DNA from: Verrucomicrobiales bacterium
GTDB lineage: Bacteria; Verrucomicrobiota; Verrucomicrobiia; Limisphaerales; UBA11320
Direction of reading: 5' to 3'
DNA length: 64,000 nt
NCBI GenBank assembly: GCA_016793885.1
Contig: JAEUHE010000236.1
Coordinates: 15,876 to 79,875 of the forward strand
Positions 1 to 64,000 of the stretch are shown one piece after another; positions within the stretch are counted from its first letter, which is position 1, and each line of letters begins with the position of its first letter. The notes beneath the pieces are model-generated. The model saw only the letters and a program-made list of their open reading frames with translations. It ran no database searches and had not been told where the DNA came from. The translations under genes and the position numbers were made by a program.

Positions 1-477
1 CGCCCGACGGCGTGGAGCAAGGTTCTGGCCGTTCAGCGAGTGCTGGAGGAACGACACATGGCGGTGATGTGGGTGGATGCCGACACCCTCCCCATGAACC
101 AGCGTGTGCGGGTGGACCACCTTATTCCGGCGGCTTGTGATGTGGCGTTCGCCAGCGATTTCAACGGGCTGAACACGGGGGTCTTCTTAATCCGCAGCAC
201 GTCTTGGAGCCTGGAGTTCCTCAAGGCTGTCTATTTTCTGGGGGATGTACGTCGGAATCCCGATGGGTTTGGGGACAAGTGGGAACAGAACACTGTTAAG
301 GCCGTATTACAACACTTCAAGGGTGACTGGTCAAAGGTGGCCATCCTGCCCCAGTCGGTCATGAACTCTTCGCTGGAAACCTTTGTGCCGGGGGAGTTTC
401 TGGTGCACTTGGGCGCTCTGTCCAACCGAGATCGTCTTCGCTATGTGAGGGAACTGGAGCGTCAGGTCATCGATTAA
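1..477 (+). CDS. glycosyltransferase-like protein, C-terminal fragment (5' end lies upstream of the window)
   Basis: Frame 1 is open from nt 1 into track ORF 40..477. The translation has a DxD-type motif (WVDADT) followed by FNGLNTGVFLIRS. I recall this pattern from GT34 / GMA12-MNN10-like nucleotide-sugar transferases; the assignment is motif recall only. Confidence 0.5.
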   Translation, partial: RPTAWSKVLAVQRVLEERHMAVMWVDADTLPMNQRVRVDHLIPAACDVAFASDFNGLNTGVFLIRSTSWSLEFLKAVYFLGDVRRNPDGFGDKWEQNTVKAVLQHFKGDWSKVAILPQSVMNSSLETFVPGEFLVHLGALSNRDRLRYVRELERQVID

Positions 478-765
478 ACTCAGGTGGGAAGGGGCTGAAG
501 TCCTCCCGAATCAAGCCGATGAAGACCTGGGAGAAGAGGTTCTCCGATGCTTGGATGTACGTTTTTGAGGCGCAACTGTTTTGTCAAGCCGGCCCAGGTC
601 GCGGGTTGTGGGTGACATTTTTCGGACGGCCGCTTGCCCAAAGGCTCAAGATCGTCCACACTCACTTATCCATGTGGCTCCGGCTGTTATCTGTACGTCG
701 TACCCGCTGCTTTTGCGGTGTCGGTTGCCTGTCGGTTTTTCCCTCCCAACTCTCAACTCACTAAC

Positions 766-3700
766 ATGCGCACGTTTGTTTCTTGGTGGTCGCTGGTTTC
801 CAGGATGTCACTCATTTTAGGGGGAGCTCTGCTGGGGTCCAGTTCGGGGCTGGCTCAGCAAAACCTGACCAACCTCTTCGTCATTGAGGCGGAAGACTTC
901 AATTATGCCCGGGGCCAGACATTGGCGGTCGCGAACCAGATGCCGTATTTGGGCGGCGCGTTCGCCGGTTTGAACACGGCGGTAATCTCCGTCGATTACA
1001 ACCGGACGGCGGATGCGAGCAGCCCGCTGTACCGCAACGACTCACGCATCCCCATCCTAGCCAGCACGGATCGGGACCGCGAGGCGTGGACGATGACGAC
1101 CAATTTTCGGCTTGGGGCTTTGAAAGGAAACGAGTGGTTCAACTACACGCGCAACCTGCCAGTCGGGCGCTATTTGGTTTACGCCGCGATGTCGCACGGG
1201 GACACCGGGCCGGACCTCTGCCAGGGCGTGTTTTCGACCATTACTTCGATTGCTGCCACCAACACGAGCCAGACCACCTCTCGCAAGGGAACGTTTAAGG
1301 GGCCGGGCACGGGCAGTTACGAAACCAACCGATTGGTCATTCTGCGCGATACCGCCAACCGGGTAGTTATTTTAGACCTCGGCGGCAGCAACCAAACCTT
1401 TCGGTACACCGCCACGAGTGGGTTCCTGGACTATCTCAAGCTGGTGCGTGCTCGTCCGCCGGTGGTTGGAGTGCAGCCTGCGGATGTGACCGTGACTGAG
1501 AACCGGGCGGCGACCTTCTCGCTCGCGATCGGCTCCGATGATCCGGCCGCTATCCAGTGGCAGACCAACGGTGTTAATGTGTTGCGAGGCACCAACACCG
1601 TGCTCAGTTTCGTGCCCAGCTTGGGTATGGACGGCACCCGCGTGCGTTGCGTCCTTACCAACGTGATTGGCACGACTTTGAGCGCAGAGGTGACTTTGCA
1701 CGTAGTGCCCGACACCGGTAAACCCTCGGCCATCCGGGCGCTGAGCTTGGGATCTGACAAGGTTCGGCTGTTCTTTGATGAGGCGGTTTTTCCTCCCGTC
1801 GGCGCGGCGGCCGGGTTCTTTTCGCTCTCCGGGGGAATCGGCGTGACGGCCGCTGAAGCGGGAGCGGATCCGACAACCATCGATCTCACGCTGAGCAGCC
1901 CGTTGACCTTCGATCAGAGCTACACCGTGACGCTCTCGGGGGTTCGTGATATTGCGGCGACCCCGAACACGATTCTCGAGGGGACCCAGATCAGCTTCGT
2001 GGCGGTTCAGTTGGTTGCCACCGATATTGGACGGCCCACCGCGATCGGCACGTTGAACCGAATTCCGGGGGGCTTCGCCGTCTCGGGTGCGGGCAGCGAT
2101 ATCGGAGGCAGCAGCGACCAGTTTGGTTTTAGCTGGGAGCCGCGCTCCGGTGACTTTGACCTGCAGGGGCGCATCGCCAAGGCCACTATCACCGATGCGT
2201 TTCTTCATGTCGGCTTGATGGCGCGCGAGACCTTGGCGACGAATTCGGTCTTCGCCGCCGCGTTGGCCTCCTCCGCCCAGCTGGGTTGTTTCTTCGAGGT
2301 TCGGAAAACCACGGGGACCGCCACCACCGTCAGTTCCGCGGGCACTGGCATGCCGGTGAACTATCCCTACACCTGGCTTCGATTGCGCCGCTCGGGAAAT
2401 CTGTTCAGCGGGTATGCGAGTCTGGACGGCCAGTCTTGGGTGCTCTTGGGAACCAATAGTTTCACCACGATTTCGAATACAGTGCTGGTGGGGCTAGCCC
2501 TTTCGAGTCAATCGAGTTCGGCGGCCAGCGAGGCGGAGCTGCGCGACTACGGCAACACAGTGAGCACCAAGGTCGTCACGGAGTTGCCCAAAGTCGAACG
2601 TTTGGGACCGTCCAGCCGACGCACGGGGCTGGTGTTCTCGGAAATTATGTATCATCCGAGGTCTTCGGGAGCAGGGGCGCCTAATCTGGAGTTTATTGAG
2701 ATCTATAACGCGGGGTCCATTTTCGAGGAGCTCACAGGATTCGAAATCACGGGAGGTATTCAATATCAGTTTCCGGCCGGCTATCGGCTTGAGGCAGGTG
2801 CCTTCCTGGTGATCGCGGCCGATCCGAGCGCTGTTCAAAACGCTTATGGCTTGGCAAATGTGCTCGGACCGTGGACTGGTTCTCTCAACAACTCCGGCGA
2901 CTCCGTTCAACTCAAGGACGCTCGGGGCGCCCTGAAGCTGCAGGTAGATTATGCGACGGTGGCTCCCTGGCCGGTTGGTGCGGATGGTGCTGGTCCCTCG
3001 CTGGTTCTGCGTCGACCCAGCTATGGCGAGGCAGATCCCCGAGCCTGGGCCTCCAGCGAGATGAATGGAGGGACGCCGGGCCAGATGGAGGCAATCCTGC
3101 CCTCGGCTTTGACCTCGATCGTCATCAATGAATTCTTGGCGCACGAGTCGGTCGGACAAGTGGACTTTGTTGAACTTTACAACCACAGCACCGCAGCGGT
3201 GGACCTGTCTGGGTGCTACCTCTCGGACGATCCGACCACAAACAAGTTCAAGATTGCGGCCGGGACCTCGCTGGCCGCGCGCGGGTTGATGTCATTTGAC
3301 AGCGCGCAGTTGGGCTTCGGACTGAATTCGGTCGGGGAGTCTATTTATCTGATCGATTCGACGGGGACGCGGGTGATTGATGCCGTTCGCTTCGGTCCCC
3401 AGGAAAAAGGGGTGAGTCACGGGCGAGTTCCCGATGGCGCGACGGTCATCCGTCCCTTGGCAACGGCCACGCCGGGTGCTTCGAACTCGGGATGGAAACC
3501 CGAAGCGGTCGTGATCAACGAGATCATGTACAACCCGATTACCCAGGATAGCAACGACGAGTATGTCGAGCTGCACAATCGGGGCACCACGCCCGTCGAC
3601 TTGGCGGGCTGGAGTTTTACATCGGGCATTGAATACACCATCCCGACGGGCCGCATTCTGGCCCCCGGTGGGTATCTAGTGATTGCCAAAAATTCCGCCC

Positions 3701-6700
3701 GGTTGCTCTCGAAATATGGACACCTGTCCGCAGCCAACACCGCGGGCGACTATTCGGGCACGCTTGGGAACGGAGGAGACTCCGTGGTTTTGAGCAAGCC
3801 TCAGACCTTCGATGTGGGGACCCCACAAAACCCGGCGACGGTGACCCTGCCCGTGGTTGTGTCGGAAGTGACCTATGGGACGGGAGGCCGCTGGGGCAAG
3901 TGGGCTGATGGGGGCGGTTCCAGTTTGGAGCTGATCGACCCACGGGCCGACCTTCAGCAGGCTGCCAGCTGGGCTGACTCGGACGAGACCACGAAAGCGG
4001 ATTGGACCACGCTCGATTTCACGGGTGTTCTCGACAACGGCAACGGAACCTACACTCCCAACCGACTTTTGATCCTACTCCAGGGGGCAGGGGAGTGTCA
4101 GGTGGACGATGTGGAAGTAATCAAGGTGGGGAGCACCAATCTCCTGGTCAACGGTTCCTTCGAGGCGACGAACACGACGCAGCGGTGGGAGATGACCGGA
4201 ACGCACGGCCTCAGCACCATCGACACGAACAACGGCATCGGCGGGAGCCGGAGCCTGCACATTCGGGCGCAGGGCGATGGGGATACGGGCATCAACAGCG
4301 TTCGCCGCGCCTTGGCGAATGGTCTGGCCAGCGGAAACACGGGGCGCATCAAGGCCAAGGTTCGCTGGATGGCGGGCTGGCCGGAGATCTTACTAAGGCT
4401 CCAGGGCAACTGGCTCGAGCTGGCTGGTAAGATGGACGTCCCTCCCAACCTTGGCTCGCCGGGACAGTTGAACAGCCGTCGGGTGGACAACGCTGGGCCT
4501 GCCATCTACCACGTGAGCCATTCTCCCGCATTGCCGCGGGCGAGCGAGCCGGTGGTGGTGACTTGCCGGGTTTCCGATCCCGATGGAGTGGGCGCGGTGA
4601 CTGTGCGATACCGTTTCGACTCCACGCAGACTCTGACCAACGTCGTCATGCTGGACGACGGAACCGGGGGCGATGAAGTGGCTGGAGACGGGGTTTACTC
4701 GGGCACGGTCCCGGGTCGCGCTTCGGGCATCATGGCGTTCCGAGTGGAGGCTCTGGATGCAGCGGCCGTTCCGGCAGGGACAGTTTTCCCGGCTGGTGCC
4801 CCCGCCCAGGAATGCCTGGTCCGCTTCAATGACGGCATTCCCTTCGGAAGCTTCGGCCACTACCACCTGTGGAGCACGGCCGCGACCGAGAGCGCTCGGG
4901 GAGCTTCCACCGCGTTGAACAACTTTTATCGCGATGCGACGCTGGTTTATGGGAACGGACGCATCATCTACAACGTCGGTTTCCGGGACAAGGGCAGCCC
5001 TTACCACAGTGGGACTGGGGACTTCGCCATCACGGTTCCGGCCGATGATCTGTTGCTGGGTGTTCGCGATCGTGTTTTCGGAGCGACGGGCAATGGCGGA
5101 GCAGAAGCCAGTGGCCTGCGCGGCCGGGTCGCCAACTGGTTCAGTCGCGAGTTGGGCCTGTCCTACCTGCATGCGCATTACATTTTGTTCTACCGGAACG
5201 GGACCCTCCATCAGTCCATCTCCGAGGACGCCGAGCAGCCGAGCAATCCCTATGCGGAGGCTTGGTACCCCTCGGGCGAGGTGGGTGAGTTGTTCAAGAT
5301 TGCGGTGTGGTTTGAGGACAACAGCACCAGCGGGGCCACCGGGGCTACCATGGAGCAGTTCCGTACCACCGGTGGCGTCTTTGACCTCGCGCGGTACCGG
5401 TGGAACTGGCAGCTGCGGGCCAACGACAGCGCCAACAACTACACCAACTTCTTCAAGCTGGTAGAAGCGATCAACGCGTCGGGCGATCACGTGCCCGGAC
5501 TGATGAATATTGCCGACATGGAAGAGTGGATGCGCGTCTTCGCTTACCACCGCATGATGGGTAATTGGGATTCCTGGACCTTCAACGTTGGGCAGAACAT
5601 GTATCTCTACCGTCAGCCAGGCGCTAAATGGGTGCTGCTGCCGTGGGACATCGACTTTGTGCTCGGGTTGGGCAATGGGCCGACGGACGCGCTGTGGGGC
5701 GGACAAGACCCGGTTATGAACACCCGGGTCTATGACAATCCCACCTTCCGCCGCATGCTGTATCGGGCGTTCTTGGATGGGATCTCGGGCCCTATGCAGC
5801 CTTCGCGCTACGCGCCACAGATCGATTCTCGGCGAATCATTCTGAGCAAGAACAAGATCAGCGGCCTGGCCGGGACCGCGGATATTGGGCAGTACATCGA
5901 CCAACGTCGGGAGTATCTGCGAGCGCAGGTGGCCGCCGCGAACGTGATCGGGCTATCCATTACCAACAACGGAGGTAACAACTTTGTCTCGGCCAACTCC
6001 GTGGCGACGATTACCGGCCGCGCTCCTTTTGAAGTGGCCACGATCGAAGTCAACGGGATTCCCTATCCGGTCAAATGGACCGGCTTCACCAGTTACTCCA
6101 TCAGCGTTCCGCTGGCCAACGGGGCCAACGTGCTCACCTTGGTCGGCAAGGACCTTCGGGGGAATGTGGTATCCGGTGGCAGCGACGTCATCACCGTCAC
6201 CTACAACGGTGTTCCGCAGCAGCCCAGCGACTTTGTGGTGATTAATGAGATCCACTACAATCCAACCAGCCCTAGGGGTTCATTTGTCGAACTCTTCAAC
6301 CGCTCCACCACGACCCCCTTTGATCTTTCCGGGTATCGCCTGGATGGATTGAGCTACGTGTTCCCGGCGGGCAGCCTTATCTCCCCCTCGAGCTATATGA
6401 TTCTCGCGAAGAGCCGCGCTGACTTTGCTCTGGCTTACGGCTCCGGGATTACCGTCTGGGACGAGTTCGCTGGTTCGCTGGATTCCGGCGGGGAGCGTCT
6501 GAGCCTGGTCAAGCCGGGTGAGACTCCGGATAACGACCTGGTGATCAATGATGTTCGGTATGACAATGTGCTGCCTTGGCCCGTTCAGGCGGATGGGTTC
6601 GGACCTTCTCTGCAACTCGTCGATGCGACCAAGGACACCTACCGTGTCGCCAACTGGGCGGCGACCGCTACCAACGATCTGAATCGAGTCACCCCAGGGC

Positions 6701-8466
6701 GGACCAATCTCGTGCGTCAGACCCTCCCCGCGTTCCCGCTCGTGTGGATCAACGAGATTTTGCCGAACAACGTGAATGGGGCCACGGACAATGCCGGCGA
6801 TCGGGAGCCCTTCGTTGAACTCTACAACTCCGGCGATGTGGCGGTTGACTTGTCGAGTTTGTATCTCACCGACAGCACGACGAACTTGACGCGATGGCCG
6901 TTCCCGGCGGGAACGACGATTGCCCCCAAGCAGTTCCTGACTCTCTGGACGGATGGCGAGCCCAACGAGACCGCGGCGGGGGCGCTGCACACACCGTTCC
7001 GGATTTCGCCCACCAACGGGTTTGTGGCACTGGTGCGCCTCCAGGGTAATCCGTCGGCTCCGGCGGTCATCGACTACATTCACTATCCGGTCCTTCCTAA
7101 CGACCGGAGCTATGGAAGTTTTCCGGATGGGGAGCCGCGCAATCGGCGGTCCTTCTTCTACGTCACCCAGGGAGGAACCAACAACCCCGTCTATCCGGAT
7201 GTGAACATCACGCTCAACGAGGTGATGGCCTCGAATCAAAAGACCCTTGCAGATCCTGCTACGGGCAGGTTCAGCGACTGGTTTGAGATTTACAATGGTG
7301 GCACCTCGACCGTGGACTTGGCTGGGTATCGGCTGACGGACAACCTGACCAACTCCAACCCATTCACTATCCCGGCTGGCTACGCCATTCCCGCCGGGGG
7401 CTTCTTGCTGGTCTGGGCCGATGGGGATCCCAGCCTGAACCAGGCGGCGCGTCCCGATCTGCATGTGGACTTCCAGCTTTCGGCAGGAGGCGAGGAATTG
7501 GCGTTGATCGCTCCTGATGATCGATTGGTAGATGGCTTCCGATTTCCGGCCCAGGTTACCGACTACAGTATCGGTCGATTCCCAGACGGTGGTCCGTTGC
7601 CTATGGTCTACATGCCGGCTCCGACCCCGCGCAAGAAGAACGACGCGACGAATGCCAACTACCCACCGACCTTGGGTGCCGTTTCTTCGAAAGAAGTGGA
7701 CGAGCAGACTCTGCTGGCATTCACCGTGCAAGCGACGGATCCGAATGTCACCCAACAACTCAGCTACCGGTTGATCAACAACCCTCCGGCGGGTGCCGCC
7801 ATCGATGCCACGACGGGTCGATTCACCTGGACCCCCACTGAGGAGCAGGGCCCGGGCAACTTCTTGGTCACGATTGAGGCTGCTGACAACGGGACTCCTT
7901 CGTTGGCAGCGACCGTGGAGGTGGCTATCCAAGTTCTGGAGGTGAATACCATCCCTGGACTGGTTGCTATTCCTAGTCAGACCGTGGTGGCCGGATTGCC
8001 TCTTCGTTTCACGGCGGTGTCGACGGATTCCGATGTGCCGGAGCAGATCGTGACCTTCGCACTGGCCGGTGGTAGCCCGCTGGGGGCAGGTATCAATCCG
8101 GACACTGGCGACTTCAACTGGACGCCTTCGGCCGAACAGATTGGCGAATACACCATGACGATAGTGGTCACCGATCAGGGCGTGCCGCCTCTGTCTCGAA
8201 GCGTGAACGTGTCGATCACGGTCAAAGCCCCGGAAGTGGTAGTTCCGCCGCAGCTGAGTGTTGCAACCGCGGAGGATGGTTCGCTCACCCTGTCTTTTGG
8301 TGCGGAGAATGGAATTCGCTACCAAGTTCAGTACAGGGATCGACTCGACGAAGCCGCCTGGGCACCTTTTGCTGAGGTGCTGGGTGTCGGAGCCCAGGCT
8401 ACCTTGAGCGGGATCGATCCTCGTGATGAACCGGAGCGTTACTACCGGGTGGTCGTCCAACCATAA
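766..8466 (+). CDS. giant secreted surface protein: CBM-like N-terminus, Ig-like repeat, 3 LTD, CotH kinase-like core, 3 LTD, cadherin-like repeats
   Basis: Track ORF 634..8466. I prefer ATG 766 because it gives a signal-peptide-like start (MRTFVSWWSLVSRMSLILGGALLGSSSGLAQQ). Six lamin-tail-domain signatures (xVINE[IF][ML] ... [FY][VI]E[LI][YH]N ... DL[SA]G ... L[ST]D) start near 2630, 3115, 3505, 6235, 6740 and 7205. A CotH-like core lies at ~4790-5940 (YHLWSTAATE, NWDSWTFNVGQNMYLY, LLPWDIDFVLG). An Ig I-set-like repeat lies at ~1470-1710 and cadherin/dystroglycan-like repeats at ~7650-8230. The tail ends ERYYRVVVQP. Confidence 0.85.
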   Translation: MRTFVSWWSLVSRMSLILGGALLGSSSGLAQQNLTNLFVIEAEDFNYARGQTLAVANQMPYLGGAFAGLNTAVISVDYNRTADASSPLYRNDSRIPILASTDRDREAWTMTTNFRLGALKGNEWFNYTRNLPVGRYLVYAAMSHGDTGPDLCQGVFSTITSIAATNTSQTTSRKGTFKGPGTGSYETNRLVILRDTANRVVILDLGGSNQTFRYTATSGFLDYLKLVRARPPVVGVQPADVTVTENRAATFSLAIGSDDPAAIQWQTNGVNVLRGTNTVLSFVPSLGMDGTRVRCVLTNVIGTTLSAEVTLHVVPDTGKPSAIRALSLGSDKVRLFFDEAVFPPVGAAAGFFSLSGGIGVTAAEAGADPTTIDLTLSSPLTFDQSYTVTLSGVRDIAATPNTILEGTQISFVAVQLVATDIGRPTAIGTLNRIPGGFAVSGAGSDIGGSSDQFGFSWEPRSGDFDLQGRIAKATITDAFLHVGLMARETLATNSVFAAALASSAQLGCFFEVRKTTGTATTVSSAGTGMPVNYPYTWLRLRRSGNLFSGYASLDGQSWVLLGTNSFTTISNTVLVGLALSSQSSSAASEAELRDYGNTVSTKVVTELPKVERLGPSSRRTGLVFSEIMYHPRSSGAGAPNLEFIEIYNAGSIFEELTGFEITGGIQYQFPAGYRLEAGAFLVIAADPSAVQNAYGLANVLGPWTGSLNNSGDSVQLKDARGALKLQVDYATVAPWPVGADGAGPSLVLRRPSYGEADPRAWASSEMNGGTPGQMEAILPSALTSIVINEFLAHESVGQVDFVELYNHSTAAVDLSGCYLSDDPTTNKFKIAAGTSLAARGLMSFDSAQLGFGLNSVGESIYLIDSTGTRVIDAVRFGPQEKGVSHGRVPDGATVIRPLATATPGASNSGWKPEAVVINEIMYNPITQDSNDEYVELHNRGTTPVDLAGWSFTSGIEYTIPTGRILAPGGYLVIAKNSARLLSKYGHLSAANTAGDYSGTLGNGGDSVVLSKPQTFDVGTPQNPATVTLPVVVSEVTYGTGGRWGKWADGGGSSLELIDPRADLQQAASWADSDETTKADWTTLDFTGVLDNGNGTYTPNRLLILLQGAGECQVDDVEVIKVGSTNLLVNGSFEATNTTQRWEMTGTHGLSTIDTNNGIGGSRSLHIRAQGDGDTGINSVRRALANGLASGNTGRIKAKVRWMAGWPEILLRLQGNWLELAGKMDVPPNLGSPGQLNSRRVDNAGPAIYHVSHSPALPRASEPVVVTCRVSDPDGVGAVTVRYRFDSTQTLTNVVMLDDGTGGDEVAGDGVYSGTVPGRASGIMAFRVEALDAAAVPAGTVFPAGAPAQECLVRFNDGIPFGSFGHYHLWSTAATESARGASTALNNFYRDATLVYGNGRIIYNVGFRDKGSPYHSGTGDFAITVPADDLLLGVRDRVFGATGNGGAEASGLRGRVANWFSRELGLSYLHAHYILFYRNGTLHQSISEDAEQPSNPYAEAWYPSGEVGELFKIAVWFEDNSTSGATGATMEQFRTTGGVFDLARYRWNWQLRANDSANNYTNFFKLVEAINASGDHVPGLMNIADMEEWMRVFAYHRMMGNWDSWTFNVGQNMYLYRQPGAKWVLLPWDIDFVLGLGNGPTDALWGGQDPVMNTRVYDNPTFRRMLYRAFLDGISGPMQPSRYAPQIDSRRIILSKNKISGLAGTADIGQYIDQRREYLRAQVAAANVIGLSITNNGGNNFVSANSVATITGRAPFEVATIEVNGIPYPVKWTGFTSYSISVPLANGANVLTLVGKDLRGNVVSGGSDVITVTYNGVPQQPSDFVVINEIHYNPTSPRGSFVELFNRSTTTPFDLSGYRLDGLSYVFPAGSLISPSSYMILAKSRADFALAYGSGITVWDEFAGSLDSGGERLSLVKPGETPDNDLVINDVRYDNVLPWPVQADGFGPSLQLVDATKDTYRVANWAATATNDLNRVTPGRTNLVRQTLPAFPLVWINEILPNNVNGATDNAGDREPFVELYNSGDVAVDLSSLYLTDSTTNLTRWPFPAGTTIAPKQFLTLWTDGEPNETAAGALHTPFRISPTNGFVALVRLQGNPSAPAVIDYIHYPVLPNDRSYGSFPDGEPRNRRSFFYVTQGGTNNPVYPDVNITLNEVMASNQKTLADPATGRFSDWFEIYNGGTSTVDLAGYRLTDNLTNSNPFTIPAGYAIPAGGFLLVWADGDPSLNQAARPDLHVDFQLSAGGEELALIAPDDRLVDGFRFPAQVTDYSIGRFPDGGPLPMVYMPAPTPRKKNDATNANYPPTLGAVSSKEVDEQTLLAFTVQATDPNVTQQLSYRLINNPPAGAAIDATTGRFTWTPTEEQGPGNFLVTIEAADNGTPSLAATVEVAIQVLEVNTIPGLVAIPSQTVVAGLPLRFTAVSTDSDVPEQIVTFALAGGSPLGAGINPDTGDFNWTPSAEQIGEYTMTIVVTDQGVPPLSRSVNVSITVKAPEVVVPPQLSVATAEDGSLTLSFGAENGIRYQVQYRDRLDEAAWAPFAEVLGVGAQATLSGIDPRDEPERYYRVVVQP

Positions 8467-8562
8467 AGAGGGGAAGTCTCTCTGACGAACGGGTGCTGGT
8501 CTTTAGCGAGCCGGCCGCTGGACTTAGACTAGTCGTTCTGCGGGTTGTCCACGTGGGGGCTA

Positions 8563-8801
8563 TTCCTCCCTACCTTGGTGACGATTCGGGGTAGGGAGAG
8601 ACTTGACCACGAAGCGGTCCGATGAGGTTTATAGTTCTGATTTCCGCTCGAGCCCTGATCGGCCCGAGGTGATCGAACCTGTTAGGAGCTGCGTCGGGGA
8701 GAGCCAGGGTGTTGACGATCGCCTCTCGGCCCTCGCTGGGTGGCCCCTTTTATTATCCTGAGCCTGGGGCAGGAGTGGGCTCGACAGAGTCTCGCCCTAC
8801 C
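8563..8801. repeat. family-A palindromic-end element (reverse orientation relative to 55445..55614), with junction hairpin
   Basis: It ends with GGGCTCGACAGAGTCTCGCCCTACC (8777-8801). The other end, GGTAGGGAGAGACT...CCGCTCGAGCCC (8589-8656), is split by a ~40-bp insertion. The internal sequence aligns by eye with the reverse complement of 55470-55590 (CCCCAGGCTCAGGATA...GGGCC.ATCAGGGCTCGA). A CTCCCTACC-N15-GGTAGGGAG hairpin sits at 8566-8598. Confidence 0.7.
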
Positions 8802-8811
8802 TGACTGACGA

Positions 8812-8853
8812 CTCACAACAGCCGTCCCATCGCGCCGGCGGTGGTTGCTGCTA
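8812..8853 (-). repeat. family-B element (half copy) starting at the TAG stop of the DUF1501 gene
   Basis: The reverse complement, TAGCAGCAACCACCGCCGGCGCGATGGGACGGCTGTTGTGAG, matches 18089..18130 at 39 of 42 positions (counted by hand). The leading TAG is the stop codon of CDS 8851..10314. Confidence 0.75.
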
Positions 8854-10314
8854 GGCGAGGATCCCTTTGACCAGCTCCCCGTGCACATCGGTTAGGCGGA
8901 AATGCCGGCCCTGGAACTTGAAGGTGAGTTTCTCGTGGTCGAGCCCGAGGCAGTGAAGCATCGTGGCGTTGAAATCGTGGATGTGGACCGGGTCTTGCAC
9001 GATGTTGTAGCAGAAGTCGTCGGTCTGTCCGTAGACCACACCTGACTTGATTCCGCCGCCAGCCATCCACAAGGTGAAGCATCTTCCATGATGGTCACGT
9101 CCGTGATTATCCTTGGTAAGCGACCCTTGGCTGTAAACCGTTCGGCCGAACTCCCCGCCCCAGATGACCAGCGTGTCCTCGAGTAGGCCGCGATCCTTAA
9201 GGTCCTTAACCAAGGCGGCGCTGGGCTGATCGACGTCGCGGCATTGGCCCCGAATTTGACGAGGCAGATCACCGTGCTGGTCCCACCCCCGATGCATGAG
9301 TTGCACAAAGCGGACTCCGCGTTCGACCATTCGACGCGCCAGCAAACAGTTGCGGGCGAACCCGCCATCGGTAGCGCCTTCCTTGATCCCATAGGATTCA
9401 AGCACGTGCTTGGGTTCCCCGGAAAGATCGGTCAGCTCGGGCACCGATGCCTGCATCCGGTAGGCCATCTCGTATTGGGCGATCCGGGCATTGATCTCGG
9501 GGTCCCCGAAGCTCTGGGCGGCCATGGCGTTGAGCTGACCAACGCTGTCGAGCATGCTGCGTCGGGACTCCTTGTTCAGTCCGGGTGGGTTGCTCAGATA
9601 GAGCACCGGGTCGGATCCTGAACGAAAACGGACACCTTGGTGTTGCCCCGGCAGGAACCCGTTGCCCCAGTAGCGCGTGGAGAGAGGCTGGTCTGTCTTG
9701 TTGCCGCTGCCTTGGGAGACCATCACGATGAAGGCTGGCATCTGCTGGTTCTCGCTGCCGATGCCGTAGCTGAGCCAGGCACCCAAACTCGGGCGTCCGG
9801 CTTGCTGATGGCCCGTCTGAATGTAGGTGACTGCCGGATCATGGTTGATCGCCTCGGTATGCATGGACTTGATCAGGCAGATGTCGTCCACGATTTTGCC
9901 AGTGTGAGGCAGCAACTCACTGACCCAGGTTCCGTTCTTGCCGTATTGCTGGAACGAGAACATGGGAGCCACGCAGGGGAAAGAGCTTTGACCGGAGGTC
10001 ATACCGGTCAGGCGCTGTCCCATCCGGATTGATCCGGGCAACTCTTTGCCATGATGAGCCTTCAGGCCCGGCTTGTAGTCGAAGAGATCGATATGCGATG
10101 GCCCACCCGACATGAACAAATAGATCACGCGCTTCGCCTTGGGAGCGAAATGCAGTCCTGGGAGCACTCCATGGCTGGCGGAGGGTTGTCCGGTGGCGGC
10201 GAAGACTTGGGGGTTCAGCAGAGAGGCGAGTCCGAGCGTTCCGATTCCTCCGCTCAAGCGCCCGAAAAAATGGCGGCGAGTCAGGAGCGATTGCAGTTCG
10301 TAGTGCGGATTCAT
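8851..10314 (-). CDS. DUF1501 domain protein (sulfatase/alkaline-phosphatase-like fold), Tat-type signal
   Basis: The 487-aa ORF has an N-terminal [22 protein letters not shown] twin-arginine-like motif. Conserved DUF1501 blocks are recalled: [33 protein letters not shown]. It starts 3 nt downstream of the PSCyt/PSD1 gene, the usual pairing. Confidence 0.9.
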
Positions 10315-10317
10315 AGG

Positions 10318-13300
10318 TCAGCCCTTGGTAATAGTTTCGTCCAGGTTGAGGATCGCGTTGGTGACCAGAGTCCAAGCGGCCAGCTCGGCCGGATCGAGCC
10401 CGGGTCGGGTGGGGGATTCACCCACGCCTAGCAATTCCTCAGCAGCCTTGCGGTTCGAACGGTAGCGCTGGAATTGCTCGTCAAACAATCTGCTCAGCAC
10501 CTTTTTCTCGGCGTCGGTCGGCAGGCGTGAGAGCGCGATTCGATAAGCGAGATTGATTCGCGCGTTTGGATCCGAAGCCTCCACCATCAGTCGTTCCGCG
10601 AATTTTCGGGATGCTTCCACGTAGGTGGGGTCGTTCATCAACAGCAACGCTTGCAGGGGGGTGTTGGTGCGTTGCCTACGAACAACGCAGGTTTGCCGAT
10701 CAGGAGCATCGAGGGTTCCGAGAGCGCTGGGCGGAGATGTGCGCTTCCAGAAGGTGTACATACTGCGGCGGTAGAGGTCTGGGCCCTTGCTCTGGACGTA
10801 TTTCTGAGCGGTGAACCGGTCGTTGTCCTCGCGCGCCATGAGTTCCTCCCAGAGCCCCGGAGGCTGGTAGGGAAACACGCTGGCTCCCCCAATTTGTGGA
10901 TTCAGCAAACCGCTGATCGCCAGCGCCTGGTCACGAATCGACTCGGCGGGCAGGCGGAGACGCGGCCCGCGGGTGATCCACTTATTTTCGGGATCCAGCT
11001 CCAGGGCCTCGGGGGAGACGGTGGAACGTTGGCGGTAGGCGGCACTGGTGACGATCAGGCGCTGCATCGATTTCACATTCCATCCGCTGGCGACAAACTC
11101 GGTGGCCAGCCAGTCCAATAGCTCGGGGTGCGTAGGCCAGTCTGCCTGGGACCCGAAGTTCTCCGAGCTCCGGACCAGCCCCATGCCAAAGTAGGCCTGC
11201 CAAAAGCGGTTCACGACCACTCGAGCCGTCAGGGGCTGCTCGGGCGCGACGAGCCACTTGGCCAAGCCCAGGCGGTTCGAAGGCAGACCCTCGGCCAGCG
11301 GTGGCAGGGCTCCGGGGGTTCCGGCCTCCACCTTCTCTCCCTTCTTGTCGTATTCACCGCGCATGAGCATGAAGGTCTCGCGTGGCTTCTCGAGTTCGCC
11401 CATGACCATGGTATCGGGAATCGACTTGTCGAATTTTTCCCGCTCCGCCTTGGCTGCCGCGACGGCGTCCTTGGCCTGTACCCAATGGGGGGCATGATAG
11501 AGCTTATAAAATGCGGCTAGATGCTGTTGTTGATGAGCCGAACGCTTGTCCGGTTCGAGCTGGGCGATCTGGCGAGTGACGCCGGAGGCAAGCTCGCCCG
11601 CCTCCTGCGTAGAGAGCTGGCGGTCGTAGATCCGGATATCGCTGATGGCTCCTCGATAGGGATGCTCTTCGGCACGCTTTCCGACCAAAAAGGGAGCACG
11701 ATTGGCGATGCTGCCAGTCAACGTGTCATGGGTCACCTCTACCGCAGTTTCCCGGCCATTGACGAACAGTTTGACTCCCGATGCCTTCCCGGACCCATCG
11801 TAGGTTGCCAACACATGTCCCCAGCTGTCCTTGGGCAGAGAGGTTTTGGCGACGACACGCAGCGCGTTGTCCGGCCACGAGTGGATTAAGTGGAGATGGA
11901 GGCGGTTGGCACTGAGGAGGAGATCAAATCCTCGGAGCCGGGGCCCGGAATCCATCTTCGAGAATAGGGTGCCGGTGTGCGCTGCCCCAGGCTTAACCCA
12001 GGCACCGAATGAAAAGGGTTGGTCTCGCTCCAAGTCCAGAGACTCGGTGGCGCGCAGGTTTCCGGTCTGCTTGCCATCGAATTCGAGGGCTTGTCCGAGC
12101 AAAGCGTCGGCCCACTTCGGGGTCCATCCAGTTTCGTCGCCGATCAGGGAGAACGGCTGATCATTCCGGGTTCCGGAGAGTGACGCGTCGAGAGGGAGGC
12201 GCAGCCGGGGTTGTGGAAGTGCGCGAGGGGAATCAACATCGCGCACCATCCGCTTCTCCCAAGCTAACTGCTCGGAGGGGAGCGAGGATTCGATGTCCTT
12301 CAGCTTGGCCTCGGCGGTCTGGATGGTCGCATCGAATTCCTGCAGCCGCGCCTTTTGCTCGGGACGCATGACCTTGATCACCGGTGCGGCGTTGCCCTGG
12401 CTTCCGTCGAGGCCTTTCTCAGCGATGTTGTTGAAGAAGGCATAGAAGCGGTAGTAATCCTTCATCGTGATGGGGTCATACTTGTGATCATGACACTGGG
12501 CACAGGCCATCGTAAGCCCCAACCAAACCGTGGACGTGGTGTTGACGCGATCCATGAGGTAGGCGGCGTGATACTCTTCCGGAATGGCTCCCCCCTCATA
12601 GTTGATCATGTGATTCCGGTTGAACCCGCTGGCGATTTGCTGATCGAGCGTCGGTTGAGGCAGTAGATCTCCGGCGAGCTGCTCGATGGTGAACTGGTCG
12701 AAAGGCTTATTGTCATTGTAGGCCTTGATGACCCAGTCGCGCCAATGGGTCATGTCGCGTCCGGAGTCGATGTGGTAGCCGTGGGTATCGGCATAGCGTG
12801 CGGCATCCAGCCACTCTACCGCCATCTTCTCCCCGTAATGAGGCGAGCTCAGCAACCGGTCGACGAGGTGTTCGTAGGCCCGATCAGAAGTGTCGGCTAG
12901 GAAGGCATCGACCTCCGCCGGAGTCGGGGGAAGTCCCGTCAGGTCCAGGCTGGCGCGTCGGATGAGCGTTTGTTTGTCGGCTTCCGGTGCGGGTTTAACC
13001 CGATGCTCCTCCAGTTTGCTCAGGATGAAGTGATCGATGCCATTCCGTGGCCAAGCGGGATCCGAAACCTGGGGAAGGGGAGTGCGTGATGGACGGATAA
13101 AGGCCCAATGCGATTGGTATTCAGCGCCTTCCGTGATCCACCGGGTGAGTAGCTCGACTTGAACGGGAGTCAATGGGTGACCGCTCTTCGGCGGCGGCAT
13201 TCGATCGTCCATGTCCTGGGTCACGATGCGCTTGATGACCTCGCTCTGGTCAGGTTTTCCGGGCACGATGGCGATGGCGCCGGACTTCAGCGGTTGGGTA

Positions 13301-13557
13301 CCGGAGCTGGGCAGATCCAGCCGTAGGCCGCTCTTGCGTTTGGCGTCGTCTGGGCCATGACAGGCGAAGCAGTGGTCGGACAGGATCGGACGGATGTCAC
13401 GATTGAAATCCAATCGCGAGGCCGTGGCGGGGACGGCTTGGATAGGCCGGCTCAAGGCACAGGCCAAGAGGCCTAGGACCAGCGCCAGTGCCCCAGAGAT
13501 CGATCCTGAGCTCTGGAACCGACTTTTCGGGTTATTACGCAGCATCGATTCTATCAT
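10318..13557 (-). CDS. PSCyt1-PSCyt2(DUF1549)-LamG-PSD1(DUF1553) protein (planctomycete cytochrome c family)
   Basis: The 1079-aa ORF has a haem-binding-type motif CFACHGPDDAKRKSGLRLD and a DUF1549 block (PTPAEVDAFL ... SPHYGEKMAVEWLDAARYADTHGY). A LamG/ConA-like insert is present (FSFGAWVKPG ... VKLFVNGRE ... IRIYDRQLS). A DUF1553 block follows (VNRFWQAYFGMGLV ... HPELLDWLATEF). The start could also be ATG 13545. Confidence 0.9.
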   Translation of the reverse strand: MIESMLRNNPKSRFQSSGSISGALALVLGLLACALSRPIQAVPATASRLDFNRDIRPILSDHCFACHGPDDAKRKSGLRLDLPSSGTQPLKSGAIAIVPGKPDQSEVIKRIVTQDMDDRMPPPKSGHPLTPVQVELLTRWITEGAEYQSHWAFIRPSRTPLPQVSDPAWPRNGIDHFILSKLEEHRVKPAPEADKQTLIRRASLDLTGLPPTPAEVDAFLADTSDRAYEHLVDRLLSSPHYGEKMAVEWLDAARYADTHGYHIDSGRDMTHWRDWVIKAYNDNKPFDQFTIEQLAGDLLPQPTLDQQIASGFNRNHMINYEGGAIPEEYHAAYLMDRVNTTSTVWLGLTMACAQCHDHKYDPITMKDYYRFYAFFNNIAEKGLDGSQGNAAPVIKVMRPEQKARLQEFDATIQTAEAKLKDIESSLPSEQLAWEKRMVRDVDSPRALPQPRLRLPLDASLSGTRNDQPFSLIGDETGWTPKWADALLGQALEFDGKQTGNLRATESLDLERDQPFSFGAWVKPGAAHTGTLFSKMDSGPRLRGFDLLLSANRLHLHLIHSWPDNALRVVAKTSLPKDSWGHVLATYDGSGKASGVKLFVNGRETAVEVTHDTLTGSIANRAPFLVGKRAEEHPYRGAISDIRIYDRQLSTQEAGELASGVTRQIAQLEPDKRSAHQQQHLAAFYKLYHAPHWVQAKDAVAAAKAEREKFDKSIPDTMVMGELEKPRETFMLMRGEYDKKGEKVEAGTPGALPPLAEGLPSNRLGLAKWLVAPEQPLTARVVVNRFWQAYFGMGLVRSSENFGSQADWPTHPELLDWLATEFVASGWNVKSMQRLIVTSAAYRQRSTVSPEALELDPENKWITRGPRLRLPAESIRDQALAISGLLNPQIGGASVFPYQPPGLWEELMAREDNDRFTAQKYVQSKGPDLYRRSMYTFWKRTSPPSALGTLDAPDRQTCVVRRQRTNTPLQALLLMNDPTYVEASRKFAERLMVEASDPNARINLAYRIALSRLPTDAEKKVLSRLFDEQFQRYRSNRKAAEELLGVGESPTRPGLDPAELAAWTLVTNAILNLDETITKG

Positions 13558-13828
13558 AGCGCTTGGGGCAATTTGTGCACGATCTGGACCCGCCAGCCGC
13601 GTGGATTATTCATTAATGTCATTTTGGGACTATCGGGGGCCTTCGCAAGTCTGGTTTTATGGCGGACGGCTACTAGAACTTTTTTGCCGCTTTATACCCC
13701 TATTCGCTTGCTTTTACCCCGGCTTTTTCATTAAATGAGAACTTAACCAGAATGTCACAGTAACCCACGCACTGTGTGTGGGCGTTCTGGGGTACACGAA
13801 GTGTGCCACTAGTACAGAAACAACAACC

Positions 13829-14473
13829 ATGAAACACAACCCTATCCTTTGTCTGGCTCTGGCAGCGGTGCTGAGCCCGGTCATTGTGTCTGCCGACTCC
13901 ATCGCCGTGGGTAACCACAGCTTTGAAGCTGAACAGCTGTCCTCCGGCGGCTGGAGCGACGCCACTCCCGCCAGCTGGCAGGAAACCAATCCGAATGGCG
14001 GAGAAAGCTTCTCCGAATACATCCCTGGTTTCGTCGCCGACGGCGTGAACCATCAAGGCATTCAGAACGGCGGAGCGGTCTGGCAGGACTTGTCCACCAG
14101 CCTCTCTCCGAACACCCAGTACACCTTGACGGTGGCGATCGGCAACCGGAACGCTGGCTTCACCCCTCCGGGAAACCAGACGGTTTTCTCGCTCCAGCTC
14201 TGGGACGGGACGACTGCGACCACCTTGGCTACCCAAACGTTTGATGCGTCCACCTTGCCGACGAGCACCTTCGCCGACCAATGGACCACCTATACCACGG
14301 GTGACACGGTTGCCGCTGGCAACCTCCGCATTCTGTTGACCCATGTCAACGGAACCGGTCGTGGTCACTTCGACAACATCCGCCTCGACTCGCTGACCGT
14401 GCCTGAGCCTGGTACGATCGCCTTGTTGGGTCTGGGTGCCGCTGGATTCTTCCTGCGCCGCCGCAAGGCCTGA
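13829..14473 (+). CDS. PEP-CTERM sorting-domain secreted protein
   Basis: Track ORF 13778..14473. Internal ATG 13829 gives the signal peptide MKHNPILCLALAAVLSPVIVSADS. The C-terminus VPEPGTIALLGLGAAGFFLRRRKA is a textbook PEP-CTERM motif: PEP, a TM helix and a basic tail. Confidence 0.85.
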   Translation: MKHNPILCLALAAVLSPVIVSADSIAVGNHSFEAEQLSSGGWSDATPASWQETNPNGGESFSEYIPGFVADGVNHQGIQNGGAVWQDLSTSLSPNTQYTLTVAIGNRNAGFTPPGNQTVFSLQLWDGTTATTLATQTFDASTLPTSTFADQWTTYTTGDTVAAGNLRILLTHVNGTGRGHFDNIRLDSLTVPEPGTIALLGLGAAGFFLRRRKA

Positions 14474-14512
14474 TTCGATTTTGAGGCCTTGAAAAAGGTT
14501 CTTCACAATCTG

Positions 14513-14550
14513 GGGATGGTCCATCGTGCACGATGGGCCATCCCTTTTTT
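14513..14550 (+). terminator. intrinsic terminator downstream of the PEP-CTERM gene
   Basis: GGGATGGTCCATCG-TGCA-CGATGGGCCATCCC forms a 14-bp stem (one G-U pair; positions 14513-14526 pair with 14531-14544, checked base by base). It is followed directly by TTTTTT (14545-14550), 40 nt after the stop codon at 14471-14473. Confidence 0.65.
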
Positions 14551-16312
14551 ACTGTCTGGATGGCGGCCGCATTCCTGGGCTGTTCCAGCGCTGGTCGGAC
14601 TTTTTTTGAGTTGGCACGCGTTTCCGGCCTCTGCCGCCAGCGCCTTAGTGCCGGACCCGCGTAAGGACGGATGGGAGAGCGAAGGGCTTACGGATGATGC
14701 GGGCAAGCGTCTCAAGCTTTTGGGGAAGATGTTTGAGCATCCTGAGACCGCAGATCAGGATCATTTGAAGGCCGTATTTGTTTCGGGCTTTCAGGCGGTA
14801 TTGCAGGAGGAGGCTGCTGCGGATCAGACTTACCAGGATGGCGTGTTCGGTGTGAGACGAACATCGAGCGCGACCCGTGAGTTCAAGGGCGAAGACGCGT
14901 CCACTCGGTTCGTGCGCGCTTTGGCGGAACCTTTCGCAGCTGCCAAGCCCGGGACCGTGCGCTCCAAGTTCAAGGTTTTTCAGATTTCGCTGGGGGCGAC
15001 CAACCATTTCGAGACGCGTCAGTACGTCGCCTTGATCGGGGAGTTGGCGAACGGGATGTTGGAGCAGAACAGTACCTGGCTCATCCGGTGGAGACTGGAT
15101 CCGACGGAGGGCAGTCCCCGGATCGTTTCGGTGCAGCTGCAGGATTTTGAACAGGTTCGAAAGCAAGGTTCGGCGGGTCCCTTACTTAGCGATTGCACCG
15201 AGGCGGTCTTTGCTCAAGTGCCATCCTACCGCGACCAGTTGTGCTACAGTGTGCCGCATTGGCGGCATCGCATTGAGGACTACTTCAAGATTTATCAGTT
15301 TGGTCACAACGGGCTGGCTTTGGGGGATGTGAACGGTGACGGGCTGGATGATCTTTACGTGTGTCAGAACGGCGGTCTTCCGAATCGACTCTACGTCCAA
15401 CAGAAGGACGGAACCTTGGCCGATGTCTCAGCTGACTCCGGTGCTGATTTCCTGGACCAAACGCAAAGCGCTTTGCTGGTCGACCTCGACAACGACGGGG
15501 ACCAGGATCTTCTGGTAGGGTTGACCTCGGGACTTTTGGTGATGTCCAACGATGGCTCGGGCCGGTTCACGAAGCGTCGTTTTCTGACGGGACTGCTCGA
15601 CGTGTACAGCTTGGCGGTGGCTGATTATGATGCGGACGGTCGGCTGGACATCTATGCCTGTGTTTATTTTGGAGTAGGAGGGGTTGCTTCCGAGTTGGCC
15701 ATCCCCGTGCCTTATTTCGATGCCAACAACGGCGGGGAGAATCATCTTTATCGGAACGAGGGTGATTGGAATTTCACTGATGTCACCCGTCAAGTGGGAC
15801 TCAACGAGAACAATCATCGGTTCAGCTTTGCGGCCGCCTGGGATGACTACGACAACGATGGGGATCTGGATCTCTATGTGGCGAACGACTTTGGAAAAAA
15901 CAATCTGTATCGCAACGAAGGGGGCCGCTTCCGCGATGTGGCTTCCGAGGCTGGGTTGGATCAGGGGGCATTTGGAATGTCCGCCTCCTTTGGAGATATC
16001 AACCGTGACGGACTCATGGACATCCACATGGGGGCGATGTTCTCGGGGGCAGGTAGTCGGGTTACTCGGCAGCCCACGTTTAAGCCGGGGGCGTCGGAGG
16101 AGGTCAAGGGGCGGTTCCAGCTTATGGCCCGAGGGAATGTGCTGTTCGAGAATTTGGGCAAGGCTGGGTTTCGTGACGTCAGTGTGGATGCGGGGATTAC
16201 GATGGGTCGTTGGGCTTGGGCCTCGGTTTTTGCCGACCTGAACAACGACGGATGGGAGGATCTGCTGGTTGCGAATGGGTTCGTAACCGGACCGGATCTG
16301 GATGATTTGTGA
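14516..16312 (+). CDS. FG-GAP/VCBS repeat (CRTAC1/ASPIC-family) protein, N-terminal part ending at an in-frame TGA
   Basis: Track ORF 14489(TTG)..16312. ATG 14516 gives a signal-like N-terminus (MVHRARWAIPFLLSG...FPASAAS), but it lies inside the upstream terminator hairpin, so the start is uncertain. FG-GAP/VCBS repeats are read directly: GDVNGDGLDDLYVCQNG, VDLDNDGDQDLLV, ADYDADGRLDIYA, WDDYDNDGDLDLYVAND, GDINRDGLMDIH, ADLNNDGWEDLLVANG. Confidence 0.75.
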   Translation: MVHRARWAIPFLLSGWRPHSWAVPALVGLFLSWHAFPASAASALVPDPRKDGWESEGLTDDAGKRLKLLGKMFEHPETADQDHLKAVFVSGFQAVLQEEAAADQTYQDGVFGVRRTSSATREFKGEDASTRFVRALAEPFAAAKPGTVRSKFKVFQISLGATNHFETRQYVALIGELANGMLEQNSTWLIRWRLDPTEGSPRIVSVQLQDFEQVRKQGSAGPLLSDCTEAVFAQVPSYRDQLCYSVPHWRHRIEDYFKIYQFGHNGLALGDVNGDGLDDLYVCQNGGLPNRLYVQQKDGTLADVSADSGADFLDQTQSALLVDLDNDGDQDLLVGLTSGLLVMSNDGSGRFTKRRFLTGLLDVYSLAVADYDADGRLDIYACVYFGVGGVASELAIPVPYFDANNGGENHLYRNEGDWNFTDVTRQVGLNENNHRFSFAAAWDDYDNDGDLDLYVANDFGKNNLYRNEGGRFRDVASEAGLDQGAFGMSASFGDINRDGLMDIHMGAMFSGAGSRVTRQPTFKPGASEEVKGRFQLMARGNVLFENLGKAGFRDVSVDAGITMGRWAWASVFADLNNDGWEDLLVANGFVTGPDLDDL

Positions 16313-16333
16313 AGTCTTCATTGGCGGCAGGTC

Positions 16334-18091
16334 GTGTCGCACTCTCCGGTTACCGGAACCGAAATCCGGTCCGCTGCTGTACCCGACTCTGAGTTTCGGG
16401 CTCATCTGGCGAAGGTAAACAAGCTGCTCCGGGATGGTTTGTCGATGAGCGGAGAGGAAAGGAACTGTGTCTTTCTCAACACACGTGGAAGACGCTTTGC
16501 GACGATCTCGGCGACCAGCGGGTTTGACTTTCCGGACGATGCTCGCGCGATTGCGATGACAGATTGGGACCTGGATGGTGACCTCGATGTTTGGGTCTCA
16601 AATCGGACCGCCCCACGAGTTCGCTTTCTGCGCAACGATTTGCCTCCGGCTGCTCAGCGCCGCTTTTTGGGGCTCCGGCTGGAGGGGCGCACGGTGAATC
16701 GCGACGCCATTGGTGCGCGCGTGGAATTGAAGTTCAAAGATCGTCCTGATGTCATCCGGACCCTGCGGGCCGGGGAGGGCTTTCTCGGGCAGTCCAGCAA
16801 GTGGCTTCATTTTGGAGTGGGAGAAGCGAATGAGTTGGATCGGGTCGTGGTTCGATGGCCTGGAGCGGAGGCGCAGACGTTTTCGGGTTTGGAACTGGAT
16901 CAATATCATGTATTGGTTCAGGGAGCAGAGCCCAGCAAATCGATGGCGGAATCCGACTCGCGGTCGCCCTTGAGCCGCGGAAAGCGGAAGCCCTTGGAGC
17001 CTTCGGTTCCCAAAGTTCCCAAGGCGACTGAGCAGGCCAGTCTCCTGCTGACGGATCGCTTGCCGGTTCCTCCCCTCAGCATTCGTTCCTTTGCGGGAGA
17101 AACCCTCTCGTTGAGCAACTCGCTTCGTCGGCCGGTTCTGCTGAATCTGTGGGCGAGTTGGTGTGCCCCTTGCCTGGCTGAGCTTAAGGAGATGACCGCC
17201 CATGCGGATGAACTTAAGGCGTTGGATCTCCAAGTCATCGCGGTGGCCTTGGACGGCCAGGATGAATCTCAGACGACCACTCCCGCGGATGCCCAGGCGT
17301 TGCTGAAGCAACTCAACTTTCCGTTCCAGGGTGGGATTCCCACCAATGATTTCATCGCGAGGCTCCAATCCCTTTACGATCTGCCGTTCGCTCAGCACCG
17401 CCCGATGCCTGTTCCGACCAGCTTCCTCATTGATAGCCAGGGAATGCTCGCTGCGGTTTACCGGGGTCCGGTGACCCTAGAGAAGTTGCGCAGCGACCTT
17501 CGTCTACTGGCTGGGTCCCCGAGAACACTGATCGATCAGGTGCTGCCCTTCCCGGGGAGCTGGCATCGCATCCCTCAACCCCGCCCGGATAAGGCGATCT
17601 TGATGGCACTTGAGCTGATGAAGGCGGGGGCGCTTGACGACGCGGTTTGGTATGTCCGTCAGCACGTGTCCTCGTTCAGCGGGCATCCGGAGTATCCGAA
17701 GTTAATCGCCTGGGCCGGCGGCGAATTGGCGCGGGCCAAACGGATGACGGAATCGGTCTCCATTTATCAAGCCGGGTTAAGTGTGAGCCCGACGAATCTA
17801 CTCCTGCTAAACAATCTGGCCTGGGACTTAGCGGCTCATCCCGATCCGGCGATGCGCGATGGAGCGAGCGCGGTTGTGTGGGCGGAGAAAGCCGCACAAT
17901 TGACGAATCGACGCGACGTCACGGTGCTCGACACATTGGGCGCCTCCTACGCTCAGGCGGGGCGCTTTGCAGATGCGGTGGCGGCATTGAAGGACGCGAT
18001 CGAGCTCGTTAAGATCTCTGGAGATGAGGGGCGACGGATCAAACTGCAGCGAAACCTCGAGTTGTACGAGAGTCGGAAAAGCTTTCGCTAG
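16334..18091 (+). CDS. ASPIC/UnbV domain + TlpA-like thioredoxin domain + TPR repeats; probably the continuation of 14516..16312
   Basis: It is in the same frame as the upstream ORF and separated from it only by TGA 16310-16312 plus 7 sense codons. The track start is GTG with no obvious RBS. One more FG-GAP blade is present (TDWDLDGDLDVWVSNR). An ASPIC/UnbV-like block follows (NRDAIGARVELKF...GEGFLGQSSKWLHFGVGEANELDRVVVRWPG). The thioredoxin motif WCAPC is at 17159-17173, and the C-terminus is TPR-like (NNLAWDLA...LDTLGASYAQAGRFADA). Confidence 0.7.
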   Translation: MSHSPVTGTEIRSAAVPDSEFRAHLAKVNKLLRDGLSMSGEERNCVFLNTRGRRFATISATSGFDFPDDARAIAMTDWDLDGDLDVWVSNRTAPRVRFLRNDLPPAAQRRFLGLRLEGRTVNRDAIGARVELKFKDRPDVIRTLRAGEGFLGQSSKWLHFGVGEANELDRVVVRWPGAEAQTFSGLELDQYHVLVQGAEPSKSMAESDSRSPLSRGKRKPLEPSVPKVPKATEQASLLLTDRLPVPPLSIRSFAGETLSLSNSLRRPVLLNLWASWCAPCLAELKEMTAHADELKALDLQVIAVALDGQDESQTTTPADAQALLKQLNFPFQGGIPTNDFIARLQSLYDLPFAQHRPMPVPTSFLIDSQGMLAAVYRGPVTLEKLRSDLRLLAGSPRTLIDQVLPFPGSWHRIPQPRPDKAILMALELMKAGALDDAVWYVRQHVSSFSGHPEYPKLIAWAGGELARAKRMTESVSIYQAGLSVSPTNLLLLNNLAWDLAAHPDPAMRDGASAVVWAEKAAQLTNRRDVTVLDTLGASYAQAGRFADAVAALKDAIELVKISGDEGRRIKLQRNLELYESRKSFR

Positions 18092-18174
18092 CAGCAAACA
18101 CCGCCGACGCGATGGCACGGCTGTTGTGAGATGCGGAAACCTGTTGGCTTCGCGTCGGCGCTGTTTGCTGCTAG
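18088..18174. repeat. family-B long hairpin between convergent genes; its 5' arm includes the TAG stop of CDS 16334..18091
   Basis: Arm CTAGCAGCAAACACCGCCGACGCGA (18088-18112) pairs with TCGCGTCGGCGCTGTTTGCTGCTAG (18150-18174). This is 25 nt with 1 mismatch (checked by hand) and a 37-nt loop. It could act as a bidirectional terminator, but there is no U-run. Confidence 0.7.
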
Positions 18175-18295
18175 GAGGCACTGCGTGCGGGGCGACAAAA
18201 CCTCGAGGTCTCTGAAGGCCGTGAACCTCCTGAGATCGCTGCCCGATCGAGAAGGGGTGAAAGCGGGCCCGCAGAAATTCGAGCGGGGACATATT

Positions 18296-18413
18296 GCCCA
18301 CGGACGACGCGGACCACACGGATCGGAAGAGGGACTTGCAAAGATCGGGCCGACTGACCCTACTGCTCTTCTGAAAGCCCTCCGAATCCGTGTGGTCCGC
18401 GTGTTCCGTGGGC
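18296..18413. repeat. family-C inverted-repeat element
   Basis: Arm GCCCACGGACGACGCGGACCACACGGATCGGA (18296-18327) faces TCCGAATCCGTGTGGTCCGCGTGTTCCGTGGGC (18381-18413). The same arm sequence recurs at 63690..63795. Confidence 0.7.
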
Positions 18414-18481
18414 CAAACTCTTGCTTTGAATGACTCCCGACTTTCCCTTCAAGCCCTCTACCACTCGCTTGTCACTGCCGG

Positions 18482-19924
18482 TCACCCCTGATCCAGCCGG
18501 GATCTGAGTTCTGAAGGGAGGGCAATCTCGCTTTGAACTTTGAGCCATCGCAGCGCGCCGGGATGGTCCTGGAACTCGCCCTCGAGTTGGGCTTCGAAGG
18601 CGGCGTGGAGGATTGCTCCCATTTCCTTTCCAGGCGACATGCCCAAGGCGAGCAAATGCCGACCGAGCAGGATTCCCTTGGGCGCCTGGTGCTGGAGGCA
18701 GAGCTGCCCGGCCTTGGCCCGCAGGTCCACCAGGGTTTGGGGAAGGACCGCCGGTCGCGGGGGGCGGCCGAGACAATCGGCCGCCATGACGACACAGAGG
18801 CCCTCGATCGTCTCCGGCTGGAGCCGATTGGCCAACCTTCGCACCGCGCGATCAGTCGAGGCTTGCAGGTGTGCCAGGTGGTTGATCACCAGGGGAAGCA
18901 CTCGGGCCACAATGTCATTGGGAGCTTTGAGGCGCTCAAGAAATGTCTGGGCCAGCGGACCGCCGGCTGCCTCGTGTTCCGGCGAGACAATTCGCATTTT
19001 TCCGTGGCGGAGTTCCTGCCGGGTCGTGCTGGGTTTTCCGAAGTCATGGGCGAGAATGGCCAGCATCCAGGTCACCCGCGATGCTTCGTCGGCCCGCTGC
19101 CATTCCGGCAGTGCGACCATGGCATCGCAGCAATGGCCCGTGTGAACGAACACATCGCCCTCCGGATGCCACTCTGGATCCTGGGGCACACTCCGCAGTT
19201 GGGCCACTTCGGGGAAGTGCTCAATCCATCCGGTATCACTTAGAAAACGGAGACCAGCTGAAGGTCGAGTGCTTCGACTGGCCCACTTAAACCATTCGTC
19301 GCGGATTCGTTCGGGCGCGAGTTCCGTACAGCTGGGGGCGATCTGTCGGCACAGTTCGATAGTTTCCGGCGCCGGGGAGAGATCGAATCGGGAGACGAAC
19401 TGCATGCCGCGCAGGACTCGCAGCGGATCCTCGAAGAACGCGTTGCTGGTATGGCGAAGAATGCGTTTTTCGAGATCGGCCAACCCGCCGTGGCAATCGA
19501 TGATCTGACGTTGGCGTGGATCAAACAGCAGGGCGTTGACGGTGAAGTCGCGTCGGGCGGTGGCTTCGGCGAGATCGAGGCTGGGATCGAAGCTGGTTTG
19601 GAATCCTTTGTGCCCGGTCCCGACCTTGGAGTCGCGGCGCGGGAGTGAAAAGTCGAAAGTCTGGCCGGGACGCGTGGTGAGCTTGATCACACCGAACGAC
19701 TTGCCGACCAGGTCGAGTTTCCCGAAAGGGGCCAGGAGGCGTCCGAGCGAATCGAAGCTGTGGCCGAAGACCTCGACATCGAAGTCCTTGCAGTCGCGAC
19801 CGATCAGCGCATCGCGAACGCCGCCGCCGACAACATAGGCTCGTTCGAGGCCGGGAGTGTTGCAGAGGATCTCGCGCAGGTCCGCGGGCAGCGAAATATC
19901 GATCGAATGCGTCAGGCACGGCAT
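18482..19924 (-). CDS. cca: CCA-adding tRNA nucleotidyltransferase / poly(A) polymerase family protein with HD domain
   Basis: The 480-aa ORF has the nucleotidyltransferase head motif YVVGGGVRDALIGRDCKDFDVEV, an RRDFTVNAL motif and the HD-domain motif ILAHDFGKP. ATG checked at 19922-19924. Confidence 0.8.
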   Translation of the reverse strand: MPCLTHSIDISLPADLREILCNTPGLERAYVVGGGVRDALIGRDCKDFDVEVFGHSFDSLGRLLAPFGKLDLVGKSFGVIKLTTRPGQTFDFSLPRRDSKVGTGHKGFQTSFDPSLDLAEATARRDFTVNALLFDPRQRQIIDCHGGLADLEKRILRHTSNAFFEDPLRVLRGMQFVSRFDLSPAPETIELCRQIAPSCTELAPERIRDEWFKWASRSTRPSAGLRFLSDTGWIEHFPEVAQLRSVPQDPEWHPEGDVFVHTGHCCDAMVALPEWQRADEASRVTWMLAILAHDFGKPSTTRQELRHGKMRIVSPEHEAAGGPLAQTFLERLKAPNDIVARVLPLVINHLAHLQASTDRAVRRLANRLQPETIEGLCVVMAADCLGRPPRPAVLPQTLVDLRAKAGQLCLQHQAPKGILLGRHLLALGMSPGKEMGAILHAAFEAQLEGEFQDHPGALRWLKVQSEIALPSELRSRLDQG

Positions 19925-20041
19925 TGGCGCCGATTAAACCCGGGCCGAGCCAGGGTAGCAAGCGTGTGCGAGGCTCACCTGCTAGGACGGAACTGATTTT
20001 TTCCGAGTGAGGGCAGCGGGTTTTCCCTCCGGGGAGCCGGG

Positions 20042-20352
20042 GCTCTGGTCTTCACCTCCCAAAATGGGTACTAAACAAGTTGTAGGGGATCTTCACGTGT
20101 TCGCGTGAGTTCCTGAACCCGAAACCGAGAACGCGCAGGGTTCAAAGAGATTACGGGGCGTGGAGCGCAGCGACACCCCCGGTCTTTCGGCTCCTAAATA
20201 AACAGCACCCTGAAAGGCGTGCCACCCGTCGGCCAATGGACTGACGAACTGAGGAGGTTCCTTAAAGCGGTTGACGCAAGTCTCAGAAGCCAGTGGCATC
20301 GCTGCGCGATGCTCCGTACTTTCAACAGTTCCGGGGGTGCGAGCACCCCCGG
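20042..20352. repeat. ~310-bp composite repeat, copy 1 (left flank of the RHS cassette); part of a ~390-bp element with imperfect terminal inverted repeats (20054..20444)
   Basis: It aligns by eye along its whole length with 23043..23353; most positions are identical, with a few 1-2 nt indels. Its ends, ACCTCCCAAAATGGGTACTAAACAAGTTGT (20054-20083) and the reverse complement of 20415-20444, match at 24 of 30 positions (hand count). Confidence 0.75.
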
Positions 20353-20557
20353 CTATTCTCTTTGAACCCTGCGGGTTCGAGCCCTTCCGACAAGTTGGGA
20401 AACACCGGTATCAGCCCACTTGTGTGGTCCCCATTTTTGGAGGTAAAGATCAGAGTCACACCCCGCTAGAACTAGGGTGTGACTCACGGTTAATCTGCCG
20501 TTAACCCCTAGTTTATGGGATTGTTTGATCCGGGTGAGCTGGCAGGCTCAGGAGAGA

Positions 20558-21934
20558 ATGTTCGATACCACTCCAGTGAACGATCGCAGGCGCGAGGCGG
20601 CCGAGAGCCTCCGCTTTGGCGGGTGTTCCTCGACGGCGTGGAGCCTTGGGTTCCTCTCCCTTCTCTTCATACTCTCCGGACTCATTCCAGCGGTTGCAGC
20701 CGAATCGTCTTCTGCGCACTCCCTGACGACGAGGGTTTTGTATGACGCCGATGGCCAGCGGGTGGGGAAACAGACGGTTCGATGGGATGAGGTTCAGCAG
20801 CGATGGCGAACGAACCTGACGCGATTCGTTATCGACCCGCAGCATCCGAGTGGCTATGCGCAGCGACTGGCTGAGCAGGGGGAGGGTGGGGAAGGGGACC
20901 GTGCCTACCTTCATGGCGTACATCCCATCACGGAAGTGGGGCGAGATGGAGCGCGTTACGCGGTGGTAGATGGACATCACTCCGTGCGAGGGCAAGTGGA
21001 GGAACGAGGAGAGCTCGCTGGACTACGTAATTACGATGCTTTTGGCGGTGAGTTGCCTGGCGGAATCGCGACGAAATGGGAGACGGATTGCGAAGCGGCC
21101 GGTTATGCCGGCGAGTTCTATGACTCGGCCAGCGGGTTACTGGATCTGCGCGCCCGGCACTATGAACCGCATCTCGGCCGATTCCGAACGATGGATTCCT
21201 ATGAGGGCCGACCGGAGCTTCCGGCGGGTCTCCACAAATACAGCTATTGCGAGAATGAGCCGGTGAATCATACCGATCCGAGCGGACATGAGTCCCTGGG
21301 AATGCAGTCTGTCACCTCGGGTGGTATCGGGACCGTGGCTCGGATGGCGCTTCCGACCGTCGGCCGAGCTTTCGTTCATTCACGGAATCTGATCGGTAGA
21401 TCCCTGGTGCAGGCGACGAGACTGCGGAGGGGCGATCCGATGGAGTATTTAACCGGCCGCGGAGTCGGTGCACTTGCTGGTCTCGCCACGGTAGCGACGG
21501 GGCTGGGGTTGGGACTTGCTTTTGAGGATGATGACGAGACTGAAGGAAGGATTCTTTATCGAGGGATGTCCGGCCAGTCCATGCCAGACTTACTGCCTGA
21601 TGGGGAAACCCAAGTTGGGTCGTATCTTGGGATTCGTCCGAAGGATATTGAAAATGTTCGCGATGGTATGGTGATGCCAACGGATCAGGGCCTCTCGGTT
21701 ACCCCGAATAACCCTTCACTCATGCACCCGTTCATTCTAGGAAAAATCGCCAACGGGAAAGCTCGAGTTTGGGGCATATACGAGGGCCTCGTAGATCCTC
21801 GTTTGACGGTCAGGCCTGACCCCAAAGACTTGGAAGGGCATGCTTTTATAGGAGTTTCTGCCCCGATGCCGGTCGCTGAGTTTAAGAGGCGGATCTATGA
21901 GACGCAGCCGCTGTGGTCACCATTAACACCGTGA
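20558..21934 (+). CDS. short secreted RHS-repeat-core protein with variable C-terminal toxin domain (polymorphic toxin)
   Basis: Track ORF 20525(TTG)..21934. ATG 20558 is preceded by AGGAGA. A hydrophobic signal/TM segment is present (WSLGFLSLLFILSGLIPAVAA). YD repeats: YDADGQRVGK, YDAFGGEL. RHS core end: YAGEFYDSASGLLDLRARHYEPHLGRFRTMD ... YSYCENEPVNHTDPSGH (DPSGH at 21275-21289). A ~214-aa C-terminal domain of unrecognised family follows. Confidence 0.8.
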   Translation: MFDTTPVNDRRREAAESLRFGGCSSTAWSLGFLSLLFILSGLIPAVAAESSSAHSLTTRVLYDADGQRVGKQTVRWDEVQQRWRTNLTRFVIDPQHPSGYAQRLAEQGEGGEGDRAYLHGVHPITEVGRDGARYAVVDGHHSVRGQVEERGELAGLRNYDAFGGELPGGIATKWETDCEAAGYAGEFYDSASGLLDLRARHYEPHLGRFRTMDSYEGRPELPAGLHKYSYCENEPVNHTDPSGHESLGMQSVTSGGIGTVARMALPTVGRAFVHSRNLIGRSLVQATRLRRGDPMEYLTGRGVGALAGLATVATGLGLGLAFEDDDETEGRILYRGMSGQSMPDLLPDGETQVGSYLGIRPKDIENVRDGMVMPTDQGLSVTPNNPSLMHPFILGKIANGKARVWGIYEGLVDPRLTVRPDPKDLEGHAFIGVSAPMPVAEFKRRIYETQPLWSPLTP

Positions 21935-21952
21935 AGTGAAGGAGGGGAGAGA

Positions 21953-22462
21953 ATGGCTATACTGTTTATGCTGGTTGCGGAATGTGGCTCCGACGAACCC
22001 AGTGCCCATCGGATCGTGGAGCACTTTCTTCAGGTGAGTTGGGTGCTTTCAGACGGTTCGCCCATGTTCTTCAAATCAGACTCGAACGACGTATGGTGCC
22101 GAGGCGGTGTGTTTTGGTGCAGTGTCTTTCCCGACGGAGTGAGCGCGAGTGGGGCAAGCCAACGCATCACAAGCGATGCCCTGAGAGTTGAAATTGTAAA
22201 GCGGGGCTATCAGGAATTGAGAAGGGTGGATCTCTTTCGTTTTGCGCTCATTGGTTGGGAGGCTGCAACACAGTGCGATTTGGATGAAATCCTGCAGGCT
22301 ATGGTTGATCCTGACTCGTTGCCGCGGGGTTTGGTGATCAACGATGATCTGTGGTCAAAACTTGGCTCCCCGCGCGCGTTTGAGCGGTTTGGTCAGCGCT
22401 CCTGGTGGAGACCATTGAGGGATCAGGATTACCTCAACTTGGTGAGCACTCGCAGGCGGTGA
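21953..22462 (+). CDS. putative cognate immunity protein (paralogue 1)
   Basis: The 169-aa ORF starts 18 nt after the toxin stop and is preceded by GAAGGAGG. It is clearly paralogous to the next ORF: MAILFMLVAECG / MAFLFMLAAECG, FPDGVSASG / IPDGVSAGG, FRFALIGWEAA / FRFALVGWEAA, SWWRP / TWWRP. I recognise no family. Confidence 0.6.
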   Translation: MAILFMLVAECGSDEPSAHRIVEHFLQVSWVLSDGSPMFFKSDSNDVWCRGGVFWCSVFPDGVSASGASQRITSDALRVEIVKRGYQELRRVDLFRFALIGWEAATQCDLDEILQAMVDPDSLPRGLVINDDLWSKLGSPRAFERFGQRSWWRPLRDQDYLNLVSTRRR

Positions 22463-22504
22463 AGGGTCTGTCGTGTGTTTCACGCTGAGAAGGAGAGAAT
22501 CACC

Positions 22505-23005
22505 ATGGCTTTCCTATTCATGCTGGCGGCGGAGTGCGGACAACATCGGAGGTCTGCCGAGCTCATTGTTCAACACTTCGAGAGCATCCGATTCGAGTTG
22601 TCGGATGGCAATAGTATTGGGTTTAGCCACGATCCAGGGGCTATCTGGACCCGGGGAGACGTGATCTGGTGCTGGGCGATTCCGGACGGAGTCAGCGCGG
22701 GTGGACTCCCACAACGGGTCTGCACGACAGCTGCAAGAGTAGAACTTACAAAACTTATCCATGCGGAGCTAAGATTGCTTAAGGGATTCCGGTTTGCGTT
22801 GGTGGGATGGGAAGCTGCTTTAGGCCCGGACTGGAACGAGATCGTGAAAGAGGTAGCGACTCCCGAGTTGCTACCGCCTGGGCTTATCATTGACGACGAT
22901 CTCTACAGGACTTTGGGTTGTCCTAACGGGTTCGAGCCCTTCGGGGAGGGAACTTGGTGGCGACCCGTGTCCGACGAGGTTTATACCCAGATCATCGCAT
23001 TCTAA
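22505..23005 (+). CDS. putative immunity protein (paralogue 2)
   Basis: Track ORF 22475..23005. ATG 22505 aligns with the start of paralogue 1 and is preceded by AAGGAGAG. Confidence 0.6.
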   Translation: MAFLFMLAAECGQHRRSAELIVQHFESIRFELSDGNSIGFSHDPGAIWTRGDVIWCWAIPDGVSAGGLPQRVCTTAARVELTKLIHAELRLLKGFRFALVGWEAALGPDWNEIVKEVATPELLPPGLIIDDDLYRTLGCPNGFEPFGEGTWWRPVSDEVYTQIIAF

Positions 23006-23042
23006 GGACTTCCCTCCGGGGGAGGCGGGAAAGCGGTAGAGG

Positions 23043-23353
23043 GCTCTCATCTTCGCTTCCAGAAATGGGGGCTACACAAGTTGTAGGGATCCTCACGTGT
23101 TCGCGTGAGTTCCTGATGCCGAAGCCGAGAACCCGTAGGGTTCACAGAGATTATACGGGGCGTGGAGCGTAGCGACACCCCCGGTCTGTCGGCTCCTGAG
23201 TAAATAGCACCCTGAAAGGCGTGCCAACCGTCGGCCAATGGACTGACGAACTGATAGATTCCTTGAAGCGGTTGACGCAAGTCTCCGAAGCCAGTGGCAT
23301 CGCTGCGCGATGCTCCGTACTTTTAACAGTTCCGGGGGTGCTGGCACCCCCGG
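23043..23353. repeat. ~310-bp composite repeat, copy 2 (right flank of the RHS cassette)
   Basis: It is a direct repeat of 20042..20352, offset by almost exactly 3.0 kb and carrying the same order of sub-blocks: CACGTGTTCGCGTGAGTTCCTGA, GGCGTGGAGCG.AGCGACACCCCCGGTCT, AGCACCCTGAAAGGCGTGCCA, GGCCAATGGACTGACGAACTGA, GCGGTTGACGCAAGTCTC, GCCAGTGGCATCGCTGCGCGATGCTCCGTAC, CCGGGGGTGC.AGCACCCCCGG. Confidence 0.75.
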
Positions 23354-23509
23354 AGGCGTCAAAAAACACGGAGCATCGCGCAGCGATGCCACCGGCTTCT
23401 GGAGCTTGTTTCACGGCTATTCAACAAACAAGAGCCTTTCGTCAACCTACGCGCCTGCGGGTGGCACGCCTTTCAGGGTGCTGTTCCATAGGGGGATGAC
23501 AGACCGGGG
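23179..23509. repeat. ~330-bp nested imperfect palindrome centred on CCGGGGGTGCTGGCACCCCCGG (23332-23353)
   Basis: Four arm blocks recur in inverted order on both sides of the centre: CCCCGGTCTGTC / GACAGACCGGGG, AGCACCCTGAAAGGCGTGCCA / GTGGCACGCCTTTCAGGGTGCT, GGCATCGCTGCGCGATGCTCCGT / ACGGAGCATCGCGCAGCGATGCC, and the central hairpin. Confidence 0.7.
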
Positions 23510-23681
23510 AGGCAGGTGCCAGAGGGACCCGAGTTATGAGTTGAAGTGAGTTATGAGTTGCCCAAGTGGGATCGTCCGGGCACGGACGATCAAAGCGGGG
23601 GCGAATACTCACGCTCCCAACTCGTCACTCATCATTCATGACTGCTTACGTCGTCTCCTACAGTTTCAACCCCCTCGTGGA

Positions 23682-24752
23682 TCACTCGGCGAAGCGGGCG
23701 TGGATGGCTTTCGCGATGGTGGCGAAGGCTTGGGCCGGGGCTTCCTTCGGAGCGGAAACCGTCACGGGCGTTCCTTGATCGCCACCGATCCGAATCGCGG
23801 TGTAGAGGGGGATCTCACCTAGGAACGGAAGATGAAGTCGCTCGGCCTCCGTTTTCCCGCCGCCATGACCGAAAATCTCCAGTCGCTCGTTGTTAGGGGT
23901 CACGAAATAGCTCATGTTCTCCACGAGCCCCAGAATGGGCACGTTCACTTTCTCGAACATCGCGATCCCTTTGCGGACCACTCCCAATGAAGCCTCCTGA
24001 GGCGTGGTGATCACCACCCCGCCATCCAACGGCACGGTCTGACACAAGGTCAGCTGGGCATCGCCCGTGCCGGGGGGGAGGTCGACGAGCAGGTAATCCA
24101 GGTCGCCCCAAGCTACCGAAAAAATGAACTGCTGGATCGTTTTGACGATCATGGGCCCACGCCATATGACAGGGGCGTCGCCGTCGAGCAGGAAGCCCAT
24201 GCTCATGAGCTTCACGCCGTGGTTGGAGACGGGCACGAGCTTCTCCTCGTCATTCACCGTCGGACGTTCTTTGACGCCCATCATGAGGGGAATGCTCGGG
24301 CCGTAGATGTCGCAATCCAGAAGTCCAACCTTGAGTCCCAGTTGGCTCAGCGCACAGGCGAGGTTGACGGAGCAGGTGGACTTGCCCACGCCGCCCTTGC
24401 CGCTCGCCACCGCGATGATGCGCTTGATGCCCGCCACCCGGCTCTGATTCGACCAGGGGTTTGGACCGGCAGCAGCTTGGGCTGTTCCCGCGGCAGGCGA
24501 TGGGCCGGCGGGCAGTTTGACTTCGATGTGGGTATGGGAAATGCCGGGAATCGACTTCAGCACGCGTTCGCATTCCGCTTTCAGCTGGGCCGCAATCTCG
24601 GCGTTCGGAGTCGTGAGCGCGAGCAGCAGACTGACGGCTCCCTGGTTGGCCGCTACGTTCTTGACCAGGCCAAAGGAAACGATGTCGCGGGAGTAACCAG
24701 GATATTTAACTGCTTTGAGCGCCTCGGTGATGGTGGAGGGATTCAAGTCCAT
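23682..24752 (-). CDS. apbC: Mrp/NBP35/ApbC-family Fe-S cluster carrier ATPase
   Basis: Track ORF 23682..24812. ATG 24752 (checked) gives MDLNPSTITEALKAVKYPGYSRDIVSFGLV, a DUF59/MIP18-like N-terminal domain. The deviant Walker A motif is VASGKGGVGKST. The start lies 25 nt downstream of the desulfurase stop. Confidence 0.85.
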   Translation of the reverse strand: MDLNPSTITEALKAVKYPGYSRDIVSFGLVKNVAANQGAVSLLLALTTPNAEIAAQLKAECERVLKSIPGISHTHIEVKLPAGPSPAAGTAQAAAGPNPWSNQSRVAGIKRIIAVASGKGGVGKSTCSVNLACALSQLGLKVGLLDCDIYGPSIPLMMGVKERPTVNDEEKLVPVSNHGVKLMSMGFLLDGDAPVIWRGPMIVKTIQQFIFSVAWGDLDYLLVDLPPGTGDAQLTLCQTVPLDGGVVITTPQEASLGVVRKGIAMFEKVNVPILGLVENMSYFVTPNNERLEIFGHGGGKTEAERLHLPFLGEIPLYTAIRIGGDQGTPVTVSAPKEAPAQAFATIAKAIHARFAE

Positions 24753-24777
24753 GGTGCGGTAGTCTAGTCTTAGGCGG

Positions 24778-26043
24778 TCAGTGGGCGGCTTTACCAGAGA
24801 CGGCGGCGGCATGCGCTGAAAACGACACCCCTCGGCCGGTTGGATTGATGACGGAATCGATCACTCCGCTCTCGAACTCCTCCCACATGGGCGACATGGC
24901 CCGCAGTTTGGTGACGATCTTGGAGAAGGATTCCACGACGTAGTCAACCTCCTCCTCCGTGTTGTCCTGGCCCAAAGTCATGATGATGTTTCCCTGCGCC
25001 AGGGCATGGTCGAGTCCAATGGCTGCCAACACATGCGAGATCTTCAGCGATTTGCTCACACAACTTGACCCGCTGGCCACGGCGATTCCAGCGACATCCA
25101 GGCTGAGCAGCTGTCCTTCGCCTTCAATAAACTCAGTGCTCAGGTTCAGGTTGGTGGAGATCCGCTCGGGCCCGGGCTCCGGCCCGTTGAGCTTGATGTA
25201 AGGAATCTTCTCTTTGAGCCCCTTCCATAGACGAGCTTGGAGGCGCGCCGTGTGGGCTGCGCGGGCAGGCATTTCGCGCACGGCAATCTCGGCGGCCAGG
25301 CCGCCACCAACGATTGCGGGCACATTTTCGGTTCCGGCGCGGCGTCCGCCTTCTTGGACGCCACCATGCAGGATGCTCACGAGTCGGGCTTTCCGATTCC
25401 GATACAGGATCCCGACGCCCTTGGGCCCGTAGAAACGATGCGGGGAAAAGGAGACCAGGTTGGCTCCCATGGCCTGAACATCGATGGGTAACCATCCGGC
25501 GCTGGCTTCGCAATCGACGTAGAACGGGATCGACTTCTCATTCAACAGCCGGCCGATCTCGGCGATGGGCTGGATCGTGCCAATGTCGTGGTTCACGTGG
25601 TGAACCGCCACCAGCACGGTCTTGTCGGTGAGCGCGGCAGCGACATCCGCCGGTTTGATCCGGCCTTCGGCATCGACCGGCACGCGGGTGCAGGTCCAAC
25701 CCTGTTTCTCCAGAAACTCCACCGAATTGACGACGGAGGGATGTTCGGTTGCGGAAATCACCAGGTGCTTGCCGCGACGCTCGTTCGCATAGGCAACGCC
25801 TTTGATGGCCAAGTTCGCCGACTCGGTGCCATCCGAGGTGAAGAAAATCTCTTCCTCGCTTTCGGCGTTGATCATCGCCGCGATGCGCGCGCGCGCCTTC
25901 TTGAGTGCATCCCGAACCTGAAGTCCGTAGTGATGGAGCGAGCTGGGATTGCCGAAGGCCTCGGTGAAAAAGGGTTTCATCTCCTCGAAAACCTCGGGGA
26001 GGAGGGGCGTTGCCGACTGATGATCGAGAAACACGTGTTTCAT
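24778..26043 (-). CDS. iscS: group I cysteine desulfurase (NifS/IscS type, PLP-dependent)
   Basis: The 421-aa ORF reads MKHVFLDHQSATPLLPEV...FGNPSSLHHYG. A class-V aminotransferase pattern is present. The catalytic-loop Cys is in ASGSSCVS. The C-terminal MSPMWEEF resembles the IscS LSPLWEMY tail. Confidence 0.85.
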   Translation of the reverse strand: MKHVFLDHQSATPLLPEVFEEMKPFFTEAFGNPSSLHHYGLQVRDALKKARARIAAMINAESEEEIFFTSDGTESANLAIKGVAYANERRGKHLVISATEHPSVVNSVEFLEKQGWTCTRVPVDAEGRIKPADVAAALTDKTVLVAVHHVNHDIGTIQPIAEIGRLLNEKSIPFYVDCEASAGWLPIDVQAMGANLVSFSPHRFYGPKGVGILYRNRKARLVSILHGGVQEGGRRAGTENVPAIVGGGLAAEIAVREMPARAAHTARLQARLWKGLKEKIPYIKLNGPEPGPERISTNLNLSTEFIEGEGQLLSLDVAGIAVASGSSCVSKSLKISHVLAAIGLDHALAQGNIIMTLGQDNTEEEVDYVVESFSKIVTKLRAMSPMWEEFESGVIDSVINPTGRGVSFSAHAAAVSGKAAH

Positions 26044-26242
26044 AGCTGTGTAAGGCTCTACTGCGAAGTGCCAAGGGTGACGAGAAAGTTTTTTCTTTCC
26101 TGCGGGAAGGATTCACCTTTCGCAGGTCGCGAATTGTCCTATCGGACGCAAGAATGCTCCAGCAACGGCGCGTCGAAGGCTGAGACCCCTGGAACCATCA
26201 GGTTCTCCGGGGCGTACGAAGGAGGCGAGTGGAGCTCGCGAA

Positions 26243-26665
26243 TCAGACCGTGGCTGCGGTCTTGGCGGTCTCGGTGGATTCCGGATTCTTTTTGACGTAA
26301 TCCTCGAGAGCGGCCTTGAGGGCTTCCTCGGCGAGCACCGAGCAATGGATCTTTACCGGGGGGAGGCCTCCGAGGGCATCCACGACCTCTTGATTGGAGA
26401 AGCTCATGGCCTCCTCGATAGTGCGACCCTTGATGAGTTCGGTGGCCATGCTGGAACTGGCGATCGCGGAGCCGCAGCCGAAGGTCTTGAACCGCGCATC
26501 CTCGATGCGGCCGTTCTTGATCTTCAAACTGATTTTCATGATGTCTCCGCAGGCGGCAGCGCCGACTTCGCCGATACCATCGGCGTCCTTGATGTCCCCC
26601 ATGTTGCGGGGATTCAGGAAGTGATCCATCACGGTTTGATTATACAGAGTGTAGGTTTCGCTCAT
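26243..26665 (-). CDS. iscU: Fe-S cluster scaffold protein IscU/NifU N-terminal type
   Basis: Track ORF 26243..26854, but Met64 (ATG at 26663-26665, checked) gives the canonical start MSETYTLYNQTVMDHFLNPRNMG. The three scaffold cysteines are present (AACGD, FGCGSAIASSS, IHCSVLAE). The longer version would overlap the Rrf2 gene. Confidence 0.9.
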   Translation of the reverse strand: MSETYTLYNQTVMDHFLNPRNMGDIKDADGIGEVGAAACGDIMKISLKIKNGRIEDARFKTFGCGSAIASSSMATELIKGRTIEEAMSFSNQEVVDALGGLPPVKIHCSVLAEEALKAALEDYVKKNPESTETAKTAATV

Positions 26666-26691
26666 GTGGCTTGTCCTCGTTGAAATTGTTG

Positions 26692-27165
26692 TCAGTTCTT
26701 TATTGAAAGGGCTTCGGTCGCCTCGCGGGCTTTGGCGCGCGCACGGGCGGCGCCGGCGGGAAGGTGTTTCTTTTCCAGGTCCGCAATCGTGGTGCGGGCG
26801 AAGACATCCTTCACCTGGTCCTGGGCTTGCTCGAACACGCTGCACAAGGCGCAACCTTCCTGGCGCTCACAGCTGGAGGCACTTTGAAGGCAGCGTTGGA
26901 GAGCCATCTTGCCCTCGATGGCTTCGAAGACTTCGAGGAGAGTGATCTGTTCGGCGGACCGGGCGAGGGTAAACCCGCCGCCGGAGCCGCGAACCGACCG
27001 AACCAATCCCGCTCGTGCCAGGCTCTGGAAGATCTTGCTCATGAAACTTGGCGGAGCGTCTTCCTCCTGGCTAATCTCCTCCACCATGACCGTTTGCCCC
27101 GGCGCTCGGCGCGCCAGGCAAATGAGCCCCATGGCTCCGTATTCGACTGCTCGAGTAATTTGCAT
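26692..27165 (-). CDS. Rrf2-family transcriptional regulator (IscR-like)
   Basis: The 157-aa ORF starts MQITRAVEYGAMGLICLARR and has a wHTH block (ISQEEDAPPSFMSKIFQSLARAGLVRSVRGSGGGFTLA). A Cys cluster, CLQSASSCERQEGCALC, is suited to an Fe-S ligand set. It is the first gene of the Fe-S operon. Confidence 0.85.
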   Translation of the reverse strand: MQITRAVEYGAMGLICLARRAPGQTVMVEEISQEEDAPPSFMSKIFQSLARAGLVRSVRGSGGGFTLARSAEQITLLEVFEAIEGKMALQRCLQSASSCERQEGCALCSVFEQAQDQVKDVFARTTIADLEKKHLPAGAARARAKAREATEALSIKN

Positions 27166-27172
27166 AAACCCA

Positions 27173-27232
27173 ATACAGGACTAAATCGGTCCTATTGCTC
27201 CTCAATGTAGGAACGAAGTTGGAGAGAGTCAA
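27173..27232 (-). promoter_or_regulatory. candidate sigma70-type promoter and Rrf2 operator-like palindrome upstream of the Fe-S operon
   Basis: The minus strand reads TTGACT (27232-27227), 17 nt, TACATT (27209-27204). It then reads ATAGGAC-CGATTTA-GTCCTGTAT (27195-27173), ending 8 nt before the Rrf2 ATG. The palindrome loosely resembles the IscR type-1 site pattern (ATA..GAC......GTC..TAT). Confidence 0.4.
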
Positions 27233-27322
27233 TGGAGAGTTAAGATTTAGTTGAGGAGAGGGTGTAATTTGAAGTGGGGGAGATTCAGGTTGAATTGAGC
27301 GGGTAACTCCCTGCGATGGTGC

Positions 27323-27574
27323 GGGCTTTCAGCCCTTAGCGCGTGTCGGGTGAAGAATCCTGGGGTTGTCACCCCAGGCTGGGATGGTGCTGGGCCTGTG
27401 GCCCGCCGACTCCAACACGACTGATCCATTCCATTCGAACCTGGGCTCACTGGTCTAGGCTGGCTTTGGTATTGGGTCGAAGGCTCGTCGGGCTTGAGCA
27501 TCAACGGTGCGTCCTATCCCAGCCTGGGGTGACAACCCCAGGTTACGATCCACCTCCCATCCAGGGCTGAAAGC
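27323..27574. repeat. family-D inverted-repeat element (~250 bp)
   Basis: Left arm: GGGCTTTCAGCCC...CCTGGGGTTGTCACCCCAGGCTGGGA (27323-27384). Right arm: TCCCAGCCTGGGGTGACAACCCCAGG...GGGCTGAAAGC (27517-27574). Both blocks in each arm are reverse complements of the partner blocks. Confidence 0.65.
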
Positions 27575-27633
27575 TCGGCATCAGGCTGCCGAGTCCGTCC
27601 CGCCTTTACCACCTCTTTAACCCGGAATTGATC

Positions 27634-28431
27634 TTACCCCTTGGCAGCTGGCACAGCGCCCAGCCGCTCGTAGAGCTTGGCTAGCCGTCGAGCGTGTTCG
27701 TCGTAGGCCGCTTCGAACAGCTCCGTGGCTCGAGGCGTTCCGACCAAAGCGCTGGCGGTCAGGACTTTCGGAGGGTGTCCAGCTTGGGTGAGCCGTGCGG
27801 CTACCTCGGCTTTGACACTATTGATCAGGAGGCAGCCTCCGATAGTCGACCCCGGGGCTACGGGGGTGTCGAGATCGGGGACTCGCACCATGGCATCGCC
27901 CACGGGGGCTCCGGTGTCGAGAACCAGATCGGCGAAGTCCTGCAGCTTTTTCCCGCCGGGGTGACGAGTTTGGCTCGCGTCCGAGTGGCGTTGGCTGACG
28001 ACGGCCACAACCCGGATTCCTCGAGCCTTAAAGCCTTCGGCCATCTCGATGGGTACCAGATTGCATCCACTGGAGGAGGCGACCAGGGCGGTGTCGACTG
28101 GGGACAGGTCAAAGTTCCTCAGGATGCGAGCAGCGAGGCCAGGGACGTTCTCCAGGAACATGGCTTGGCGTTGCCCGTTGGCACCCACGACCAAGTTATG
28201 GAAGCTGAGGCTGAGTTCCACGATGGGGTTGAAACCTGGAAAGGATCCATAGCGTGGCCACATTTCCTCGACCAGGATGCGGCTATGGCCGGATCCGAAG
28301 AGATGAACCATTCGACCAGCCAGGATGGTGGCAGCGAACCAATCGGCGGCTTGGCGGATGGCCGACGACTGGGCTTCCACCCGGTCGACGATTTGTCGGC
28401 ATTGTGTTAAGTAGTCGAGGCTCGGAGTCAT
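27634..28431 (-). CDS. SIS (sugar isomerase/phosphosugar-binding) domain protein, UPF0309-like
   Basis: The 265-aa ORF shows the pattern AATILAGRMVHLFGSGHSRILVEEM ... SSSGCNLVPIEMA ... VVAVVS, recalled from SIS-domain proteins. The assignment is motif recall only. Confidence 0.55.
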   Translation of the reverse strand: MTPSLDYLTQCRQIVDRVEAQSSAIRQAADWFAATILAGRMVHLFGSGHSRILVEEMWPRYGSFPGFNPIVELSLSFHNLVVGANGQRQAMFLENVPGLAARILRNFDLSPVDTALVASSSGCNLVPIEMAEGFKARGIRVVAVVSQRHSDASQTRHPGGKKLQDFADLVLDTGAPVGDAMVRVPDLDTPVAPGSTIGGCLLINSVKAEVAARLTQAGHPPKVLTASALVGTPRATELFEAAYDEHARRLAKLYERLGAVPAAKG

Positions 28432-28654
28432 GTTAAGGGAAGGAGAGTAAGGAAGGCTGCCGCCTCACGAAAGTGCAAAGTGGGGGGGATCGCTGGAGTG
28501 CGAGGTGGTAGGTGGTAGATGGTAGGTGGTTCGGCAGTTGGTGAACCACACAAATGCTTTTCCATCCGAGTCATCCGAGAAATCCGTGGTTACAACTGCC
28601 ATTTTCAGGATAAACCTCGTCGGATCGATCTTCGATCAAAGCCCGCCTTACCGC

Positions 28655-29935
28655 TTATGATTTTGGGGCCCACTCGTTCAGGGCGCGTTCGGGCAGTGAC
28701 GGTCCTTCAGCGGGCTGGAGCAGCTCGAGCGCTTGGCCGACCAGGTACAGGGAGCCTGCAATCACTGAGAGCTCGGCATCCCGGGTTGACCGCAGCGCTG
28801 CAGCTACCGTGTCCGCCTTTTCGATGCGGAGTTGTGGGGCACGCGATCGACAGAAGGGCTCGAGTTCATCCGGTGTGGCGGTGCGGTTGCTGTCCACCCG
28901 CACCAAAACCAGTCGCTTCATGAGCGGGAGCAGGACCTCGATCATGGTTTCCCAAGCTTTATCCTTGAGCACTCCGAGGACGAAGACAGCCTGTTGACCT
29001 GGGTATTCTGATTCCAGTGTGTCCCGAAGCACTTGGGCTCCATCCGCGTTGTGTGCACCATCTAAAATATGGATGGTTCGGGGGGAGGCGACCCGCTGAA
29101 ACCGGCCCGGCCAGGTCGTCTGTTCGAGCCCTTGCTTTCGGGCCGCCAGCGAGACGGGCAGCTGATGGTTGAGCGTTTCGACGGTGGCCAGTGCGACGGA
29201 AGCGTTCTGCCGCTGGTGCGGGCCTGGCAACGGAAGCTGGACGCCATGGAGCCCCGGTGACTCGGCCGTTTCCGTGGTCAGCAGACGCAGTGGGGCGCTC
29301 TTCAACCGGCAAACCTCCCGCAAAACCAGTTCCACCTCCGGTTGCTGGGGGGCGCTGACACAGGGGATGGCTGGTTTGATGATCCCGGCTTTCTCGGCGG
29401 CGATCTTGGCCACCGTGTCTCCGAGCCATTGCTGGTGATCGAGGCCGATGCGCGTGATCACGCTCGCCAAAGGAGTGACAATGTTCGTGGCGTCCAACCG
29501 ACCTCCGAGGCCGGTTTCCCAGACCACCACATCGCAGCGCTCGTCTGCAAAGTGGAGCAGGGCCATGAGGGTTACCACCTCGAAGAACGTCGGATGATCC
29601 GGCTCGCTCAGTTTCGTCAAGGCTGGCCGTATTCGGTTCAACAGATCCACCACTGCTGCTTCCGGCAGAAGCCGACGGTTGATCTGGATGCGCTCGCCGA
29701 AGTGCACAAGGTGGGGTGAGGTGAAGAGGCCCACCTTGAGTCCACTCGCCCGATACATGCTCTCCAGGAAGGCACAGGTTGAGCCTTTGCCGTTGGTTCC
29801 TGCCACATGGATGAAACGCAGCCGTTCCTGCGGTGAACCCAGTTCGGCCGCGAGTTGGACGGTGCGTTCCAGTCCAAGTCGCATGCTGAACTGGCCCAAC
29901 CCGTGGAGGAATTGGATCGCTTCCTGATAGGTCAT
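28655..29935 (-). CDS. folC: folylpolyglutamate synthase / dihydrofolate synthase (Mur ligase family)
   Basis: The 426-aa ORF has a P-loop (HVAGTNGKGST), then FTSPHL and GLGGRLDATN motifs and a C-terminal Mur-ligase domain. ATG checked at 29933-29935, 43 nt downstream of the megasynthase stop. Confidence 0.8.
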   Translation of the reverse strand: MTYQEAIQFLHGLGQFSMRLGLERTVQLAAELGSPQERLRFIHVAGTNGKGSTCAFLESMYRASGLKVGLFTSPHLVHFGERIQINRRLLPEAAVVDLLNRIRPALTKLSEPDHPTFFEVVTLMALLHFADERCDVVVWETGLGGRLDATNIVTPLASVITRIGLDHQQWLGDTVAKIAAEKAGIIKPAIPCVSAPQQPEVELVLREVCRLKSAPLRLLTTETAESPGLHGVQLPLPGPHQRQNASVALATVETLNHQLPVSLAARKQGLEQTTWPGRFQRVASPRTIHILDGAHNADGAQVLRDTLESEYPGQQAVFVLGVLKDKAWETMIEVLLPLMKRLVLVRVDSNRTATPDELEPFCRSRAPQLRIEKADTVAAALRSTRDAELSVIAGSLYLVGQALELLQPAEGPSLPERALNEWAPKS

Positions 29936-29978
29936 CGCCCCGACGATGCCCCAGGCGGACGCGAAGGTCCATCCCCGG

Positions 29979-32900
29979 TTAGCCGAGCTTGTCGATGCGT
30001 GACTTGAGCTCGGTCGCCAGCAGCTGGACGTAGGGTTCGACCAACATGGCGTGGGGATTCACGGGTAGTTCGACCGGATCGATTCCACCCTTGGCTAGAT
30101 CCCCCCAGCCCATCTTGGGATCTGGGTAGTAGTCGTAATTAACCTTAGGTTTGAAGAGCGTGAGGGTGCCGGCATAGGGCTTCGGCTCGTAGCGATCGCA
30201 GGCAGCGTCGTTGCTCGCCTGGACGGAAGCCTCGCGAAGTTGTGTGGGTTCGTCGGAACCCGGGGATGCCGGCTCGGCCGGCCCTTTGCGACTCAGGAGG
30301 TTCGCCAGTTCCCCGTCCCGCGCGACCCGGGCCTTCTCCTTGATGTATTTGACCATTTCGCCCGGGCTGAGCTTCACGAAGTTTCCGACGTGGAACTTCA
30401 TTTTCTGCAAGAGGTGGCTGGTTGAATTCGTTTTGAGTGCGAGCCCGAAATTGTAGGTGTCGAGCATCGCCAATAGCCTGGTGGTCTCACCGGCCTTCAG
30501 AAGCATCTGGGCCATCTCGTAGGCGATGGTTCCGCCCATGCAATATCCGCCCAGCAAGTAGGGGCCCTTGGGCTGGATTTTCCGAACTTCTTTGAGATAG
30601 AGCGCCGCCATTTCTTCGAGGCTGTTAAGCGGGGGCGTTTTCGCGTCGAGTCCCTGCGACTGCAAGCCGTAGAGCGGGTAGTCCGGCGCTAGGTGTCGGG
30701 CCAGAGCCTGATAGAGCAGGACATTGCCGCCGGCTCCGTGGACTAGGAACAGCGGGCGCTTGTTGCCGCGAGGTTGAATGGGCACCAGCGGCGACCAGTT
30801 CTCGTCCGTTGACTCCTCCACCTCACCGGTCAGCGCTCGAGAGAGTTGTTCGATGGTTGGTGATTTGAACAGCGTGGCGAGCGGCAGTTTCTTGCCGAAT
30901 TCCTTTTCGATCCTCGCGAAGAGGGCGACGGCACGGAGCGACTGTCCGCCCAGGTCGAAGAAATTGCTCCGGATGCTGATTCGCTCCAGCTTGAGGATCT
31001 CGCTCCAGATCTGGGCTAGTTTCTTTTCGGTCGCGTTCCGCGGAGGTACGAAGTCGTCCGCGGTATGGTCCTGGCTCGGTCCGGGATGCGGCAAAGCCCG
31101 GCGGTCGATCTTCCCATTCGGCGTTTGGGGCAGCTTGGGCAGAACCACGAAATGACACGGAACCATGTATTCGGGCAGGCTGGCTCGGAGGAGAGCTTTG
31201 AATTCTGCGCGGGCGCTGGCCTCGTCGAGTGATCCTGGTCCCCCGTTGGGCACGATGTAGGCAACGAGGGCCGGGTGTCCGGGAGACTCATCGGTTAGAA
31301 TCACGGCGGCTTCCTTGAGTTTGGGGGAGGTCAGCAGCACGGTTTCGATTTCACCCAGTTCAATGCGATGTCCCCGAAGCTTGACCTGAAAATCGATGCG
31401 GCCGAGGCATTCAATTTCCCCGTTCGGGAGGAAACGAGCCAGGTCGCCGGTGCGATAGACTCGCGGGCTTGAAGCGGAGCTGAAGGGATTGGGAATGAAC
31501 TTCTCCTCGGTCAGCGCCGAACGGTTGCGATAGCCGCGCGCCAGGCCCAGACCTCCGATCAGCAACTCTCCGGCAACGCCGATGGGGACCGGCTGGAGTT
31601 GGCTGTCCACGATATAGGTCTGGGTATTGGCTATGGGCTTTCCTATGGAGATGGGCTGGTCCTTCTTCAGTTGGACGGCAGTGGACCAGATCGTGGTTTC
31701 CGTTGGACCGTAAACGTTCCAGAGGGATCCGCAGCGGCTCAGGAGTTTTTCTGCCAGATCGGCGGCCATCGGTTCTCCCCCGCAGAGCAACTTAAGCTTA
31801 GGACCGCCCCGCCAATTTGAGGCGGCCAGCATGCGCCAGGTTGTGGGTGTCGCCTGCGCCAGGGTGATTCCGGTGCGGCTGATCAGGTCACTGAGGATGG
31901 CCGGATCGAGGGCGGCAGTCCGCGGAGCGATCACGATCTTGGCCCCGCTGATTAACGGCAAGAACACCTCCAGGCCCGCGATATCGAAAGAGAGCGTGGT
32001 CAAGGCCAAGACCACATCTTCTGGAGTGATCCCCGGCTGCCGCCGCATGGAGATCAGGAAGTTGGCGAAGGCGCGATGGGTTATTTCTGCGGCCTTCGGG
32101 GTTCCTGTGCTTCCTGAGGTGTAAATGGCATAGGCAAGGTCATCTGGATGAATCGGGCGCGAAACGGGACCCTGGCTTTCCGCTAGCAGCGCATCGCGTT
32201 GGCCATCCATGGATATGACTCGGATCTTGGTGGAGCCCAGTCGAGCCTGGAGGGATTGTTGCGAGAGGACGATCTTGGCCCCGGAGTCGCTGAGCATCGA
32301 CGTGATGCGCGCGGTGGGCACCTCGGGATCGATCGGCACATAGGCGGCTCCTGCTTTGAGGATGCCAAGCAACCCGATCACCATATCCAAGGAGCGCTCG
32401 AGGCAAACCGCCACCACCGAGTTGGGAGCGGCCCCTACTTTCGCCAAGTGGTGAGCCACCTGATTCGACCGTGCATCCAGTTCGGCGTACGAGAGCCGCT
32501 GGCCCTCGAACTCCACCGCAACCCGCTTGGGCGTCTGTCGTGCTTGCACGGTGCAGAGTTCAACCACGCTCGCCTGCTCCGGCAATTCCAGCGTGGTTTG
32601 GTTCCATTCGACCAGGATCTGGTGCCGCTCGGCCTGATTCAACAGGGAGAGCTGGCCAATCGGAGTCGCCGGGTCTGCGACGATCGATTCCAAAAGAGTT
32701 TGGAAATGTCCGACCCAGCGGCGGATCGATTCCGCATCGAACATGTTGCGGTTGTAATCGCACTCCACCAGGAGGTGATCGCCCTCGTCGACCAGGTTAA
32801 AGCCGAGGTCGTATTGGAAGAAGAAGCGGGGCCCCGCCGTGATCTTCTGACTGAGTCCGGAGAACCTGACCTTGTTGAGCGGCGGGTCCAGGTTAAAGAG

Positions 32901-35900
32901 CACGGAAGCCAGTGGGATACGGCTGGGATCGCGCGGGATGTCCAGTTTTTGAGCGATGGATCCGAATGTGGTGTTCCAGTTTTCCTGGGTGTCGAGGACC
33001 AACCCCAGAGCGTTCTTCAGAAGTGTGTTGAAAGGTTCCGCTGGGTTTACCGCAGCCCGAAGCGGCAGCGTGTGCACGCATTGCCCCACCAGCGTTTCGC
33101 TGCCCATGGCGCTCTGGCCTGCATACGGCACACCAATCACGATGTCGTTCAGCCCGCTTAGGCGATGCAGCCAAACCTGATAAGCGCCCAGCAGCAGCGC
33201 GAAGGGGGTGTTGCGTTGCGACTGCGCAGTTTTCTTGATGGACTGGAAGAGACTGGCAGGCAGGCGCAAGCTGTGGCGCTCGCCTTCATAAGTGCGGTTC
33301 TTGGGGCGCGGGCGGTAAGAGGGCAGATCCAGCGGCGCGGGGACATCGGGAAATCTGGCCAGCCAGAAGGCCTCCGACTGAACGGCGATCTCCTGTTGTT
33401 CGGGGCGGCCGAGCCACTCCGCATAGTTGCGCATGGGGACGATCGGACGCAGGGAGGGGACACGATCCTCCACATAGGCCGAATACAGCTCACTGATCTC
33501 CTCTAGCACGACGTTGTAGCCCCATCCGTCGCAGACAATCATGTTCAGGCTGAACACCAGCATGTGCTCGGATTGGGACAACTTGATGATATGGAAGGTG
33601 ACCAACGGCCCTTCATTCAGATCATAGAGCCGCTGTCCCTCCTGTTGGAGAATCTGGGCCGTTTCCGATTCTCGTTCGACTTGAGGCAGGTCGCTGAAAT
33701 CATGGACCGGCACATCGATCGTGATCGACGGGTGGATCAGGATGCACATGCCGTCGGCACTGAAGGTGGATCGAAGCGCCTCATGGCGGTCGATGATCTG
33801 GTGGATGGCGCGGCGCAGGCACTCGATGTTGAGCGGCCCGCGCAACTGCACGACATTGCTGGCATTGAACGCGCCGGAGGCCTCCGGCTGAATCTGCGTC
33901 GAGAGCCACATCTCCTTCTGGGAATCGGTCAGGGAGCAGCTTCTGGTTCCGGGTGGCAGGCCGGGAATTTCCTGGGTGTCCGGGCGCGTGCGGGCAGAGA
34001 CCGTGGTCGGGGTGGCACCCGAGGGCGGAGGAGTGGGTGCTCCCGGGGGAAGCGTTGCCTGCGTGCTCGCGATCTGCGCGAATTCAGCATCGCTGGTGCC
34101 GGGCAGGAAGCCGCCCAATTGCATCTCGGCGACCGCCTCCTTAAACGCCCGCGAAACGTAACTCAGATCCGCCTCGGTGTGTGCCAGTGTGAAATAGCAG
34201 GGCCTCCCTTCCCAGACATGAACCCCCTTCAAGCGCATGAAGTACCAGAGCAGGCTGATGAACTCGAGGTCATGCGCGTGTTCGATGTTCGCGAATGCGC
34301 AGAAGTGCGGGAAACGGATGGGTACCTGGTTACGTTCGAAGTATTGGTTCAACTCCGTGCAGAATTTGGTCACTCGGTCCGTGATGCCTAACTGAAGCTG
34401 CGGGCCTTCTTGCTGGAGTTTCTTCAGGATGGTCCAAGCGGCACGGATCGCCAAGGGATGTCGGACGAACGTTCCTGCAAAGAACGTGACGCCCACTTCG
34501 GGGAAGGAATCATCACCGTAGTTCCAGGCGCCGCCATCGAGCGCGTCCATATATTGACGCTTGCCGGCCAGGACTCCGATTGGGATGCCTCCCCCAATGA
34601 CTTTGCCGTAGGTCGCCATATCCGCTTCCACACCAAAATACGCCTGCGCGCCGCCCGGGTGGCAGCGGAAACCGGTGACCACTTCGTCGAAGATGAGCGC
34701 GGCTTCGGCGTCGCGCGTGATCTGGCGCAGCGCCTTCATGAACTCCTTCGGCTGGAGCCCCGGGGAGCGGCTCTGAACAGGCTCGACCAAGACGGCGGCG
34801 ATCTCGTGGATGTGGGCTTTGATGACCTCGAGCGACTCAGGGACGCCGTACTCGAGGATCAGCATGTTCTCGACGAGGCTGGACGGGATTCCCGGGGCGA
34901 TGGCCTGGGCTCGGTATTCCCCGTTGACCCAGGCGCCGCGAACGAGCACCTCCTCGAACATCCCGTGGTAATCGCCCGTGAAGTAAACCACCCGTTTGCG
35001 ACCGGTGATGGTGCGCGCGAGCCGGATCGCGGCCATGACCGCTTCGGAGCCAGTGTTGCAGAAGGTGGCGCGGTCCATCCCGGTGAACTCGCAGATCATT
35101 TTCGCCACCTCACCGGCCAGGGCTGACTGTGGCCCGATTTCTATGCCGGTATCCAGCTGGTCGTGCAGCGGCTGGATGAGCCAGTCGGGCGAATGCCCGA
35201 AGAAGTAAGTGCCGAACCCCATCGTGATGTCGACATACTCGTTCCCATCGAGATCCCAGATTCGGGAGCCCTTGGAGCGCGTGGACACAATGGGGTAGAC
35301 CATCTCCTTCCAATTGCGCTTGAACCCGGCGACAGCCCGGGGGTCGGCGAAGTGCGGCCGGTGCTCGGCGGTGTACTTCTTGGAGCCGCCAGTTTTCGCC
35401 TGGTATCGGGCGAGTAGCTGATTGAGCGCTCCCTCCTGAACGGCGGTTAGACCACCTTTCTGTCCCTTCTCGATGGGCTTGTAGGGGCCGAAGCGTTTAA
35501 ATTCCTGCTGGGCCGTCGCCACGGCGTGGGCGGGAGGTTTCGCTCCCGGCCAGCGAATGGTTGGTAATGAGCTGGCTGGACTTCCGGACGTGCTCGTCCC
35601 TGCGGGGATGGCGGCCGGTGTGGGCGCAACCTGGCCCTTCTGCTGGGCCAGTAGCAGCTGCATGAGCTGGATCTGTTGAGCCATCAACTGCTCCATCATG
35701 TTGCCGCCGGCAGGCGCCGCAGCAATCGGAGTCGCGTTGAGCGGCGAGGAATTCATGCTCAGTGCTGTCGGCGGTGGCGTGGCCGCCGGGGCTGCTGAGG
35801 CACTGGCGGCCGGCGTGACCGGAGCGGGAGCGGGAAGCGCGTCGGCGGGCAGCTTGTTGTCAATGTAGCTGGCCAGGGCGTCGACGCTCGAGAGATCCCC

Positions 35901-38900
35901 CAGCATCTGTCGGAAAGTGAGCTTGAGGTTGAATTTTTGCTGAAACGCCTGGCTGGCTTGCGTCAGGAACAAGGAGTCGAAGCCCAGTTCCATGAAGGAG
36001 GCGCTATCGTTTGTGACATCGACTCCCGAGAGCTCTTTCACGATCGCGCGCAGTTGCACTGCAATTCGATTGCGGCGCGGCTCGGCGGGGGGAAGGGCGG
36101 GCACAGACATAACAACAGGGGGAGGAGACACGCTGGCGGGCGGAATCGCGATCGTTGGCGACGTCGCTGGCATCGGCGACGCCAGGGGGAGGGGGGCTGG
36201 CATCGCTGGGACGGAGACTGGGATGGAAACCGGGGCTGGGCCCGCTGAGGCTGCCGGGTTTACCGGTGCGACCCAGAACCGCTGACGTTCGAATGGGTAG
36301 GTGGGCAGGGCGACCCGTCGGCGGGACTCTTCGCGACTAAAGTCACTCCACCCGACACGAACCCCGCTCGCCCAGAGTCGGCCGAGCGCACTCAGCATCG
36401 AGTTGAGATCTCGGCCAGGGGCATCGGTCGGACCCAAACTGCCTGCGATGACGAGCCCAGAGGGCTTCGCCGGATGCTGCCGAGCCAGCTGGCTCAAGGT
36501 TTGTCCGGGACCGATCTCCAGAATAATGTTCTTCTCATCCCTGATCACCGTTTCCAGGGCCTCTACAAATCGAACTGATTGGCGAAGTTGTTTTGCCCAG
36601 TAGGTGCCATCCTGCAGGTCGCTTGGTGACAATGCCCGGCCGGTGCAGGTGGAGATCCAAGGCAATTGAGGAGCTTGATGGGGAGTCTTCGCTGCCAGTG
36701 CGGTGAACTCGGCCAGCATGGGATCCATCATGGACGAGTGGAAGGCATGCGAGGTGGGGAGGAAGCGAGAGGCGATCTTCTTCGCTTCGAGCGTTTTCTG
36801 GAATTCCTCGAGCGTGGGAGTTGGACCCGCCACGGTGCACAGCTTGGGACTGTTAAACGCCGCGATCGAGGCGTCACGAGGAAGGAGGGGTGCCGTTTCT
36901 TCGCCGCTTAGCCGAACCGCCAGCATGGATCCTGCGGGTAGGCTCTGCATGAGCTTGGCTCGCGAGGCAAGGAGGTCCAAAGCGGCTTCCAGAGTGAAGG
37001 TCTCAGCCAGAACGGCGGCGACGTACTCGCCGATGCTATGTCCGATGAGTAGGCTGGGCTTAATTCCCCACGAGAGCCAGAGCTGGGCAAGGGCATATTC
37101 CACCACAAAGATGGAAGGCTGGGTGATCCAGGTTTTATTGATCTCTGTCTCCGCCGCCGGGCGCTGGTCTGGCGAAGGATAGAGGACGCGCCTAATATCC
37201 AGTCCCAGGCGGTTCTGGAGAATGCTGGCGCATTGATCGATCGCTGCGCGAAAGGCGCTTTCGGTTTCGTAGAGTTCCCGCCCCATGTCGACGTATTGAG
37301 CCCCCTGTCCGGGAAACAGAAATACAACCGAGGGTTCGGCTGAGGATGCTTTCGATTGGTGATCCGTCTTGGCATCGGGTTGGCGGAGATGAGCTGATGC
37401 CTCCTGGTGGTTGGAGACCACGACGGATCTGCGGTAGGTAAAGCCTTTGCGGCCCTGCTGCAACGTGAAAGCGACATCGGGCAAGGGCACGGAGGGGGAG
37501 GCGTCCAGGAACGCCGCCAGCCTCTCAGACATGGCGCGAAGGGCTGTTTCGGTCTTGGCCGAAAGAACGAGCAGCTGTTGCCGGCGTGATGGGCCGCCGG
37601 GTGTTCGGAGGGGGGCTTCCTCTACGATCACATGGGCATTGGTGCCGCCGACACCGAAAGCGCTTACGCCGGCTCTTCGCGGCTGGGCCCCCCGCTTCCA
37701 TTCCAGCGGACGGGTGACTGGATAGAATGGGCTGTTGGCAAAGTCGATTTTTGGATTGGGTGCCTTGAAATGGAGCAGCGGCGGGATCAATTCGTGCTGC
37801 AGCTGCAGCACTGTCTTGATCAGCCCGGTGGCGCCTGCAGCCACGTCCAGATGTCCGATGTGAGTCTTTCCGGTGCCGATCGCGCAGAATCCCACTTTGG
37901 TGGATCCGCCCTCACGAAAGGCTTTGGTCAAAGCGGTGATCTCGATCGGATCGCCGAGGGGCGTTCCGGTTCCGTGGGCCTCGATGTAGGAAATCGATTC
38001 CGGATCCACGCCGGCGGCGGCCTGAGCCAACGCGATGACATCGGCCTGGGCGTTGATGCTGGGCGCGGCATATCCGATCTTGGCTGAACCATCATTGTTG
38101 ATGGCGGTTCCTTTGATGACCGCGAGCACCTGGTCTCCATCGGCCACCGCATCGGCGAGCCGTTTGAGCAGAACGACCGCCACTCCATGACCGAAAACGG
38201 TTCCGTGCGCGGAAGCGTCGAAGGTTCGGCAAGTGCCATCGCCGGAAACCATGCCTTCCTCCTGATAGAGGTAGTTGCGCTTTTGCGGGAAGCTGATCGA
38301 GGATCCACCGGCCAGCGCCATGTCGCACTGGTAGGTCAGCAAGCTGGTGCAAGCTTGGCTGATCGCCACCAAGGAGGTTGAGCACGCGGTTTGGATCGAC
38401 ATGCTTGGTCCGCGCAGGTTCAGCTTGTAGGACACCCGAGTGGGAAGGAAATCCTTGTCGTTCCCGAGCATCACCTGATAGGCACCCACCTGATAGTTGC
38501 CCGAGAAGTTGGCGGCGAACTCCCGGTCTCGGCACAGGTTGCTGAGCAAGTAGGTATTCAGGCTCAACCCACCGTACACGCCGATCATTCCGGGGTACGA
38601 CTCCGGATCGTAGCCAGCTCCCTCGATGGCTTCCCAGGAGCATTCGAGGAACAGGCGGTGCTGCGGATCCATGATCTCAGCCTCCTTGGGATAGATCCCG
38701 AAGAAAGCCGCGTCAAATTGGTCGACCCCTTCGAGTATGCCCCGGGCGGCGACAAATTTCTGGCCCTGCGCCTTGGCCTCCGGGCTCGCCACCGAAAATT
38801 CTAGTTCCTCCTCCGAGAACACGGAGATGGTCTCACGGCCCGCCATCAGATTGTCCCAGAACTCTTGGACTGACCGCGCCCCGGGGAAGCGGCCGGACAT

Positions 38901-38957
38901 GCCCACAATGGCGATGCCTTCGAGTTGGCTTGGATCGATTGAAGTATTACTGGACAT
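29979..38957 (-). CDS. hybrid PKS-NRPS megasynthase: KS-AT-ACP-aminotransferase(class III)-C-A-PCP-TE
   Basis: 2992 aa; residue numbers below come from hand counting. KS aa ~13-440 (TACSTSL with Cys192, EAHGTGT, GHLDVAAG). AT ~545-860 (GHSIGE, HAFH). ACP ~965-1035 (LGFDSL). Aminotransferase ~1195-1615 (NTGSEAVMAAIRLAR, DEVVTGFR, YGKVIGGG). C ~1675-2100 (RHEALRSTF; C3 reads NMIVCDG). A ~2130-2620 (YTSGSTGTPKA, NVYGPTETT, YRTGDLARF, PNGKIDRRAL). PCP ~2645-2710 (FFDLGGQSL). TE ~2730-2992 (LVHGAGGN, GGYCMGG). Confidence 0.9.
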   Translation of the reverse strand: MSSNTSIDPSQLEGIAIVGMSGRFPGARSVQEFWDNLMAGRETISVFSEEELEFSVASPEAKAQGQKFVAARGILEGVDQFDAAFFGIYPKEAEIMDPQHRLFLECSWEAIEGAGYDPESYPGMIGVYGGLSLNTYLLSNLCRDREFAANFSGNYQVGAYQVMLGNDKDFLPTRVSYKLNLRGPSMSIQTACSTSLVAISQACTSLLTYQCDMALAGGSSISFPQKRNYLYQEEGMVSGDGTCRTFDASAHGTVFGHGVAVVLLKRLADAVADGDQVLAVIKGTAINNDGSAKIGYAAPSINAQADVIALAQAAAGVDPESISYIEAHGTGTPLGDPIEITALTKAFREGGSTKVGFCAIGTGKTHIGHLDVAAGATGLIKTVLQLQHELIPPLLHFKAPNPKIDFANSPFYPVTRPLEWKRGAQPRRAGVSAFGVGGTNAHVIVEEAPLRTPGGPSRRQQLLVLSAKTETALRAMSERLAAFLDASPSVPLPDVAFTLQQGRKGFTYRRSVVVSNHQEASAHLRQPDAKTDHQSKASSAEPSVVFLFPGQGAQYVDMGRELYETESAFRAAIDQCASILQNRLGLDIRRVLYPSPDQRPAAETEINKTWITQPSIFVVEYALAQLWLSWGIKPSLLIGHSIGEYVAAVLAETFTLEAALDLLASRAKLMQSLPAGSMLAVRLSGEETAPLLPRDASIAAFNSPKLCTVAGPTPTLEEFQKTLEAKKIASRFLPTSHAFHSSMMDPMLAEFTALAAKTPHQAPQLPWISTCTGRALSPSDLQDGTYWAKQLRQSVRFVEALETVIRDEKNIILEIGPGQTLSQLARQHPAKPSGLVIAGSLGPTDAPGRDLNSMLSALGRLWASGVRVGWSDFSREESRRRVALPTYPFERQRFWVAPVNPAASAGPAPVSIPVSVPAMPAPLPLASPMPATSPTIAIPPASVSPPPVVMSVPALPPAEPRRNRIAVQLRAIVKELSGVDVTNDSASFMELGFDSLFLTQASQAFQQKFNLKLTFRQMLGDLSSVDALASYIDNKLPADALPAPAPVTPAASASAAPAATPPPTALSMNSSPLNATPIAAAPAGGNMMEQLMAQQIQLMQLLLAQQKGQVAPTPAAIPAGTSTSGSPASSLPTIRWPGAKPPAHAVATAQQEFKRFGPYKPIEKGQKGGLTAVQEGALNQLLARYQAKTGGSKKYTAEHRPHFADPRAVAGFKRNWKEMVYPIVSTRSKGSRIWDLDGNEYVDITMGFGTYFFGHSPDWLIQPLHDQLDTGIEIGPQSALAGEVAKMICEFTGMDRATFCNTGSEAVMAAIRLARTITGRKRVVYFTGDYHGMFEEVLVRGAWVNGEYRAQAIAPGIPSSLVENMLILEYGVPESLEVIKAHIHEIAAVLVEPVQSRSPGLQPKEFMKALRQITRDAEAALIFDEVVTGFRCHPGGAQAYFGVEADMATYGKVIGGGIPIGVLAGKRQYMDALDGGAWNYGDDSFPEVGVTFFAGTFVRHPLAIRAAWTILKKLQQEGPQLQLGITDRVTKFCTELNQYFERNQVPIRFPHFCAFANIEHAHDLEFISLLWYFMRLKGVHVWEGRPCYFTLAHTEADLSYVSRAFKEAVAEMQLGGFLPGTSDAEFAQIASTQATLPPGAPTPPPSGATPTTVSARTRPDTQEIPGLPPGTRSCSLTDSQKEMWLSTQIQPEASGAFNASNVVQLRGPLNIECLRRAIHQIIDRHEALRSTFSADGMCILIHPSITIDVPVHDFSDLPQVERESETAQILQQEGQRLYDLNEGPLVTFHIIKLSQSEHMLVFSLNMIVCDGWGYNVVLEEISELYSAYVEDRVPSLRPIVPMRNYAEWLGRPEQQEIAVQSEAFWLARFPDVPAPLDLPSYRPRPKNRTYEGERHSLRLPASLFQSIKKTAQSQRNTPFALLLGAYQVWLHRLSGLNDIVIGVPYAGQSAMGSETLVGQCVHTLPLRAAVNPAEPFNTLLKNALGLVLDTQENWNTTFGSIAQKLDIPRDPSRIPLASVLFNLDPPLNKVRFSGLSQKITAGPRFFFQYDLGFNLVDEGDHLLVECDYNRNMFDAESIRRWVGHFQTLLESIVADPATPIGQLSLLNQAERHQILVEWNQTTLELPEQASVVELCTVQARQTPKRVAVEFEGQRLSYAELDARSNQVAHHLAKVGAAPNSVVAVCLERSLDMVIGLLGILKAGAAYVPIDPEVPTARITSMLSDSGAKIVLSQQSLQARLGSTKIRVISMDGQRDALLAESQGPVSRPIHPDDLAYAIYTSGSTGTPKAAEITHRAFANFLISMRRQPGITPEDVVLALTTLSFDIAGLEVFLPLISGAKIVIAPRTAALDPAILSDLISRTGITLAQATPTTWRMLAASNWRGGPKLKLLCGGEPMAADLAEKLLSRCGSLWNVYGPTETTIWSTAVQLKKDQPISIGKPIANTQTYIVDSQLQPVPIGVAGELLIGGLGLARGYRNRSALTEEKFIPNPFSSASSPRVYRTGDLARFLPNGEIECLGRIDFQVKLRGHRIELGEIETVLLTSPKLKEAAVILTDESPGHPALVAYIVPNGGPGSLDEASARAEFKALLRASLPEYMVPCHFVVLPKLPQTPNGKIDRRALPHPGPSQDHTADDFVPPRNATEKKLAQIWSEILKLERISIRSNFFDLGGQSLRAVALFARIEKEFGKKLPLATLFKSPTIEQLSRALTGEVEESTDENWSPLVPIQPRGNKRPLFLVHGAGGNVLLYQALARHLAPDYPLYGLQSQGLDAKTPPLNSLEEMAALYLKEVRKIQPKGPYLLGGYCMGGTIAYEMAQMLLKAGETTRLLAMLDTYNFGLALKTNSTSHLLQKMKFHVGNFVKLSPGEMVKYIKEKARVARDGELANLLSRKGPAEPASPGSDEPTQLREASVQASNDAACDRYEPKPYAGTLTLFKPKVNYDYYPDPKMGWGDLAKGGIDPVELPVNPHAMLVEPYVQLLATELKSRIDKLG

Positions 38958-38966
38958 GCAATTCCT

Positions 38967-40892
38967 TTAGCGTCGCCCGCGTTTGTTAGCCGCCGCGAGC
39001 GCTTCGCGTTGACGACGAGCCCTATCTTGGAGCGTGGCATTTCCGGCCGCCGCTGCGTGGGGAAGACCTAGAAACTCTGCTTGAGTGCGGACCGTGGTAG
39101 CGGCGAAAAGCTGCGTCAATGGGAACTCGCGTCCGACCAGGGCCTGCAGGCGCGTATGGAGTTGCGCCAACCGGATCGAATCCCCATCGACGTCGAAAAA
39201 GCTGATGTCGTGCCTGACATCGGATCGCGACAGAATCTCCCTCCACAGCGCTGCGATCTGGCCCTCCAGGTTCCCTCCGTTGGGGACAGGGGCCGAAGGT
39301 GAAGCGTCCGGTGCGGCGCGCTCGGCCAAAGCCCGGCGATCCACCTTCCCGTTCGGGGAGAGGGGAAACGAGTCCAGCACGCTCAGGGTCGACGGGACCA
39401 TATAATCCGGTAGCCTGTCCCGTAGAAACTGTTTCAGGCTGGCCGAGTCGGCCGACGCGCCATCCTTGAGTGTCACGTAGGCGGCGAGGGACTGCGCGCC
39501 TTCGTTCTCTTGGCGCCGGCAGGCGACCACCACGGGTTCGCGCACGGAAGGATGAAGCTGGAGCGCGTTTTCGATTTCACGCAACTCGACGCGGTAGCCT
39601 CGAACCTTGACCTGATGGTCCAGGCGTCCCAGGAACTCGATCACCCCGTCGGGGAGCCAGCGCGCCTGATCCCCCGAGCGATAGATAAGACTTCCTTCGA
39701 TCTCGGGCAGGGGGTTGGCGATGAAGCGCTGCTGGGTGAGGGTGGTATCATTGACGTAGCCAGCGCCTATCCCGGTTCCGCCGATGCAGAGTTCCCCCGG
39801 CGTTCCAATGGGACAGGGCCGAAGCTCGGGATCCAAAATTGCGATCTGGGCATTGTAGATGGGGCGGCCCAGTGGAACAAAGTCGTAACGGTCCAGGTTG
39901 TCACGAGTAAGCCGGTAGAAGCCGCAGATGTCGGTGCACTCCGTGGGGCCGTAGGTGTTCGCGACTTCGGCTCGTGACTTGGGATGAGTGATCCAGGTGC
40001 GCAACCGGGGTATCGAGATCGGTTCCCCGCCCAGACATACCACGCGCAAGGAACTGAGTCGGTTGGCCGTTTCTTCGGTGAACGGCTCGATCAATGGGTA
40101 GAACGCGCTGGGCGTGCAGTTGATGTAGGTGATCCCGTGTCGGGCGATCAGGCGTCCAAGCAGGGAGATATCATAAGGGCCCGGTGGATAGAGATGCAGG
40201 GTGCCACCCCGGATCAGCGGCGCATAGAGATTCTTTTGAGTCAGGTCGAAGCTAAGGGAACTGACCAGCAGCACGTGGTCCCGACTGTCGAAGTTGAACT
40301 CGGAGACGAACCAATGGATGAGGTTCGTAAATCCACGATGATAGACAGCTGCCCCTTTGGGAGCTCCGGTGGAACCGGACGTGAAGATCACGTAGATGAG
40401 ATCATCTGGAGTGGAGCCGGGCGTGGGGTTGTCGCTGCACTCCGAAGCAAATGCCGCGTCGCTCTCGTTCAGAGTCATTAACTCCAGATCAGGTCGGGAG
40501 GAAAACCTTCCCGCCAAGGCAGGGGAAGTCAGCAGCAGACGCAGCCTTGAACCTGAGATCATCGCGTCCAGCCGTTCGGCGGGGTAGGTGGGATCCAACG
40601 GAACGTAGGCACCGCCCGCTTTCAGAATCGCGTAGATGCCGACCAGCACCTCAATCGACCGCTCGAGTGAAACTCCGACCAGAGAATTGGCCTGAACGCC
40701 TTTCCGACGGAGGGCATGGGCCAGTTGGTTCGCCCGTCGGTTGAGCTCGCTGTAGGTGAGCGTCTTACCCTCAAACTCGACCGCCACCGCCTGGGGTGTT
40801 CGAGCGACCTGCTCCTCGAAAAGCTGGTGTACGCAGGCATGCCGGGGCCAATCAACCCGGGTGGCGTTGCTCTGAATACGTGGGTCGCTCAT
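38967..40892 (-). CDS. stand-alone NRPS loading module: adenylation domain + peptidyl carrier protein (A-T)
   Basis: The 641-aa ORF has the A-domain core motifs LTYSELNRRANQLA, LKAGGAYVPLDP, FTSGSTGAPKG, NTYGPTECT, GELCIGGTGIGAGY, YRSGDQARW and SPNGKVDRRAL. The carrier motif is FFDVDGDSIRLAQL. Its stop lies 9 nt before the KS gene ATG, which is preceded by AAGGA. Confidence 0.9.
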   Translation of the reverse strand: MSDPRIQSNATRVDWPRHACVHQLFEEQVARTPQAVAVEFEGKTLTYSELNRRANQLAHALRRKGVQANSLVGVSLERSIEVLVGIYAILKAGGAYVPLDPTYPAERLDAMISGSRLRLLLTSPALAGRFSSRPDLELMTLNESDAAFASECSDNPTPGSTPDDLIYVIFTSGSTGAPKGAAVYHRGFTNLIHWFVSEFNFDSRDHVLLVSSLSFDLTQKNLYAPLIRGGTLHLYPPGPYDISLLGRLIARHGITYINCTPSAFYPLIEPFTEETANRLSSLRVVCLGGEPISIPRLRTWITHPKSRAEVANTYGPTECTDICGFYRLTRDNLDRYDFVPLGRPIYNAQIAILDPELRPCPIGTPGELCIGGTGIGAGYVNDTTLTQQRFIANPLPEIEGSLIYRSGDQARWLPDGVIEFLGRLDHQVKVRGYRVELREIENALQLHPSVREPVVVACRRQENEGAQSLAAYVTLKDGASADSASLKQFLRDRLPDYMVPSTLSVLDSFPLSPNGKVDRRALAERAAPDASPSAPVPNGGNLEGQIAALWREILSRSDVRHDISFFDVDGDSIRLAQLHTRLQALVGREFPLTQLFAATTVRTQAEFLGLPHAAAAGNATLQDRARRQREALAAANKRGRR

Positions 40893-41355
40893 GACACAAT
40901 CCTAGCCAAGGTGTTCTCTCATCCAAGGCGTGCCGTCGGATCCCCCTTCGGTTGTGAGTTTCCTCACGCGCTGCAGGCTCCTAGCTTCCAGCAACACCAC
41001 TTTGCTCCTCTTCAGGCCTCTTAGGCGATTCCATGCAGGCACATTCATTGAACTTAACGATAACCTTCTATCCATTATTCGGCTCGAAAACTCAAAGCTT
41101 TATGGTGACTCTTGGCAAGTCCCGGTGCGCAGGCGTTCGACGACTTCCATACCGAAGATTCGCGCTCCCAGTTCCACCCGCTCAACATCAGCTTTCTTAA
41201 AGAAATTAAAAGTAAAACGTTACGGACGTGGTGTGCTAGGAAATAATTTCCTAGCCTCGCGCGGCGGTGTTACTTGTGGGGAATTGGCTGGCCCGCACTA
41301 CGATTGTGGCGTCGTCCGTCCGCGGACGGTTCCCCAGCCCTGGAGCGCAGCGGGT

Positions 41356-41973
41356 CTAAAGTTCGCGGATCCACAGGTTGCGGAACTTGACCACGGCTTG
41401 GGCATCATGGTTTTGGAGGCCGATGTAGCCTTCGAGGTTCCGTTGGGAGTCATGCTGAACGATCATCGTTCCGTTGAGAGTCACGGTAACGTGGTTGGCT
41501 TGGCACCGGATCGTTAGTTGGTTCCATTCTCCGGCTGGGCGAGACATGTTCTTGGAGGGAGCGACGACATCGTAGAGCGAGCCGGAGGTGTATTTCTTGG
41601 GTTCCTTGCCGTGGTCATCCAAGATCTGGACTTCATGACCCGTGAACGCCGGGTTTTTGTCCAAGCCCGAGTGGAAGAAGACGCCGCTGTTGCCCTTGGC
41701 ATTGATGGAATACTCCAGCTCCAGTTCAAAATCGCGGTAACTCTTTTCGGTGCGCAGCCAGGATCCGCTCTTCTCGGGATTGGTCGTCCAATCGACGCCA
41801 TTGCGGCCGATGATGGAACGCTCGCTGACTGTCCATTCCCCGCCGTGCATGGCGACCCAACCGGTGAGGTCACGGCCATTGAAGAGGGAAGTCTTGCGGG
41901 AGGCCTTCGGAGGAGCGATGCAGCCCGCCATCAAGAATGAGATAACGACCAGACCGAGAGTCAGTTGCTTCAT
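41356..41973 (-). CDS. lipoprotein with DUF1080 (3-keto-disaccharide hydrolase / ConA-like) domain
   Basis: The 205-aa ORF has a lipobox-like signal (MKQLTLGLVVISFLMAGC). DUF1080 blocks are recalled: LFNGRDLTGW, NSGVFF, EVQILDD, SGSLYD, IGLQNHDAQAVVKFRNLWIREL. Confidence 0.8.
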   Translation of the reverse strand: MKQLTLGLVVISFLMAGCIAPPKASRKTSLFNGRDLTGWVAMHGGEWTVSERSIIGRNGVDWTTNPEKSGSWLRTEKSYRDFELELEYSINAKGNSGVFFHSGLDKNPAFTGHEVQILDDHGKEPKKYTSGSLYDVVAPSKNMSRPAGEWNQLTIRCQANHVTVTLNGTMIVQHDSQRNLEGYIGLQNHDAQAVVKFRNLWIREL

Positions 41974-42269
41974 GAGGTGTGGCTTTTAACGCGGGGGAAG
42001 CCATCCGGCAAGCCTGGATCGTGGGCTAGAATTGTAGCGACGTGCTCCCCTAGACGTTCTCCTGTGCCCCTTTTCCCCCCTCTGTAAACTCCGTGGACTC
42101 AGTGTGAAAAAGAGCCCCAACCCCGATGTCTCACACAGAGGCCGCCGAGTTCACAGAGGAGGAAGGGATTGCACATTGCGAATTGTTCATTGCTCATTTT
42201 CCATTGGGGACCAAAGAGGCCCGCTGCGCTCGGGCGAGGGGAACGTCCAGGGACGCACTTGGCTACAGT

Positions 42270-42570
42270 TGTAGCGTGGGCCGACAAGCGATCGTCTCCA
42301 TCTGGATTCTCCGCGAGGTGGCTCCCTCCCAGTTCGATCACCGTGGGCCCATCAGGGCTCGAATGGAATCTCGCCCTACCCCATATCGTCTTTAGCGAGG
42401 TAGGGCGAGACTCCGCTCGAGCCCACAATGGCTCCAGGCTCAGTCGCACAGGAGAGCACCCCCGACAAGGGCCTCTCAGAGTGAATTATCCCTCAGCGCT
42501 TCTCGCCGCGGCTCCTTGAAACACTTCAAACCGCCGGCATTCATGGGCTCGAGCGGAGTCTCTCCCTACC
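42270..42570. repeat. family-A elements: a partial copy ending 42380, a junction hairpin, and a second copy 42399..42570
   Basis: The sequence reads ...GGGCCCATCAGGGCTCGAATGGAATCTCGCCCTACC (to 42380), then an 18-nt spacer, then GGTAGGGCGAGACTCCGCTCGAGCCC (42399-42424) ... CATTCATGGGCTCGAGCGGAGTCTCTCCCTACC (42538-42570). Confidence 0.65.
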
Positions 42571-42725
42571 TCAATAAGCCCGCGCACCTCCCTCACCCCT
42601 TCCGCTGACCGGCCGCTTTTTCCACCCGAGCAACTCCCGCGATCCCTTCCTCGTTGCCTTGTCCGGCGGCTTTCCGAAACCACTCGAGAGCTTGAGCTAG
42701 GTCCTGAACGACGCCGCTGCCATGC

Positions 42726-44129
42726 TCAACTCAGCAGCGACGGCACGATGTGCGCGCTGGTGACGTCGAAGTCGGTCAGGCTGGCCGCCCGGCCTTCATG
42801 CGGAAAGCTGAGGGCCTTGTGATCCACCCCGAGGGTGTGGAGCAGGGTGGCGTGGAAATCGGGCACGCTGACGACATCCTCGACGGAACGGTAACCGAAC
42901 TCGTCCGTGGCTCCGTGCACATGTCCGCCCTTGAATCCTCCGCCCGCCACCCACAGCGAGAAGGCATGCCGATTGTGATCCCGGCCGTCCTTGCCCTGCG
43001 ACACCGGCAAGCGGCCGAACTCGCCGGTCCAGAGCACCACCGTGGAATCCAGCAGCCCCCGAGCCTTGAGGTCCTTCACGAGGGCTGCGCTGGGCTGATC
43101 GGTTTTGGCGCACAGCCCCTTCAATCGCTCGGCATTCTTATCGTGCGTGTCCCAGGGTTGGCCATTGAGGAACAGTTGCACAAAGCGCACCCCGCGCTCG
43201 ATCAGCCGACGAGCCAGCAGACAGCGCCGTCCATATTCCTCGGTGACCGGATTGTCTAATCCGTAGAGCTTCTTGGTGGCGTCCGATTCACTCGACAGAT
43301 CCAGCGCCTCCGGAACCGCGCTCTGCATGCGGGCGGCCGTTTCGAAGTTGGCGATGCGGGCGTTGAGTTCGGTGTTCTCCGGGTAATGGGACGCGTGCTG
43401 CTGGTTGAGGGCCTTCAACAGGTTGAGCTGATTCAGGCGTGCCTGTGGCGGAGTCTTGGAGGGCGTCTGCAGGTTAAACACCGGGGAGTTTCCACTGCGG
43501 AACGGCGTTCCTTGATAGATGGCCGGCAAGAATCCCGATGACCAATTCCGCTCGCCGTCGACCGGCAACCCGCCGGGATCCGACAACACCACGTAGGCCG
43601 GTAGGTTCTCATTCTCCGAGCCCAACCCGTAGAGCACCCAAGCGCCCAGAGTCGGCAGCCCGGCCAAAAACCGTCCGGTGTGAATGATTCGCAGCGCGGA
43701 TTCGTGGTCCACGGACCCCGTTGTCATGGATCGAACCAGGGTTATGTCGTCCGCGATCGATCCCGTGTGCGGCAGCAACTCCGATAGGTGCATTCCACAC
43801 TGCCCGTGGCGATGAAACTCATAGGGGGCTCCCAGGACATTCCCGGCCTGCTTGTCGAAATGAATCTCCAGGTTGCCGCCGGGGTAGGGCTTTCCGCTCC
43901 ATTTGTTCAGCGCGGGTTTGTAGTCGAACAAATCCATCTGGCTCGGTCCGCCGTGCTGGAAGAGACTGATGATGGCCTTGGCCTTCGGTTGGTAGTGTCC
44001 CGGCTTGGCGGGATTGGAAGCGCCGGCTCGCGATCCCGCCAGGAGTTGTGACAAGGCAATGGCACCCAGCCCGCCGGCGGATCGACCGAGGAAGGCGCGT
44101 CGTGAAAGTGCAGACTCGATGGCATTCAT
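42726..44129 (-). CDS. DUF1501 domain protein, Tat-type signal
   Basis: Track ORF 42726..44171. I prefer ATG 44129-44127, which gives MNAIESALSRRAFLGRSAGGLGAIALSQLLAG and overlaps the upstream TGA (44128-44126) as ATGA (checked). The DUF1501 blocks match 8851..10314: HGGPSQMDLFDYKP, TGEFGRLP, GRDHNRH. Confidence 0.9.
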   Translation of the reverse strand: MNAIESALSRRAFLGRSAGGLGAIALSQLLAGSRAGASNPAKPGHYQPKAKAIISLFQHGGPSQMDLFDYKPALNKWSGKPYPGGNLEIHFDKQAGNVLGAPYEFHRHGQCGMHLSELLPHTGSIADDITLVRSMTTGSVDHESALRIIHTGRFLAGLPTLGAWVLYGLGSENENLPAYVVLSDPGGLPVDGERNWSSGFLPAIYQGTPFRSGNSPVFNLQTPSKTPPQARLNQLNLLKALNQQHASHYPENTELNARIANFETAARMQSAVPEALDLSSESDATKKLYGLDNPVTEEYGRRCLLARRLIERGVRFVQLFLNGQPWDTHDKNAERLKGLCAKTDQPSAALVKDLKARGLLDSTVVLWTGEFGRLPVSQGKDGRDHNRHAFSLWVAGGGFKGGHVHGATDEFGYRSVEDVVSVPDFHATLLHTLGVDHKALSFPHEGRAASLTDFDVTSAHIVPSLLS

Positions 44130-47038
44130 TCGAGGTAAAGAAACGAGTTCAGGCTGAGCAGCGATTGGCACAGATCCGCCCAGGTTCGCTGTTCAGCATC
44201 GGGGCGATCGGAATAAACGCGTCGCTGCTCGGTGATGAATTGCGTCGCGTGCGCCAGCTCGGTGGCGTCGGGTTCGCGTCCGGCGCTGAGCAGAAAAGCC
44301 TGTCGGATCCGCTGGCGAGCATCACTGTCAGTGCCCGCTTCGCGCAGTAAGCGCTCAGCGAAATCCTCTGCTCGCTTCACCGAGAACTCGGAGTTGAGCA
44401 AGCTCAACGACTGCAGTGGCATGGTCGTGCTGGCTCGACGGGTGCAATTGAAAACCACCGAGGGGGCATCGAAGTTTCCGAGGAAGGTCGGCACCTGGGT
44501 CCGCCGATGCTGGAGGAATACCGAGCGCGAGAACGCTTCCGGTTTCGACTCATCCACCAGCACCTCACCGGATCCTTCCCGTGGGGTGGGGACGTAGGGT
44601 CCTCCGGCTTTGGGGCCCAATCTGCCCGCGACAGCGAGCGTGGCATCGCGAATGGACTCGGCGTCCAGGCGATGGATGGGATATCGCCACAGCAGCTGAT
44701 TGGCAGGATCGGCGGCGATGCCCTGATCATGGGGGCGGCTGGATTGCTGGAAGGTGGCAGAGTGCAGGATGAGCCGCACCACAGCTTTGGTGCTCCATCC
44801 CGATTCGATGAACTGTCGCGCCAGCCAATCCAGGAGCTCGGGGTGCGAGGGCTTGGCACCGCTGACTCCCAAGTTCTCCGGCGTGGCCACCAGCCCGATT
44901 TCGAAGCAGTGTTGCCAGATCCGATTGACCGTCACGCGAGCGAGTAGCGCCGCCTGAACCGAGTCGGGCTCGGTAAGCCACTGTGCCCACGCGGTGCGAC
45001 GTCCGGTCGTGGTCGCTGTTTTGTGGAATGCCCCCGCGCCGCGTGGAGCCTTTGCCGCCAGCATGGAGAAGAAGACGGGTTCCACCGGCTCGCCCGGGGT
45101 TTTATGGTTGCCGCGCTCGAGCAAGCGCACTTGGGGAGCCTCCGGACCGCTGTCGGTCATCCACGCGATCATCCCGGGCTTGGGAGTTCGCTGTGCCGCG
45201 ATCGCCTTGGTCGCTGTCTCCAGAGTCTTTTTGCGTTCCTTGAGCAGCTTCGCAAACGCCGCGTTTGTCGCGGCCCAACCTGGCAGCGATTCGTTGGATC
45301 GTTCGATGGCCACATTGTCGACGATGAAGCTGCGTCCGCAGCAATATTCAAAGGCGAACCCTCCGCGAGGCAGATCCTCGGCGGACAGCTTCAAGCTCTC
45401 GCCATCGACCGCGCCATCATAGAGATGCTCCAACAAGAACTCATTGGTGCTCTTGCGAGTGATGCGGATGCCGTAGTTGTGTCCGGGTTTGTATCCGGAG
45501 GCTCCGAGGTTGCCCTTGCTCTTGGCATCGCTCCCCGGGTAGTCCGTGTGCACTGCGGTTGCTCCGCCTGGGTTTCCATCGATCAGAATATTCCCGCCGT
45601 TCACCTCCGAATTGTCGTTGAAGTCGTGAGCGGCAATGACATAGCCGATTCGCTCCGCCCCGCCGCCCTGGCTGTCCAGAGCCAGTGAGGTGGACACGAG
45701 ATCGAAGCTGGCTTGGATCCATTGACCATCAGCGGCGGGCCGCCAATCGAAGGCAGCCTTCGTGCTGAGCCAGCGGTCTCCGGAACCGCCGCCTTCGCGA
45801 ATCCAGAGCCTGCCGTCCCGAACTTCGGCTCCCGGGCTGTCGGAAGAGTCCAGCTGCACAGCCGGCGAACCGCTTGGGATGTCGTCGCCCGGCGCTGTAT
45901 TCGACCATCGCTCGCGCAGGGGGCGGCCCGGGTCGAACGAGTCCTGGAAGACCAGTTCACCGCGCGGTCGATGCGCCGCCGACCAGGCGCTGAATTCGGC
46001 TTGGAGTAACTCCTTCTGTTGATCGAGACGTTTTTCTTCGGCCTGCCAGGCCTCTGCTTGGCCGGGGAGGGCGGCCTGCACCACTCGGTCATTGGGCTTG
46101 GTCCATTTTTCGATGTGGAAGGCGGGATACAGGAATGCCTGGAACGAATAGTAGTCCTTTTGGCTGATCGGCTCAAACTTATGGTCGTGGCACTTGGCGC
46201 ATTGCAGTGTGACGCCCAGCAGGCTGGAGCCCATGATCTGCATCGCGGACTCCAGCGCGTAATAGCGGTCGGTCCGAACCTCATCCGGATTACCGTCGCT
46301 CTCGCCCGAGCCATCCTGGCCATTGCGGAGGTAATGGGTCGCCTCCAGTAGCCGAACGATCTCGGCGGTGGCGGGGTGGCCGGGTTTCCAGCCGGATAAC
46401 TCGTCGCCGGCGATTTGCTCGCGGACGAACTGGTCGAAGGGAAGATCTTGGTTGAAGGACCGAATCACGTAGTCCCGATACCGATAGGCATACGGCCGGT
46501 CGGTATCGGCATTGAAATAGCCGTTGGAGTCCGCGTAACCGGCCACATCCAGCCAGTGTTTCCCCCACCTTTCCCCGTAGCGCGGGGACGCGAGATATCG
46601 TTCCACCATCCGTTCGAAAGCCCCGGGCAGACGGTCTGCGACAAAGGTGTCGATCTCGGCGGGCGAGGGCGGCAGCCCAGTGAGAATAAAGGCCACCCGC
46701 CGGATGAGCGTGTGAGCGTTGGCGCTTGGGTTCAGCGCGAGCGACGCGCCCTGCAATTTCTGGCTGACGAATCGGTCGATGGGGGAAGATGCGCCCACCG
46801 TAAGGGGGGATGGTGTCGATGAGGGGGGCGGTTGAGGACGCAGAGGTTGGAACGCCCAATGGGAAACCGCGGCCGCGCTGCGGTCGACCTGGGCCGAAAC
46901 AGCGATCCGAGGACCGAGAGCGGAGCAGAGCAACACCAGGCCGAGGAAGGTTGCTGAAAGGCATAGGTGCGCCCTGCGAGTTTGGCGCTCGCCAGACTGT
47001 GGCCTCCCGGCCGGGGGTGTGAGTCGGTCACGGTTCAT
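44126..47038 (-). CDS. DUF1549(PSCyt2)-ConA-like insert-DUF1553(PSD1) protein, without the cytochrome c motif
   Basis: The 970-aa ORF has a DUF1549 block (LPPSPAEIDTFVAD ... SPRYGERWGKHWLDVAGYADSNGY). A CAKCHDHKFEPISQKDYY motif is present. A ConA/DUF1080-like insert lies at ~aa 370-600. A DUF1553 block follows (VNRIWQHCFEIGLV ... HPELLDWLARQF). Confidence 0.9.
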   Translation of the reverse strand: MNRDRLTPPAGRPQSGERQTRRAHLCLSATFLGLVLLCSALGPRIAVSAQVDRSAAAVSHWAFQPLRPQPPPSSTPSPLTVGASSPIDRFVSQKLQGASLALNPSANAHTLIRRVAFILTGLPPSPAEIDTFVADRLPGAFERMVERYLASPRYGERWGKHWLDVAGYADSNGYFNADTDRPYAYRYRDYVIRSFNQDLPFDQFVREQIAGDELSGWKPGHPATAEIVRLLEATHYLRNGQDGSGESDGNPDEVRTDRYYALESAMQIMGSSLLGVTLQCAKCHDHKFEPISQKDYYSFQAFLYPAFHIEKWTKPNDRVVQAALPGQAEAWQAEEKRLDQQKELLQAEFSAWSAAHRPRGELVFQDSFDPGRPLRERWSNTAPGDDIPSGSPAVQLDSSDSPGAEVRDGRLWIREGGGSGDRWLSTKAAFDWRPAADGQWIQASFDLVSTSLALDSQGGGAERIGYVIAAHDFNDNSEVNGGNILIDGNPGGATAVHTDYPGSDAKSKGNLGASGYKPGHNYGIRITRKSTNEFLLEHLYDGAVDGESLKLSAEDLPRGGFAFEYCCGRSFIVDNVAIERSNESLPGWAATNAAFAKLLKERKKTLETATKAIAAQRTPKPGMIAWMTDSGPEAPQVRLLERGNHKTPGEPVEPVFFSMLAAKAPRGAGAFHKTATTTGRRTAWAQWLTEPDSVQAALLARVTVNRIWQHCFEIGLVATPENLGVSGAKPSHPELLDWLARQFIESGWSTKAVVRLILHSATFQQSSRPHDQGIAADPANQLLWRYPIHRLDAESIRDATLAVAGRLGPKAGGPYVPTPREGSGEVLVDESKPEAFSRSVFLQHRRTQVPTFLGNFDAPSVVFNCTRRASTTMPLQSLSLLNSEFSVKRAEDFAERLLREAGTDSDARQRIRQAFLLSAGREPDATELAHATQFITEQRRVYSDRPDAEQRTWADLCQSLLSLNSFLYLE

Positions 47039-47140
47039 CTGGAACGATGGCTAACTGTGCCTTCGGCGCTGCGGGGGGACAATGCAAAAGTAGTTTCTCA
47101 TCTCGGCGGTAGGGGAGGCCGAACCCGCAGGCTTCATAGA

Positions 47141-47975
47141 GATTGGCCGGGACTTCCGGTTTAGCCGCAAAGAACGAAAGAAGACGAAAGAGGCGGACGA
47201 AAGCAGGGGAGTGATTCTGCCGGTTGGGAACTTCTTTCGTCATTTTTCGTTTCTTGCGGCTAAAGGATCGGTCGGGTTTTGAAACTCCGCCTGCTTCACG
47301 TCCGCGTCTCCCCTGAACGGGACGAAAAGGCTCTCCGTGGCGTGAAGGAAAAGCGGTGGCATGCCACGCGCGGTCCATAACGCCGAGTCGTGTTCCTTTG
47401 ACTTCGTGATTGTCCCGTCCAGGTCATTGCGAAGGAGGCTATGTTTGCCGGGAGGAGGACAGGCCTGGTACCCGAATCGGCTGAGGTTGGTCGGCCGGGA
47501 CTTCCGTATTAGCCGCAAAGAACGAAAGAAGACGAAAGAAGCGGACGGATTCAGGGGGGAGTGATTCTGCCGGTTGGGAACTTCTTTCGTCATTTTTCGT
47601 TTCTTGCGGCTAAAGGATCGGTCGGGGTTTGAAACTCCGCCTGCTTCAGGTCGGCGTCTCCCCTGACCGGCACGAAAAGGCTCTCCGTGGCGTGAAGGAA
47701 AAGCGGTGGCATGCCACGCGCGGTCCATAGCGCCGAGTCGTGTTCCTTTGACTTCGTGATTGTCCTGTCCATGTCATCGCGAAGGAGGCTATGGTTGAAG
47801 GGAAGGGAAGAGACCTGTGACCCGAATCGGCTGAGGTTGGTCGGCCGGGACTTCCGGTTTAACCGCAAAGAACGAAAGAAGACGAAAGAAGCGGACGGAT
47901 TCAGGGGGGAGTGATTCTGTCGGTTGGGAACTTCTTTCGTCATTTTTCGTTTCTTGCGGCTAAAGGATCGGGGAC
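47141..47975. repeat. tandem array, ~2.4 copies of a ~349-bp unit, each with an internal long imperfect hairpin
   Basis: The anchor motif [GA]CCGCAAAGAACGAAAGAAGACGAAAG occurs at 47164, 47512 and 47862, giving spacings of 348 and 350 nt. Each is followed ~45 nt later by its imperfect reverse complement CTTTCGTCATTTTTCGTTTCTTGCGGC (ending 47260, 47610, 47960). Units align by eye along their full length. Confidence 0.85.
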
Positions 47976-47984
47976 CTGGCCTCG

Positions 47985-50369
47985 TTACCGTGCCCGACGA
48001 AGGACGTCTTGGTAGAAGGCGAGCGACTTCCGGTATTCTTCAATCAGCTCAGCAGGTGCGATACCCTCGCTCCGCTTGATCTCCTCTTGCACCCGTTGTA
48101 CGAGCCACTCGGCTTCCACTCCACGTGGAACCACGGGAGCATTGGGAACATCCAGATGCCAAGGAGCGGTATGGGCAAAACGAATTCGGCCTCCGTCTCG
48201 CGCTTCAACGCAGCGCCAGGCGAGCCAAGCACTACCGGATGGATTGAATGCATGAGTTGCCTCGGATCGAAAGGCTCTTTTTGACGTCGGTTGGTTCTGT
48301 GGCTTGAACGTCTTGGCCACTTCGCCATTGACGATCAGCTCGAGGCTTTCGAGGGGCTGTTCGCTCAGCACCTCGCAGGTGAGATCGTGGGGTCGGTCGG
48401 CCGGGCGGTTTGCCAACGAGGCTCCGGGCCATCGGCCATCGGCTTGGGCGAGGAGCATGGGGCCGGTCGTGACGAAGCTCCGGCCGGCACCGAGTCCTTT
48501 GATCCACGCTTCATAGCTGAACGGCTCGTCGAGGTGGACATAGACGCGACTGAACCCCAGCGGCACCGGGTGCACTCCGTTGGCGGTTCCGGCGGTTGGA
48601 TGGATCCGAAGGCCGCAGTTTAAAAGCGCGTAATAGGTCTGGAAGCCATAAAGCGTCCAGCCGCGTTCCGTGTCGGTGCCGGTGCCCTCGAGCCCCATGT
48701 AGGCCGGTGCCGGAACCGCCCAGTTCCGCACTGCATATTCCGTGGCCCAATGATGGTTGTTCGCCAACTCAAAGAGGTCGATCTTGGCGATCGGGACCAA
48801 GGCGATGGACCAGGGCCAATTGTGCTTCTCGAGATCGAGCAGCGCCCCTTGCGCATGGGCTTTTTCCGCGATGCGACTGAGCGGGAGTACCGGATCCGTA
48901 AAGCGGGTCTGATGGTTCAGGATAACCAGGGCGCCCAGGGTGTGATTGGCTTTGCCCGTCTGGAAAATCTCATACTCGGTGTTGCGGGGATACCAGACAT
49001 GGTTGCTGTCCACGCGGATGGGTGCGTTGGTCCAGACTCCCTTGAACCCGCGGCCGCTGTCGGTAGGGGCGACGGTGGAGACGGTGGTCCAATCGACCAT
49101 GGGCAGCGCCACGTTCACATCGTCCGCCAACTGGTTGATGGCTAACTCGGCGGGATCGCGATGATTGTGAGTGTCGCCGGAGAACCATCCCTGGGCGCTC
49201 ATGTTGACCCATCGGACCAGGGGCAGCGACACTTTGCCGAGACCCGATGCCACCACGACTCTCTGCTCGGTGGGAAAGTATTCTTTGCCATGCTCGGCGC
49301 GGAACACATAGGTCCCCGGGATCAATTCTACCCGAAATGGGTGGGCAGACAGGGCGGTGTGCATCTCTACCGCGTTGGTGTTGGATCCGTTCCGACGCTC
49401 ATAGCGCACGGCGGATCCGGAGGAGGAGGCAGACCGGGGAAAGTGCCAGCGTCCATCCGGTCCGCGAATCGAGAGCCGGGCGGGCAGGGGAGCCTGGTTG
49501 GCGGCATCTACGATGACCCCTTCCACCAAGATCTCCCGACGTTCCGAGCGTCGCTGCTCCACAATGGCCAACGGATCGGTGGGAAGTTGGGTCGGATCCA
49601 CGAACCGTTCCAGATCTCGCATCGCGAGGACGCGACACTTCTGGTCATGAAGATACTTCAGGTATTCCTCGAAGCGTTCGGGGAAGGTGTTGACCCAGGG
49701 ATGCTCGCGATCCGGCACGCCGTGGAATTGCATCACCGCGATGCGTCCATCGCGCGCTTGATCCACGGCGCGTTTGAAGTCCGACAGCGTCCAGTCGGGG
49801 CGCGCATCGCCCGCGGAGGGGATGAGTAGGGGATGGTCCTTCCCGGGCTCGTAAGCAAACCCCTTTCCCCAATCGTAGGCATGCTCGGGTCCGCCACCCC
49901 GCCGCGCCCAGCGGATGCCGAGGTCTCTCAGAATCGGAAGCGCTCCGGGCGTCAGGGTGTTCCCCGGGTAACTGAAGCTGATCGGACGTGGTATCCCGTT
50001 CTCGGCGCAGCGCTGGTTGATGAACTCGATCTGACCGCGGAGTTGTCCCAGTGTGGATGGTGCCACGCCGAGGTGATCTCGGGTGTGGTTGCCGATTTCG
50101 AAGCCATCGTCGTGAAGTTCGCGGATTTGGCTCCAGGTCAGGTAGTCCTGTTTGTTCGTGCGGAACGAGAAACCCTCCGTGATGAAGAATGTGGCTCCGA
50201 ATCCATAGCGCTTCAGTAACGGGCGCACGATGGAGTGCTGAGAGGCCACCGAGTCGTCGAAGGTGAGCACCACCAGCTTGTCGGGGATCGGCTCCACCGC
50301 GGCGGCCTGAAATCCAAGGAGAAGCAGCCACGTCCGCGCCAAATGGGAGAGCCGTGTGGGAGTGTTCAT
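47985..50369 (-). CDS. secreted polysaccharide deacetylase (NodB/CE4) fused to a carboxypeptidase-regulatory-like fold and a PHP/CehA-McbA-like metallohydrolase domain
   Basis: Track ORF 47985..50669. ATG 50369-50367 (checked) gives the signal-like start MNTPTRLSHLARTWLLLLGFQAAAVEP. NodB motifs: LTFDDSVASQ, GNHTRDH. The mid region reads ILVEGVIVDAANQAPLPARLSIRGPDG. FSGDTHNHRD and later His/Asp-rich blocks are recalled from the CehA/McbA family. Confidence 0.75.
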   Translation of the reverse strand: MNTPTRLSHLARTWLLLLGFQAAAVEPIPDKLVVLTFDDSVASQHSIVRPLLKRYGFGATFFITEGFSFRTNKQDYLTWSQIRELHDDGFEIGNHTRDHLGVAPSTLGQLRGQIEFINQRCAENGIPRPISFSYPGNTLTPGALPILRDLGIRWARRGGGPEHAYDWGKGFAYEPGKDHPLLIPSAGDARPDWTLSDFKRAVDQARDGRIAVMQFHGVPDREHPWVNTFPERFEEYLKYLHDQKCRVLAMRDLERFVDPTQLPTDPLAIVEQRRSERREILVEGVIVDAANQAPLPARLSIRGPDGRWHFPRSASSSGSAVRYERRNGSNTNAVEMHTALSAHPFRVELIPGTYVFRAEHGKEYFPTEQRVVVASGLGKVSLPLVRWVNMSAQGWFSGDTHNHRDPAELAINQLADDVNVALPMVDWTTVSTVAPTDSGRGFKGVWTNAPIRVDSNHVWYPRNTEYEIFQTGKANHTLGALVILNHQTRFTDPVLPLSRIAEKAHAQGALLDLEKHNWPWSIALVPIAKIDLFELANNHHWATEYAVRNWAVPAPAYMGLEGTGTDTERGWTLYGFQTYYALLNCGLRIHPTAGTANGVHPVPLGFSRVYVHLDEPFSYEAWIKGLGAGRSFVTTGPMLLAQADGRWPGASLANRPADRPHDLTCEVLSEQPLESLELIVNGEVAKTFKPQNQPTSKRAFRSEATHAFNPSGSAWLAWRCVEARDGGRIRFAHTAPWHLDVPNAPVVPRGVEAEWLVQRVQEEIKRSEGIAPAELIEEYRKSLAFYQDVLRRAR

Positions 50370-50577
50370 TCTGAAGGAGCGTAGAAGAACCTTGGCGGGG
50401 AGAGCAATAGTGGAGGGGTGTTGACCTCCGATAAGGACATCGCAGCGGAGATGATCCCTCAGCGCTTCCCGCCGCGGCCTCTTCAACCCTTTCAAGCCTG
50501 GCGGAACGATATCCCGAGTCCGACGGCCTGCCAGCGCCTGGGGTTGACATTTTTGGAGGAAACGGTTTTTTGCACGT

Positions 50578-50934
50578 GTGCTCAAGTTGCTGAACACGCC
50601 AAAACTGACCCAGGGGCGAATTATCGCCGCCTTTGCGGTCGCGTTATTGGCCGATGGGATCCAGTTCATGCTGGGTCCGGTGGGGTGGATCGGTTTGGTT
50701 CAGGTCATCGATGTGGTGACCATGATCATTCAGAGCTTCCTCCTCGGCTTTCATCCGCTGTTCTTACCCACCTTCGTCGTGGAGTTTATTCCCGTCGTCG
50801 ACATGCTTCCCACCTGGACGGCTTGCGTTGCTCTGGTCGTTTCCATGCGCCGTCGAAGTCCCCCCGAGCCACCTCGACCAGCGAGTCCGCCCCCCGTGCC
50901 CCATTCAGAGAAGGGTGATGTGATCGACGTCTAG
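50578..50934 (+). CDS. hypothetical small membrane protein with Pro-rich tail
   Basis: The 118-aa ORF starts at GTG and is divergent from the deacetylase gene, with GGAGGA ~19 nt upstream. Three hydrophobic segments are present (IIAAFAVALLADGI, WIGLVQVIDVVTMIIQSFLLGF, LPTWTACVALVV). I recognise no family, and a competing ORF lies in another frame (50418..50918). Confidence 0.35.
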   Translation: MLKLLNTPKLTQGRIIAAFAVALLADGIQFMLGPVGWIGLVQVIDVVTMIIQSFLLGFHPLFLPTFVVEFIPVVDMLPTWTACVALVVSMRRRSPPEPPRPASPPPVPHSEKGDVIDV

Positions 50935-51088
50935 CCCGGACCAGCGCAGGTCGCTCCCGGTTGTAGCAATCCCTTTAGCCGGGCTTAACTCGGTGGTTAT
51001 TCCTTCTGTTCCTTCTTGATTCGACAAGTGGATTGGCGTTAGCTGCGAGCCTCAGTTCGTAAATCCCCTTACAACAACCCTAAACTCT

Positions 51089-54000
51089 ATGAACACTCCA
51101 TCCCGCCCAGGCTTGTTTTCGCGTGCGCCTGGAGCCGAGCGCTTCGCTCGGTTTTTAAACTCAACACTCCTCCTCAGCCTGCTCGCGGGCCCGGTTGAAA
51201 AATCCTTCGGATACTCCTCGCCCATCGTCCTTTCCACGGACGACCGGCTTGTTTGGGCGGTGAACCCGCACGACAATAGCGTCAGTGTCATCAGGCCTGA
51301 CTCCAACGAGATTCTCACGGAAATATCTGTGGGAAAGGAGCCACACTCCCTGGCCATTACCCCTGACAAGAGGTGGGTTTACGTCGCCAATGCGGCTGAT
51401 AACTCGGTCAGTGTCATCCGAATCGATTTCGGAGGGTGGGCTGGTTTCGCGGCCTCGGTGGACACCTCCGTGGGAGTAAATGGTCGTCTCCTTACGGGAG
51501 CCGAACCCTGCGCAGTCACGTGTTCCCCGGATGGTAAACGTGTGTTTGTGGCCAATGGGCAACAGGACACTGTGACCGTCATCAATGCTGAGACGCGCAC
51601 CGTGATTGGTCACGTGGACCTGCGCAACAGTGTAGCGAACGATCCAGACCGGCGTCGGCTCTTTCAGCCTGCCGGCTTGGCGGTGACCTCTGACAGCAAA
51701 AAGCTGTATGTCACGCGGTTCATCTCCTTCACCAAGCCGGGTGGACGGCAAGGCGATGATCAGGGTAAGGAGGGGCTGGTTGCCGTCCTCGACATCGACA
51801 CCTCGTCAACGTCGCTGTCCGGCTATCGGGTTTCGCGTGCCATTGCGCTGGCTCCGCAGTTGACGGGCTTTAGTGTCCCGGGAGTTACGAATGCGACGGA
51901 GGCCGCGACCTTCGCCTTTCCGAATCAACTCAACTCGATCGTGATTCGCGGCGACCACGCGTATCTGCCCAACGTGGCGGCTTCGCCCAGCGGTCCGCTT
52001 CGGTTTAACCTCGATACCCATGCCTTTGTAAACGTCATTGGCGGAGTCAATAGCGCCGCTCCGAGTGATCTTGGGGCTTTGAACCTCCATCTGGGAGCGC
52101 GGGACCCGGAAGCCGGCAAACGTCGACTGTTCTTCGCTAATCCCTGGGCCATGGCCTTCACCTCTCAGAGCGGAGCTGGATCGGCGTATGTCGTGAGCGC
52201 CGCCAGCGACCTGCTGGTGAAACTGAACGTGGCCGCGGATGGTAGCCTGAGCTTCACCCAGGATGGAAACACGACCCGGTATATCGATCTCAACGATCCC
52301 GACGATGCTCAGACGAGCGGGCGCAACGCCGGAAAGAACCCTCAAGGAATCGTCATCACCCGTGATGGCTCGCGAGCTTACGTGCACAATGCCATTTCGA
52401 AGAATGTTAGCGTCGTCGACCTCGCGACCGATCAGGTGATCAAAGTCATCCCGCTCAAGCCGCTTCCGCCTCCGGGAACGCTCGCCGAACAGGTTTTAGT
52501 GGGCGCTGAAATGTTTTTCTCCTCCCGCGGCAACTTTGATGCAGTGCCGGGCGCGACGGTGTCCTTGCGCGATCGGCTTTCCAGCGAAGGTTGGCAAGGC
52601 TGTGCCAGTTGCCATCCCCGTGGGTTGACCGACGGCGTGGTCTGGCAGTTCGGAGCGGGACCCCGCAAGAGCGTTCAGATGAATGCGACTTTCAATCCTC
52701 ATTTTCCCGACCGCCAGCGCGTGCTCAACTACTCGGGGATTTTTGATGAGGTGGAGGATTTCGAGATCAACATCCGGAACGTGTCCGGTCCCGGCAACCT
52801 GCCGAATACAACACCCCCCCAGTTGAATCCGAATCAAGGACTGCTCATCGGGGATGACGGCGACGTCAACAAGACGCCGGGAGCGCTCAACGGGTTCGCC
52901 AAAGCCAATGGGGAACGCCCCCAATTGACCGTCACGTTGCCGGGGAGCAACGTCAAGCAACCTGCGCTCACAGCGCTGCGGGAGTGGGTTCGCCATGCCA
53001 TTCGTACCCCGAACGCCCCGTTGCCCGGGTTTGGGGGTGCCGGAGTCGATGCCGCGGTTCTGAGCGAAGGACGGCGGCTCTTTGAATTGGTGGGCTGCGT
53101 GACTTGCCACGGAGGCAGCCATTGGACCACCTCCCTCAAGGATTTCAACTCACCGCCCGCCGCCTCAGAAATCTTTACCGAGCGCACGCCGGCACCAACG
53201 TCCGGTAATCCCATTGGAACCCAGTATCTCAATCGGTTCCTTCGCGACGTCGCCAGCTTCAATCTGGGCGTGCCCGGTGGAGGTAACGAGTTCGGTAAGA
53301 ATATCGGAGCCGTGGAGCAGGCAGCGCCGACGGTCGCCAATGGCGTCATTGCGCCCGGGCAGGACGCGTTGGGCAAGGACTACAACGGAGACGGAGCTGG
53401 CGTGGGGTATAACGTGCCCTCGTTGCTGGGGATTGTTGCGATGCAGCCCTACAATCACAACGGCGCCGCCGAGTCGATCGAGGAGATTCTTCTGGATCCC
53501 CGTCATTGGCAGCAGGGCGGAGGAGATCCCTCACTCCTTGCTAGCCCGAGGGCGCGCGCGGTGCTGGCCGCTTTCGTGGAATCGATCGATGCCAAAACTC
53601 CCGTGTTTCAGATTCCTGGGGAACCTTTGGTGATATCGGATGCAACCCGATCTGCGGAGGGCTTTAGGGTCGATTGGACGGGTGGTTTCGGGCCCTACGC
53701 ACTCGAGAAGAAGCAGGAAATCGAGGAGGCTGAGTTCACGACCGTCGCGGTCACCTCGGAACGCACCGCCAACGATCTCTTCAGCGGGCGTTCAGCGTTC
53801 TATCGGGTGTTCGACCTGGCCCATGCTCCGACGGTTTGGTTGAATGTCGCGATGAGCGGCGACGCGGAACAACCGAATTCCGTGGACACCGCCGGGGTGG
53901 GATATGGCTATCTGCGCGTGAAGGGGGATCGGCTCAGTTTCACGATTACGTATGCAGGATTGTCGTCGCCTGCTGTCGCGGCGCATATCCACGGTCCGGC

Positions 54001-55318
54001 GGCCGCGTCGGGGGTAGGTGGGGTGCTCATCGATCTCGGACCTTTCAAGGGAGACGGTTTCGGGACTTCGGGGCGGTTGTTGGGAGAAGTCACCCTCACG
54101 GCCGAGCAGAAGGCCTTTATCCTGGGCAATCGTACCTATGTGAACATTCACACGGTGAACCATCCGGCAGGCGAACTGCGCGGGCAGGCGATCAACGCCG
54201 CCCTGAAAGTATCGCTCACCGGAGCCGCGGAGCGCCCGAACCCCTTGTCGACCCCGGCCGGTGGTTTCGGATTGTTCACCCTCGTGGGCAAGACATTGGC
54301 GTTTAACATCAATTACCACGGGCTGTCAGGTAGCGCGGTTGCGGCGCACATCCATGGCCTGGCGACCGATGCGGCCACCGCGCCTCCGCTCATCGATCTT
54401 GGGCGTTACGCCCTCGGCGGTTTTGGGGACCATGGTGCCCTGGTGGGAACGGTGGAACTCGATTCCCGCCAGCTGGCGGCTCTCGCCGATGGATTGGCCT
54501 ATGTGAATATCCACACGCCGGCGCATCCAGGAGGGGAGATTCGGGGGCAGATCAGCGGCAACACCACCGCCATTCCGTTCAGCGCGGACCTGAGTGGAGC
54601 AGCGGAGCGTCCTGCTTCGGTGGATTCCTTGGCGACGGGATTTGTCAGCGCCGGGCTTACGGATCATCACTTCCGATTCCACATTTCCTACCGGGGGCTC
54701 TCCGGACCGGTCACGGCGGCTCATATTCATGGGCCTGCTTCGACCACTGGAACGGGCGATGTTCTGTTGAACCTGACGCCATTTGCAAAAGGGACTCTCG
54801 GTGCTCACGGTGAGTTTTCCGGAAGCATCGAGCTTTCCGCCGAGTGGCGCTCGCATCTGGTCAATGGCGATGTCTACGTCAACTTGCACACGGCGCAGAA
54901 TCCCGGCGGTGAAATCCGAGGGCAGATCGCGCCGGTGCTGCTCGACTGTGTCATGACGGGGGCGAACGAGCGTCCGAATCCGGTGGTGGGCGATGCTCTA
55001 GGTACGGCCCGCCTCTCGCTCTTGGGTCGAACGTTGACCTTCCAGATTGATTACGCGGGGCTGTCAGGTCCAGCTACCGCCGCTCACTTGCATGGTCCGG
55101 CGGGTGTGGAAGAGACAGCATCCCCGTTGATCGATCTCAAGCCCTACGCCTTAGGCGGACTGGGTGCTTCGGGATTTTTCCTCGGAGCGGTGGAAACTCA
55201 ACTCAGTGCCTGGGGGGCTGTGATTGATGGGCTCAGCTACCTGAACATCCACACTGCGGCTCATGCTCCAGGCGAGATTCGTGGCCAGGTGCGTCCCGTG
55301 ATCGATCCCTCGCGTTAA
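51089..55318 (+). CDS. secreted fusion protein: YVTN-type beta-propeller + di-haem cytochrome c peroxidase-like domain + 4 CHRD domains
   Basis: 1409 aa. Propeller repeats: NSVSVIRPDSNEILTEISVGKEPHSLAITPDKRWVYVANAADNSVSVI, DTVTVINAETRTVIGHV, KNVSVVDLATDQVIKVI. CxxCH motifs: CASCH at 52601-52615 and CVTCH at 53096-53110 (codons checked). Four CHRD units run from ~53800 to 55318, each with AAH[IL]HG[PL]A ... Y[VL]N[IL]HT...GE[IL]RGQ. Confidence 0.85.
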   Translation: MNTPSRPGLFSRAPGAERFARFLNSTLLLSLLAGPVEKSFGYSSPIVLSTDDRLVWAVNPHDNSVSVIRPDSNEILTEISVGKEPHSLAITPDKRWVYVANAADNSVSVIRIDFGGWAGFAASVDTSVGVNGRLLTGAEPCAVTCSPDGKRVFVANGQQDTVTVINAETRTVIGHVDLRNSVANDPDRRRLFQPAGLAVTSDSKKLYVTRFISFTKPGGRQGDDQGKEGLVAVLDIDTSSTSLSGYRVSRAIALAPQLTGFSVPGVTNATEAATFAFPNQLNSIVIRGDHAYLPNVAASPSGPLRFNLDTHAFVNVIGGVNSAAPSDLGALNLHLGARDPEAGKRRLFFANPWAMAFTSQSGAGSAYVVSAASDLLVKLNVAADGSLSFTQDGNTTRYIDLNDPDDAQTSGRNAGKNPQGIVITRDGSRAYVHNAISKNVSVVDLATDQVIKVIPLKPLPPPGTLAEQVLVGAEMFFSSRGNFDAVPGATVSLRDRLSSEGWQGCASCHPRGLTDGVVWQFGAGPRKSVQMNATFNPHFPDRQRVLNYSGIFDEVEDFEINIRNVSGPGNLPNTTPPQLNPNQGLLIGDDGDVNKTPGALNGFAKANGERPQLTVTLPGSNVKQPALTALREWVRHAIRTPNAPLPGFGGAGVDAAVLSEGRRLFELVGCVTCHGGSHWTTSLKDFNSPPAASEIFTERTPAPTSGNPIGTQYLNRFLRDVASFNLGVPGGGNEFGKNIGAVEQAAPTVANGVIAPGQDALGKDYNGDGAGVGYNVPSLLGIVAMQPYNHNGAAESIEEILLDPRHWQQGGGDPSLLASPRARAVLAAFVESIDAKTPVFQIPGEPLVISDATRSAEGFRVDWTGGFGPYALEKKQEIEEAEFTTVAVTSERTANDLFSGRSAFYRVFDLAHAPTVWLNVAMSGDAEQPNSVDTAGVGYGYLRVKGDRLSFTITYAGLSSPAVAAHIHGPAAASGVGGVLIDLGPFKGDGFGTSGRLLGEVTLTAEQKAFILGNRTYVNIHTVNHPAGELRGQAINAALKVSLTGAAERPNPLSTPAGGFGLFTLVGKTLAFNINYHGLSGSAVAAHIHGLATDAATAPPLIDLGRYALGGFGDHGALVGTVELDSRQLAALADGLAYVNIHTPAHPGGEIRGQISGNTTAIPFSADLSGAAERPASVDSLATGFVSAGLTDHHFRFHISYRGLSGPVTAAHIHGPASTTGTGDVLLNLTPFAKGTLGAHGEFSGSIELSAEWRSHLVNGDVYVNLHTAQNPGGEIRGQIAPVLLDCVMTGANERPNPVVGDALGTARLSLLGRTLTFQIDYAGLSGPATAAHLHGPAGVEETASPLIDLKPYALGGLGASGFFLGAVETQLSAWGAVIDGLSYLNIHTAAHAPGEIRGQVRPVIDPSR

Positions 55319-55444
55319 TCGGCGCGCTTCACCAGCGGGAAACACAGAGGCAGCCTGGCTCACGCCGGGCTGCCTTTCCTTTTGTGGGGTCTTCTAGTTT
55401 GCATTGCCGTGGCCTTCACGGGCTCGACGCCACCACGATTGGAA

Positions 55445-55786
55445 GGTAGGAAGAGACTCCGTCGAGCCCATGAATGCCCCAGGCTCAGGATAGCAAAGAA
55501 GGCAACTCGCCAAGGGCCACCGGTCGATCGTCACTACCTCGGTTCGCGAGAACGCAGCCCTTCCCCGTTCGAGGACCTGGGGCCCATCAGGGCTCGACGG
55601 AGTCTCTCCCTACCGCCGTGACGATAGGGGGTAGGGCGAGACTCCGCTCGAGCCCATGAATGCCTCGGGCTCAGGATAAGAAAGAAGGCAACTCCGCAAG
55701 GGCCACCGGGCGGTCGCCACTAGCTCGGTTCTCGACGACGCAGCCCTTCCCCGTTCGAGGACCTTGGGCCCATCAGGGCTCGACGG
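55445..55786. repeat. family-A element, two tandem copies (55445..55614 complete, 170 bp; 55630..55786 with a truncated right end)
   Basis: Copy 1 runs GGTAGGAAGAGACTCCGTCGAGCCC ... GGGCTCGACGGAGTCTCTCCCTACC, i.e. ~25-bp terminal inverted repeats. After a 15-nt spacer, copy 2 runs GGTAGGGCGAGACTCCGCTCGAGCCC ... GGGCTCGACGG. The interiors align by eye. Confidence 0.8.
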
Positions 55787-55947
55787 AAAACGGAACTATA
55801 AACTTATTCGGATCGATCCTCGATCTAGTCCCTCCCTATCTTTGCTCCGTGCCTCCTACAGAACCATAAGCCTCATCGTTCCCATGACTGTTGTGTGCTT
55901 GTCGTCTTGAGATTGTCACATTAGGGTGCTCCTTGTTGTATTGCATC

Positions 55948-58900
55948 ATGAAGATTTGCGTTCGTTTCTCCTGCTGGACTTGGTTTGCCCTCCTGTGCTT
56001 CTTGGCTCCTCATCCGGGAAATGCCGCCCTCCCCGAATACGACGCCACGATAGCAGCCGATTCTCAGTCCGGCATCAAGCCCTTGGCTACCCTGCTGGTT
56101 CCGGCTGTTTTCTACGATACCAACCGCCAAGCCTTCAACTTTGGGAACTCATCGGGAGATGTCACCATGGAGTTCATTGTGGAAGGTGATCCCATTGCGG
56201 GGGGAGGGAACGGATATCTCGCGGTCGGTTCCACCTCCGGCAGCAGCTTGCGCTATGAGCAGTGGAACAACACGGGGCAGGTGGGCTTTACCCAGAGCGG
56301 CGTGTCGGACTATGTTTTTTCGCCGGCGGTGCCGTCGCCGACGGAGCCTGCCCACCTGGCCTTCGTCTGGACCTCGACGAATCGCACGATGCGCCTCTTC
56401 GTTAACGGCACCCTGGCCGGGACACGGACCGGGGTTGCCACCACTTTTGCCATGCCTCGCGGGCTTGGGACCTTGGGGAACAGCGCTGCCGGCACAGAAG
56501 GGATGGTCGGTACCATTCATCGGGTGACGGTCTACGATGATGCTCTGCCGGCGGCCGCGATCCTACGGCATGCCGACGCGTTCACCGGGACCCGTCGACC
56601 CCCGCTCCTCCTCGAGTTTACCGCTGTCCCGTCCGTCCTGTTCTCCCCGGCGGGCACCTTGTTGAGCTGGCGAACCCAAGATGCGGATGGTGTTCGTCTC
56701 GACGGCTCCGACGTGACGGGATTGACCCAAATCACTCTCAACCCCGAGTCCACCCATCTCTACGAGTTGGTGGCGGAGAACCAGGGAGGGAGTGTCACGG
56801 GGAGGGTGCTGGTGACGGTGAATCCCGCGCCGTTGGTGCGACGTTTTGGACCGGACAAGGAGTTCGTTGGCCCCGGGGAGCCTTTTCGGCTGAGCTGGGA
56901 GACGGACTATGCCACCGAATTGGTCATCAGTCCTATGGTAGGCGATGTGACTTCCCGGACGATTGACGGGAAGGGGTCGGTCGAACTCTCGGTTTTGGCG
57001 AACTCGACCTTCACGTTCACGGCTCGCAATGCATTCGGCCAGAGCCAGGCGGAAGCGACCGTCAGCCTGCTGAATCCGGCCAGTCATCTCGTGATTTCTG
57101 AGTTTCTCGCCGACAACCAAACTACCCTCGCCGACGAGGAGGGGCAGTTCTCGGATTGGATTGAAATCTACAACCCGACCCCGTCGCCCATTCGCCTGCT
57201 CGGATACTCCCTCACCGACGATCCGAAGGATTTGACCCAATGGAAGTTCCCCGACATCACCCTGGCTCCTCGGGAGTTCCTGTTGATTTTCGCCTCAGGA
57301 AAAAACCGCGTGGCCGCTGGAGCACCCCTTCATACCGGGTTTCAGCTCAGCCAAGGTGGTGACTATCTGGCATTGGTTGGTCCCGGGCCGATTGTGCTGC
57401 AGGAGTTTTCTCCGGGCTATCCCGTTCAGTCGACGGACATTTCCTATGGCCTTTTGGCCGGTGATCTTTCGACCCTGCGTTTTTTGGGCGAGCCTACGCC
57501 TGGGCTACCCAATCGCAACATTCAGCCGCCACCGGGCTCCGTGGTGTTTTCCCGCAGCAGCGGAACGATTACGAACGCTTTCGATCTGAGTCTTTCCAGC
57601 GCCACTCCGGGAGCGGAGATCCGATACACCTTCGACGGTTCCACCCCGGGACCTACGAACGGCCTGATCTACACCACCCCATTGCGAATCGAGCAAACGC
57701 GACGTATTCGCGCCGTGGCTCTGGCGAGCGGAAAAGCGAGCCCGGTTACCGGTGGTAGCTACATCAAGCTCGCTGCCGATCTGCTCAACTACCGTTCCAC
57801 CCTCCCCATTCTGTTGATCGAGAATTTCGGAGCCGGGGTCATTCCTCAGAAGGGCTGGAGCGGCAATGGGTCGGGAATCAAGCAAGTGCCACGTCAAGCG
57901 GCTGTGTGGGCCACCTTCGATCGTCAAGGCCAGCAGCAGACCAGTTCTCTGACCCAGGAGGCAGACATGTTTAGTCGCATTGGAATTCGGGGACGCGGGG
58001 CGTTCTCCTCGACCTGGCGGCAGAAGCCTTACAGTGTTGAAGCGGAGAGTGAGACGGGCGAGGAGGCCGACGTCTCCCCGCTGGGAATGCCGGAACACTC
58101 CGAGTGGATCCTTTACTATCCGGACGCCGAGGACTCCAAGGATCCCACCATGCTTTTCAACACCTTCGCGTATGAGCTGAGCCGCCGTACCGGACGTTAC
58201 TCCGTGCGCTTTCGCTGGGTGGAAGCGTTTGTGAACGAGGATGGCGGGGATCTTAAGCTGGCCGATCGGCGGGGGGTGTATGCGATTCTGGAAAAAGTTT
58301 CCCGCGGCCAGGATCGGCTGGATTTCGATCGTCTGGCTCCCGATGGGTCAACCGGGGGATGGCTGCTCAATATCAATCGCATGGATCCCGAGCCTGACAC
58401 CGGGTGGCCGGCGCCTAACGGGGCGCGGCAGCCTTATTTCTTCCATACGGCCGGACCGAATCGCCGAGCCGAGTCCCGCCCCAACGACCAGGTCGCGGGC
58501 GATGACCTGCCGCAGCAAAGCAATGGCTATCTCAACTTCGATAATCCCAACGGCTACGTCATCAATCCCCAGCAGCGGGCCGCGATCGAGGGTTGGTTTA
58601 AGCGGTTTGAGGACGTGTTCTACAACAGTGCCCTGTGGCGCGACCCGACGAATGGATATCGGCGCCATCTGGATACCTTGGACTTCGCCGATTATTTCAT
58701 CCTAAACACTCTGACTCACAATGGAGATGGCCTCCTGATCAGCATGTTTCCCTGGAAAGGGCGGGACGAGAAGCTGCGGATGGGGCCGGCGTGGGATTAC
58801 AACTGGAGCCCCTACTATATTGGATCGCCCTCCCCGACGGGAGATCTGCTCTGGCGCTCTGAGCAGATTTGGTACGCCCGGCTGTTCACGGACCCTGATT

Positions 58901-61900
58901 TCGTGCAGGAGTATATGGACCGTTGGTGGAACCTGCGACGTGGGCCGCTCAGCGATGCGGGAATGGATGCGGTCATCGATGAACAGGCCGCCGAGATTTC
59001 CCCGGCTAAAGCCCTGCTGAATGGCGTCCCCAGTGCGACGGAGTGGACCACCCGGCTCAACACCATGAAGAATTGGTTGAAAGCCAGGGCGGCTTGGATC
59101 GACGGCAGCTACGTGCGGCCACCCTTCTACAACCAGCCCGGCGGCGAGATTCCCAATGGATTTCAGCTCGTGATGGGCGGAACCAACGGAACCGTTTACT
59201 TTACCTTGGACGGATCTGACCCTCGGCTGCTCGGCGGCGCGGTGAACCCTTCGGCCCAGGCCTTTCTGACACCGGTCGTTCTCAATGCCGAGACCGAGGT
59301 GAAAGCTCGACTGAAGCGTGGCAATGTCTGGAGCGGCCTGACCACGGCGGTCTTTACACCGGCGCAGGATTTCTCGGGTCTGTTCTTCAGCGAGATCATG
59401 TACAACCCGCTGAACTTCGGCGCGATTTCCGGGGATGATCTGGAGTTTGTTGAATTGCAGAATGGCGGGCTCCGATCCCTTCGACTGGGAACTCTAACCT
59501 TTACGGAAGGCATTCAGTTCACCTTTGCTCCGGGGACCGAGCTGGCTCCCGGGGCTCGGCTCCTGCTGGCCCGCAATCGGACGGCCTTGCAGACTCGGTA
59601 TCCGGGCATTGTCGTCCAGGGAGAATACACCGGCCGGCTGGACAACAACGGAGAACGTCTGACCTTGTCCACGGCCCTGGGAGGACAGGTGCTAAGCATT
59701 GAGTACAATGATCGCGCACCCTGGCCTATCAGCCCGGACGGCTACGGCTTTTCCCTGGTTCCGATCGCGGAGGTTCGGATTTCGGAGTTAACTCAAGGCA
59801 CCCGATGGCGTGCCAGCTCGGCTCGAGGTGGTTCACCCGGTCAGCCCGATCCCGAACCCGTGGGTTCGGGGCGAGGCGTGGTCGTCAACGAGGTCGTGTC
59901 GCACACGCTCAGGCCCGATGTCGACCAAATCGAAATCTACAATCCCGGAGCCACCGCGGTCGACTTGGTCGGATGGTATTTAAGCGACGACGGCGCTCTG
60001 CCGCGGAAGTATCGGTTTCCGGTCGGCTCGGTGATTCCCGCTCAGGGTTACCTGGTGTTGGACGAGTCCGACTTTAACTCGCTCCCGGGGGGCGCAGGTT
60101 CGTTCGCTCTTTCGGCTGAGGGGGACGATCTTTATCTGACGGCGGCCGACGCCCAGGGTAATTTTACCGGCTATGGGCACGGCGTTTCCTTTGGCCCGTC
60201 AGAGACAAAAACCAGTCTGGGTCGTTACGTCAACAGTATCGGTCAGGAATCCATGGTCCGGTTGACGTCCCTCACTCTCGGAAGCACGAACTCGCCTCCC
60301 GCAGTGGGGCCGGTGGTGATTCAAGAGATCCACTACCATCCGGAAGGCGACCAGCCGGCTTTCGTGGAGCTGAAAAGCATCGCGAATACCGAGGTTCCTT
60401 TTTTTGACGCAGCTTCACCAACCAACACCTGGCGCCTGGCCGGATTCGGGTTCCAGTTTCCCACGGGCTTCACTTTAGGGGCAGGGCGTTTGGTCGTGGT
60501 GGTTGCCACGAACGCGGAGGGATTTCGAATTCGCCATGGAATTCCTTCGGACGTAGCCGTTTTGGCAGGAGCAACGGGCAGCCTGCAGAACAGCGGAGAG
60601 CGGCTTGAACTGCAGCGTCCTGGTTACACGGATGGGACCAATGGCACCGTGTTCGTCTCGGTCGATGCGGTGAGGTATGACGACCGGGCTCCATGGCCCT
60701 CGGCGGCCGATGGGGGGGGAGCCTCGCTCCAACGTCGCGTCGCGTCGCAGTTTGCCGACGATCCCTCCAACTGGCTCGCAGCGCTTCCAACACCGGGTCA
60801 AGACCTAGGCCTCGGGGAAGCCCCGAGCCTCGTCCGTCAGCCGGTGAGTCAATCCGTGGTCGCCTACTTGGATGTGAGTTTTTCGGTCGAGGCCACCGGC
60901 ACTGGCCCCTTGTTCTACCAGTGGACCTTCAATGGGGCACCGTTGTTGGGGGAAACCAACTCCAGCTTGCAGCTGAAGGAAGTGCCTCCGGAGGCGGCTG
61001 GATACTACCATGCCATCGTCTACAGCGCCTTGGGCTCGGTAGTCAGCGAGGCCGCCCAGCTGATCACGATTAGGCCCGCTTCCATCGTGCAGCAGCCGCT
61101 GAGTCGGGCGACCAATGTGGGCAGTCGCGTGTCGTTCTCCGTAACAGCGATTGGCATTGGTACCCTACGTTACCAATGGTCTTTCAACGGGGGAGCGATC
61201 AACCAGGCAACCAATTCGATCTTGTCCCTAACCAATGTTCAGCCGGCGGATGCCGGACCATACCAGGTCACAGTTACCGACGACATTGGATCCATGCGCA
61301 GCCAGTCGGCTTTCTTGGTGGTCAATGTTCGGCCGACGATTGTTCAGTCGCCCCTCCCGGTGACGGCGGTAGCTGGGGAGCCGGTGAGCTTCCGGGTGGT
61401 TTTGAGCGGGACTGCTCCATTCACCGTGCGATGGCGTCGCGGGACAACCACACTGACCAATGTCATCGTGAACGGCTTCGAATCGACCTTCTTGATTCCA
61501 TCGGTGCAGACGGCTCAGGCCGGAAGCTACAACGCGCTGGTCGGGAATGCGGCCGCGGCCAATGTGGCTTCCGCGGGCGCGTTGCTCACCGTGTTGGCGG
61601 ACGCCGACCGCGATGGCCTCCCGGATGTCTATGAAGGTCAAACGCCGGGATTCTCGTCCAGCGTTCCCGAAGATGCGGGGAAAGATTTCGATGGGGATGG
61701 CTTCAACAACTTGAACGAATATCGGGCGGGAACCGATCCCAACGATCCGGCTAGCTTGCTCAAGATCACGGACGTCGTTCCTCAGGAGTCGGGGTTGGCT
61801 CTTCGGTTTGCGGTGGTGGCGGGGCGGACTTACTCCGTGGACACTATCGATCAGCTGGTGGGTGGATCCTGGCTGACGCTGACGAACTTGCCGGCCTCGG

Positions 61901-61977
61901 CGAGTGCCGGGGTCATCGAGGTCCTGGATACGGCGGCCCGGCCTGGGGAGCGATTCTACCGGGTTCGGACGCCATAG
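55948..61977 (+). CDS. giant secreted surface protein: LamG-like domain, LTD, CHB_HEX_C-like domain, CotH kinase-like core, 3 LTD, 4 Ig I-set repeats, TSP3-like Ca-binding repeats
   Basis: Track ORF 55891..61977. ATG 55948 (checked) gives MKICVRFSCWTWFALLCFLAPHPGNAA. A LamG-like block is present (AHLAFVWTSTNRTMRLFVNGTLAG). LTD signatures lie near 57090, 59385, 59880 and 60315. The CotH-like core is at ~57800-59100 (KPYSVEAE ..., GPAWDYNWSPY). Four Ig-like repeats lie at ~60830-61590 (e.g. LRYQWSFNGGAI...ADAGPYQVTV). DADRDGLPDVYE...DFDGDGFNNLNEYRAGTDPNDP follows. The tail ends ERFYRVRTP. Confidence 0.85.
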   Translation: MKICVRFSCWTWFALLCFLAPHPGNAALPEYDATIAADSQSGIKPLATLLVPAVFYDTNRQAFNFGNSSGDVTMEFIVEGDPIAGGGNGYLAVGSTSGSSLRYEQWNNTGQVGFTQSGVSDYVFSPAVPSPTEPAHLAFVWTSTNRTMRLFVNGTLAGTRTGVATTFAMPRGLGTLGNSAAGTEGMVGTIHRVTVYDDALPAAAILRHADAFTGTRRPPLLLEFTAVPSVLFSPAGTLLSWRTQDADGVRLDGSDVTGLTQITLNPESTHLYELVAENQGGSVTGRVLVTVNPAPLVRRFGPDKEFVGPGEPFRLSWETDYATELVISPMVGDVTSRTIDGKGSVELSVLANSTFTFTARNAFGQSQAEATVSLLNPASHLVISEFLADNQTTLADEEGQFSDWIEIYNPTPSPIRLLGYSLTDDPKDLTQWKFPDITLAPREFLLIFASGKNRVAAGAPLHTGFQLSQGGDYLALVGPGPIVLQEFSPGYPVQSTDISYGLLAGDLSTLRFLGEPTPGLPNRNIQPPPGSVVFSRSSGTITNAFDLSLSSATPGAEIRYTFDGSTPGPTNGLIYTTPLRIEQTRRIRAVALASGKASPVTGGSYIKLAADLLNYRSTLPILLIENFGAGVIPQKGWSGNGSGIKQVPRQAAVWATFDRQGQQQTSSLTQEADMFSRIGIRGRGAFSSTWRQKPYSVEAESETGEEADVSPLGMPEHSEWILYYPDAEDSKDPTMLFNTFAYELSRRTGRYSVRFRWVEAFVNEDGGDLKLADRRGVYAILEKVSRGQDRLDFDRLAPDGSTGGWLLNINRMDPEPDTGWPAPNGARQPYFFHTAGPNRRAESRPNDQVAGDDLPQQSNGYLNFDNPNGYVINPQQRAAIEGWFKRFEDVFYNSALWRDPTNGYRRHLDTLDFADYFILNTLTHNGDGLLISMFPWKGRDEKLRMGPAWDYNWSPYYIGSPSPTGDLLWRSEQIWYARLFTDPDFVQEYMDRWWNLRRGPLSDAGMDAVIDEQAAEISPAKALLNGVPSATEWTTRLNTMKNWLKARAAWIDGSYVRPPFYNQPGGEIPNGFQLVMGGTNGTVYFTLDGSDPRLLGGAVNPSAQAFLTPVVLNAETEVKARLKRGNVWSGLTTAVFTPAQDFSGLFFSEIMYNPLNFGAISGDDLEFVELQNGGLRSLRLGTLTFTEGIQFTFAPGTELAPGARLLLARNRTALQTRYPGIVVQGEYTGRLDNNGERLTLSTALGGQVLSIEYNDRAPWPISPDGYGFSLVPIAEVRISELTQGTRWRASSARGGSPGQPDPEPVGSGRGVVVNEVVSHTLRPDVDQIEIYNPGATAVDLVGWYLSDDGALPRKYRFPVGSVIPAQGYLVLDESDFNSLPGGAGSFALSAEGDDLYLTAADAQGNFTGYGHGVSFGPSETKTSLGRYVNSIGQESMVRLTSLTLGSTNSPPAVGPVVIQEIHYHPEGDQPAFVELKSIANTEVPFFDAASPTNTWRLAGFGFQFPTGFTLGAGRLVVVVATNAEGFRIRHGIPSDVAVLAGATGSLQNSGERLELQRPGYTDGTNGTVFVSVDAVRYDDRAPWPSAADGGGASLQRRVASQFADDPSNWLAALPTPGQDLGLGEAPSLVRQPVSQSVVAYLDVSFSVEATGTGPLFYQWTFNGAPLLGETNSSLQLKEVPPEAAGYYHAIVYSALGSVVSEAAQLITIRPASIVQQPLSRATNVGSRVSFSVTAIGIGTLRYQWSFNGGAINQATNSILSLTNVQPADAGPYQVTVTDDIGSMRSQSAFLVVNVRPTIVQSPLPVTAVAGEPVSFRVVLSGTAPFTVRWRRGTTTLTNVIVNGFESTFLIPSVQTAQAGSYNALVGNAAAANVASAGALLTVLADADRDGLPDVYEGQTPGFSSSVPEDAGKDFDGDGFNNLNEYRAGTDPNDPASLLKITDVVPQESGLALRFAVVAGRTYSVDTIDQLVGGSWLTLTNLPASASAGVIEVLDTAARPGERFYRVRTP

Positions 61978-62025
61978 AGGTGCATCGAGGGCTATGCGCT
62001 CTCGATGCGGGGGATCCCCCCTCCG

Positions 62026-62124
62026 GGGGGCGGAAAAGCTGTAGAGGGCTACAGCACTCCATAACGTCAAGCGCCTCGCGAAGCGTCTTGGAGTGCTGTA
62101 GCCCTCTACAGCTTTTCCGCCCCC
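62026..62124. repeat. perfect 36-bp inverted repeat with a 27-nt loop
   Basis: GGGGGCGGAAAAGCTGTAGAGGGCTACAGCACTCCA (62026-62061) is the exact reverse complement of 62089-62124 (checked base by base for the inner 34 nt, plus 2 extra G-C pairs). A smaller 8-bp hairpin, GCATCGAG-N11-CTCGATGC, lies at 61982-62008, just after the stop of the upstream gene. Confidence 0.85.
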
Positions 62125-62247
62125 GACGGAGTCGGGAATTTCTGCGGGTGTGGAAACACCTTCACTCCGAATCAATCACGCCCCCAAAAGCGTCACCAAC
62201 ACTTCTCCCTTGAGTTCCCGCCTGAAGGTGCTTGCATCGGGTTCGCA

Positions 62248-63660
62248 ATGAAACCCCGAGCTTTCCTGTCGCGTCGACGCTTTATCCAGCAATCTGCTGT
62301 TTGCGGTGGGCTCGCCTTGATGCCCCCTTTGAAGTTCGGGCGGGCGGCGGACGAGAAATCCCAGTCCGACGCTGTCTTGGATTTGGGATCGCGGCGTGAA
62401 CTCTTCGTCGATCGTTATCTCATCGAGAGCCTTCAGGGACTCGAACAACGATTGCAGACTCCGTTGCTGGCTCCTCCGATGGAGAACCCCGCCGACCCTT
62501 TGGAATACGGCACGGTCATCAAAGACGGCGATCTGTTCCGCCTGTACACTCGTGATGGACGAGGCGCCCGGTTTGATGGGGACAGTCCCGAGGTCACCCG
62601 TTACTGCGAAAGTCGCGACGGCATTCACTGGACTCGACCCAAGCTGGGGTTGCATGAAGTGGACGGAAATCGTGAGAACAACGTGATCCTCCACGAGTCT
62701 CCCTTCTGCCATAATTTTTCGCCCTTCCTGGATGTCCGCCCGGGGAACCCGGCCCAGTCCCGATTCAAGGCGCTCGCCGGCACGGTGAAGTCTGGGCTGG
62801 TGGGCTTTCAGTCGGCCGACGGAATCCACTGGGCAAAGATGCGGCCTGAACCCCTGATCCGGTACACCAAGGAGTATGCCTTCGATTCTCAGAATGTTTC
62901 GTTCTGGTCCGAAAGCGAAGGGCGGTACGTGTGTTACTTTCGTCATTTCCTCGACAAGAAACTGCGCTCGGTTTGTCGAACGACGTCATCAAACTTTATC
63001 GATTGGACCGAGCCGGTGCCGTTGCGTCCGAACTTTCCCGGCGAGCACATCTATACCACGCTGACACATCCGTACTTTCGGGCGCCGCATCTCTACGTGG
63101 CCTTGCCCACCCGGTTTCATCCGGATCGAGGCGAAAGCACGGACGTCCTGTTCATGAGCACGCGCGGGGATCGGCCTTATGACCGCACGTTTCGGGATGC
63201 ATTCATCCGACCCGGGCTCGATCCAGCTCGATGGGGCAACCGTTCCAATTATGCGGCGTTGAATGTGGTGCCGACCGGTCCGACGGAGATGTCGATCTAC
63301 GCGACGCCGTTTCGTCGGTTTACGCTGCGAACCGATGGGTTTGCCTCCGTTCATGCCGGAGCGGATGTCGGGGAATTTGTGACTCCTCGGGTTCGGTTCG
63401 CGGGTGGCCGGTTGTTTGTGAATGCGAGCACCAGTGCGGGAGGCAGGATCCGAGTGGAACTACTGGATGCCGGCGGGCAGGTTCTACATGGCTATGAGCT
63501 GGCGGATTGTCGTCCCTTCGTCGGGGATGCCATAGAACACGAGGTTCAATGGAAGCAGGGCGCCGATCTGACCGCACTGTCGTCCCGTCCTGTGAGGCTC
63601 CGCTTCGAGTTGTTGGAAGCGGACTTGTTTGCGATCCGATTTGGAGCTGCCGCCCTCTAG
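62248..63660 (+). CDS. Tat-signal secreted protein, glycoside-hydrolase-like beta-propeller with C-terminal beta-sandwich (family not assigned)
   Basis: The 470-aa ORF has an N-terminal SRRRFIQQSAVCGGLALM twin-arginine motif. RELFVDRYLIESL, DGIHW (twice) and the C-terminal pattern LRTDGFASV ... GGRIRVELLDAGGQVLHGY ... VRLRFELLEADLFAIRF resemble uncharacterised GH32/43-clan-like proteins I recall. This is a weak assignment. Confidence 0.55.
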   Translation: MKPRAFLSRRRFIQQSAVCGGLALMPPLKFGRAADEKSQSDAVLDLGSRRELFVDRYLIESLQGLEQRLQTPLLAPPMENPADPLEYGTVIKDGDLFRLYTRDGRGARFDGDSPEVTRYCESRDGIHWTRPKLGLHEVDGNRENNVILHESPFCHNFSPFLDVRPGNPAQSRFKALAGTVKSGLVGFQSADGIHWAKMRPEPLIRYTKEYAFDSQNVSFWSESEGRYVCYFRHFLDKKLRSVCRTTSSNFIDWTEPVPLRPNFPGEHIYTTLTHPYFRAPHLYVALPTRFHPDRGESTDVLFMSTRGDRPYDRTFRDAFIRPGLDPARWGNRSNYAALNVVPTGPTEMSIYATPFRRFTLRTDGFASVHAGADVGEFVTPRVRFAGGRLFVNASTSAGGRIRVELLDAGGQVLHGYELADCRPFVGDAIEHEVQWKQGADLTALSSRPVRLRFELLEADLFAIRFGAAAL

Positions 63661-63689
63661 CTCTGCCCTCAAAGGCAGAGCGCTTGGTG

Positions 63690-63795
63690 GCCCACGGAAC
63701 ACGCGGATCACACGGAGAAAATCCGAATGAGGAGAATGTTCTTTTTCAGTTCTTGGTTTCGATCCTGATCCGTGTGGTTTGCGTGTTCCGTGGGC
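63690..63795. repeat. family-C inverted-repeat element
   Basis: GCCCACGGAACACGCGGATCACACGGA (63690-63716) faces TCCGTGTGGTTTGCGTGTTCCGTGGGC (63769-63795). The arm sequence is the same as at 18296..18413. A 7-bp hairpin, CTCTGCC-CTCAAA-GGCAGAG, lies at 63661-63680, right after the stop codon. Confidence 0.7.
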
Positions 63796-64000
63796 AATAC
63801 TTCGGGTCTTGGGAACATCGGCTCGGCCCGGATTTGGAATGGGTTTTGCAGTCAATGTATTAGAAAACGGCATCATCAGAACCGATGCTTTTTCTGATCC
63901 GCACACTTTACATTCGCTGCAGTTCAGCAATTCTAAGCTGCCTGCCAGCTTTTGTGGGCAAGTAACTCAGAATCAGAAGTGTCGTTGTTGAATCAATCGC

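Follow-up and report, generated by a model that had tools for sequence, protein, structure and literature searches.

In Escherichia coli fdhF, an in-frame UGA is followed by an 11-nt spacer and a 17-nt stem-loop at nucleotides 15–31 from the U of the UGA, with the core GCAGGUC and an apical loop starting GGUC. The fdhF element also has a bulged U, a 4-nt loop, and a long lower stem formed by pairing with the region of the UGA. The selenocysteine (Sec) of fdhF ligates molybdenum, and Cys forms exist. In a different group of proteins, the TlpA/ResA/DsbE oxidoreductases, a thioredoxin fold carries a W-C-x-x-C motif in an extracytoplasmic context, and in the ResA-like WAxxUGC/SelL-type selenoproteins, the CxxC/UxxC motif itself contains Sec. 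CRTAC1 and the bacterial CRTAC1-family ASPIC proteins consist of an FG-GAP propeller followed by UnbV_ASPIC, and CRTAC1 contains no Sec. The CRTAC1-type propeller is otherwise not known for redox chemistry.

The record closest to our locus is Table S9 of Kim et al. (2016), in which split ASPIC/FG-GAP genes of two planctomycetes are given as selenoprotein candidates (PMC4807772). The planctomycete hosts possess selA, selB, selC, and selD, bSECISearch was positive in three of four cases, and a Gly from Acidobacteriaceae KBS 89 aligned with the UGA (PMC4807772). These candidates resemble our locus in domain content, in their annotation as two adjacent genes, and in the non-Cys aligned residue, a description from which we infer orthology. 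They appear in the supplementary table only, with no alignment, covariation analysis, taxonomic survey, or discussion.

Within a 64-kb stretch of DNA (the window), ORFs 14489..16312 and 16334..18091 share a frame and are separated only by a TGA, which we confirmed at 16310–16312, and seven sense codons, just as the initial annotation had described. We conclude that this TGA is very probably read as Sec by means of a hairpin at 16324–16340, and that the product is probably an exported propeller protein with a putative redox role. The single recoded CDS (14516–18091, on the + strand like all features below) runs from ATG 14516 to TAG 18089–18091 and comprises 1,191 codons, including UGA as Sec. 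Taken mechanically, the ORF starts at TTG 14489, and P0001, a 98%-identical database protein, begins at ATG. We treat the locus as one CDS because its frame is continuous and both halves match domains of one CRTAC1-type architecture, evidence that also supports the earlier claim of a single interrupted polypeptide.

Before the Sec codon, Pfam recognized FG-GAP blades of a beta-propeller (15251–16309; FG-GAP_3, 1.6e-39 and 134.7 bits; FG-GAP, 1.6e-21 and 76.2 bits). Beyond it, and as anticipated in the initial annotation, lie a last FG-GAP blade (16451–16597; FG-GAP_3, residues 47–95 of the downstream part) and a UnbV_ASPIC domain (16706–16909; PF07593, 5.2e-17 and 61.9 bits). These bit scores are above thresholds and correspond to the CRTAC1/ASPIC architecture. 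A C-terminal TPR repeat region (17915–18010) gave weak Pfam matches to TPR_14, TPR_2, and TPR_12. Read by eye, the translation of 14516–14635 opens with a charged n-region (MVHRARW), continues through a hydrophobic core, and ends in an AxA motif (PASA-AS); this is a probable signal peptide, which would imply export.

The propeller region matched CRTAC1 (9etn) in a sequence comparison with the PDB, and an AF2 model of P0049, a full-length relative 48% identical to the window protein, reached a pLDDT of 90.5. The best structural match of this model was mouse CRTAC1 (9etn_A, E 2.7e-26, target TM-score 0.70). Still, sequence identity to CRTAC1 is only ~19%, and the window protein goes beyond CRTAC1 in having an extra N-terminal domain, a TlpA-like domain, and TPR repeats. 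In the P0049 model, the Sec column falls on the second residue of a helix, a typical site for a redox-active Cys or Sec.

To describe the stop across relatives, we used a sample of 80 genome loci, with 64 homologous sites that carry TGA at the column (65 including the window) and 17 sense-codon relatives. Every stop at the homologous column was TGA (65/65, window included), with no TAA and no TAG, a pattern that is far beyond chance. The 64 TGA sites span Planctomycetota, Verrucomicrobiota, and Acidobacteriota, and the frame stays open for another 190–850 codons wherever the contig reaches that far. In the database, ~110 of the top 120 homologues terminate at the identical residue (“...DDL”), and the database “downstream proteins” begin M-SQSP.

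The initial annotation had considered that the gene might be a fresh pseudogene or the product of an assembly error. The evidence refutes these options, together with reassignment of TGA to a sense codon, and leaves them a negligible chance of being correct. The single stop itself speaks for them and nothing more, whereas TGA recurs at 64 other sites in three phyla with intact downstream frames, and an independent assembly (SRR26425193, from a 98%-identical relative) contains a 121-nt junction identical to that of the window. A look-up for exact matches found the window protein in no public assembly. As for reassignment, TGA is the normal stop of 7 of the 16 domain-supported genes in the window, indicating that the genetic code is standard, and the very long window genes have no internal TGA. 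We found no other convincing in-frame TGA candidate within the 64 kb.

The hairpin begins 11 nt after the TGA and forms a 6-bp stem with a 5-nt loop (5′ arm GCGGCA, 16324–16329; loop GGUCG, 16330–16334; 3′ arm UGUCGC, 16335–16340). The spacer that precedes it (16313–16323, codons S-L-H-W...) equals that of E. coli fdhF in length, and the window also shares with fdhF the size and position of the stem-loop, the core, and the GGUC at the start of the apical loop. Unlike in fdhF, the helix is plain, the loop has one nucleotide more, there is no conserved lower stem, and the proteins are unrelated. Published criteria for bSECIS elements specify a loop of 3–9 nt, a stem of 4–16 bp, a UGA-to-loop distance of 16–37 nt, a G within the first two loop positions, and an MFE of −7.5 kcal/mol or lower (PMC13188914). 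The window hairpin, with a UGA-to-loop distance of 17 nt and an MFE of −8.7 kcal/mol, lies within all of these bounds, and the MFE threshold was reached by 57 of 64 TGA forms vs. 4 of 17 sense forms.

The pairing itself is maintained across the TGA forms. Paired bases occupied 98.3% of cells in the TGA forms (97.9% when all 64 scorable TGA sites are counted, the window among them), and three pairs showed compensatory changes, seen as CGA/UCG, CGG/CCG, CGC/GCG, CGU/ACG, and AGG/CCU. None of 500 shuffles attained the observed TGA-form pairing, and hairpin pairing collapsed when the pairing partner was slid. By contrast, only 52.9% of cells were paired in the 17 sense-codon relatives, equal to the shuffles, and the loop Val codon was GTC in 44 of 49 TGA forms vs. 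GTG in 11 of 17 sense forms. Rfam returned no SECIS or other family, either for the whole window at gathering thresholds or for 16280–16400 at E ≤ 10, and the alignment columns beyond the conserved hairpin showed no conservation.

The initial annotation had listed Sec among its options, and in this it was right. However, it judged Sec to be only a possibility because it examined the wrong hairpin, ACCGGA-N7-TCCGGT at 16352–16370, and missed the one at 16324–16340. The hairpin at 16352–16370 does exist and fold, but it is specific to the window sequence, and we rejected it as the SECIS because it lies in unconserved sequence, ~45 nt past the UGA.

Gene callers split this locus everywhere, and the codon that they take as the downstream start (16334–16336) is GTG in most TGA forms. 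Both observations could be accommodated by two real genes whose polypeptides together make up the propeller, with the second re-initiated at GTG 16334 by coupling, an arrangement that we consider very unlikely. This GTG, from which the initial annotation also started the downstream ORF, encodes Val as the eighth codon past the UGA; it falls in the loop and 3′ arm of the conserved hairpin and is constrained by the hairpin. Moreover, the seven codons from the TGA to this first possible start encode S-F-F-W-R-Q-V, which is conserved as protein, with synonymous variation, and is common to the uninterrupted relatives as well, indicating that the stretch after the TGA is translated. An in-frame start within 12 codons past the TGA is missing altogether from 6 of 65 TGA forms, no RBS was noted upstream in the initial annotation, and the full-length sense-codon relatives display the ancestral single chain.

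The Sec reading gains further weight from two features that accompany the TGA. The first is a Cys codon at 16466–16468 (SG-EERN-C-VFLN), a candidate resolving partner of Sec. Cys occupied this ERN-C column, ~50 residues past Sec, in 46 of 62 TGA forms vs. 0 of 17 sense forms; it was absent from 10 of 62 TGA forms and shifted one residue later in 6 more. This was the sole Sec-specific Cys column within ±230 residues. The second feature is a WCxxC domain, found in 38 of 56 TGA forms vs. 0 of 15 sense forms. In the window, this is a fused TlpA/ResA-like thioredoxin-fold domain (17066–17455; AhpC-TSA, 4.3e-14, 53 bits against a cutoff of 26; Redoxin, 1.1e-08, 35.4 bits against a cutoff of 26.6). 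Its active-site motif is WCAPC (Cys codons 17162–17164 and 17171–17173), and the thioredoxin CxxC that the initial annotation had pointed out is indeed the CAPC at 17162–17173.

The NCBIfam TlpA/ResA/DsbE models all scored far below cutoff (56.3 vs. 230 bits for TlpA, 45.7 vs. 170, and 30.7 vs. 123), and judging by its sequence the C-terminal domain is TlpA-like but no orthologue. It resembles the TlpA/ResA/DsbE oxidoreductases in its predicted thioredoxin fold, its motif, and its probable extracytoplasmic context. Where the ResA-like and SelL-type selenoproteins have Sec within the motif, the window protein has an all-Cys motif, with the proposed Sec ~280 residues upstream in another domain. 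The sense-codon bacterial relatives have no Sec, and those sampled in the genome loci also have neither the Cys specific to Sec forms nor a fused thioredoxin-fold domain. The co-occurrence of Cys and CxxC in the TGA forms suggests that a CRTAC1-like scaffold here carries a redox relay from Sec through Cys to CxxC. This correlation comes from few independent lineages, with the sense forms falling in about two clades, and it has exceptions: P0098, which combines Asp with a redoxin domain; P0236, which combines Ser with ERNC; and the 10 TGA forms without the Cys.

At the Sec column itself, the sense relatives carried S, A, G, D, E, Y, or N, and we found no homologue among them with Cys aligned to Sec. 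A metagenome pattern scan, whose motif matches 63–65% of known members, gave only three chance matches in its Cys (TGY) version. A short junction-centered protein search with Cys placed at the Sec position returned only fragments, of which the junction-spanning ones had Asn or Ser. In a search with the downstream half, the best 120 matches were nearly all split downstream pieces, and the junction was spanned only by P0236 (Ser). Reviews emphasize that Cys homologues are abundant for nearly all selenoenzymes. The lack of a Cys form is atypical for a selenoprotein, for which such homologues are usual but not obligatory. The initial annotation had proposed that non-Cys homologues would point to a nonsense mutation; the homologues are indeed non-Cys, yet the conservation of the TGA, the covariation, and the accompanying Cys and CxxC favor Sec. 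In the sampled tree, the S/A/G/D/E/Y sense forms, which lack the Sec-Cys-CxxC package, look derived.

With no Cys homologues and many residues tolerated at the column, it might make no difference which residue is inserted. The stop could then be leaky or regulated, with SelB-free readthrough (for example, by near-cognate tRNA-Trp) yielding two isoforms, a short FG-GAP one and a long one, and with the hairpin slowing the ribosome or stimulating readthrough. The absence of sel genes from the examined sequence would also fit: selA, selB, selD, and tRNA-Sec were not found in the 64-kb window, nor was tRNA-Sec in the flanks of 47 TGA loci. However, sel genes need not be linked, so their absence from the window and flanks is uninformative, and planctomycetes with such split genes possess selABCD. 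The exclusive use of TGA also counts against SelB-free readthrough, and the fdhF-type GGUC loop at the exact 11-nt spacing fits SelB recognition. In addition, a Sec-specific Cys together with a CxxC domain fused into the same chain implies that chalcogen redox chemistry takes place at the site, and a propeller without its last blade is unlikely to fold. Overall, we consider SelB-free readthrough improbable, though less so than the two-gene arrangement.

In the Sec reading that we prefer, the hairpin at 16324–16340, with its GGUCG loop, would act as a bacterial SECIS and recruit SelB with Sec-tRNA(Sec). The ribosome would read through the UGA to produce one exported protein of ~1,190 residues, ordered as N-terminal domain, FG-GAP propeller, ASPIC domain, TlpA-like WCxxC domain, and TPR repeats. 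Sec would be carried on a two-helix insert that interrupts the propeller, in the first turn of a helix with the motif DL-U-SxxWRQVV. Its selenol may attack an oxidized substrate, after which the Sec-form-specific Cys, presumably brought close to Sec by the fold, would resolve it. The fused WCxxC domain could then reduce the Sec-Cys bond.

We found no mention of FG-GAP, ASPIC, or VCBS proteins in the prokaryotic selenoproteome reviews, the GOS paper, or the deep-Sep paper that we examined, and the family has no NCBIfam or Rfam model. The only earlier record appears to be the undiscussed candidate in the 2016 supplementary table (Kim et al., PMC4807772). Discovery leans on Sec/Cys pairs, and the lack of such pairs may explain the absence of this family from curated lists. 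The consequences reach into databases, where hundreds of PVC and Acidobacteriota genes appear as two entries, a “VCBS/FG-GAP repeat protein” followed by an “ASPIC/UnbV domain protein, partial.” The annotated start codon of the downstream pieces sits in the SECIS hairpin, with no model to correct it.

More tentatively, and with somewhat more doubt than confidence, we propose that these genes form a large family of selenoproteins for which no Cys counterpart of Sec exists at all; Sec, the resolving Cys, and the TlpA-like CxxC would then constitute a package, making the protein an exported selenoenzyme on a CRTAC1-type propeller. If this is true, the family would be invisible to search methods based on Sec/Cys pairs and would offer a natural system for asking why Cys sometimes cannot replace Sec. 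A family that either keeps Sec or swaps it for non-redox residues would be a useful test of why selenium is used, and its value would be heightened by the Cys partner and the dedicated thioredoxin-fold domain that accompany Sec. It would also give a first way into the function of the bacterial CRTAC1/ASPIC scaffold. Around the TGA forms, we found no conserved gene neighbors; the neighbor clusters that did recur were either antisense shadow ORFs or specific to the acidobacterial sense forms.

The window gene (14516-18091, + strand) encodes an FG-GAP/ASPIC protein interrupted by an in-frame TGA at 16310-16312, which stands between ORF 14489..16312 and the same-frame ORF 16334..18091. FG-GAP/FG-GAP_3 repeats occupy the part upstream of the TGA, while the downstream part holds one further FG-GAP_3 blade, UnbV_ASPIC, an AhpC-TSA/Redoxin domain with a CAPC motif (17162-17173, + strand), and TPR repeats. 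All the features that the initial annotation described are present. NCBI names the two halves “VCBS repeat-containing protein” and “ASPIC/UnbV domain-containing protein, partial.” No tRNA or sel genes were found within the 64-kb window. We regard selenocysteine (Sec) as very probably the best explanation of the in-frame TGA.

The same interruption recurs widely. Among the 120 best database homologues, which were 58-69% identical and drawn from many unrelated contigs, ~110 ended at the same residue (“...DDL”). Reading the codon at the Sec column in 80 fetched genome loci, we found TGA at 64 homologous sites (29 in Planctomycetota, not counting the window site, 27 in Verrucomicrobiota, and 8 in Acidobacteriota) and TAA or TAG at none. 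Wherever the contig reached far enough, the frame stayed open for 190-850 codons past the TGA. TGA forms occur, for instance, in the complete genomes CP030884.1 and OZ250177.1, and a sense-codon form in Tunturiibacter NZ_CP132939.1. This retention of TGA and of an open downstream frame at 64 other sites led us to reject a pseudogene, including the fresh one that had been offered as an option. Assembly or sequencing error was likewise rejected, as a 98%-identical relative that was assembled independently has an identical 121-nt junction. Nor has TGA been reassigned, given that it serves as the ordinary terminator of 7 of the 16 domain-supported genes in the window and that genes as long as 2,992 codons contain no internal TGA.

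Folding the sequence 3′ of each TGA yielded a single recurrent hairpin, which differed from the one proposed initially. In the window, an 11-nt spacer separates it from the UGA, and it consists of a 5′ arm GCGGCA (16324-16329), a loop GGUCG (16330-16334), and a 3′ arm UGUCGC (16335-16340), all on the + strand. The published bacterial SECIS model specifies a loop of 3-9 nt, a stem of 4-16 bp, a G in the first two loop positions, a UGA-to-loop distance of 16-37 nt, and an MFE ≤ -7.5 (PMC13188914); the window hairpin agrees on every count, with a UGA-to-loop distance of 17 nt and an MFE of -8.7. It also fills the same nucleotides as the element in Escherichia coli fdhF, where the UGA is followed by 11 nt and then GGUUGCA-GGUC-UGCACC, and both share a GCAGGUC core. 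The earlier candidate (ACCGGA-N7-TCCGGT, 16352-16370) does fold, but it sits in an unconserved, length-variable stretch. The GTG at 16334 that had been taken as a start codon belongs to the SECIS loop, and the M-SQSP starts of database “downstream proteins” are artefacts of this GTG. An in-frame start codon is altogether lacking there in six of the 65 TGA forms.

Because the hairpin overlaps conserved W-R-Q-V-V codons, sequence conservation alone proves nothing, and it is the synonymous sites that supply the proof. Position 3 of the Arg codon covaries with position 1 of the ninth codon past the UGA, pairing CGA with UCG (13/13), CGG with CCG (8/8), and CGC with GCG (3/3), along with CGU/ACG and AGG/CCU. 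The loop is formed by the first Val codon, and this codon is GTC in 44 of 49 TGA forms vs. GTG in 11 of 17 forms with a sense codon at the Sec column (sense forms). In the covariation test, 98.3% of cells were paired, with double changes in three of six pairs; none of 500 shuffles reached the observed values, and shifting the 3′ partner by one column reduced pairing to 14-17%. The same columns in 17 sense-codon homologues were paired in 52.9% of cells, equal to shuffles. Across all 64 scorable TGA sites, pairing was 97.9%, with a perfect stem in 56 and the loop GGTCG in 50.

The initial annotation had proposed that Sec would gain support if homologues shared a conserved Cys. This expectation failed, as the Sec column is occupied in sense-codon relatives by Ser, Ala, Gly, Asp, Glu, Tyr, or Asn and never by Cys. 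In 241 million metagenome records, a search for the Cys version of the motif produced three chance matches; the motif itself recognises 63-65% of known family members. The absence of Cys homologues does not, however, indicate a pseudogene. Separately, two Pirellulaceae TGA forms carry a Cys just before the Sec codon (GD-C-U-SFFWRQ), creating an adjacent Cys-Sec dyad (locus L006, 6781-6786; locus L025, 7015-7020).

TGA forms differ systematically from sense forms in a downstream Cys and a WCxxC domain. A Cys ~50 residues downstream of Sec (SG-x-ERN-C; codon 16466-16468, + strand, in the window) occurs in 46 of 62 TGA forms, and one residue later in six more, vs. 0 of 17 sense forms; no other Cys column specific to Sec forms occurred in the 230 residues to either side. 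Further downstream, 38 of 56 TGA forms vs. 0 of 15 sense forms carried a fused W-C-x-x-C thioredoxin-fold domain. There were exceptions, including the database proteins P0098 (Asp with a redoxin domain) and P0236 (Ser with ERNC), and 10 of 62 Sec forms lacked the Cys. In a rough NJ tree, sense forms fell into two clades, each nested among Sec forms and one of them adjoining Sec-bearing Bryobacterales. This nesting suggests that Sec was lost together with its partners. The homologue sample behind all these comparisons is skewed towards the window gene's own relatives and contains few independent events. No conserved gene neighbours common to the Sec-form loci were found.

The sense-codon acidobacterial relatives have two semi-conserved Cys columns of their own, which match window residues 449 and 578 in the alignment. 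A large ORF that reads as TonB-dependent-receptor-like adjoins them ~2-5 kb upstream (loci L052, L058, L063, L065, L071, L072, L075-L077, and L080). Together, this neighbour and these Cys columns hint at a different role for non-Sec forms, possibly in nutrient uptake.

As a structural proxy, we modelled P0049, a full-length relative that is 48% identical and has Ser at the Sec column (pLDDT 90.5, pTM 0.92). Its best solved match was mouse CRTAC1 (9etn, E 2.7e-26). In the model, the Sec column is residue 2 of a short helix opening a two-helix insert between propeller blades, and the strand of the next blade begins with the ERN-C column. A helix N-terminus is a typical position for a redox-active Cys or Sec, and Sec and Cys may lie close together.

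In the mechanism we propose, the hairpin at 16324-16340 would be bound by SelB with Sec-tRNA(Sec), and the UGA would be decoded as Sec. The anatomy of the hairpin supports this decoding, and SelB dependence is presumed. Translation would yield one exported protein with a putative signal peptide. A relay could then run through the selenol, the Cys close to it, and the TlpA-like CxxC fused to the protein, turning over an oxidised substrate, a step suggested by the co-occurrence of these parts. We consider this redox-relay function plausible but tentative.

Kim et al. (2016) had listed split ASPIC/FG-GAP genes as selenoprotein candidates in two planctomycetes possessing selA, selB, selC, and selD, but only in Table S9 and without discussion, with Gly aligned to the UGA, three of four positive in bSECISearch, and three paralogues in one planctomycete (PMC4807772). 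FG-GAP, ASPIC, and VCBS go unmentioned in two prokaryotic selenoproteome reviews, the GOS paper, and the deep-Sep paper. Neither Rfam nor NCBIfam has a model for the family or its hairpin. The window gene is therefore a further member of a family flagged earlier but never characterised. Our analysis adds its taxonomic breadth, an fdhF-type SECIS backed by covariation, the lack of any Cys form, and the association with a Cys and a CxxC domain. We also observed two tandem paralogues on one Verrucomicrobiales contig (L035, 2972 and 6760), both of which have a TGA of their own and a hairpin compensated by pairing CGC with GCG.

Elsewhere in the window, the gene immediately upstream of the Sec gene (13778-14473, +) encodes an HpiC1-cyclase-like domain and a PEP-CTERM sorting motif, and five further loci have comparable ORFs close to the Sec gene. 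The window is planctomycetal in character, with two planctomycete-hallmark pairs, each made up of a PSCyt1/PSCyt2/PSD1 protein and then a DUF1501 protein, at 8851-13557 and 42726-47038 (both -). The genes of the former share a frame with only a TGA between them, which we rejected as an in-frame candidate because it is an ordinary gene boundary. A 469-aa ORF without a Pfam match (20525-22460, +) ends in a TGA at 21932 followed by 175 in-frame codons; the accompanying hairpin is weak and its loop contains no G, so this TGA is probably an ordinary stop. The minus strand also carries a 2,992-aa hybrid PKS-NRPS megasynthase (KS-AT-aminotransferase-C-A-T-TE, within 29979-40892), preceded by a stand-alone adenylation and carrier protein (38967-40892). 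Finally, the window contains a 2,610-aa ORF (634-8466) and two very large secreted-type proteins (51089-61977, +), one of 1,409 aa with four CHRD domains and one of 2,028 aa with CotH kinase, lamin-tail, and Ig domains.

Follow-up and report, generated by a model that had tools for sequence, protein, structure and literature searches.

In the window analyzed here, a 64-kb stretch of DNA from a Verrucomicrobiales bacterium, a 3-kb cassette with a putative RHS-tip toxin gene and two candidate immunity genes lies between two direct repeats of about 310 bp, and the question raised by this arrangement is whether the repeats serve to move the cassette. The initial annotation had proposed that they could, through RecA-mediated recombination. 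Our analysis points to a different account, which as a whole we consider probably correct: the direct repeats are sister copies of a MITE-like element, designated E, at a hypervariable locus, and cassette turnover at this locus is of the Rhs type. The idea of mobility through the direct repeats is unsupported rather than disproved.

The repeats themselves were confirmed and are non-random. Positions 20042-20352 and 23043-23353 aligned end to end in the same orientation over 311 nt (BLAST E 1e-111; 313 columns with three small indels and about 90% identity, 89.5-90.6%) with a start-to-start offset of 3000-3002 nt, and the self-comparison of the window which had been suggested beforehand returned only these two direct copies within the 64 kb. 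The "seven or more sub-blocks" reported in the same order correspond to perfect-match runs of 37, 27, 24, 21, 20, 17, 17 and 16 nt separated by mismatches. The interval between the repeats holds the RHS-core gene and the two small ORFs, as had been claimed, but it also encloses the rest of E copy 1 and a conserved leader, and nothing else. The two copies differ by 9.4%, approximately half of what neutral sites show between the window and its closest relatives (90.6% identity between copies 1 and 2, compared with 80.8% between positional orthologues and 74-80% for neutral sites), and they have derived bases in common which were found in no other member of the E family. Given this divergence and the absence of perfect blocks longer than 37 nt, the copies have coexisted for a long time without cassette deletion or homogenisation. 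Such repeats could cause deletion; nothing indicates that the cassette has moved by them.

Copy 1 does continue into an element with terminal inverted repeats (TIRs), although the true size of this element is 413 nt and not ~390 bp, and its TIRs extend over 38 nt and not 30 nt (Table 1). What was originally described as copy 1 is the first 310 nt of E copy 1 (20043-20352). Full-length matches to E at 80-87% identity were found in loci L003, L004 and L005, where the flanks are unrelated, and the ends of the element are the same in L001, L003, L004, L005, L008 and L009. A previously considered ancestral element, a perfect foldback of ~620 nt, was dropped because the copies in L003, L004 and L005 are full-length at 413 nt and have a distinct right end. 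E copy 1 has a fold z-score of -8.0 and an inner inverted repeat (20129-20153 with 20354-20378, 92%), and its central hairpin H is followed on the + strand by CTATTCTCTT, which is terminator-like. E is non-coding; its 413 nt are below the ~600 bp limit for MITEs, and the only ORFs overlapping it are short (50-77 aa), not conserved and assignable to no protein family. The internal core of E, flanked by its own 28-nt inverted repeat, is better conserved than the terminal repeats. A plain MITE would not usually show this pattern, which could point to a sequence-specific function.

Table 1. Positions of the features of the CCA-apbC locus, numbered from the first nucleotide of the window.
Feature	Coordinates	Strand	Basis
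CCA-adding tRNA nucleotidyltransferase gene, conserved left boundary	18482..19924	-	Pfam PolyA_pol and NCBIfam CCA matches
Remnant of repeat B left end, abutting E copy 1	20021..20042	+	End alignment; intergenic alignment with L014
Element E copy 1, full-length, MITE-like, 413 nt	20043..20455	+	Full-length matches in L003/L004/L005; positional orthologues; fold z-score
Left terminal inverted repeat of E copy 1	20043..20080	+	84% over 38 nt with 20418-20455; conserved among family ends
Central palindromic hairpin H of copy 1, CCGGGGGTGCGAGCACCCCCGG	20331..20352	.	Stem invariant in 13 copies
Right terminal inverted repeat of E copy 1	20418..20455	-	Pairs with left TIR; family-end alignment
Conserved cassette leader	20464..20557	+	Identical 29-mer across strains
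Conserved mini-RHS head (signal/TM segment, YD repeats, Rhs core)	20558..21241	+	NCBIfam; cassette alignments
Variable C-terminal tip of mini-RHS protein, presumed toxin	21242..21934	+	L022/L014 homology ends here
Immunity candidate 1, 169 aa	21953..22462	+	Present in L015 and L022
Immunity candidate 2, ~166 aa	22505..23005	+	tblastn; paralogue of candidate 1
Left-end sequence of repeat B abutting copy 2, CCCTCCGGGGGAGGCGGGAAAGCGGTAGAGGGCT	23011..23042	+	88% match to 62019-62050
Element E copy 2, left arm only (positions 1-287); with H, the copy 2 of the initial annotation	23043..23331	+	Alignments
Central palindromic hairpin H, junction of direct and inverted arms	23332..23353	.	Palindrome and related-locus alignments
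Older inverted E copy, reverse complement of positions 287 to 137	23354..23509	-	Orthology with the apbC-side fragment of relatives
Spacer between inverted arm and apbC stop codon	23510..23677	.	Matches no fetched locus; absent in relatives
apbC/mrp Fe-S cluster carrier gene, conserved right boundary	23682..24812	-	Family matches; 92-94% DNA identity to relatives

A 22-nt core of E was present in 13 metagenome contigs, in full-length or partial copies of 77-89% identity. Similarity between any two of these contigs was confined to E, the longest common alignment being 407 nt, and none of the 13 encoded RHS or immunity homologues. With their distinct flanks, and with the CCA-apbC locus of five genomes in addition, the copies of E are dispersed; two short Logan contigs (L023 and L024) terminate inside the element. 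Among 185,579 species-representative genomes the core had no match, and a search of species-representative genomes for a parent insertion sequence using a 19-mer of the TIR gave only 14 chance matches in unrelated taxa. No autonomous transposon with ends matching E was found in these genomes or in the window, and an IS21-like element in L015 has no similarity to E. As E occurs in 13 unrelated contigs of which none is RHS-linked, we regard it as a MITE-like repeat restricted to one lineage, an uncultured clade of Verrucomicrobiales.

The sites at which E lies involve a second palindromic repeat family, B, with a reference copy at 62026-62124. Both E copies of the window abut left-end sequence of B; the remnant beside copy 1 carries a 12-nt deletion relative to its L014 orthologue, and the B flank seen left of copy 2 was also found at the CCA-side E copy of L014. 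This ~30-nt flank does not distinguish new transposition from local copying of copy 2, because B accompanies E at independent sites. In L005, ACAGGGGT lies to the left of the element and ACAGGGG to its right, at the end of the contig, giving a candidate 8-bp target duplication ACAGGGG(T). The half-sites in L004, L014 and window copy 2 are consistent with a AGAGGGCT target within B; the candidate duplication is based on one copy cut by a contig end together with half-sites, and at window copy 1 and in L003 no duplication was seen.

The cassette is bounded by two conserved genes. The CCA protein has 94% identity to P0013 in relatives and its gene is syntenic in L014, L017, L018 and L022. Downstream of E copy 1, the leader contains a 29-mer, TAACCCCTAGTTTATGGGATTGTTTGATC (20502-20530), which is found unchanged before every cassette of all strains, and a similar motif precedes the mini-RHS gene of an outgroup genome. 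The RHS-core gene has its true start at the ATG at 20558 and encodes 458 aa, identical to P0001. Its Rhs core matched NCBIfam TIGR03696 (Rhs_assc_core) at aa 170-255 (E 1.5e-17), and on this one match the predicted architecture of an RHS-tip toxin with immunity genes, as first annotated, is retained. The head is repeated at ~82% identity before each cassette in relatives; homology among cassettes stops at ...PVNHTDPSGH..., directly before the variable tip. Sequence searches of the tip and the small ORFs in Pfam, NCBIfam and PDB gave no family beyond the Rhs core, while the two immunity candidates are paralogous to one another (48.5% identity by tblastn). Exact-sequence look-ups of the window CCA, RHS (long ORF) and ApbC proteins and of P0005 found none on record. 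We saw no other RHS sequence in the window by tblastn and no full-length (~1400 aa) rhs, vgrG or PAAR gene; all mini-RHS modules are of 458-483 aa, each with its own start codon. The array has a GC3 of 0.60 versus 0.71-0.75 for its neighbours. The window encodes no recombinase, integrase or transposase, in agreement with the initial annotation.

In relatives the interval between the CCA gene and apbC is a variable array of RHS-tip/immunity cassettes, and structural variation was seen in the comparison with related strains which had been suggested beforehand. A positional orthologue of E copy 1 (positions 1-343) occurs in L014, L017, L018 and L022; the right TIR of copy 1 falls within a 73-nt stretch (~20386-20463) which is deleted in relatives. 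The same three-gene cassette as in the window is found in L015 and L022 at 88.6-88.9% identity, equal to that of the flanking CCA gene, and is followed there by a DUF4143/AAA_14 gene instead of copy 2, homology with the window stopping just past the stop codon of immunity candidate 2. L022 and L014, whose backgrounds are ~98% identical, differ by a swapped segment which consists only of the toxin tip and immunity genes. This segment has its left breakpoint where the conserved 780-nt RHS head ends and its right breakpoint just past the immunity genes; E lies inside the conserved flank and not at the breakpoints. Tip and downstream ORFs therefore co-vary, having been exchanged together between L014 and L022, and the immunity role of these ORFs is putative. 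No E copies were found at the boundaries of internal cassettes in relatives. From these comparisons we propose that turnover would proceed by homologous recombination between the ~780-nt RHS head, present before every cassette, and conserved downstream sequence, by which the toxin tip would be swapped along with its immunity genes.

The two 311-nt repeats are probably sister copies of the lineage-restricted, non-coding, ~413-nt element E, both located between the CCA gene and apbC. The ancestral order is CCA, E(+), cassette(s), E(-), apbC, an array enclosed by E copies in inverted orientation. Of these ancestral copies, the left one persists in the window as copy 1, still at full length. Copy 2 does run into a large palindrome, as had been stated (23179-23353 with 23332-23509, arms about 75-84% complementary), and the right arm of this palindrome is the ancestral inverted copy: 23332-23414 is orthologous (89-93%) to the inverted fragment adjoining apbC in L014, L015 and L017. 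The direct left arm, absent from all related loci (L014, L015, L017 and L022), is a later addition specific to the window, is closest to copy 1 and meets the old inverted copy precisely at H. With arms only ~77% alike, the palindrome is chimeric rather than a recent hairpin duplication. The spacer that follows is unique to this genome and holds GAGTTATGAGTTG twice plus a small hairpin.

Being palindromic, H is common to oppositely oriented copies in direct orientation, and recombination or template switching at H, which we infer from the anatomy of the junction, is for this reason the best explanation of the a1-H-a1' chimera. Two routes may be envisaged. An extra E(+) could have been placed downstream of the cassette and the sequence beyond it lost by an H-to-H deletion; in relatives an AAA_14/DUF4143 gene plus a further cassette lie beyond the cassette. 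Alternatively, a broken end at the right-hand H could have primed on the left-hand H and copied the left arm. An intermediate such as E(+) ahead of an internal cassette was not seen in four related arrays. With such repeat dynamics at a recombination-prone site, the direct-repeat bracket is a by-product. Terminator-like hairpins occur on both strands here, at 23296-23314 (+) and 23390-23372 (-), and the hairpin-rich remnants may owe their retention to a terminator function where the cassette transcript converges with that of nifU-nifS-apbC.

Could the direct repeats nevertheless be a device by which RecA excises, duplicates or exchanges the 3-kb module? They are real, have the same orientation and enclose the cassette at a structurally variable locus with no recombinase gene nearby. 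The minimum homology for RecA is usually quoted as roughly 25 nt, which the longest perfect block exceeds. We consider this explanation improbable nonetheless, since L015 and L022 have the same cassette but no right-hand repeat, the observed exchange breakpoints lie elsewhere, and the cassette has been retained and the copies not homogenised despite a duplication old enough for 9.4% divergence. A deletion junction or solo hybrid copy was found in no fetched locus, and the mini-RHS cassette of the outgroup genome has no flanking repeats. In outgroup L019 the neighbours of the CCA gene are different and do not include an array; synteny is rearranged, so there is no empty site to compare and L019 is uninformative on a deletion form. 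A hyper-abundant repeat within an invariant locus, named at the outset as what would speak decisively against the idea, is also not what was found. The features of integrons, an IntI tyrosine recombinase and attC sites of 57-141 nt at cassette 3' ends, were likewise sought and this reading was rejected: there is no integrase domain in the window ORFs, the size is wrong and internal cassettes lack E.

The RHS array might instead be cargo between two inverted E copies, and a transposase supplied in trans would have brought it into the CCA-apbC interval through the outer terminal repeats. The window array and the four related arrays all have inverted copies at their borders, the low GC3 and the array-free outgroup CCA gene would fit, and there are bacterial precedents for MITE pairs around cargo: a 439-bp Acinetobacter MITE flanks class 1 integrons and the 502-bp MITE-297 flanks a 76-kb region, MITEAba12 being a further case (PMC6382973). 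We assign this only a small probability, as the right-hand copy has no outer terminal repeat in any genome (it lacks positions 1-136 in the window and 1-234 in relatives), no target duplication surrounds the whole unit, the array was found at no second site, no transposase was found, and the rearranged outgroup offers no comparable empty site. It appears very unlikely that E is a non-mobile structured RNA gene or a cis-regulatory RNA/terminator module regulating the cassette and neighbouring operons. Its folds are very stable (z-scores of -8 and -16), its internal hairpins are strongly conserved, terminator-like hairpins on both strands separate convergent transcription units, and relatives keep exactly the hairpin-bearing part beside apbC. 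Against this, Rfam 15 gave no match in the whole window at the gathering score and only spurious miRNA-type hairpins at relaxed thresholds, RNAalifold on 13 copies found compensatory change in none of 48 predicted pairs with an unfavourable covariation term, and copies occur in both orientations in unrelated contexts, breaking assemblies as a repeat does; a terminator role of the remnants is compatible with a MITE origin and is no rival to it. Three linked ideas, which together we hold to be rather unlikely, go further: that the array once was or now is a MITE-bounded mobile unit, that H is a recombinase-free hot spot, and that E targets AGAGGGCT in B. H-to-H joins of opposed copies would then delete, duplicate or capture cassettes, with the chimera at 23043-23509 as the footprint of one such event, and E would transpose into this one specific 8-bp site.

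To return to the account we favour, the locus is a further example of two known phenomena, MITEs and Rhs C-terminal displacement. Like bacterial MITEs, E is non-coding, a few hundred bp long, has TIRs, dispersed copies in unrelated contexts and a candidate short target duplication, and two copies bound a block of accessory genes. It differs in having no known parent insertion sequence, in its host, which belongs to an uncultured lineage of Verrucomicrobiales, in its nested or modular build (a core more conserved than the termini, with its own inverted repeat), and in insertions that appear to sit at one site within another palindromic repeat; the pair is also not a functional composite today, since the right-hand copies are truncated. 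Insertion sequences which target palindromic repeats are known, namely the REP/BIME-targeting IS elements. E resembles these in that at several independent sites it is flanked by one and the same point of the terminal arm of B, but its target is a lineage-specific 99-nt palindromic repeat, no transposase was identified and informative sites are few.

The closest systems on the toxin side are Rhs C-terminal displacement with its orphan toxin/immunity arrays (Jackson 2009; Koskiniemi 2014, PMC3967940) and T6SS effector-immunity displacement in Vibrio cholerae (PMC5361080); the latter source summarises models both of effector/immunity replacement by homologous recombination and of Rhs C-terminal displacement. 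As in those systems, a conserved core segment precedes each variable tip and immunity module, arrays differ between close strains, and exchange breakpoints map to the conserved core and to the flank downstream. Unlike the orphan arrays, each module here is a complete small gene (~458-483 aa) with an invariant leader, start codon and signal/TM segment, and not a start-less orphan behind a full-length rhs of ~1400 aa.

The small repeat families E and B are previously undescribed; they and the invariant leader upstream of the mini-RHS genes will be useful for annotation and for explaining assembly breaks in this lineage; to our knowledge mobile repeats have barely been described in this phylum. 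If true, insertion of E in B would be a case of repeat-in-repeat targeting, and palindrome-centred recombination or MITE-bounded mobility, for which the evidence is anatomical, would offer a recombinase-free route by which toxin arrays are reshaped. This polymorphic-toxin locus of an uncultured Verrucomicrobiales bacterium probably diversifies by replacement of tip and immunity genes through RHS-core homology, by the logic known from Proteobacteria, rather than by excision of cassettes through repeats.

The direct repeats at 20042-20352 and 23043-23353 aligned end to end and in the same orientation by BLAST, as the initial annotation had described (313 columns, 89.5% identity, E 1e-111, three indels of 1-2 nt, offset 3000-3002 nt). 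Its seven or more sub-blocks correspond to perfectly identical blocks, the longest being 37, 27, 24, 21 and 20 nt, and self-BLAST of the 64-kb window revealed no third direct copy. The repeats enclose only one RHS-core gene and two small ORFs, the RHS-tip gene and immunity candidates of that annotation, besides a leader and the remainder of copy 1. Both copies continue into partial inverted copies of themselves. Copy 1 belongs to a non-coding element, designated E, for which the proposed terminal inverted repeats were found but the size was corrected from ~390 bp to 413 nt. Copy 2, comprising the left arm of E and its central palindromic hairpin (H), runs into a palindrome as previously noted. 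Coordinates, array structures and identities are presented in the table.

Features of element E and repeat B, RHS arrays in related assemblies (L014, L015, L017, L022) and identities used to place the E copies
Feature	Position	Description
E copy 1	20043-20455	413 nt; terminal inverted repeats 38 nt, 84%
Inner inverted repeat of E copy 1	20129-20153 / 20354-20378	92%
Hairpin H of E copy 1	20331-20352	central, palindromic
Hairpin H of copy 2	23332-23353	direct copy ends here
Inverted arm beyond copy 2	23354-23509	reverse complement of E positions 287 to 137
Further B sites	23011-23042; L004 401-541; L001 2310-2349; L010 1-105	
Left deletion in relatives	L014 6433/6439 vs window 20386-20463	
Right deletion in relatives	L014 12097/12116 vs window 23415-23677	
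L014 / L017 array		E(+), RHS470 + imm130, AAA_14/DUF4143 gene, RHS458/483 + imm, inverted E fragment
L015 / L022 array		E(+), window-type cassette (RHS458 + 169 + 166 aa), DUF4143, RHS476 + 168 + 85 aa, inverted E fragment
Left arms, copy 1 vs copy 2		90.6% identity
Copy 1 or copy 2 vs dispersed L004/L005		86-89% identity
Copy 1 vs positional orthologues in relatives		about 81% identity
Window vs L014, CCA third codon positions		74.2% identity
Window vs L014, intergenic region		79.7% identity

A scan of public metagenomes located the 22-nt core of E in 13 contigs, none of which encoded an RHS or immunity homologue. The whole 413-nt element was present at 80-87% identity in three of them (L003, L004, L005), with partial copies cut by contig ends in others; the longest alignment common to any two E contigs was 407 nt, and they had nothing beyond E in common. 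Because it is dispersed over unrelated contigs, non-coding and furnished with terminal inverted repeats, E can be classed from its sequence as a MITE-like element. Alignment of the 13 copies showed less conservation at the termini than in the internal core (positions about 87-337), which is bounded by its own 28-nt inverted repeat. Searches of 185,579 species-representative genomes with the 22-nt core and the terminal repeat gave nothing beyond chance matches, indicating that the E family is lineage-restricted, and no autonomous parent element was found in these genomes. No window ORF contained a recombinase, integrase or transposase domain, which bears out the earlier statement that the cassette carries no recombinase gene.

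The reference copy of B, a second and smaller palindromic repeat family, is a 99-nt palindrome at 62026-62124 with 41-nt arms that are 95% complementary. At several independent sites the ends of E adjoin the same point of the B arm, after …GTAGAGGGCT; on the left, window copy 2 and the CCA-side E of L014 are both preceded by flanks ending ...GTAGAGGGCT, the right flank of E in L004 starts AGAGGGCTAC..., and ACAGGGG(T) is found on either side of E in L005. The few sites sampled suggest an 8-bp target duplication at a preferred site (AGAGGGCT) inside B, and hence the site-specific insertion of one repeat (E) into another (B). The lineage seems rich in small repeats. A tandem repeat at 47145-47971 (period 350 nt, 2.4 copies, 93% matches) overlaps an ORF without a Pfam match (47240-47728), and a solo piece resembling the inner inverted repeat of E lies just upstream at 47117-47151. 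Other short dispersed repeats (27260-27599, 28554-28595, 41286-41354, 42219-42282, 8603-8637 and 63686-63716) occur both in metagenome contigs and in intergenic regions of the window, one case being 27260-27599, which matches L010 4535-4869 (78%).

The corresponding locus in four related assemblies was reached through close homologues of two proteins, the RHS product and the flanking CCA enzyme. This comparison with related strains, which the initial annotation had proposed, revealed structurally variable arrays, placed between the CCA gene and apbC in 4/4 assemblies. In L015 the AAA_14/DUF4143 gene of the array is split by an IS21-like element (L015 3418-6834) with rve integrase and AAA_22/IstB-like ATPase genes; placed on the L014 reference, the flanks of this element overlap by ~6 nt, as a target duplication would produce. 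In an outgroup (CCA 79% identical) the neighbours of the CCA gene differ and the array is absent there; its single mini-RHS cassette sits elsewhere, without E, B or flanking repeats. In all relatives the left boundary holds a stretch of E in + orientation (positions 1-343). This stretch is orthologous to copy 1 by position and lacks 73 nt that include the right terminal repeat. At the right boundary only an inverted E fragment (positions about 343 to 235) was present, abutting the stop codon of apbC; its orthologue in the window is 23332-23414 (89-93% identity). Compared with the relatives, the window keeps a longer inverted E (to position 137) and has a unique stretch of 168 nt. No relative had a counterpart of copy 2's direct left arm (23043-23331) or of the B-type sequence that flanks it, and window homology to L015/L022 ends at most a few bases from the last immunity ORF's stop codon. 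The relatives carry clean deletions in the outer parts of both boundary copies (73 nt left, about 263 nt right). What they have kept is the central, hairpin-rich portion of each, in keeping with a selective retention of hairpins that resemble terminators. The 168-nt stretch at 23510-23677, which separates the inverted E arm from the stop codon of apbC and is absent from all relatives and all fetched loci, may be another small inserted repeat; it holds two occurrences of GAGTTATGAGTTG, a small hairpin (GGGATCGTCCGGGCACGGACGATC) and, further along, a partial inverted match.

The true start of the RHS gene is the ATG at 20558, and its 458-aa product matches P0001, a protein of an NCBI 'Verrucomicrobiales bacterium' MAG, at 100% identity and has the Rhs-associated core domain TIGR03696 at aa 170-255 (E 1.5e-17). 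The two small ORFs downstream are paralogues of each other (48.5% identity). We infer the 'toxin' and 'immunity' labels from architecture, since the C-terminal tip and both ORFs gave no Pfam, NCBIfam or PDB sequence match. The RHS-tip genes (20558-21934 and those of homologues P0002-P0007) are complete and small (458-483 aa), have their own start codon, and encode an N-terminal signal/TM-like segment and few YD repeats before the core motif. Such a protein is too short for a full Rhs shell, and no full-length rhs, vgrG or PAAR gene was found within the window. The same leader (window 20464-20557) opens every cassette in the relatives, internal cassettes included, and is followed by the same ~780-nt RHS head. 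Its 29-mer TAACCCCTAGTTTATGGGATTGTTTGATC (20502-20530) was 100% identical before 8/8 distinct relatives' cassettes, while the coding regions behind it were only 58-88% alike, and in the outgroup (L039, about 5915-5975) a gene with 39% identity has a similar motif, CTAGGGTCTGA…CCCCTAGTTTGGACGATTGTTCGAT, ahead of it. The leader is probably a promoter or operator; no match to the sigma-70 consensus was found in it.

The repeats had been proposed as a plausible means of mobilizing the cassette by RecA-mediated recombination, but the comparative data show cassette turnover taking another route. L022 and L014 are 97.9% identical over 4.5 kb, from the CCA gene through E, the leader and the RHS head to the equivalent of window 21241, beyond which the toxin tip and immunity genes are wholly different; identity returns, at 98.1%, from the final ~30 nt of the last immunity ORF onward. 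This swap is classical Rhs C-terminal displacement, or effector-immunity replacement by homologous recombination (PMC5361080, citing Koskiniemi 2014 and Jackson 2009). E sits within the conserved flank of the exchange, away from the breakpoints. The window-type cassette was inherited vertically, because its divergence from the one in L015 (88.9% identity) is on a par with that between the CCA genes of the window and L014 (88.8%), and in L015/L022 it occurs without the right-hand repeat. Deletion between the direct repeats is possible in principle, given the 37-nt perfect block, but no recombination junction was seen at these repeats, which have long coexisted without deletion. The reading in the initial annotation thus holds only in part: element, cassette and hot spot exist, but a mobility role for the repeats is not supported.

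Copies 1 and 2 are closest to each other and have bases in common that occur in no other E copy (e.g. GAAGCCAGTGGC, CACGTGTTCGCGTGAG), so that they are sister copies, which arose in the window lineage after its split from the relatives. Their duplication is old, lying at about half the neutral divergence between species. With arms only ~77% alike, the copy-2 palindrome is a chimera in which a younger direct arm meets an old inverted copy exactly at H. Since H is itself a palindrome, E copies of opposite orientation have it in direct orientation in common, and a join at H would account for the a1-H-a1' structure. This could have occurred through loss of the sequence between the old E(-) copy and an additional E(+) copy, or by way of a broken end that primed at the other H and then copied the left arm; no intermediate was observed.

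Inverted E copies at the array boundaries and the low GC3 of the array (0.60 vs 0.71-0.75) suggest a composite transposon bounded by a MITE pair, for which there are precedents (PMC6382973), although the right E copy is everywhere without its outer end, flanking duplication is absent, and neither a second site nor a transposase was found. An RNA or terminator as the primary identity of E is not supported. Rfam returned nothing at gathering score and hairpin artefacts alone below it, and the alignment of 13 copies contained 0/48 compensatory pairs, with an unfavourable covariation term. Since E carries terminator-like hairpins on both strands, at 23296-23314 (+) and 23390-23372 (-), and a hairpin-bearing fragment was selectively retained next to apbC, it is plausible that its remnants were exapted as a terminator between convergent transcription units.

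The locus combines an Rhs-type displacement site with a MITE-like family that is new and lineage-restricted, both being of kinds already known.

Follow-up and report, generated by a model that had tools for sequence, protein, structure and literature searches.

The gene pair on the minus strand of the window (the whole stretch of 64,000 nucleotides that was analysed) is rather likely to be a self-contained, functional hybrid NRPS-PKS line that would use homoserine (Hse), malonate and glycine, generate a diamine by an in-line aminotransferase (AmT) and release its chain by a thioesterase with a cysteine nucleophile (Cys-TE). The product would probably be an amino-rich, dipeptide-like molecule built from these three units. 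The layout itself is already known; judged from the sequences compared, what sets the window's lineage apart is an altered condensation domain (designated C*) together with the Cys release enzyme. The specificity codes, the purifying selection, the domain set and the intact catalytic motifs (those of A1, KS, AT, ACP, AmT, A2, T2 and TE) were read from the sequence, while the substrates, the order of chemistry, amide formation by C* and the release mode are predicted.

Gene pair and genomic setting

The first-pass annotation had described two coupled minus-strand genes, and their exact coordinates, the 9-nt gap and the AAGGA site were reproduced. The junction reads ...CGC TAA AGGAATTGC ATG, with AAGGA 5 nt ahead of the ATG. 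In gene 1, Pfam matched AMP-binding (E = 6e-85), AMP-binding_C and PP-binding. In gene 2, the matches were ketoacyl-synt N/C (2e-72 / 2.5e-39) and Acyl_transf_1 (1e-49) for the PKS part, PP-binding in two stretches, and Aminotran_3 (7e-45), Condensation (6e-78), AMP-binding (2e-92), AMP-binding_C and Thioesterase (5e-29). Pfam and motifs thus agree with the self-contained two-gene line and the domain order proposed earlier, and Pfam supports all of the domain calls put forward for an HMM check, including KS and AmT. The ORF lengths and domain E-values are far beyond chance. The GC3 of the pair is 0.71–0.74, and full-length homologues of gene 2 share 48–97% identity. The features are as follows.

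38967..40892 (-): gene 1, loading module A1-T1, 641 aa (Pfam AMP-binding, AMP-binding_C, PP-binding)
39345..40820 (-): A1 adenylation domain, code DLKNCGTDIK, homoserine-type (MAFFT alignment to GrsA PheA)
39069..39260 (-): T1 carrier, motif FFDVDGDSI, Ser572 at 39177-39179 (Pfam PP-binding, residues 545-608)
38958..38966 (-): intergenic junction, 9 nt, AAGGA Shine-Dalgarno site overlapping the gene 1 stop (sequence read)
29979..38957 (-): gene 2, megasynthase KS-AT-ACP-AmT-C*-A2-T2-TE, 2992 aa (Pfam; full-length homologues)
37767..38921 (-): KS, Cys192 (TACSTS), His (EAHGTGT), His (HIGHLD) (Pfam and motifs)
36474..37325 (-): cis-AT, GHSIGE (Ser641), HAFH malonyl-type motif (Pfam and motifs)
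35838..36086 (-): ACP, LGFDSL, Ser995 at 35973-35975 (second PP-binding stretch and motif)
34098..35297 (-): AmT, class III, GSAM-like, PLP lysine K1452 in YGKVIGGG (34602-34604), Asp in FDEVVTG (Pfam Aminotran_3)
32613..33938 (-): C*, condensation-fold domain without the catalytic His dyad (Pfam Condensation, positions 5-456 of 456, E = 5.8e-78)
33540..33545 (-): codons N1805-M1806, in place of HH of HHxxxDG (motif read and alignment)
31110..32549 (-): A2, code DILQLGVIWK (Gly), A3, A5, A7, A8 and A10 intact (code alignment and motifs)
30831..31022 (-): T2 carrier, FFDLGGQSL, Ser2673 at 30939-30941 (Pfam and motif)
30003..30758 (-): TE, nucleophile C2806 (30540-30542) in GGYCMGG, with D2833 and H2969 (Pfam Thioesterase)

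The pair is flanked by folC (TIGR01499, 387 bits) and Fe–S assembly genes. Because these neighbours are housekeeping genes, the cluster comprises the two genes only. The window contains neither a tailoring gene nor a PPTase gene, and no transporter gene is found nearby; most clade members have a gene for a ~312-aa protein immediately downstream, which the window locus lacks. The window also holds two PSCyt/PSD1 + DUF1501 gene pairs (PSCyt1/2), which belong to families typical of planctomycetes, and the relatives L003, L047 and L051 come from planctomycetes or Pirellulaceae. The host is a planctomycete by its PSCyt1/2, PSD1 and DUF1501 genes, in keeping with the PVC-type genome recognized earlier.

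Loading module, polyketide module and aminotransferase

A1 is an amino-acid adenylation domain (NCBIfam TIGR01733, 419 bits against a cut-off of 317) and has both D235 and K517, as expected from the earlier proposal of an α-amino-acid starter. By these features the KS is fed by an amino-acid A-T, not by a fatty-acyl or polyketide chain of the iturin/microcystin type. Specificity codes were extracted from a MAFFT alignment to GrsA PheA. The Hse code has been published as DLKN[FVL]G[ST]DVK (PMC7524897, PMC12283262), and A1 agrees with the published examples DLKNLGTDVK and DLKNFGSDVK at 8 of 10 positions, departing from them at Cys (position 299) and Ile (position 331). On this 8/10 match, the substrate of A1 is most likely L-homoserine. 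The code DLKN[FC]GTDIK was found in all six clade loci checked, whose partner genes are merely 50–58% identical.

The KS retains its Cys-His-His triad, and the HAFH and GHSIGE motifs of the cis-AT bear out the malonyl-type assignment of the first-pass annotation. The ACP is bordered by Pro/Ala-rich linkers, and the inter-domain stretches of gene 2 are likewise rich in Pro and Ala. As had been noted before, reductive domains are lacking: Pfam gave no match to KR, DH or ER in the gene pair at E ≤ 1e-3, and the β-keto group would therefore persist for AmT. The best solved relative of AmT is the MycA AMT domain (6kfm; E = 8.9e-139, 466 bits, query residues 3–444 of 461), a full-length match that agrees with the MycA-type in-line aminotransferase claimed earlier, and K1452 of the YGK motif is invariant in homologues. 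MycA AMT is a biochemically characterised, Gln-dependent β-ketothioester transaminase (PMC3870968). By homology to MycA, we infer that AmT converts the β-keto group to a β-amine on the carrier.

Two other readings concern these early steps. The same logic with a different starter, in which A1 would load another small polar amino acid such as Ser, Thr, Dab or Asn, is improbable. Its grounds are the two departures from the Hse code and the frequent failure of Stachelhaus-type predictions for rare substrates, but the DLKN..(T/S)D(I/V)K signature is distinctive, was assigned to Hse/Hsl by the two independent papers cited above (PMC7524897, PMC12283262), and is kept across the divergent partner proteins and in verrucomicrobial relatives. 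Far less probable still is that AmT acts as a GSAM-like 1,2-aminomutase on an α-aminoketone, swapping the γ-NH2 and β-C=O groups via a diamine with no net transamination. GSA 2,1-aminomutases are the next-best solved relatives after MycA (188 bits or less), HemL models score 229–243 bits, and an amino-acid starter would place an amino and an oxo group side by side, exactly the arrangement isomerised by GSAM; nevertheless, the domain is much nearer to MycA AMT in bit score, and that enzyme is a demonstrated transaminase.

Condensation domain, glycine module and thioesterase

C* has NMIVCDG instead of HHxxxDG, and in the alignment N1805-M1806 fall exactly on the two histidines of Txo2. The (N/Q)M pair occurs at this motif in 24 of the 25 aligned family proteins (window included), while HH is found in 62 of the 84 scanned sequences (window and loci), that is, in nearly all of those with a readable motif. 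Besides H to M in C3, the C* clade shows further changes, namely H to Q in C5, Y to Q and F to G. The His-less C domain and the Cys-TE mark one monophyletic clade, in which the change from HH to NM/QM arose once and was then kept. Canonical amide formation is not assured because the histidine replacement is accompanied by these concerted changes at conserved positions.

The A2 code DILQLGVIWK fits the Gly code DILQLG(L/M/V)(I/V)WK and is also found in dozens of related loci, so glycine stands as the substrate proposed for the second A domain. D235, K517 and the core motifs (YTSGSTGTPK, NVYGPTE, YRTGD, GRIDFQVKLRG and NGKIDR) are present. Among solved structures, the C-A-T region is closest to LgrA, subunit A of linear gramicidin synthase (chain residues 792–1800). 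In sister lineages the module has a different fate: 12 proteins have lost the A2 core motifs and one (P0065) has a truncated A2 with two-thirds of its length gone, and in all of them C*, T2 with its serine and the Cys-TE are retained. The C* clade is evidently able to work without cis-loaded glycine because A2 decayed or was cut down in these sisters and the other three domains were kept. The first-pass annotation had taken an amide bond to glycine as read; with both HHxxxDG histidines absent, concerted changes in the active site and the Gly A domain degenerate or deleted in sister lineages, the glycine-coupling step in the window line is uncertain.

A terminal TE had also been claimed. The Thioesterase domain is indeed present by Pfam, but its nucleophile is Cys and not the standard Ser of GxSxG, and all full-length homologues have this Cys too. 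In the alignment with Acinetobacter baumannii AB3403 (4zxh), GGYCMGG falls on GGWCFGG, and the D of LDT/IDT and the H of NPH/GDH are aligned.

All catalytic domains are under purifying selection. Against L084 (97% identical, dS about 0.2), dN/dS was 0.006 for KS, 0.020 for AT, 0.035 for AmT, 0.037 for C*, 0.048 for A2, 0.032 for T2 and 0.019 for TE. C* and A2 are thus under strong purifying selection in the window's own lineage; among closer relatives, A2 is the fastest-evolving catalytic domain.

These data bear on what C* does. It is conceivable, though unlikely, that C* has been repurposed and forms no peptide bond, serving instead in ACP-to-T2 chain passing or cyclisation, so that the Cys-TE would free a cyclised β,γ-diamino acid and glycine would be dispensable or otherwise used. 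Candidate products would be the γ-lactam 4-amino-5-(2-hydroxyethyl)pyrrolidin-2-one, a β-lactam or a diazepanedione. The single origin and retention of NM/QM across the Cys-TE clade, the concerted active-site changes (H to Q in C5, Y to Q, F to G), the low dN/dS of C* and the decay or truncation of A2 in sisters where C*, the serine of T2 and the Cys-TE persist all point this way. However, the A2 of the window lineage, with its perfect Gly code, complete core motifs and constrained sequence, would be difficult to account for in a line that makes no use of glycine. Loss of the second histidine is tolerated by some C domains, and AB3403 has a Cys-TE in an otherwise ordinary C-A-T-TE module, so that such a TE is by itself no sign of unusual chemistry. 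It is scarcely credible that the two genes are a relic in decay and without function. The lost His dyad, the missing ~312-aa gene and the lack of PPTase and transporter genes nearby would fit such a relic, but the 9-kb ORF is uninterrupted, every catalytic domain shows dN/dS of 0.006–0.05, and the pair is conserved across the 48–97% identical homologues. The gene pair is a real and probably functional orphan cluster.

Predicted pathway and relation to known systems

In the favoured reading, with homoserine as starter and glycine incorporated, A1 would adenylate an α-amino acid, most likely L-homoserine, and load T1. The KS would join this starter to malonyl-ACP (loaded by the cis-AT), giving a 4-amino-6-hydroxy-3-oxohexanoyl thioester, and the MycA-type AmT would convert the β-keto group to a β-amine, giving a vicinal (β,γ) diamine. 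A2 would load Gly on T2, and the diaminoacyl chain would be joined to it in C*, which has the C fold without the catalytic histidines. The Cys-TE would then release a linear dipeptide-like acid, or a lactam via free-amine attack. On chemical reasoning, the free γ-amine beside the thioester could self-cyclise ahead of C*.

MycA of the mycosubtilin/iturin pathway (AMT structures 6kfm, 6kfr and 6kfu) likewise has a GSAM-like AmT right after the PKS carrier and ahead of a C domain, which is canonical in MycA. MycA is fatty-acid primed via an acyl ligase and is part of a long lipopeptide line, in contrast to the Hse-type amino-acid starter, cis-AT, His-less C*, single module and Cys-TE of the window line. 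McyE (microcystin) and NdaF (nodularin) have the architecture KS-AT-ACP-AMT-C-A-T with a cis-AT, the same core as in the window line. McyE, however, is fed the Adda precursor, which is a long polyketide, and runs on into a multi-module line, with neither the aminoacyl starter nor the terminal TE on the same protein that the window line has. The AT-ACP-AMT order of microcystin is mentioned in a passage of a review.

For the release domain, AB3403 (4zxh, 4zxi; C-A-T-TE) is the best solved TE match (E = 4e-25) and shares the Cys nucleophile; the C-A-T-TE region scores 589 bits against it. Its A domain also activates glycine. Unlike the window line, AB3403 has no PKS or AmT part; it is an NRPS module that stands by itself and belongs to another cluster. 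In ObiF1 (obafluorin β-lactone) and SulM (sulfazecin β-lactam) Cys also replaces Ser as the TE nucleophile, and ObiF1 (6n8e) is among the structural matches of the C-A-T-TE region (E = 4.5e-119). In these two enzymes the ring closes on the side chain of the last residue, whereas the last residue of the window line would be glycine; the shared Cys nucleophile does not by itself imply that a strained ring would be formed. In chemical logic the line resembles BioF/BioA (KAPA to DAPA), where a Claisen reaction onto an amino acid gives an α-aminoketone and a class-III aminotransferase gives a vicinal diamine. Unlike the window line, BioF and BioA are separate enzymes whose substrates are CoA-linked or free, and no homology is claimed beyond the Aminotran_3 fold.

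The combination of aminoacyl starter, cis-AT, one NRPS module and TE had been considered unusual, which did not hold. Among AmT loci with enough upstream sequence, A-T-KS-AT-ACP precedes AmT in 49 of 53, and a Gly-type A domain is found in 46 of the 65 loci with C-A downstream of AmT. The identical ten-domain order occurs in 9 of 80 genome loci, five of the nine in named cultured Bacteroidota. Lines of the amino-acid-primed type A-T-KS-AT-ACP-AmT-C-A(Gly) occur commonly and in many phyla. Such layouts were already tabulated in 2013, e.g. A-CP-KS-AT-CP-PLP1 of Pedobacter heparinus with the cluster prediction Nrp-Mal-Gly-Pk, and the survey counted Planctomycetes and Verrucomicrobia among the phyla that have assemblies of this sort (Milano et al., 2013; PMC3870968). 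The further claim, that the line matches no characterised pathway, agrees with our own result, as no characterised pathway or product with its logic was found. The uncharacterised amino-acid-primed lines (such as Pedobacter heparinus C6XWU5 and loci of Spirosoma, Hymenobacter, Winogradskyella, Euzebyella and Haloferula), for none of which a product is known, share the starter logic and AmT followed by Gly, but keep HHxxxDG, mostly have Ser-TEs and vary in their predicted starter (Val, Thr, Pro, Ser). The verrucomicrobial loci L005–L010 have the Hse-type starter code in common with the window and the closest AmT (72–74%). The A-T and megasynthase genes stay paired as they move into genomic contexts that are unrelated to one another.

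Domain organization of the gene pair

The assembly line is encoded by two ORFs whose coordinates agree exactly with those of the first-pass annotation, where C* denotes a condensation-fold domain without the catalytic His dyad and AmT the in-line class-III aminotransferase:

38967-40892, minus strand: gene 1 (641 aa), loading module A1-T1
29979-38957, minus strand: gene 2 (2992 aa), megasynthase KS-AT-ACP-AmT-C*-A2-T2-TE

The layout for translational coupling was also read in the sequence, with a 9-nt gap, the junction CGC-TAA-AGGAATTGC-ATG and an AAGGA site overlapping the stop codon. Pfam matched gene 1 to AMP-binding, AMP-binding_C and PP-binding, and gene 2 to KS (N+C), Acyl_transf_1, PP-binding, Aminotran_3, Condensation, AMP-binding (+C), PP-binding and Thioesterase (E-values of 1e-27 to 1e-92). 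The KS, the AmT and the remaining domains that had been named from motifs were thus supported by HMM calls, and the Pfam search detected no KR, DH or ER in either gene. The motifs of KS (TACSTS, EAHGTGT and HIGHLD), AT (GHSIGE and HAFH), ACP (LGFDSL), AmT (YGK and FDEVVTG), A2 (core motifs A3-A10) and T2 (GGQSL) were all seen, and the catalytic motifs of A1 and T1 are likewise present. The cluster is a real, intact orphan and is probably functional. It is of a known kind, namely an AmT-containing hybrid NRPS-PKS in a large, uncharacterised amino-acid-primed family, and its place there is a distinct sub-clade defined by the His-less C domain and a TE with a cysteine nucleophile (Cys-TE).

Two local features were observed. 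The T1 carrier motif FFDVDGDSI (39174-39200) has Asp at the first-Gly position of the usual GGxS, while the equivalent motif in relatives is GGNSI, GGDSL or GGSSI. The ACP-AmT linker contains a Gln/Leu/Met-rich segment, MMEQLMAQQIQLMQLLLAQQ (35661-35717, residues ~1081-1099), which resembles a short coiled coil or a docking element.

Predicted substrates and spread of the layout

The A-domain codes were read by alignment to GrsA-PheA, using a reference sequence whose numbering agreed with the published motif positions. A1 is an amino-acid A domain (TIGR01733 above cut-off) and not a fatty-acyl ligase, which bears out the amino-acid starter proposed previously; together with its code, DLKNCGTDIK, this excluded a fatty-acyl or aryl starter. 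Similar codes (DLKNFGSDVK, DLKNVGSDVK and DLKNLGTDVK) have been assigned to homoserine (Hse) or homoserine lactone (PMC7524897, PMC12283262). With a code match at 8 of 10 positions, the starter is probably L-homoserine. The code DLKN[FC]GTDIK occurs in the partner genes of all six readable clade loci, and these six partner proteins are just 50-58% identical. The A2 code, DILQLGVIWK, is a glycine code, as the first-pass annotation had suggested.

Among solved structures, the AmT is closest to the AMT domain of mycosubtilin synthase MycA (6kfm; E-value of 8.9e-139, 466 bits, full length), which upholds the earlier central assignment of a MycA-type in-line aminotransferase. MycA AMT is a β-ketothioester transaminase that uses glutamine as the amino donor (PMC3870968), and homology to it supports the same predicted activity here.

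The AmT-region alignment was scanned against one genome per species, the best 80 of at least 589 related loci were kept, and their domain order was determined by tblastn together with A-code extraction. Among these best 80, A-T-KS-AT-ACP precedes the AmT in 49 of the 53 loci with sufficient upstream sequence, a Gly-type code is present in 46 of the 65 with C-A after the AmT, and nine have the identical order A-T-KS-AT-ACP-AmT-C-A-T-TE, including those of Spirosoma utsteinense, S. lacussanchae, Hymenobacter crusticola, Winogradskyella wichelsiae and Euzebyella marina. Starter types vary across the kept loci, with Val-, Thr-, Pro-, Ser- and Hse-type codes. The closest AmTs in this set (72-74%) are those of the verrucomicrobial loci L005-L010 (Haloferula, Luteolibacter and Akkermansiaceae), which share the Hse-type starter with the window. 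Their C domain is of the canonical HH type, one further module (Val or Cys) is present and the line ends in a Ser-TE; among the relatives of the window's clade they likely represent the ancestral type. Related layouts were already listed by Milano et al. (2013), who included Planctomycetes and Verrucomicrobia among the phyla with PLP domains embedded in such lines (PMC3870968). Given these layouts and the locus counts, the view that the arrangement is unusual fails at the genomic level.

The companion claim, that no characterised pathway follows the same logic, held for the searched literature: a characterised amino-acid-primed AmT line was not found, also when domain strings were searched, nor was the predicted diamino-hydroxy acid. 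The characterised AmT systems found there (flavipulchrins, carenaemins and puwainaphycin) are all fatty-acid-primed. A solanimycin lead from NCBIfam SolG hits proved irrelevant, as it is a trans-AT system whose aminotransferase is separate.

The His-less C domain, the Cys-TE and the proposed mechanism

C and TE domains are present as first annotated, while two of their features had been missed, the loss of HHxxxDG and the cysteine nucleophile. The C motif is NMIVCDG, and its N-M falls exactly on the H-H of Txo2 (6p1j) in the phmmer alignment. (N/Q)M was found in 24 of 25 aligned full-length family proteins, window included, and HH in one; across the 84 sequences scanned (window and loci), in contrast, HH is kept in 62, which is nearly all of the sequences with a readable motif. 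The TE motif is GGYCMGG, with the Cys kept in every full-length homologue. Among solved structures, the TE is best matched by the AB3403 termination module of Acinetobacter (4zxh), which also has Cys (GGWCFGG), with Asp and His aligned, and the Cys-TE therefore has precedent in an ordinary C-A-T-TE module. A neighbour-joining analysis of 97 C domains, each located after an AmT, groups all QM/NM domains into one clade, every member of which has a Cys-TE; the window lies in the NM sub-clade, and the nearest outgroups combine HH with a Cys-TE. The QM/NM clade has also replaced the C5 motif His by Gln (VGHC to VGQC), at a position conserved in the HH group, and carries further fixed changes at positions conserved in that group (Tyr to Gln, Asn to Gln and Phe to Gly).

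A2 is intact in the window's branch, yet it is the fastest-evolving catalytic domain there (56-64% identity versus 81-90% for KS and 85-91% for AmT). Twelve sister proteins homologous to the megasynthase (29979-38957) have lost all core A motifs, A3, A7, A8 and A10 among them:

P0012, P0015, P0016, P0018, P0021, P0032, P0036, P0038, P0044, P0056, P0067, P0075

In a further homologue, P0065, the N-terminal two-thirds of the Gly A domain is deleted. All thirteen retain C*, the serine of T2 and the Cys-TE, so that in the sister lineages the A domain is decaying while the module around it is conserved.

The most likely mechanism, which we favour with moderate confidence, would begin with loading of homoserine and lengthening by one malonyl unit. 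Transamination at C3 would then give a 3,4-diamino-6-hydroxyhexanoyl thioester, which would be coupled, inside the C* scaffold, to the glycine carried by T2 and released by the Cys-TE via hydrolysis or free-amine attack. The C* step is the weakest link. The main rival, in which C* makes no peptide bond and the real product of the clade is a cyclised diamino acid, draws on the single loss of the C* histidines, conserved thereafter, and on the Gly A domain having been lost repeatedly among sister lineages, but the strong constraint on A2 in the window's lineage stands against it, and we consider it unlikely. This constraint was seen in dN/dS values from a protein-guided codon alignment with L084, a 97%-identical metagenomic locus (dS about 0.2): 0.006 for KS, 0.020 for AT, 0.081 for ACP, 0.035 for AmT, 0.037 for C*, 0.048 for A2, 0.032 for T2 and 0.019 for TE. 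The values for C* and A2 indicate strong purifying selection on both. The same comparison revealed a compensating indel pair in the ACP and linker region. Decay is not under way in the window gene pair, and a dead cluster is a minor alternative. So are an aminomutase-like role of the AmT, which glutamate-1-semialdehyde aminomutases match at no more than 188 bits, far below MycA, and a starter amino acid other than the homoserine to which the A1 code points.

A bolder and rather improbable reading is that the His-less C* and Cys-TE clade represents a new functional termination unit, which would hand over or cyclise the Hse-derived vicinal-diamine thioester to a small lactam/diazepanedione-type scaffold unknown from nature. 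If so, the repeated decay of the sister Gly A domains would be the evolutionary trace of a shift away from peptide-bond making.

On the predicted logic, the gene pair would produce a compact Hse-derived β,γ-diamino acid unit, with or without glycine; the searched literature contained no such building block. The source phylum has few known natural products, and the pair, at just 11 kb and with no accessory genes, lends itself readily to heterologous expression. As one orphan in a very large, widespread, uncharacterised family, it is a useful rather than a startling finding. The clade is a natural experiment on the role of a C domain whose catalytic histidines are gone while its fold is under selection, and it may show why glycine so often follows amino-acid-primed AmT modules.

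Genomic context

Genes for tailoring enzymes, transporters, MbtH and a PPTase are all absent from the window. The A-T and megasynthase genes are adjacent in relatives within very different neighbourhoods; since the pair moves between contexts and lacks accessory genes, it is itself the functional unit. GC content is flat across the cluster region, and scanning both flanks for promoters and terminators was uninformative. The downstream gene (28655-29935), considered as a Mur-ligase-like tailoring amide ligase, is FolC (TIGR01499, 387 bits versus a cut-off of 163), and folC adjoins the gene pair only in the 97% relatives. Beyond it lie the gene of a SIS-domain protein and a set for Fe-S cluster assembly (NifU, NifS, Mrp/ParA), to which an Rrf2-type regulator belongs according to the L084 annotation. 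Upstream of the pair are a 3-keto-disaccharide hydrolase-family protein and a DUF1501 + PSCyt2/PSD1 pair. These PSCyt/PSD1, DUF1501 and other gene families of the window support a planctomycete host. The surrounding features are:

634-8466, plus strand: giant predicted surface protein, 2610 aa
8851-13557, minus strand: PSCyt/PSD1 (DUF1549/DUF1553) + DUF1501 pair, one of two copies
20525-23005, plus strand: 469-aa protein with an RHS-repeat-associated core domain (TIGR03696), followed by two small ORFs
23682-27165, minus strand: Mrp/ParA-type NTPase, NifS-like and NifU-like proteins, syntenic with L084
42726-47038, minus strand: PSCyt/PSD1 + DUF1501 pair, other copy
51089-55318, plus strand: 1409-aa protein with four CHRD domains and a β-propeller N-terminus
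55891-61977, plus strand: giant predicted surface protein, 2028 aa

In most clade members, the megasynthase gene is immediately followed by one for a ~312-355-aa protein that contains ~110-aa internal repeats (also in loci L046 and L028):

L003, 18964-20031
L001, 19272-20210
L087, 12720-13658
L088, 16838-17785

These proteins share 46-60% identity; they gave no NCBIfam or PDB match and have no Pfam hit on record. By tblastn the protein was not found in the window, and L084 and L086 lack it as well. Conceivably, it is a partner that the assembly line is missing. A 337-aa overlapping ORF (28959-29972), starting 7 nt past the megasynthase stop, was rejected on its GC3 pattern and has no similarity to the relatives' conserved downstream gene.

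A PSCyt/PSD1 + DUF1501 pair also adjoins the homologous cluster in L003. The two giant proteins contain multiple lamin-tail (LTD), CotH and cadherin/Ig-like domains. The small ORFs that follow the RHS protein encode 169 and 176 aa, and the three genes may constitute a polymorphic toxin with immunity genes.
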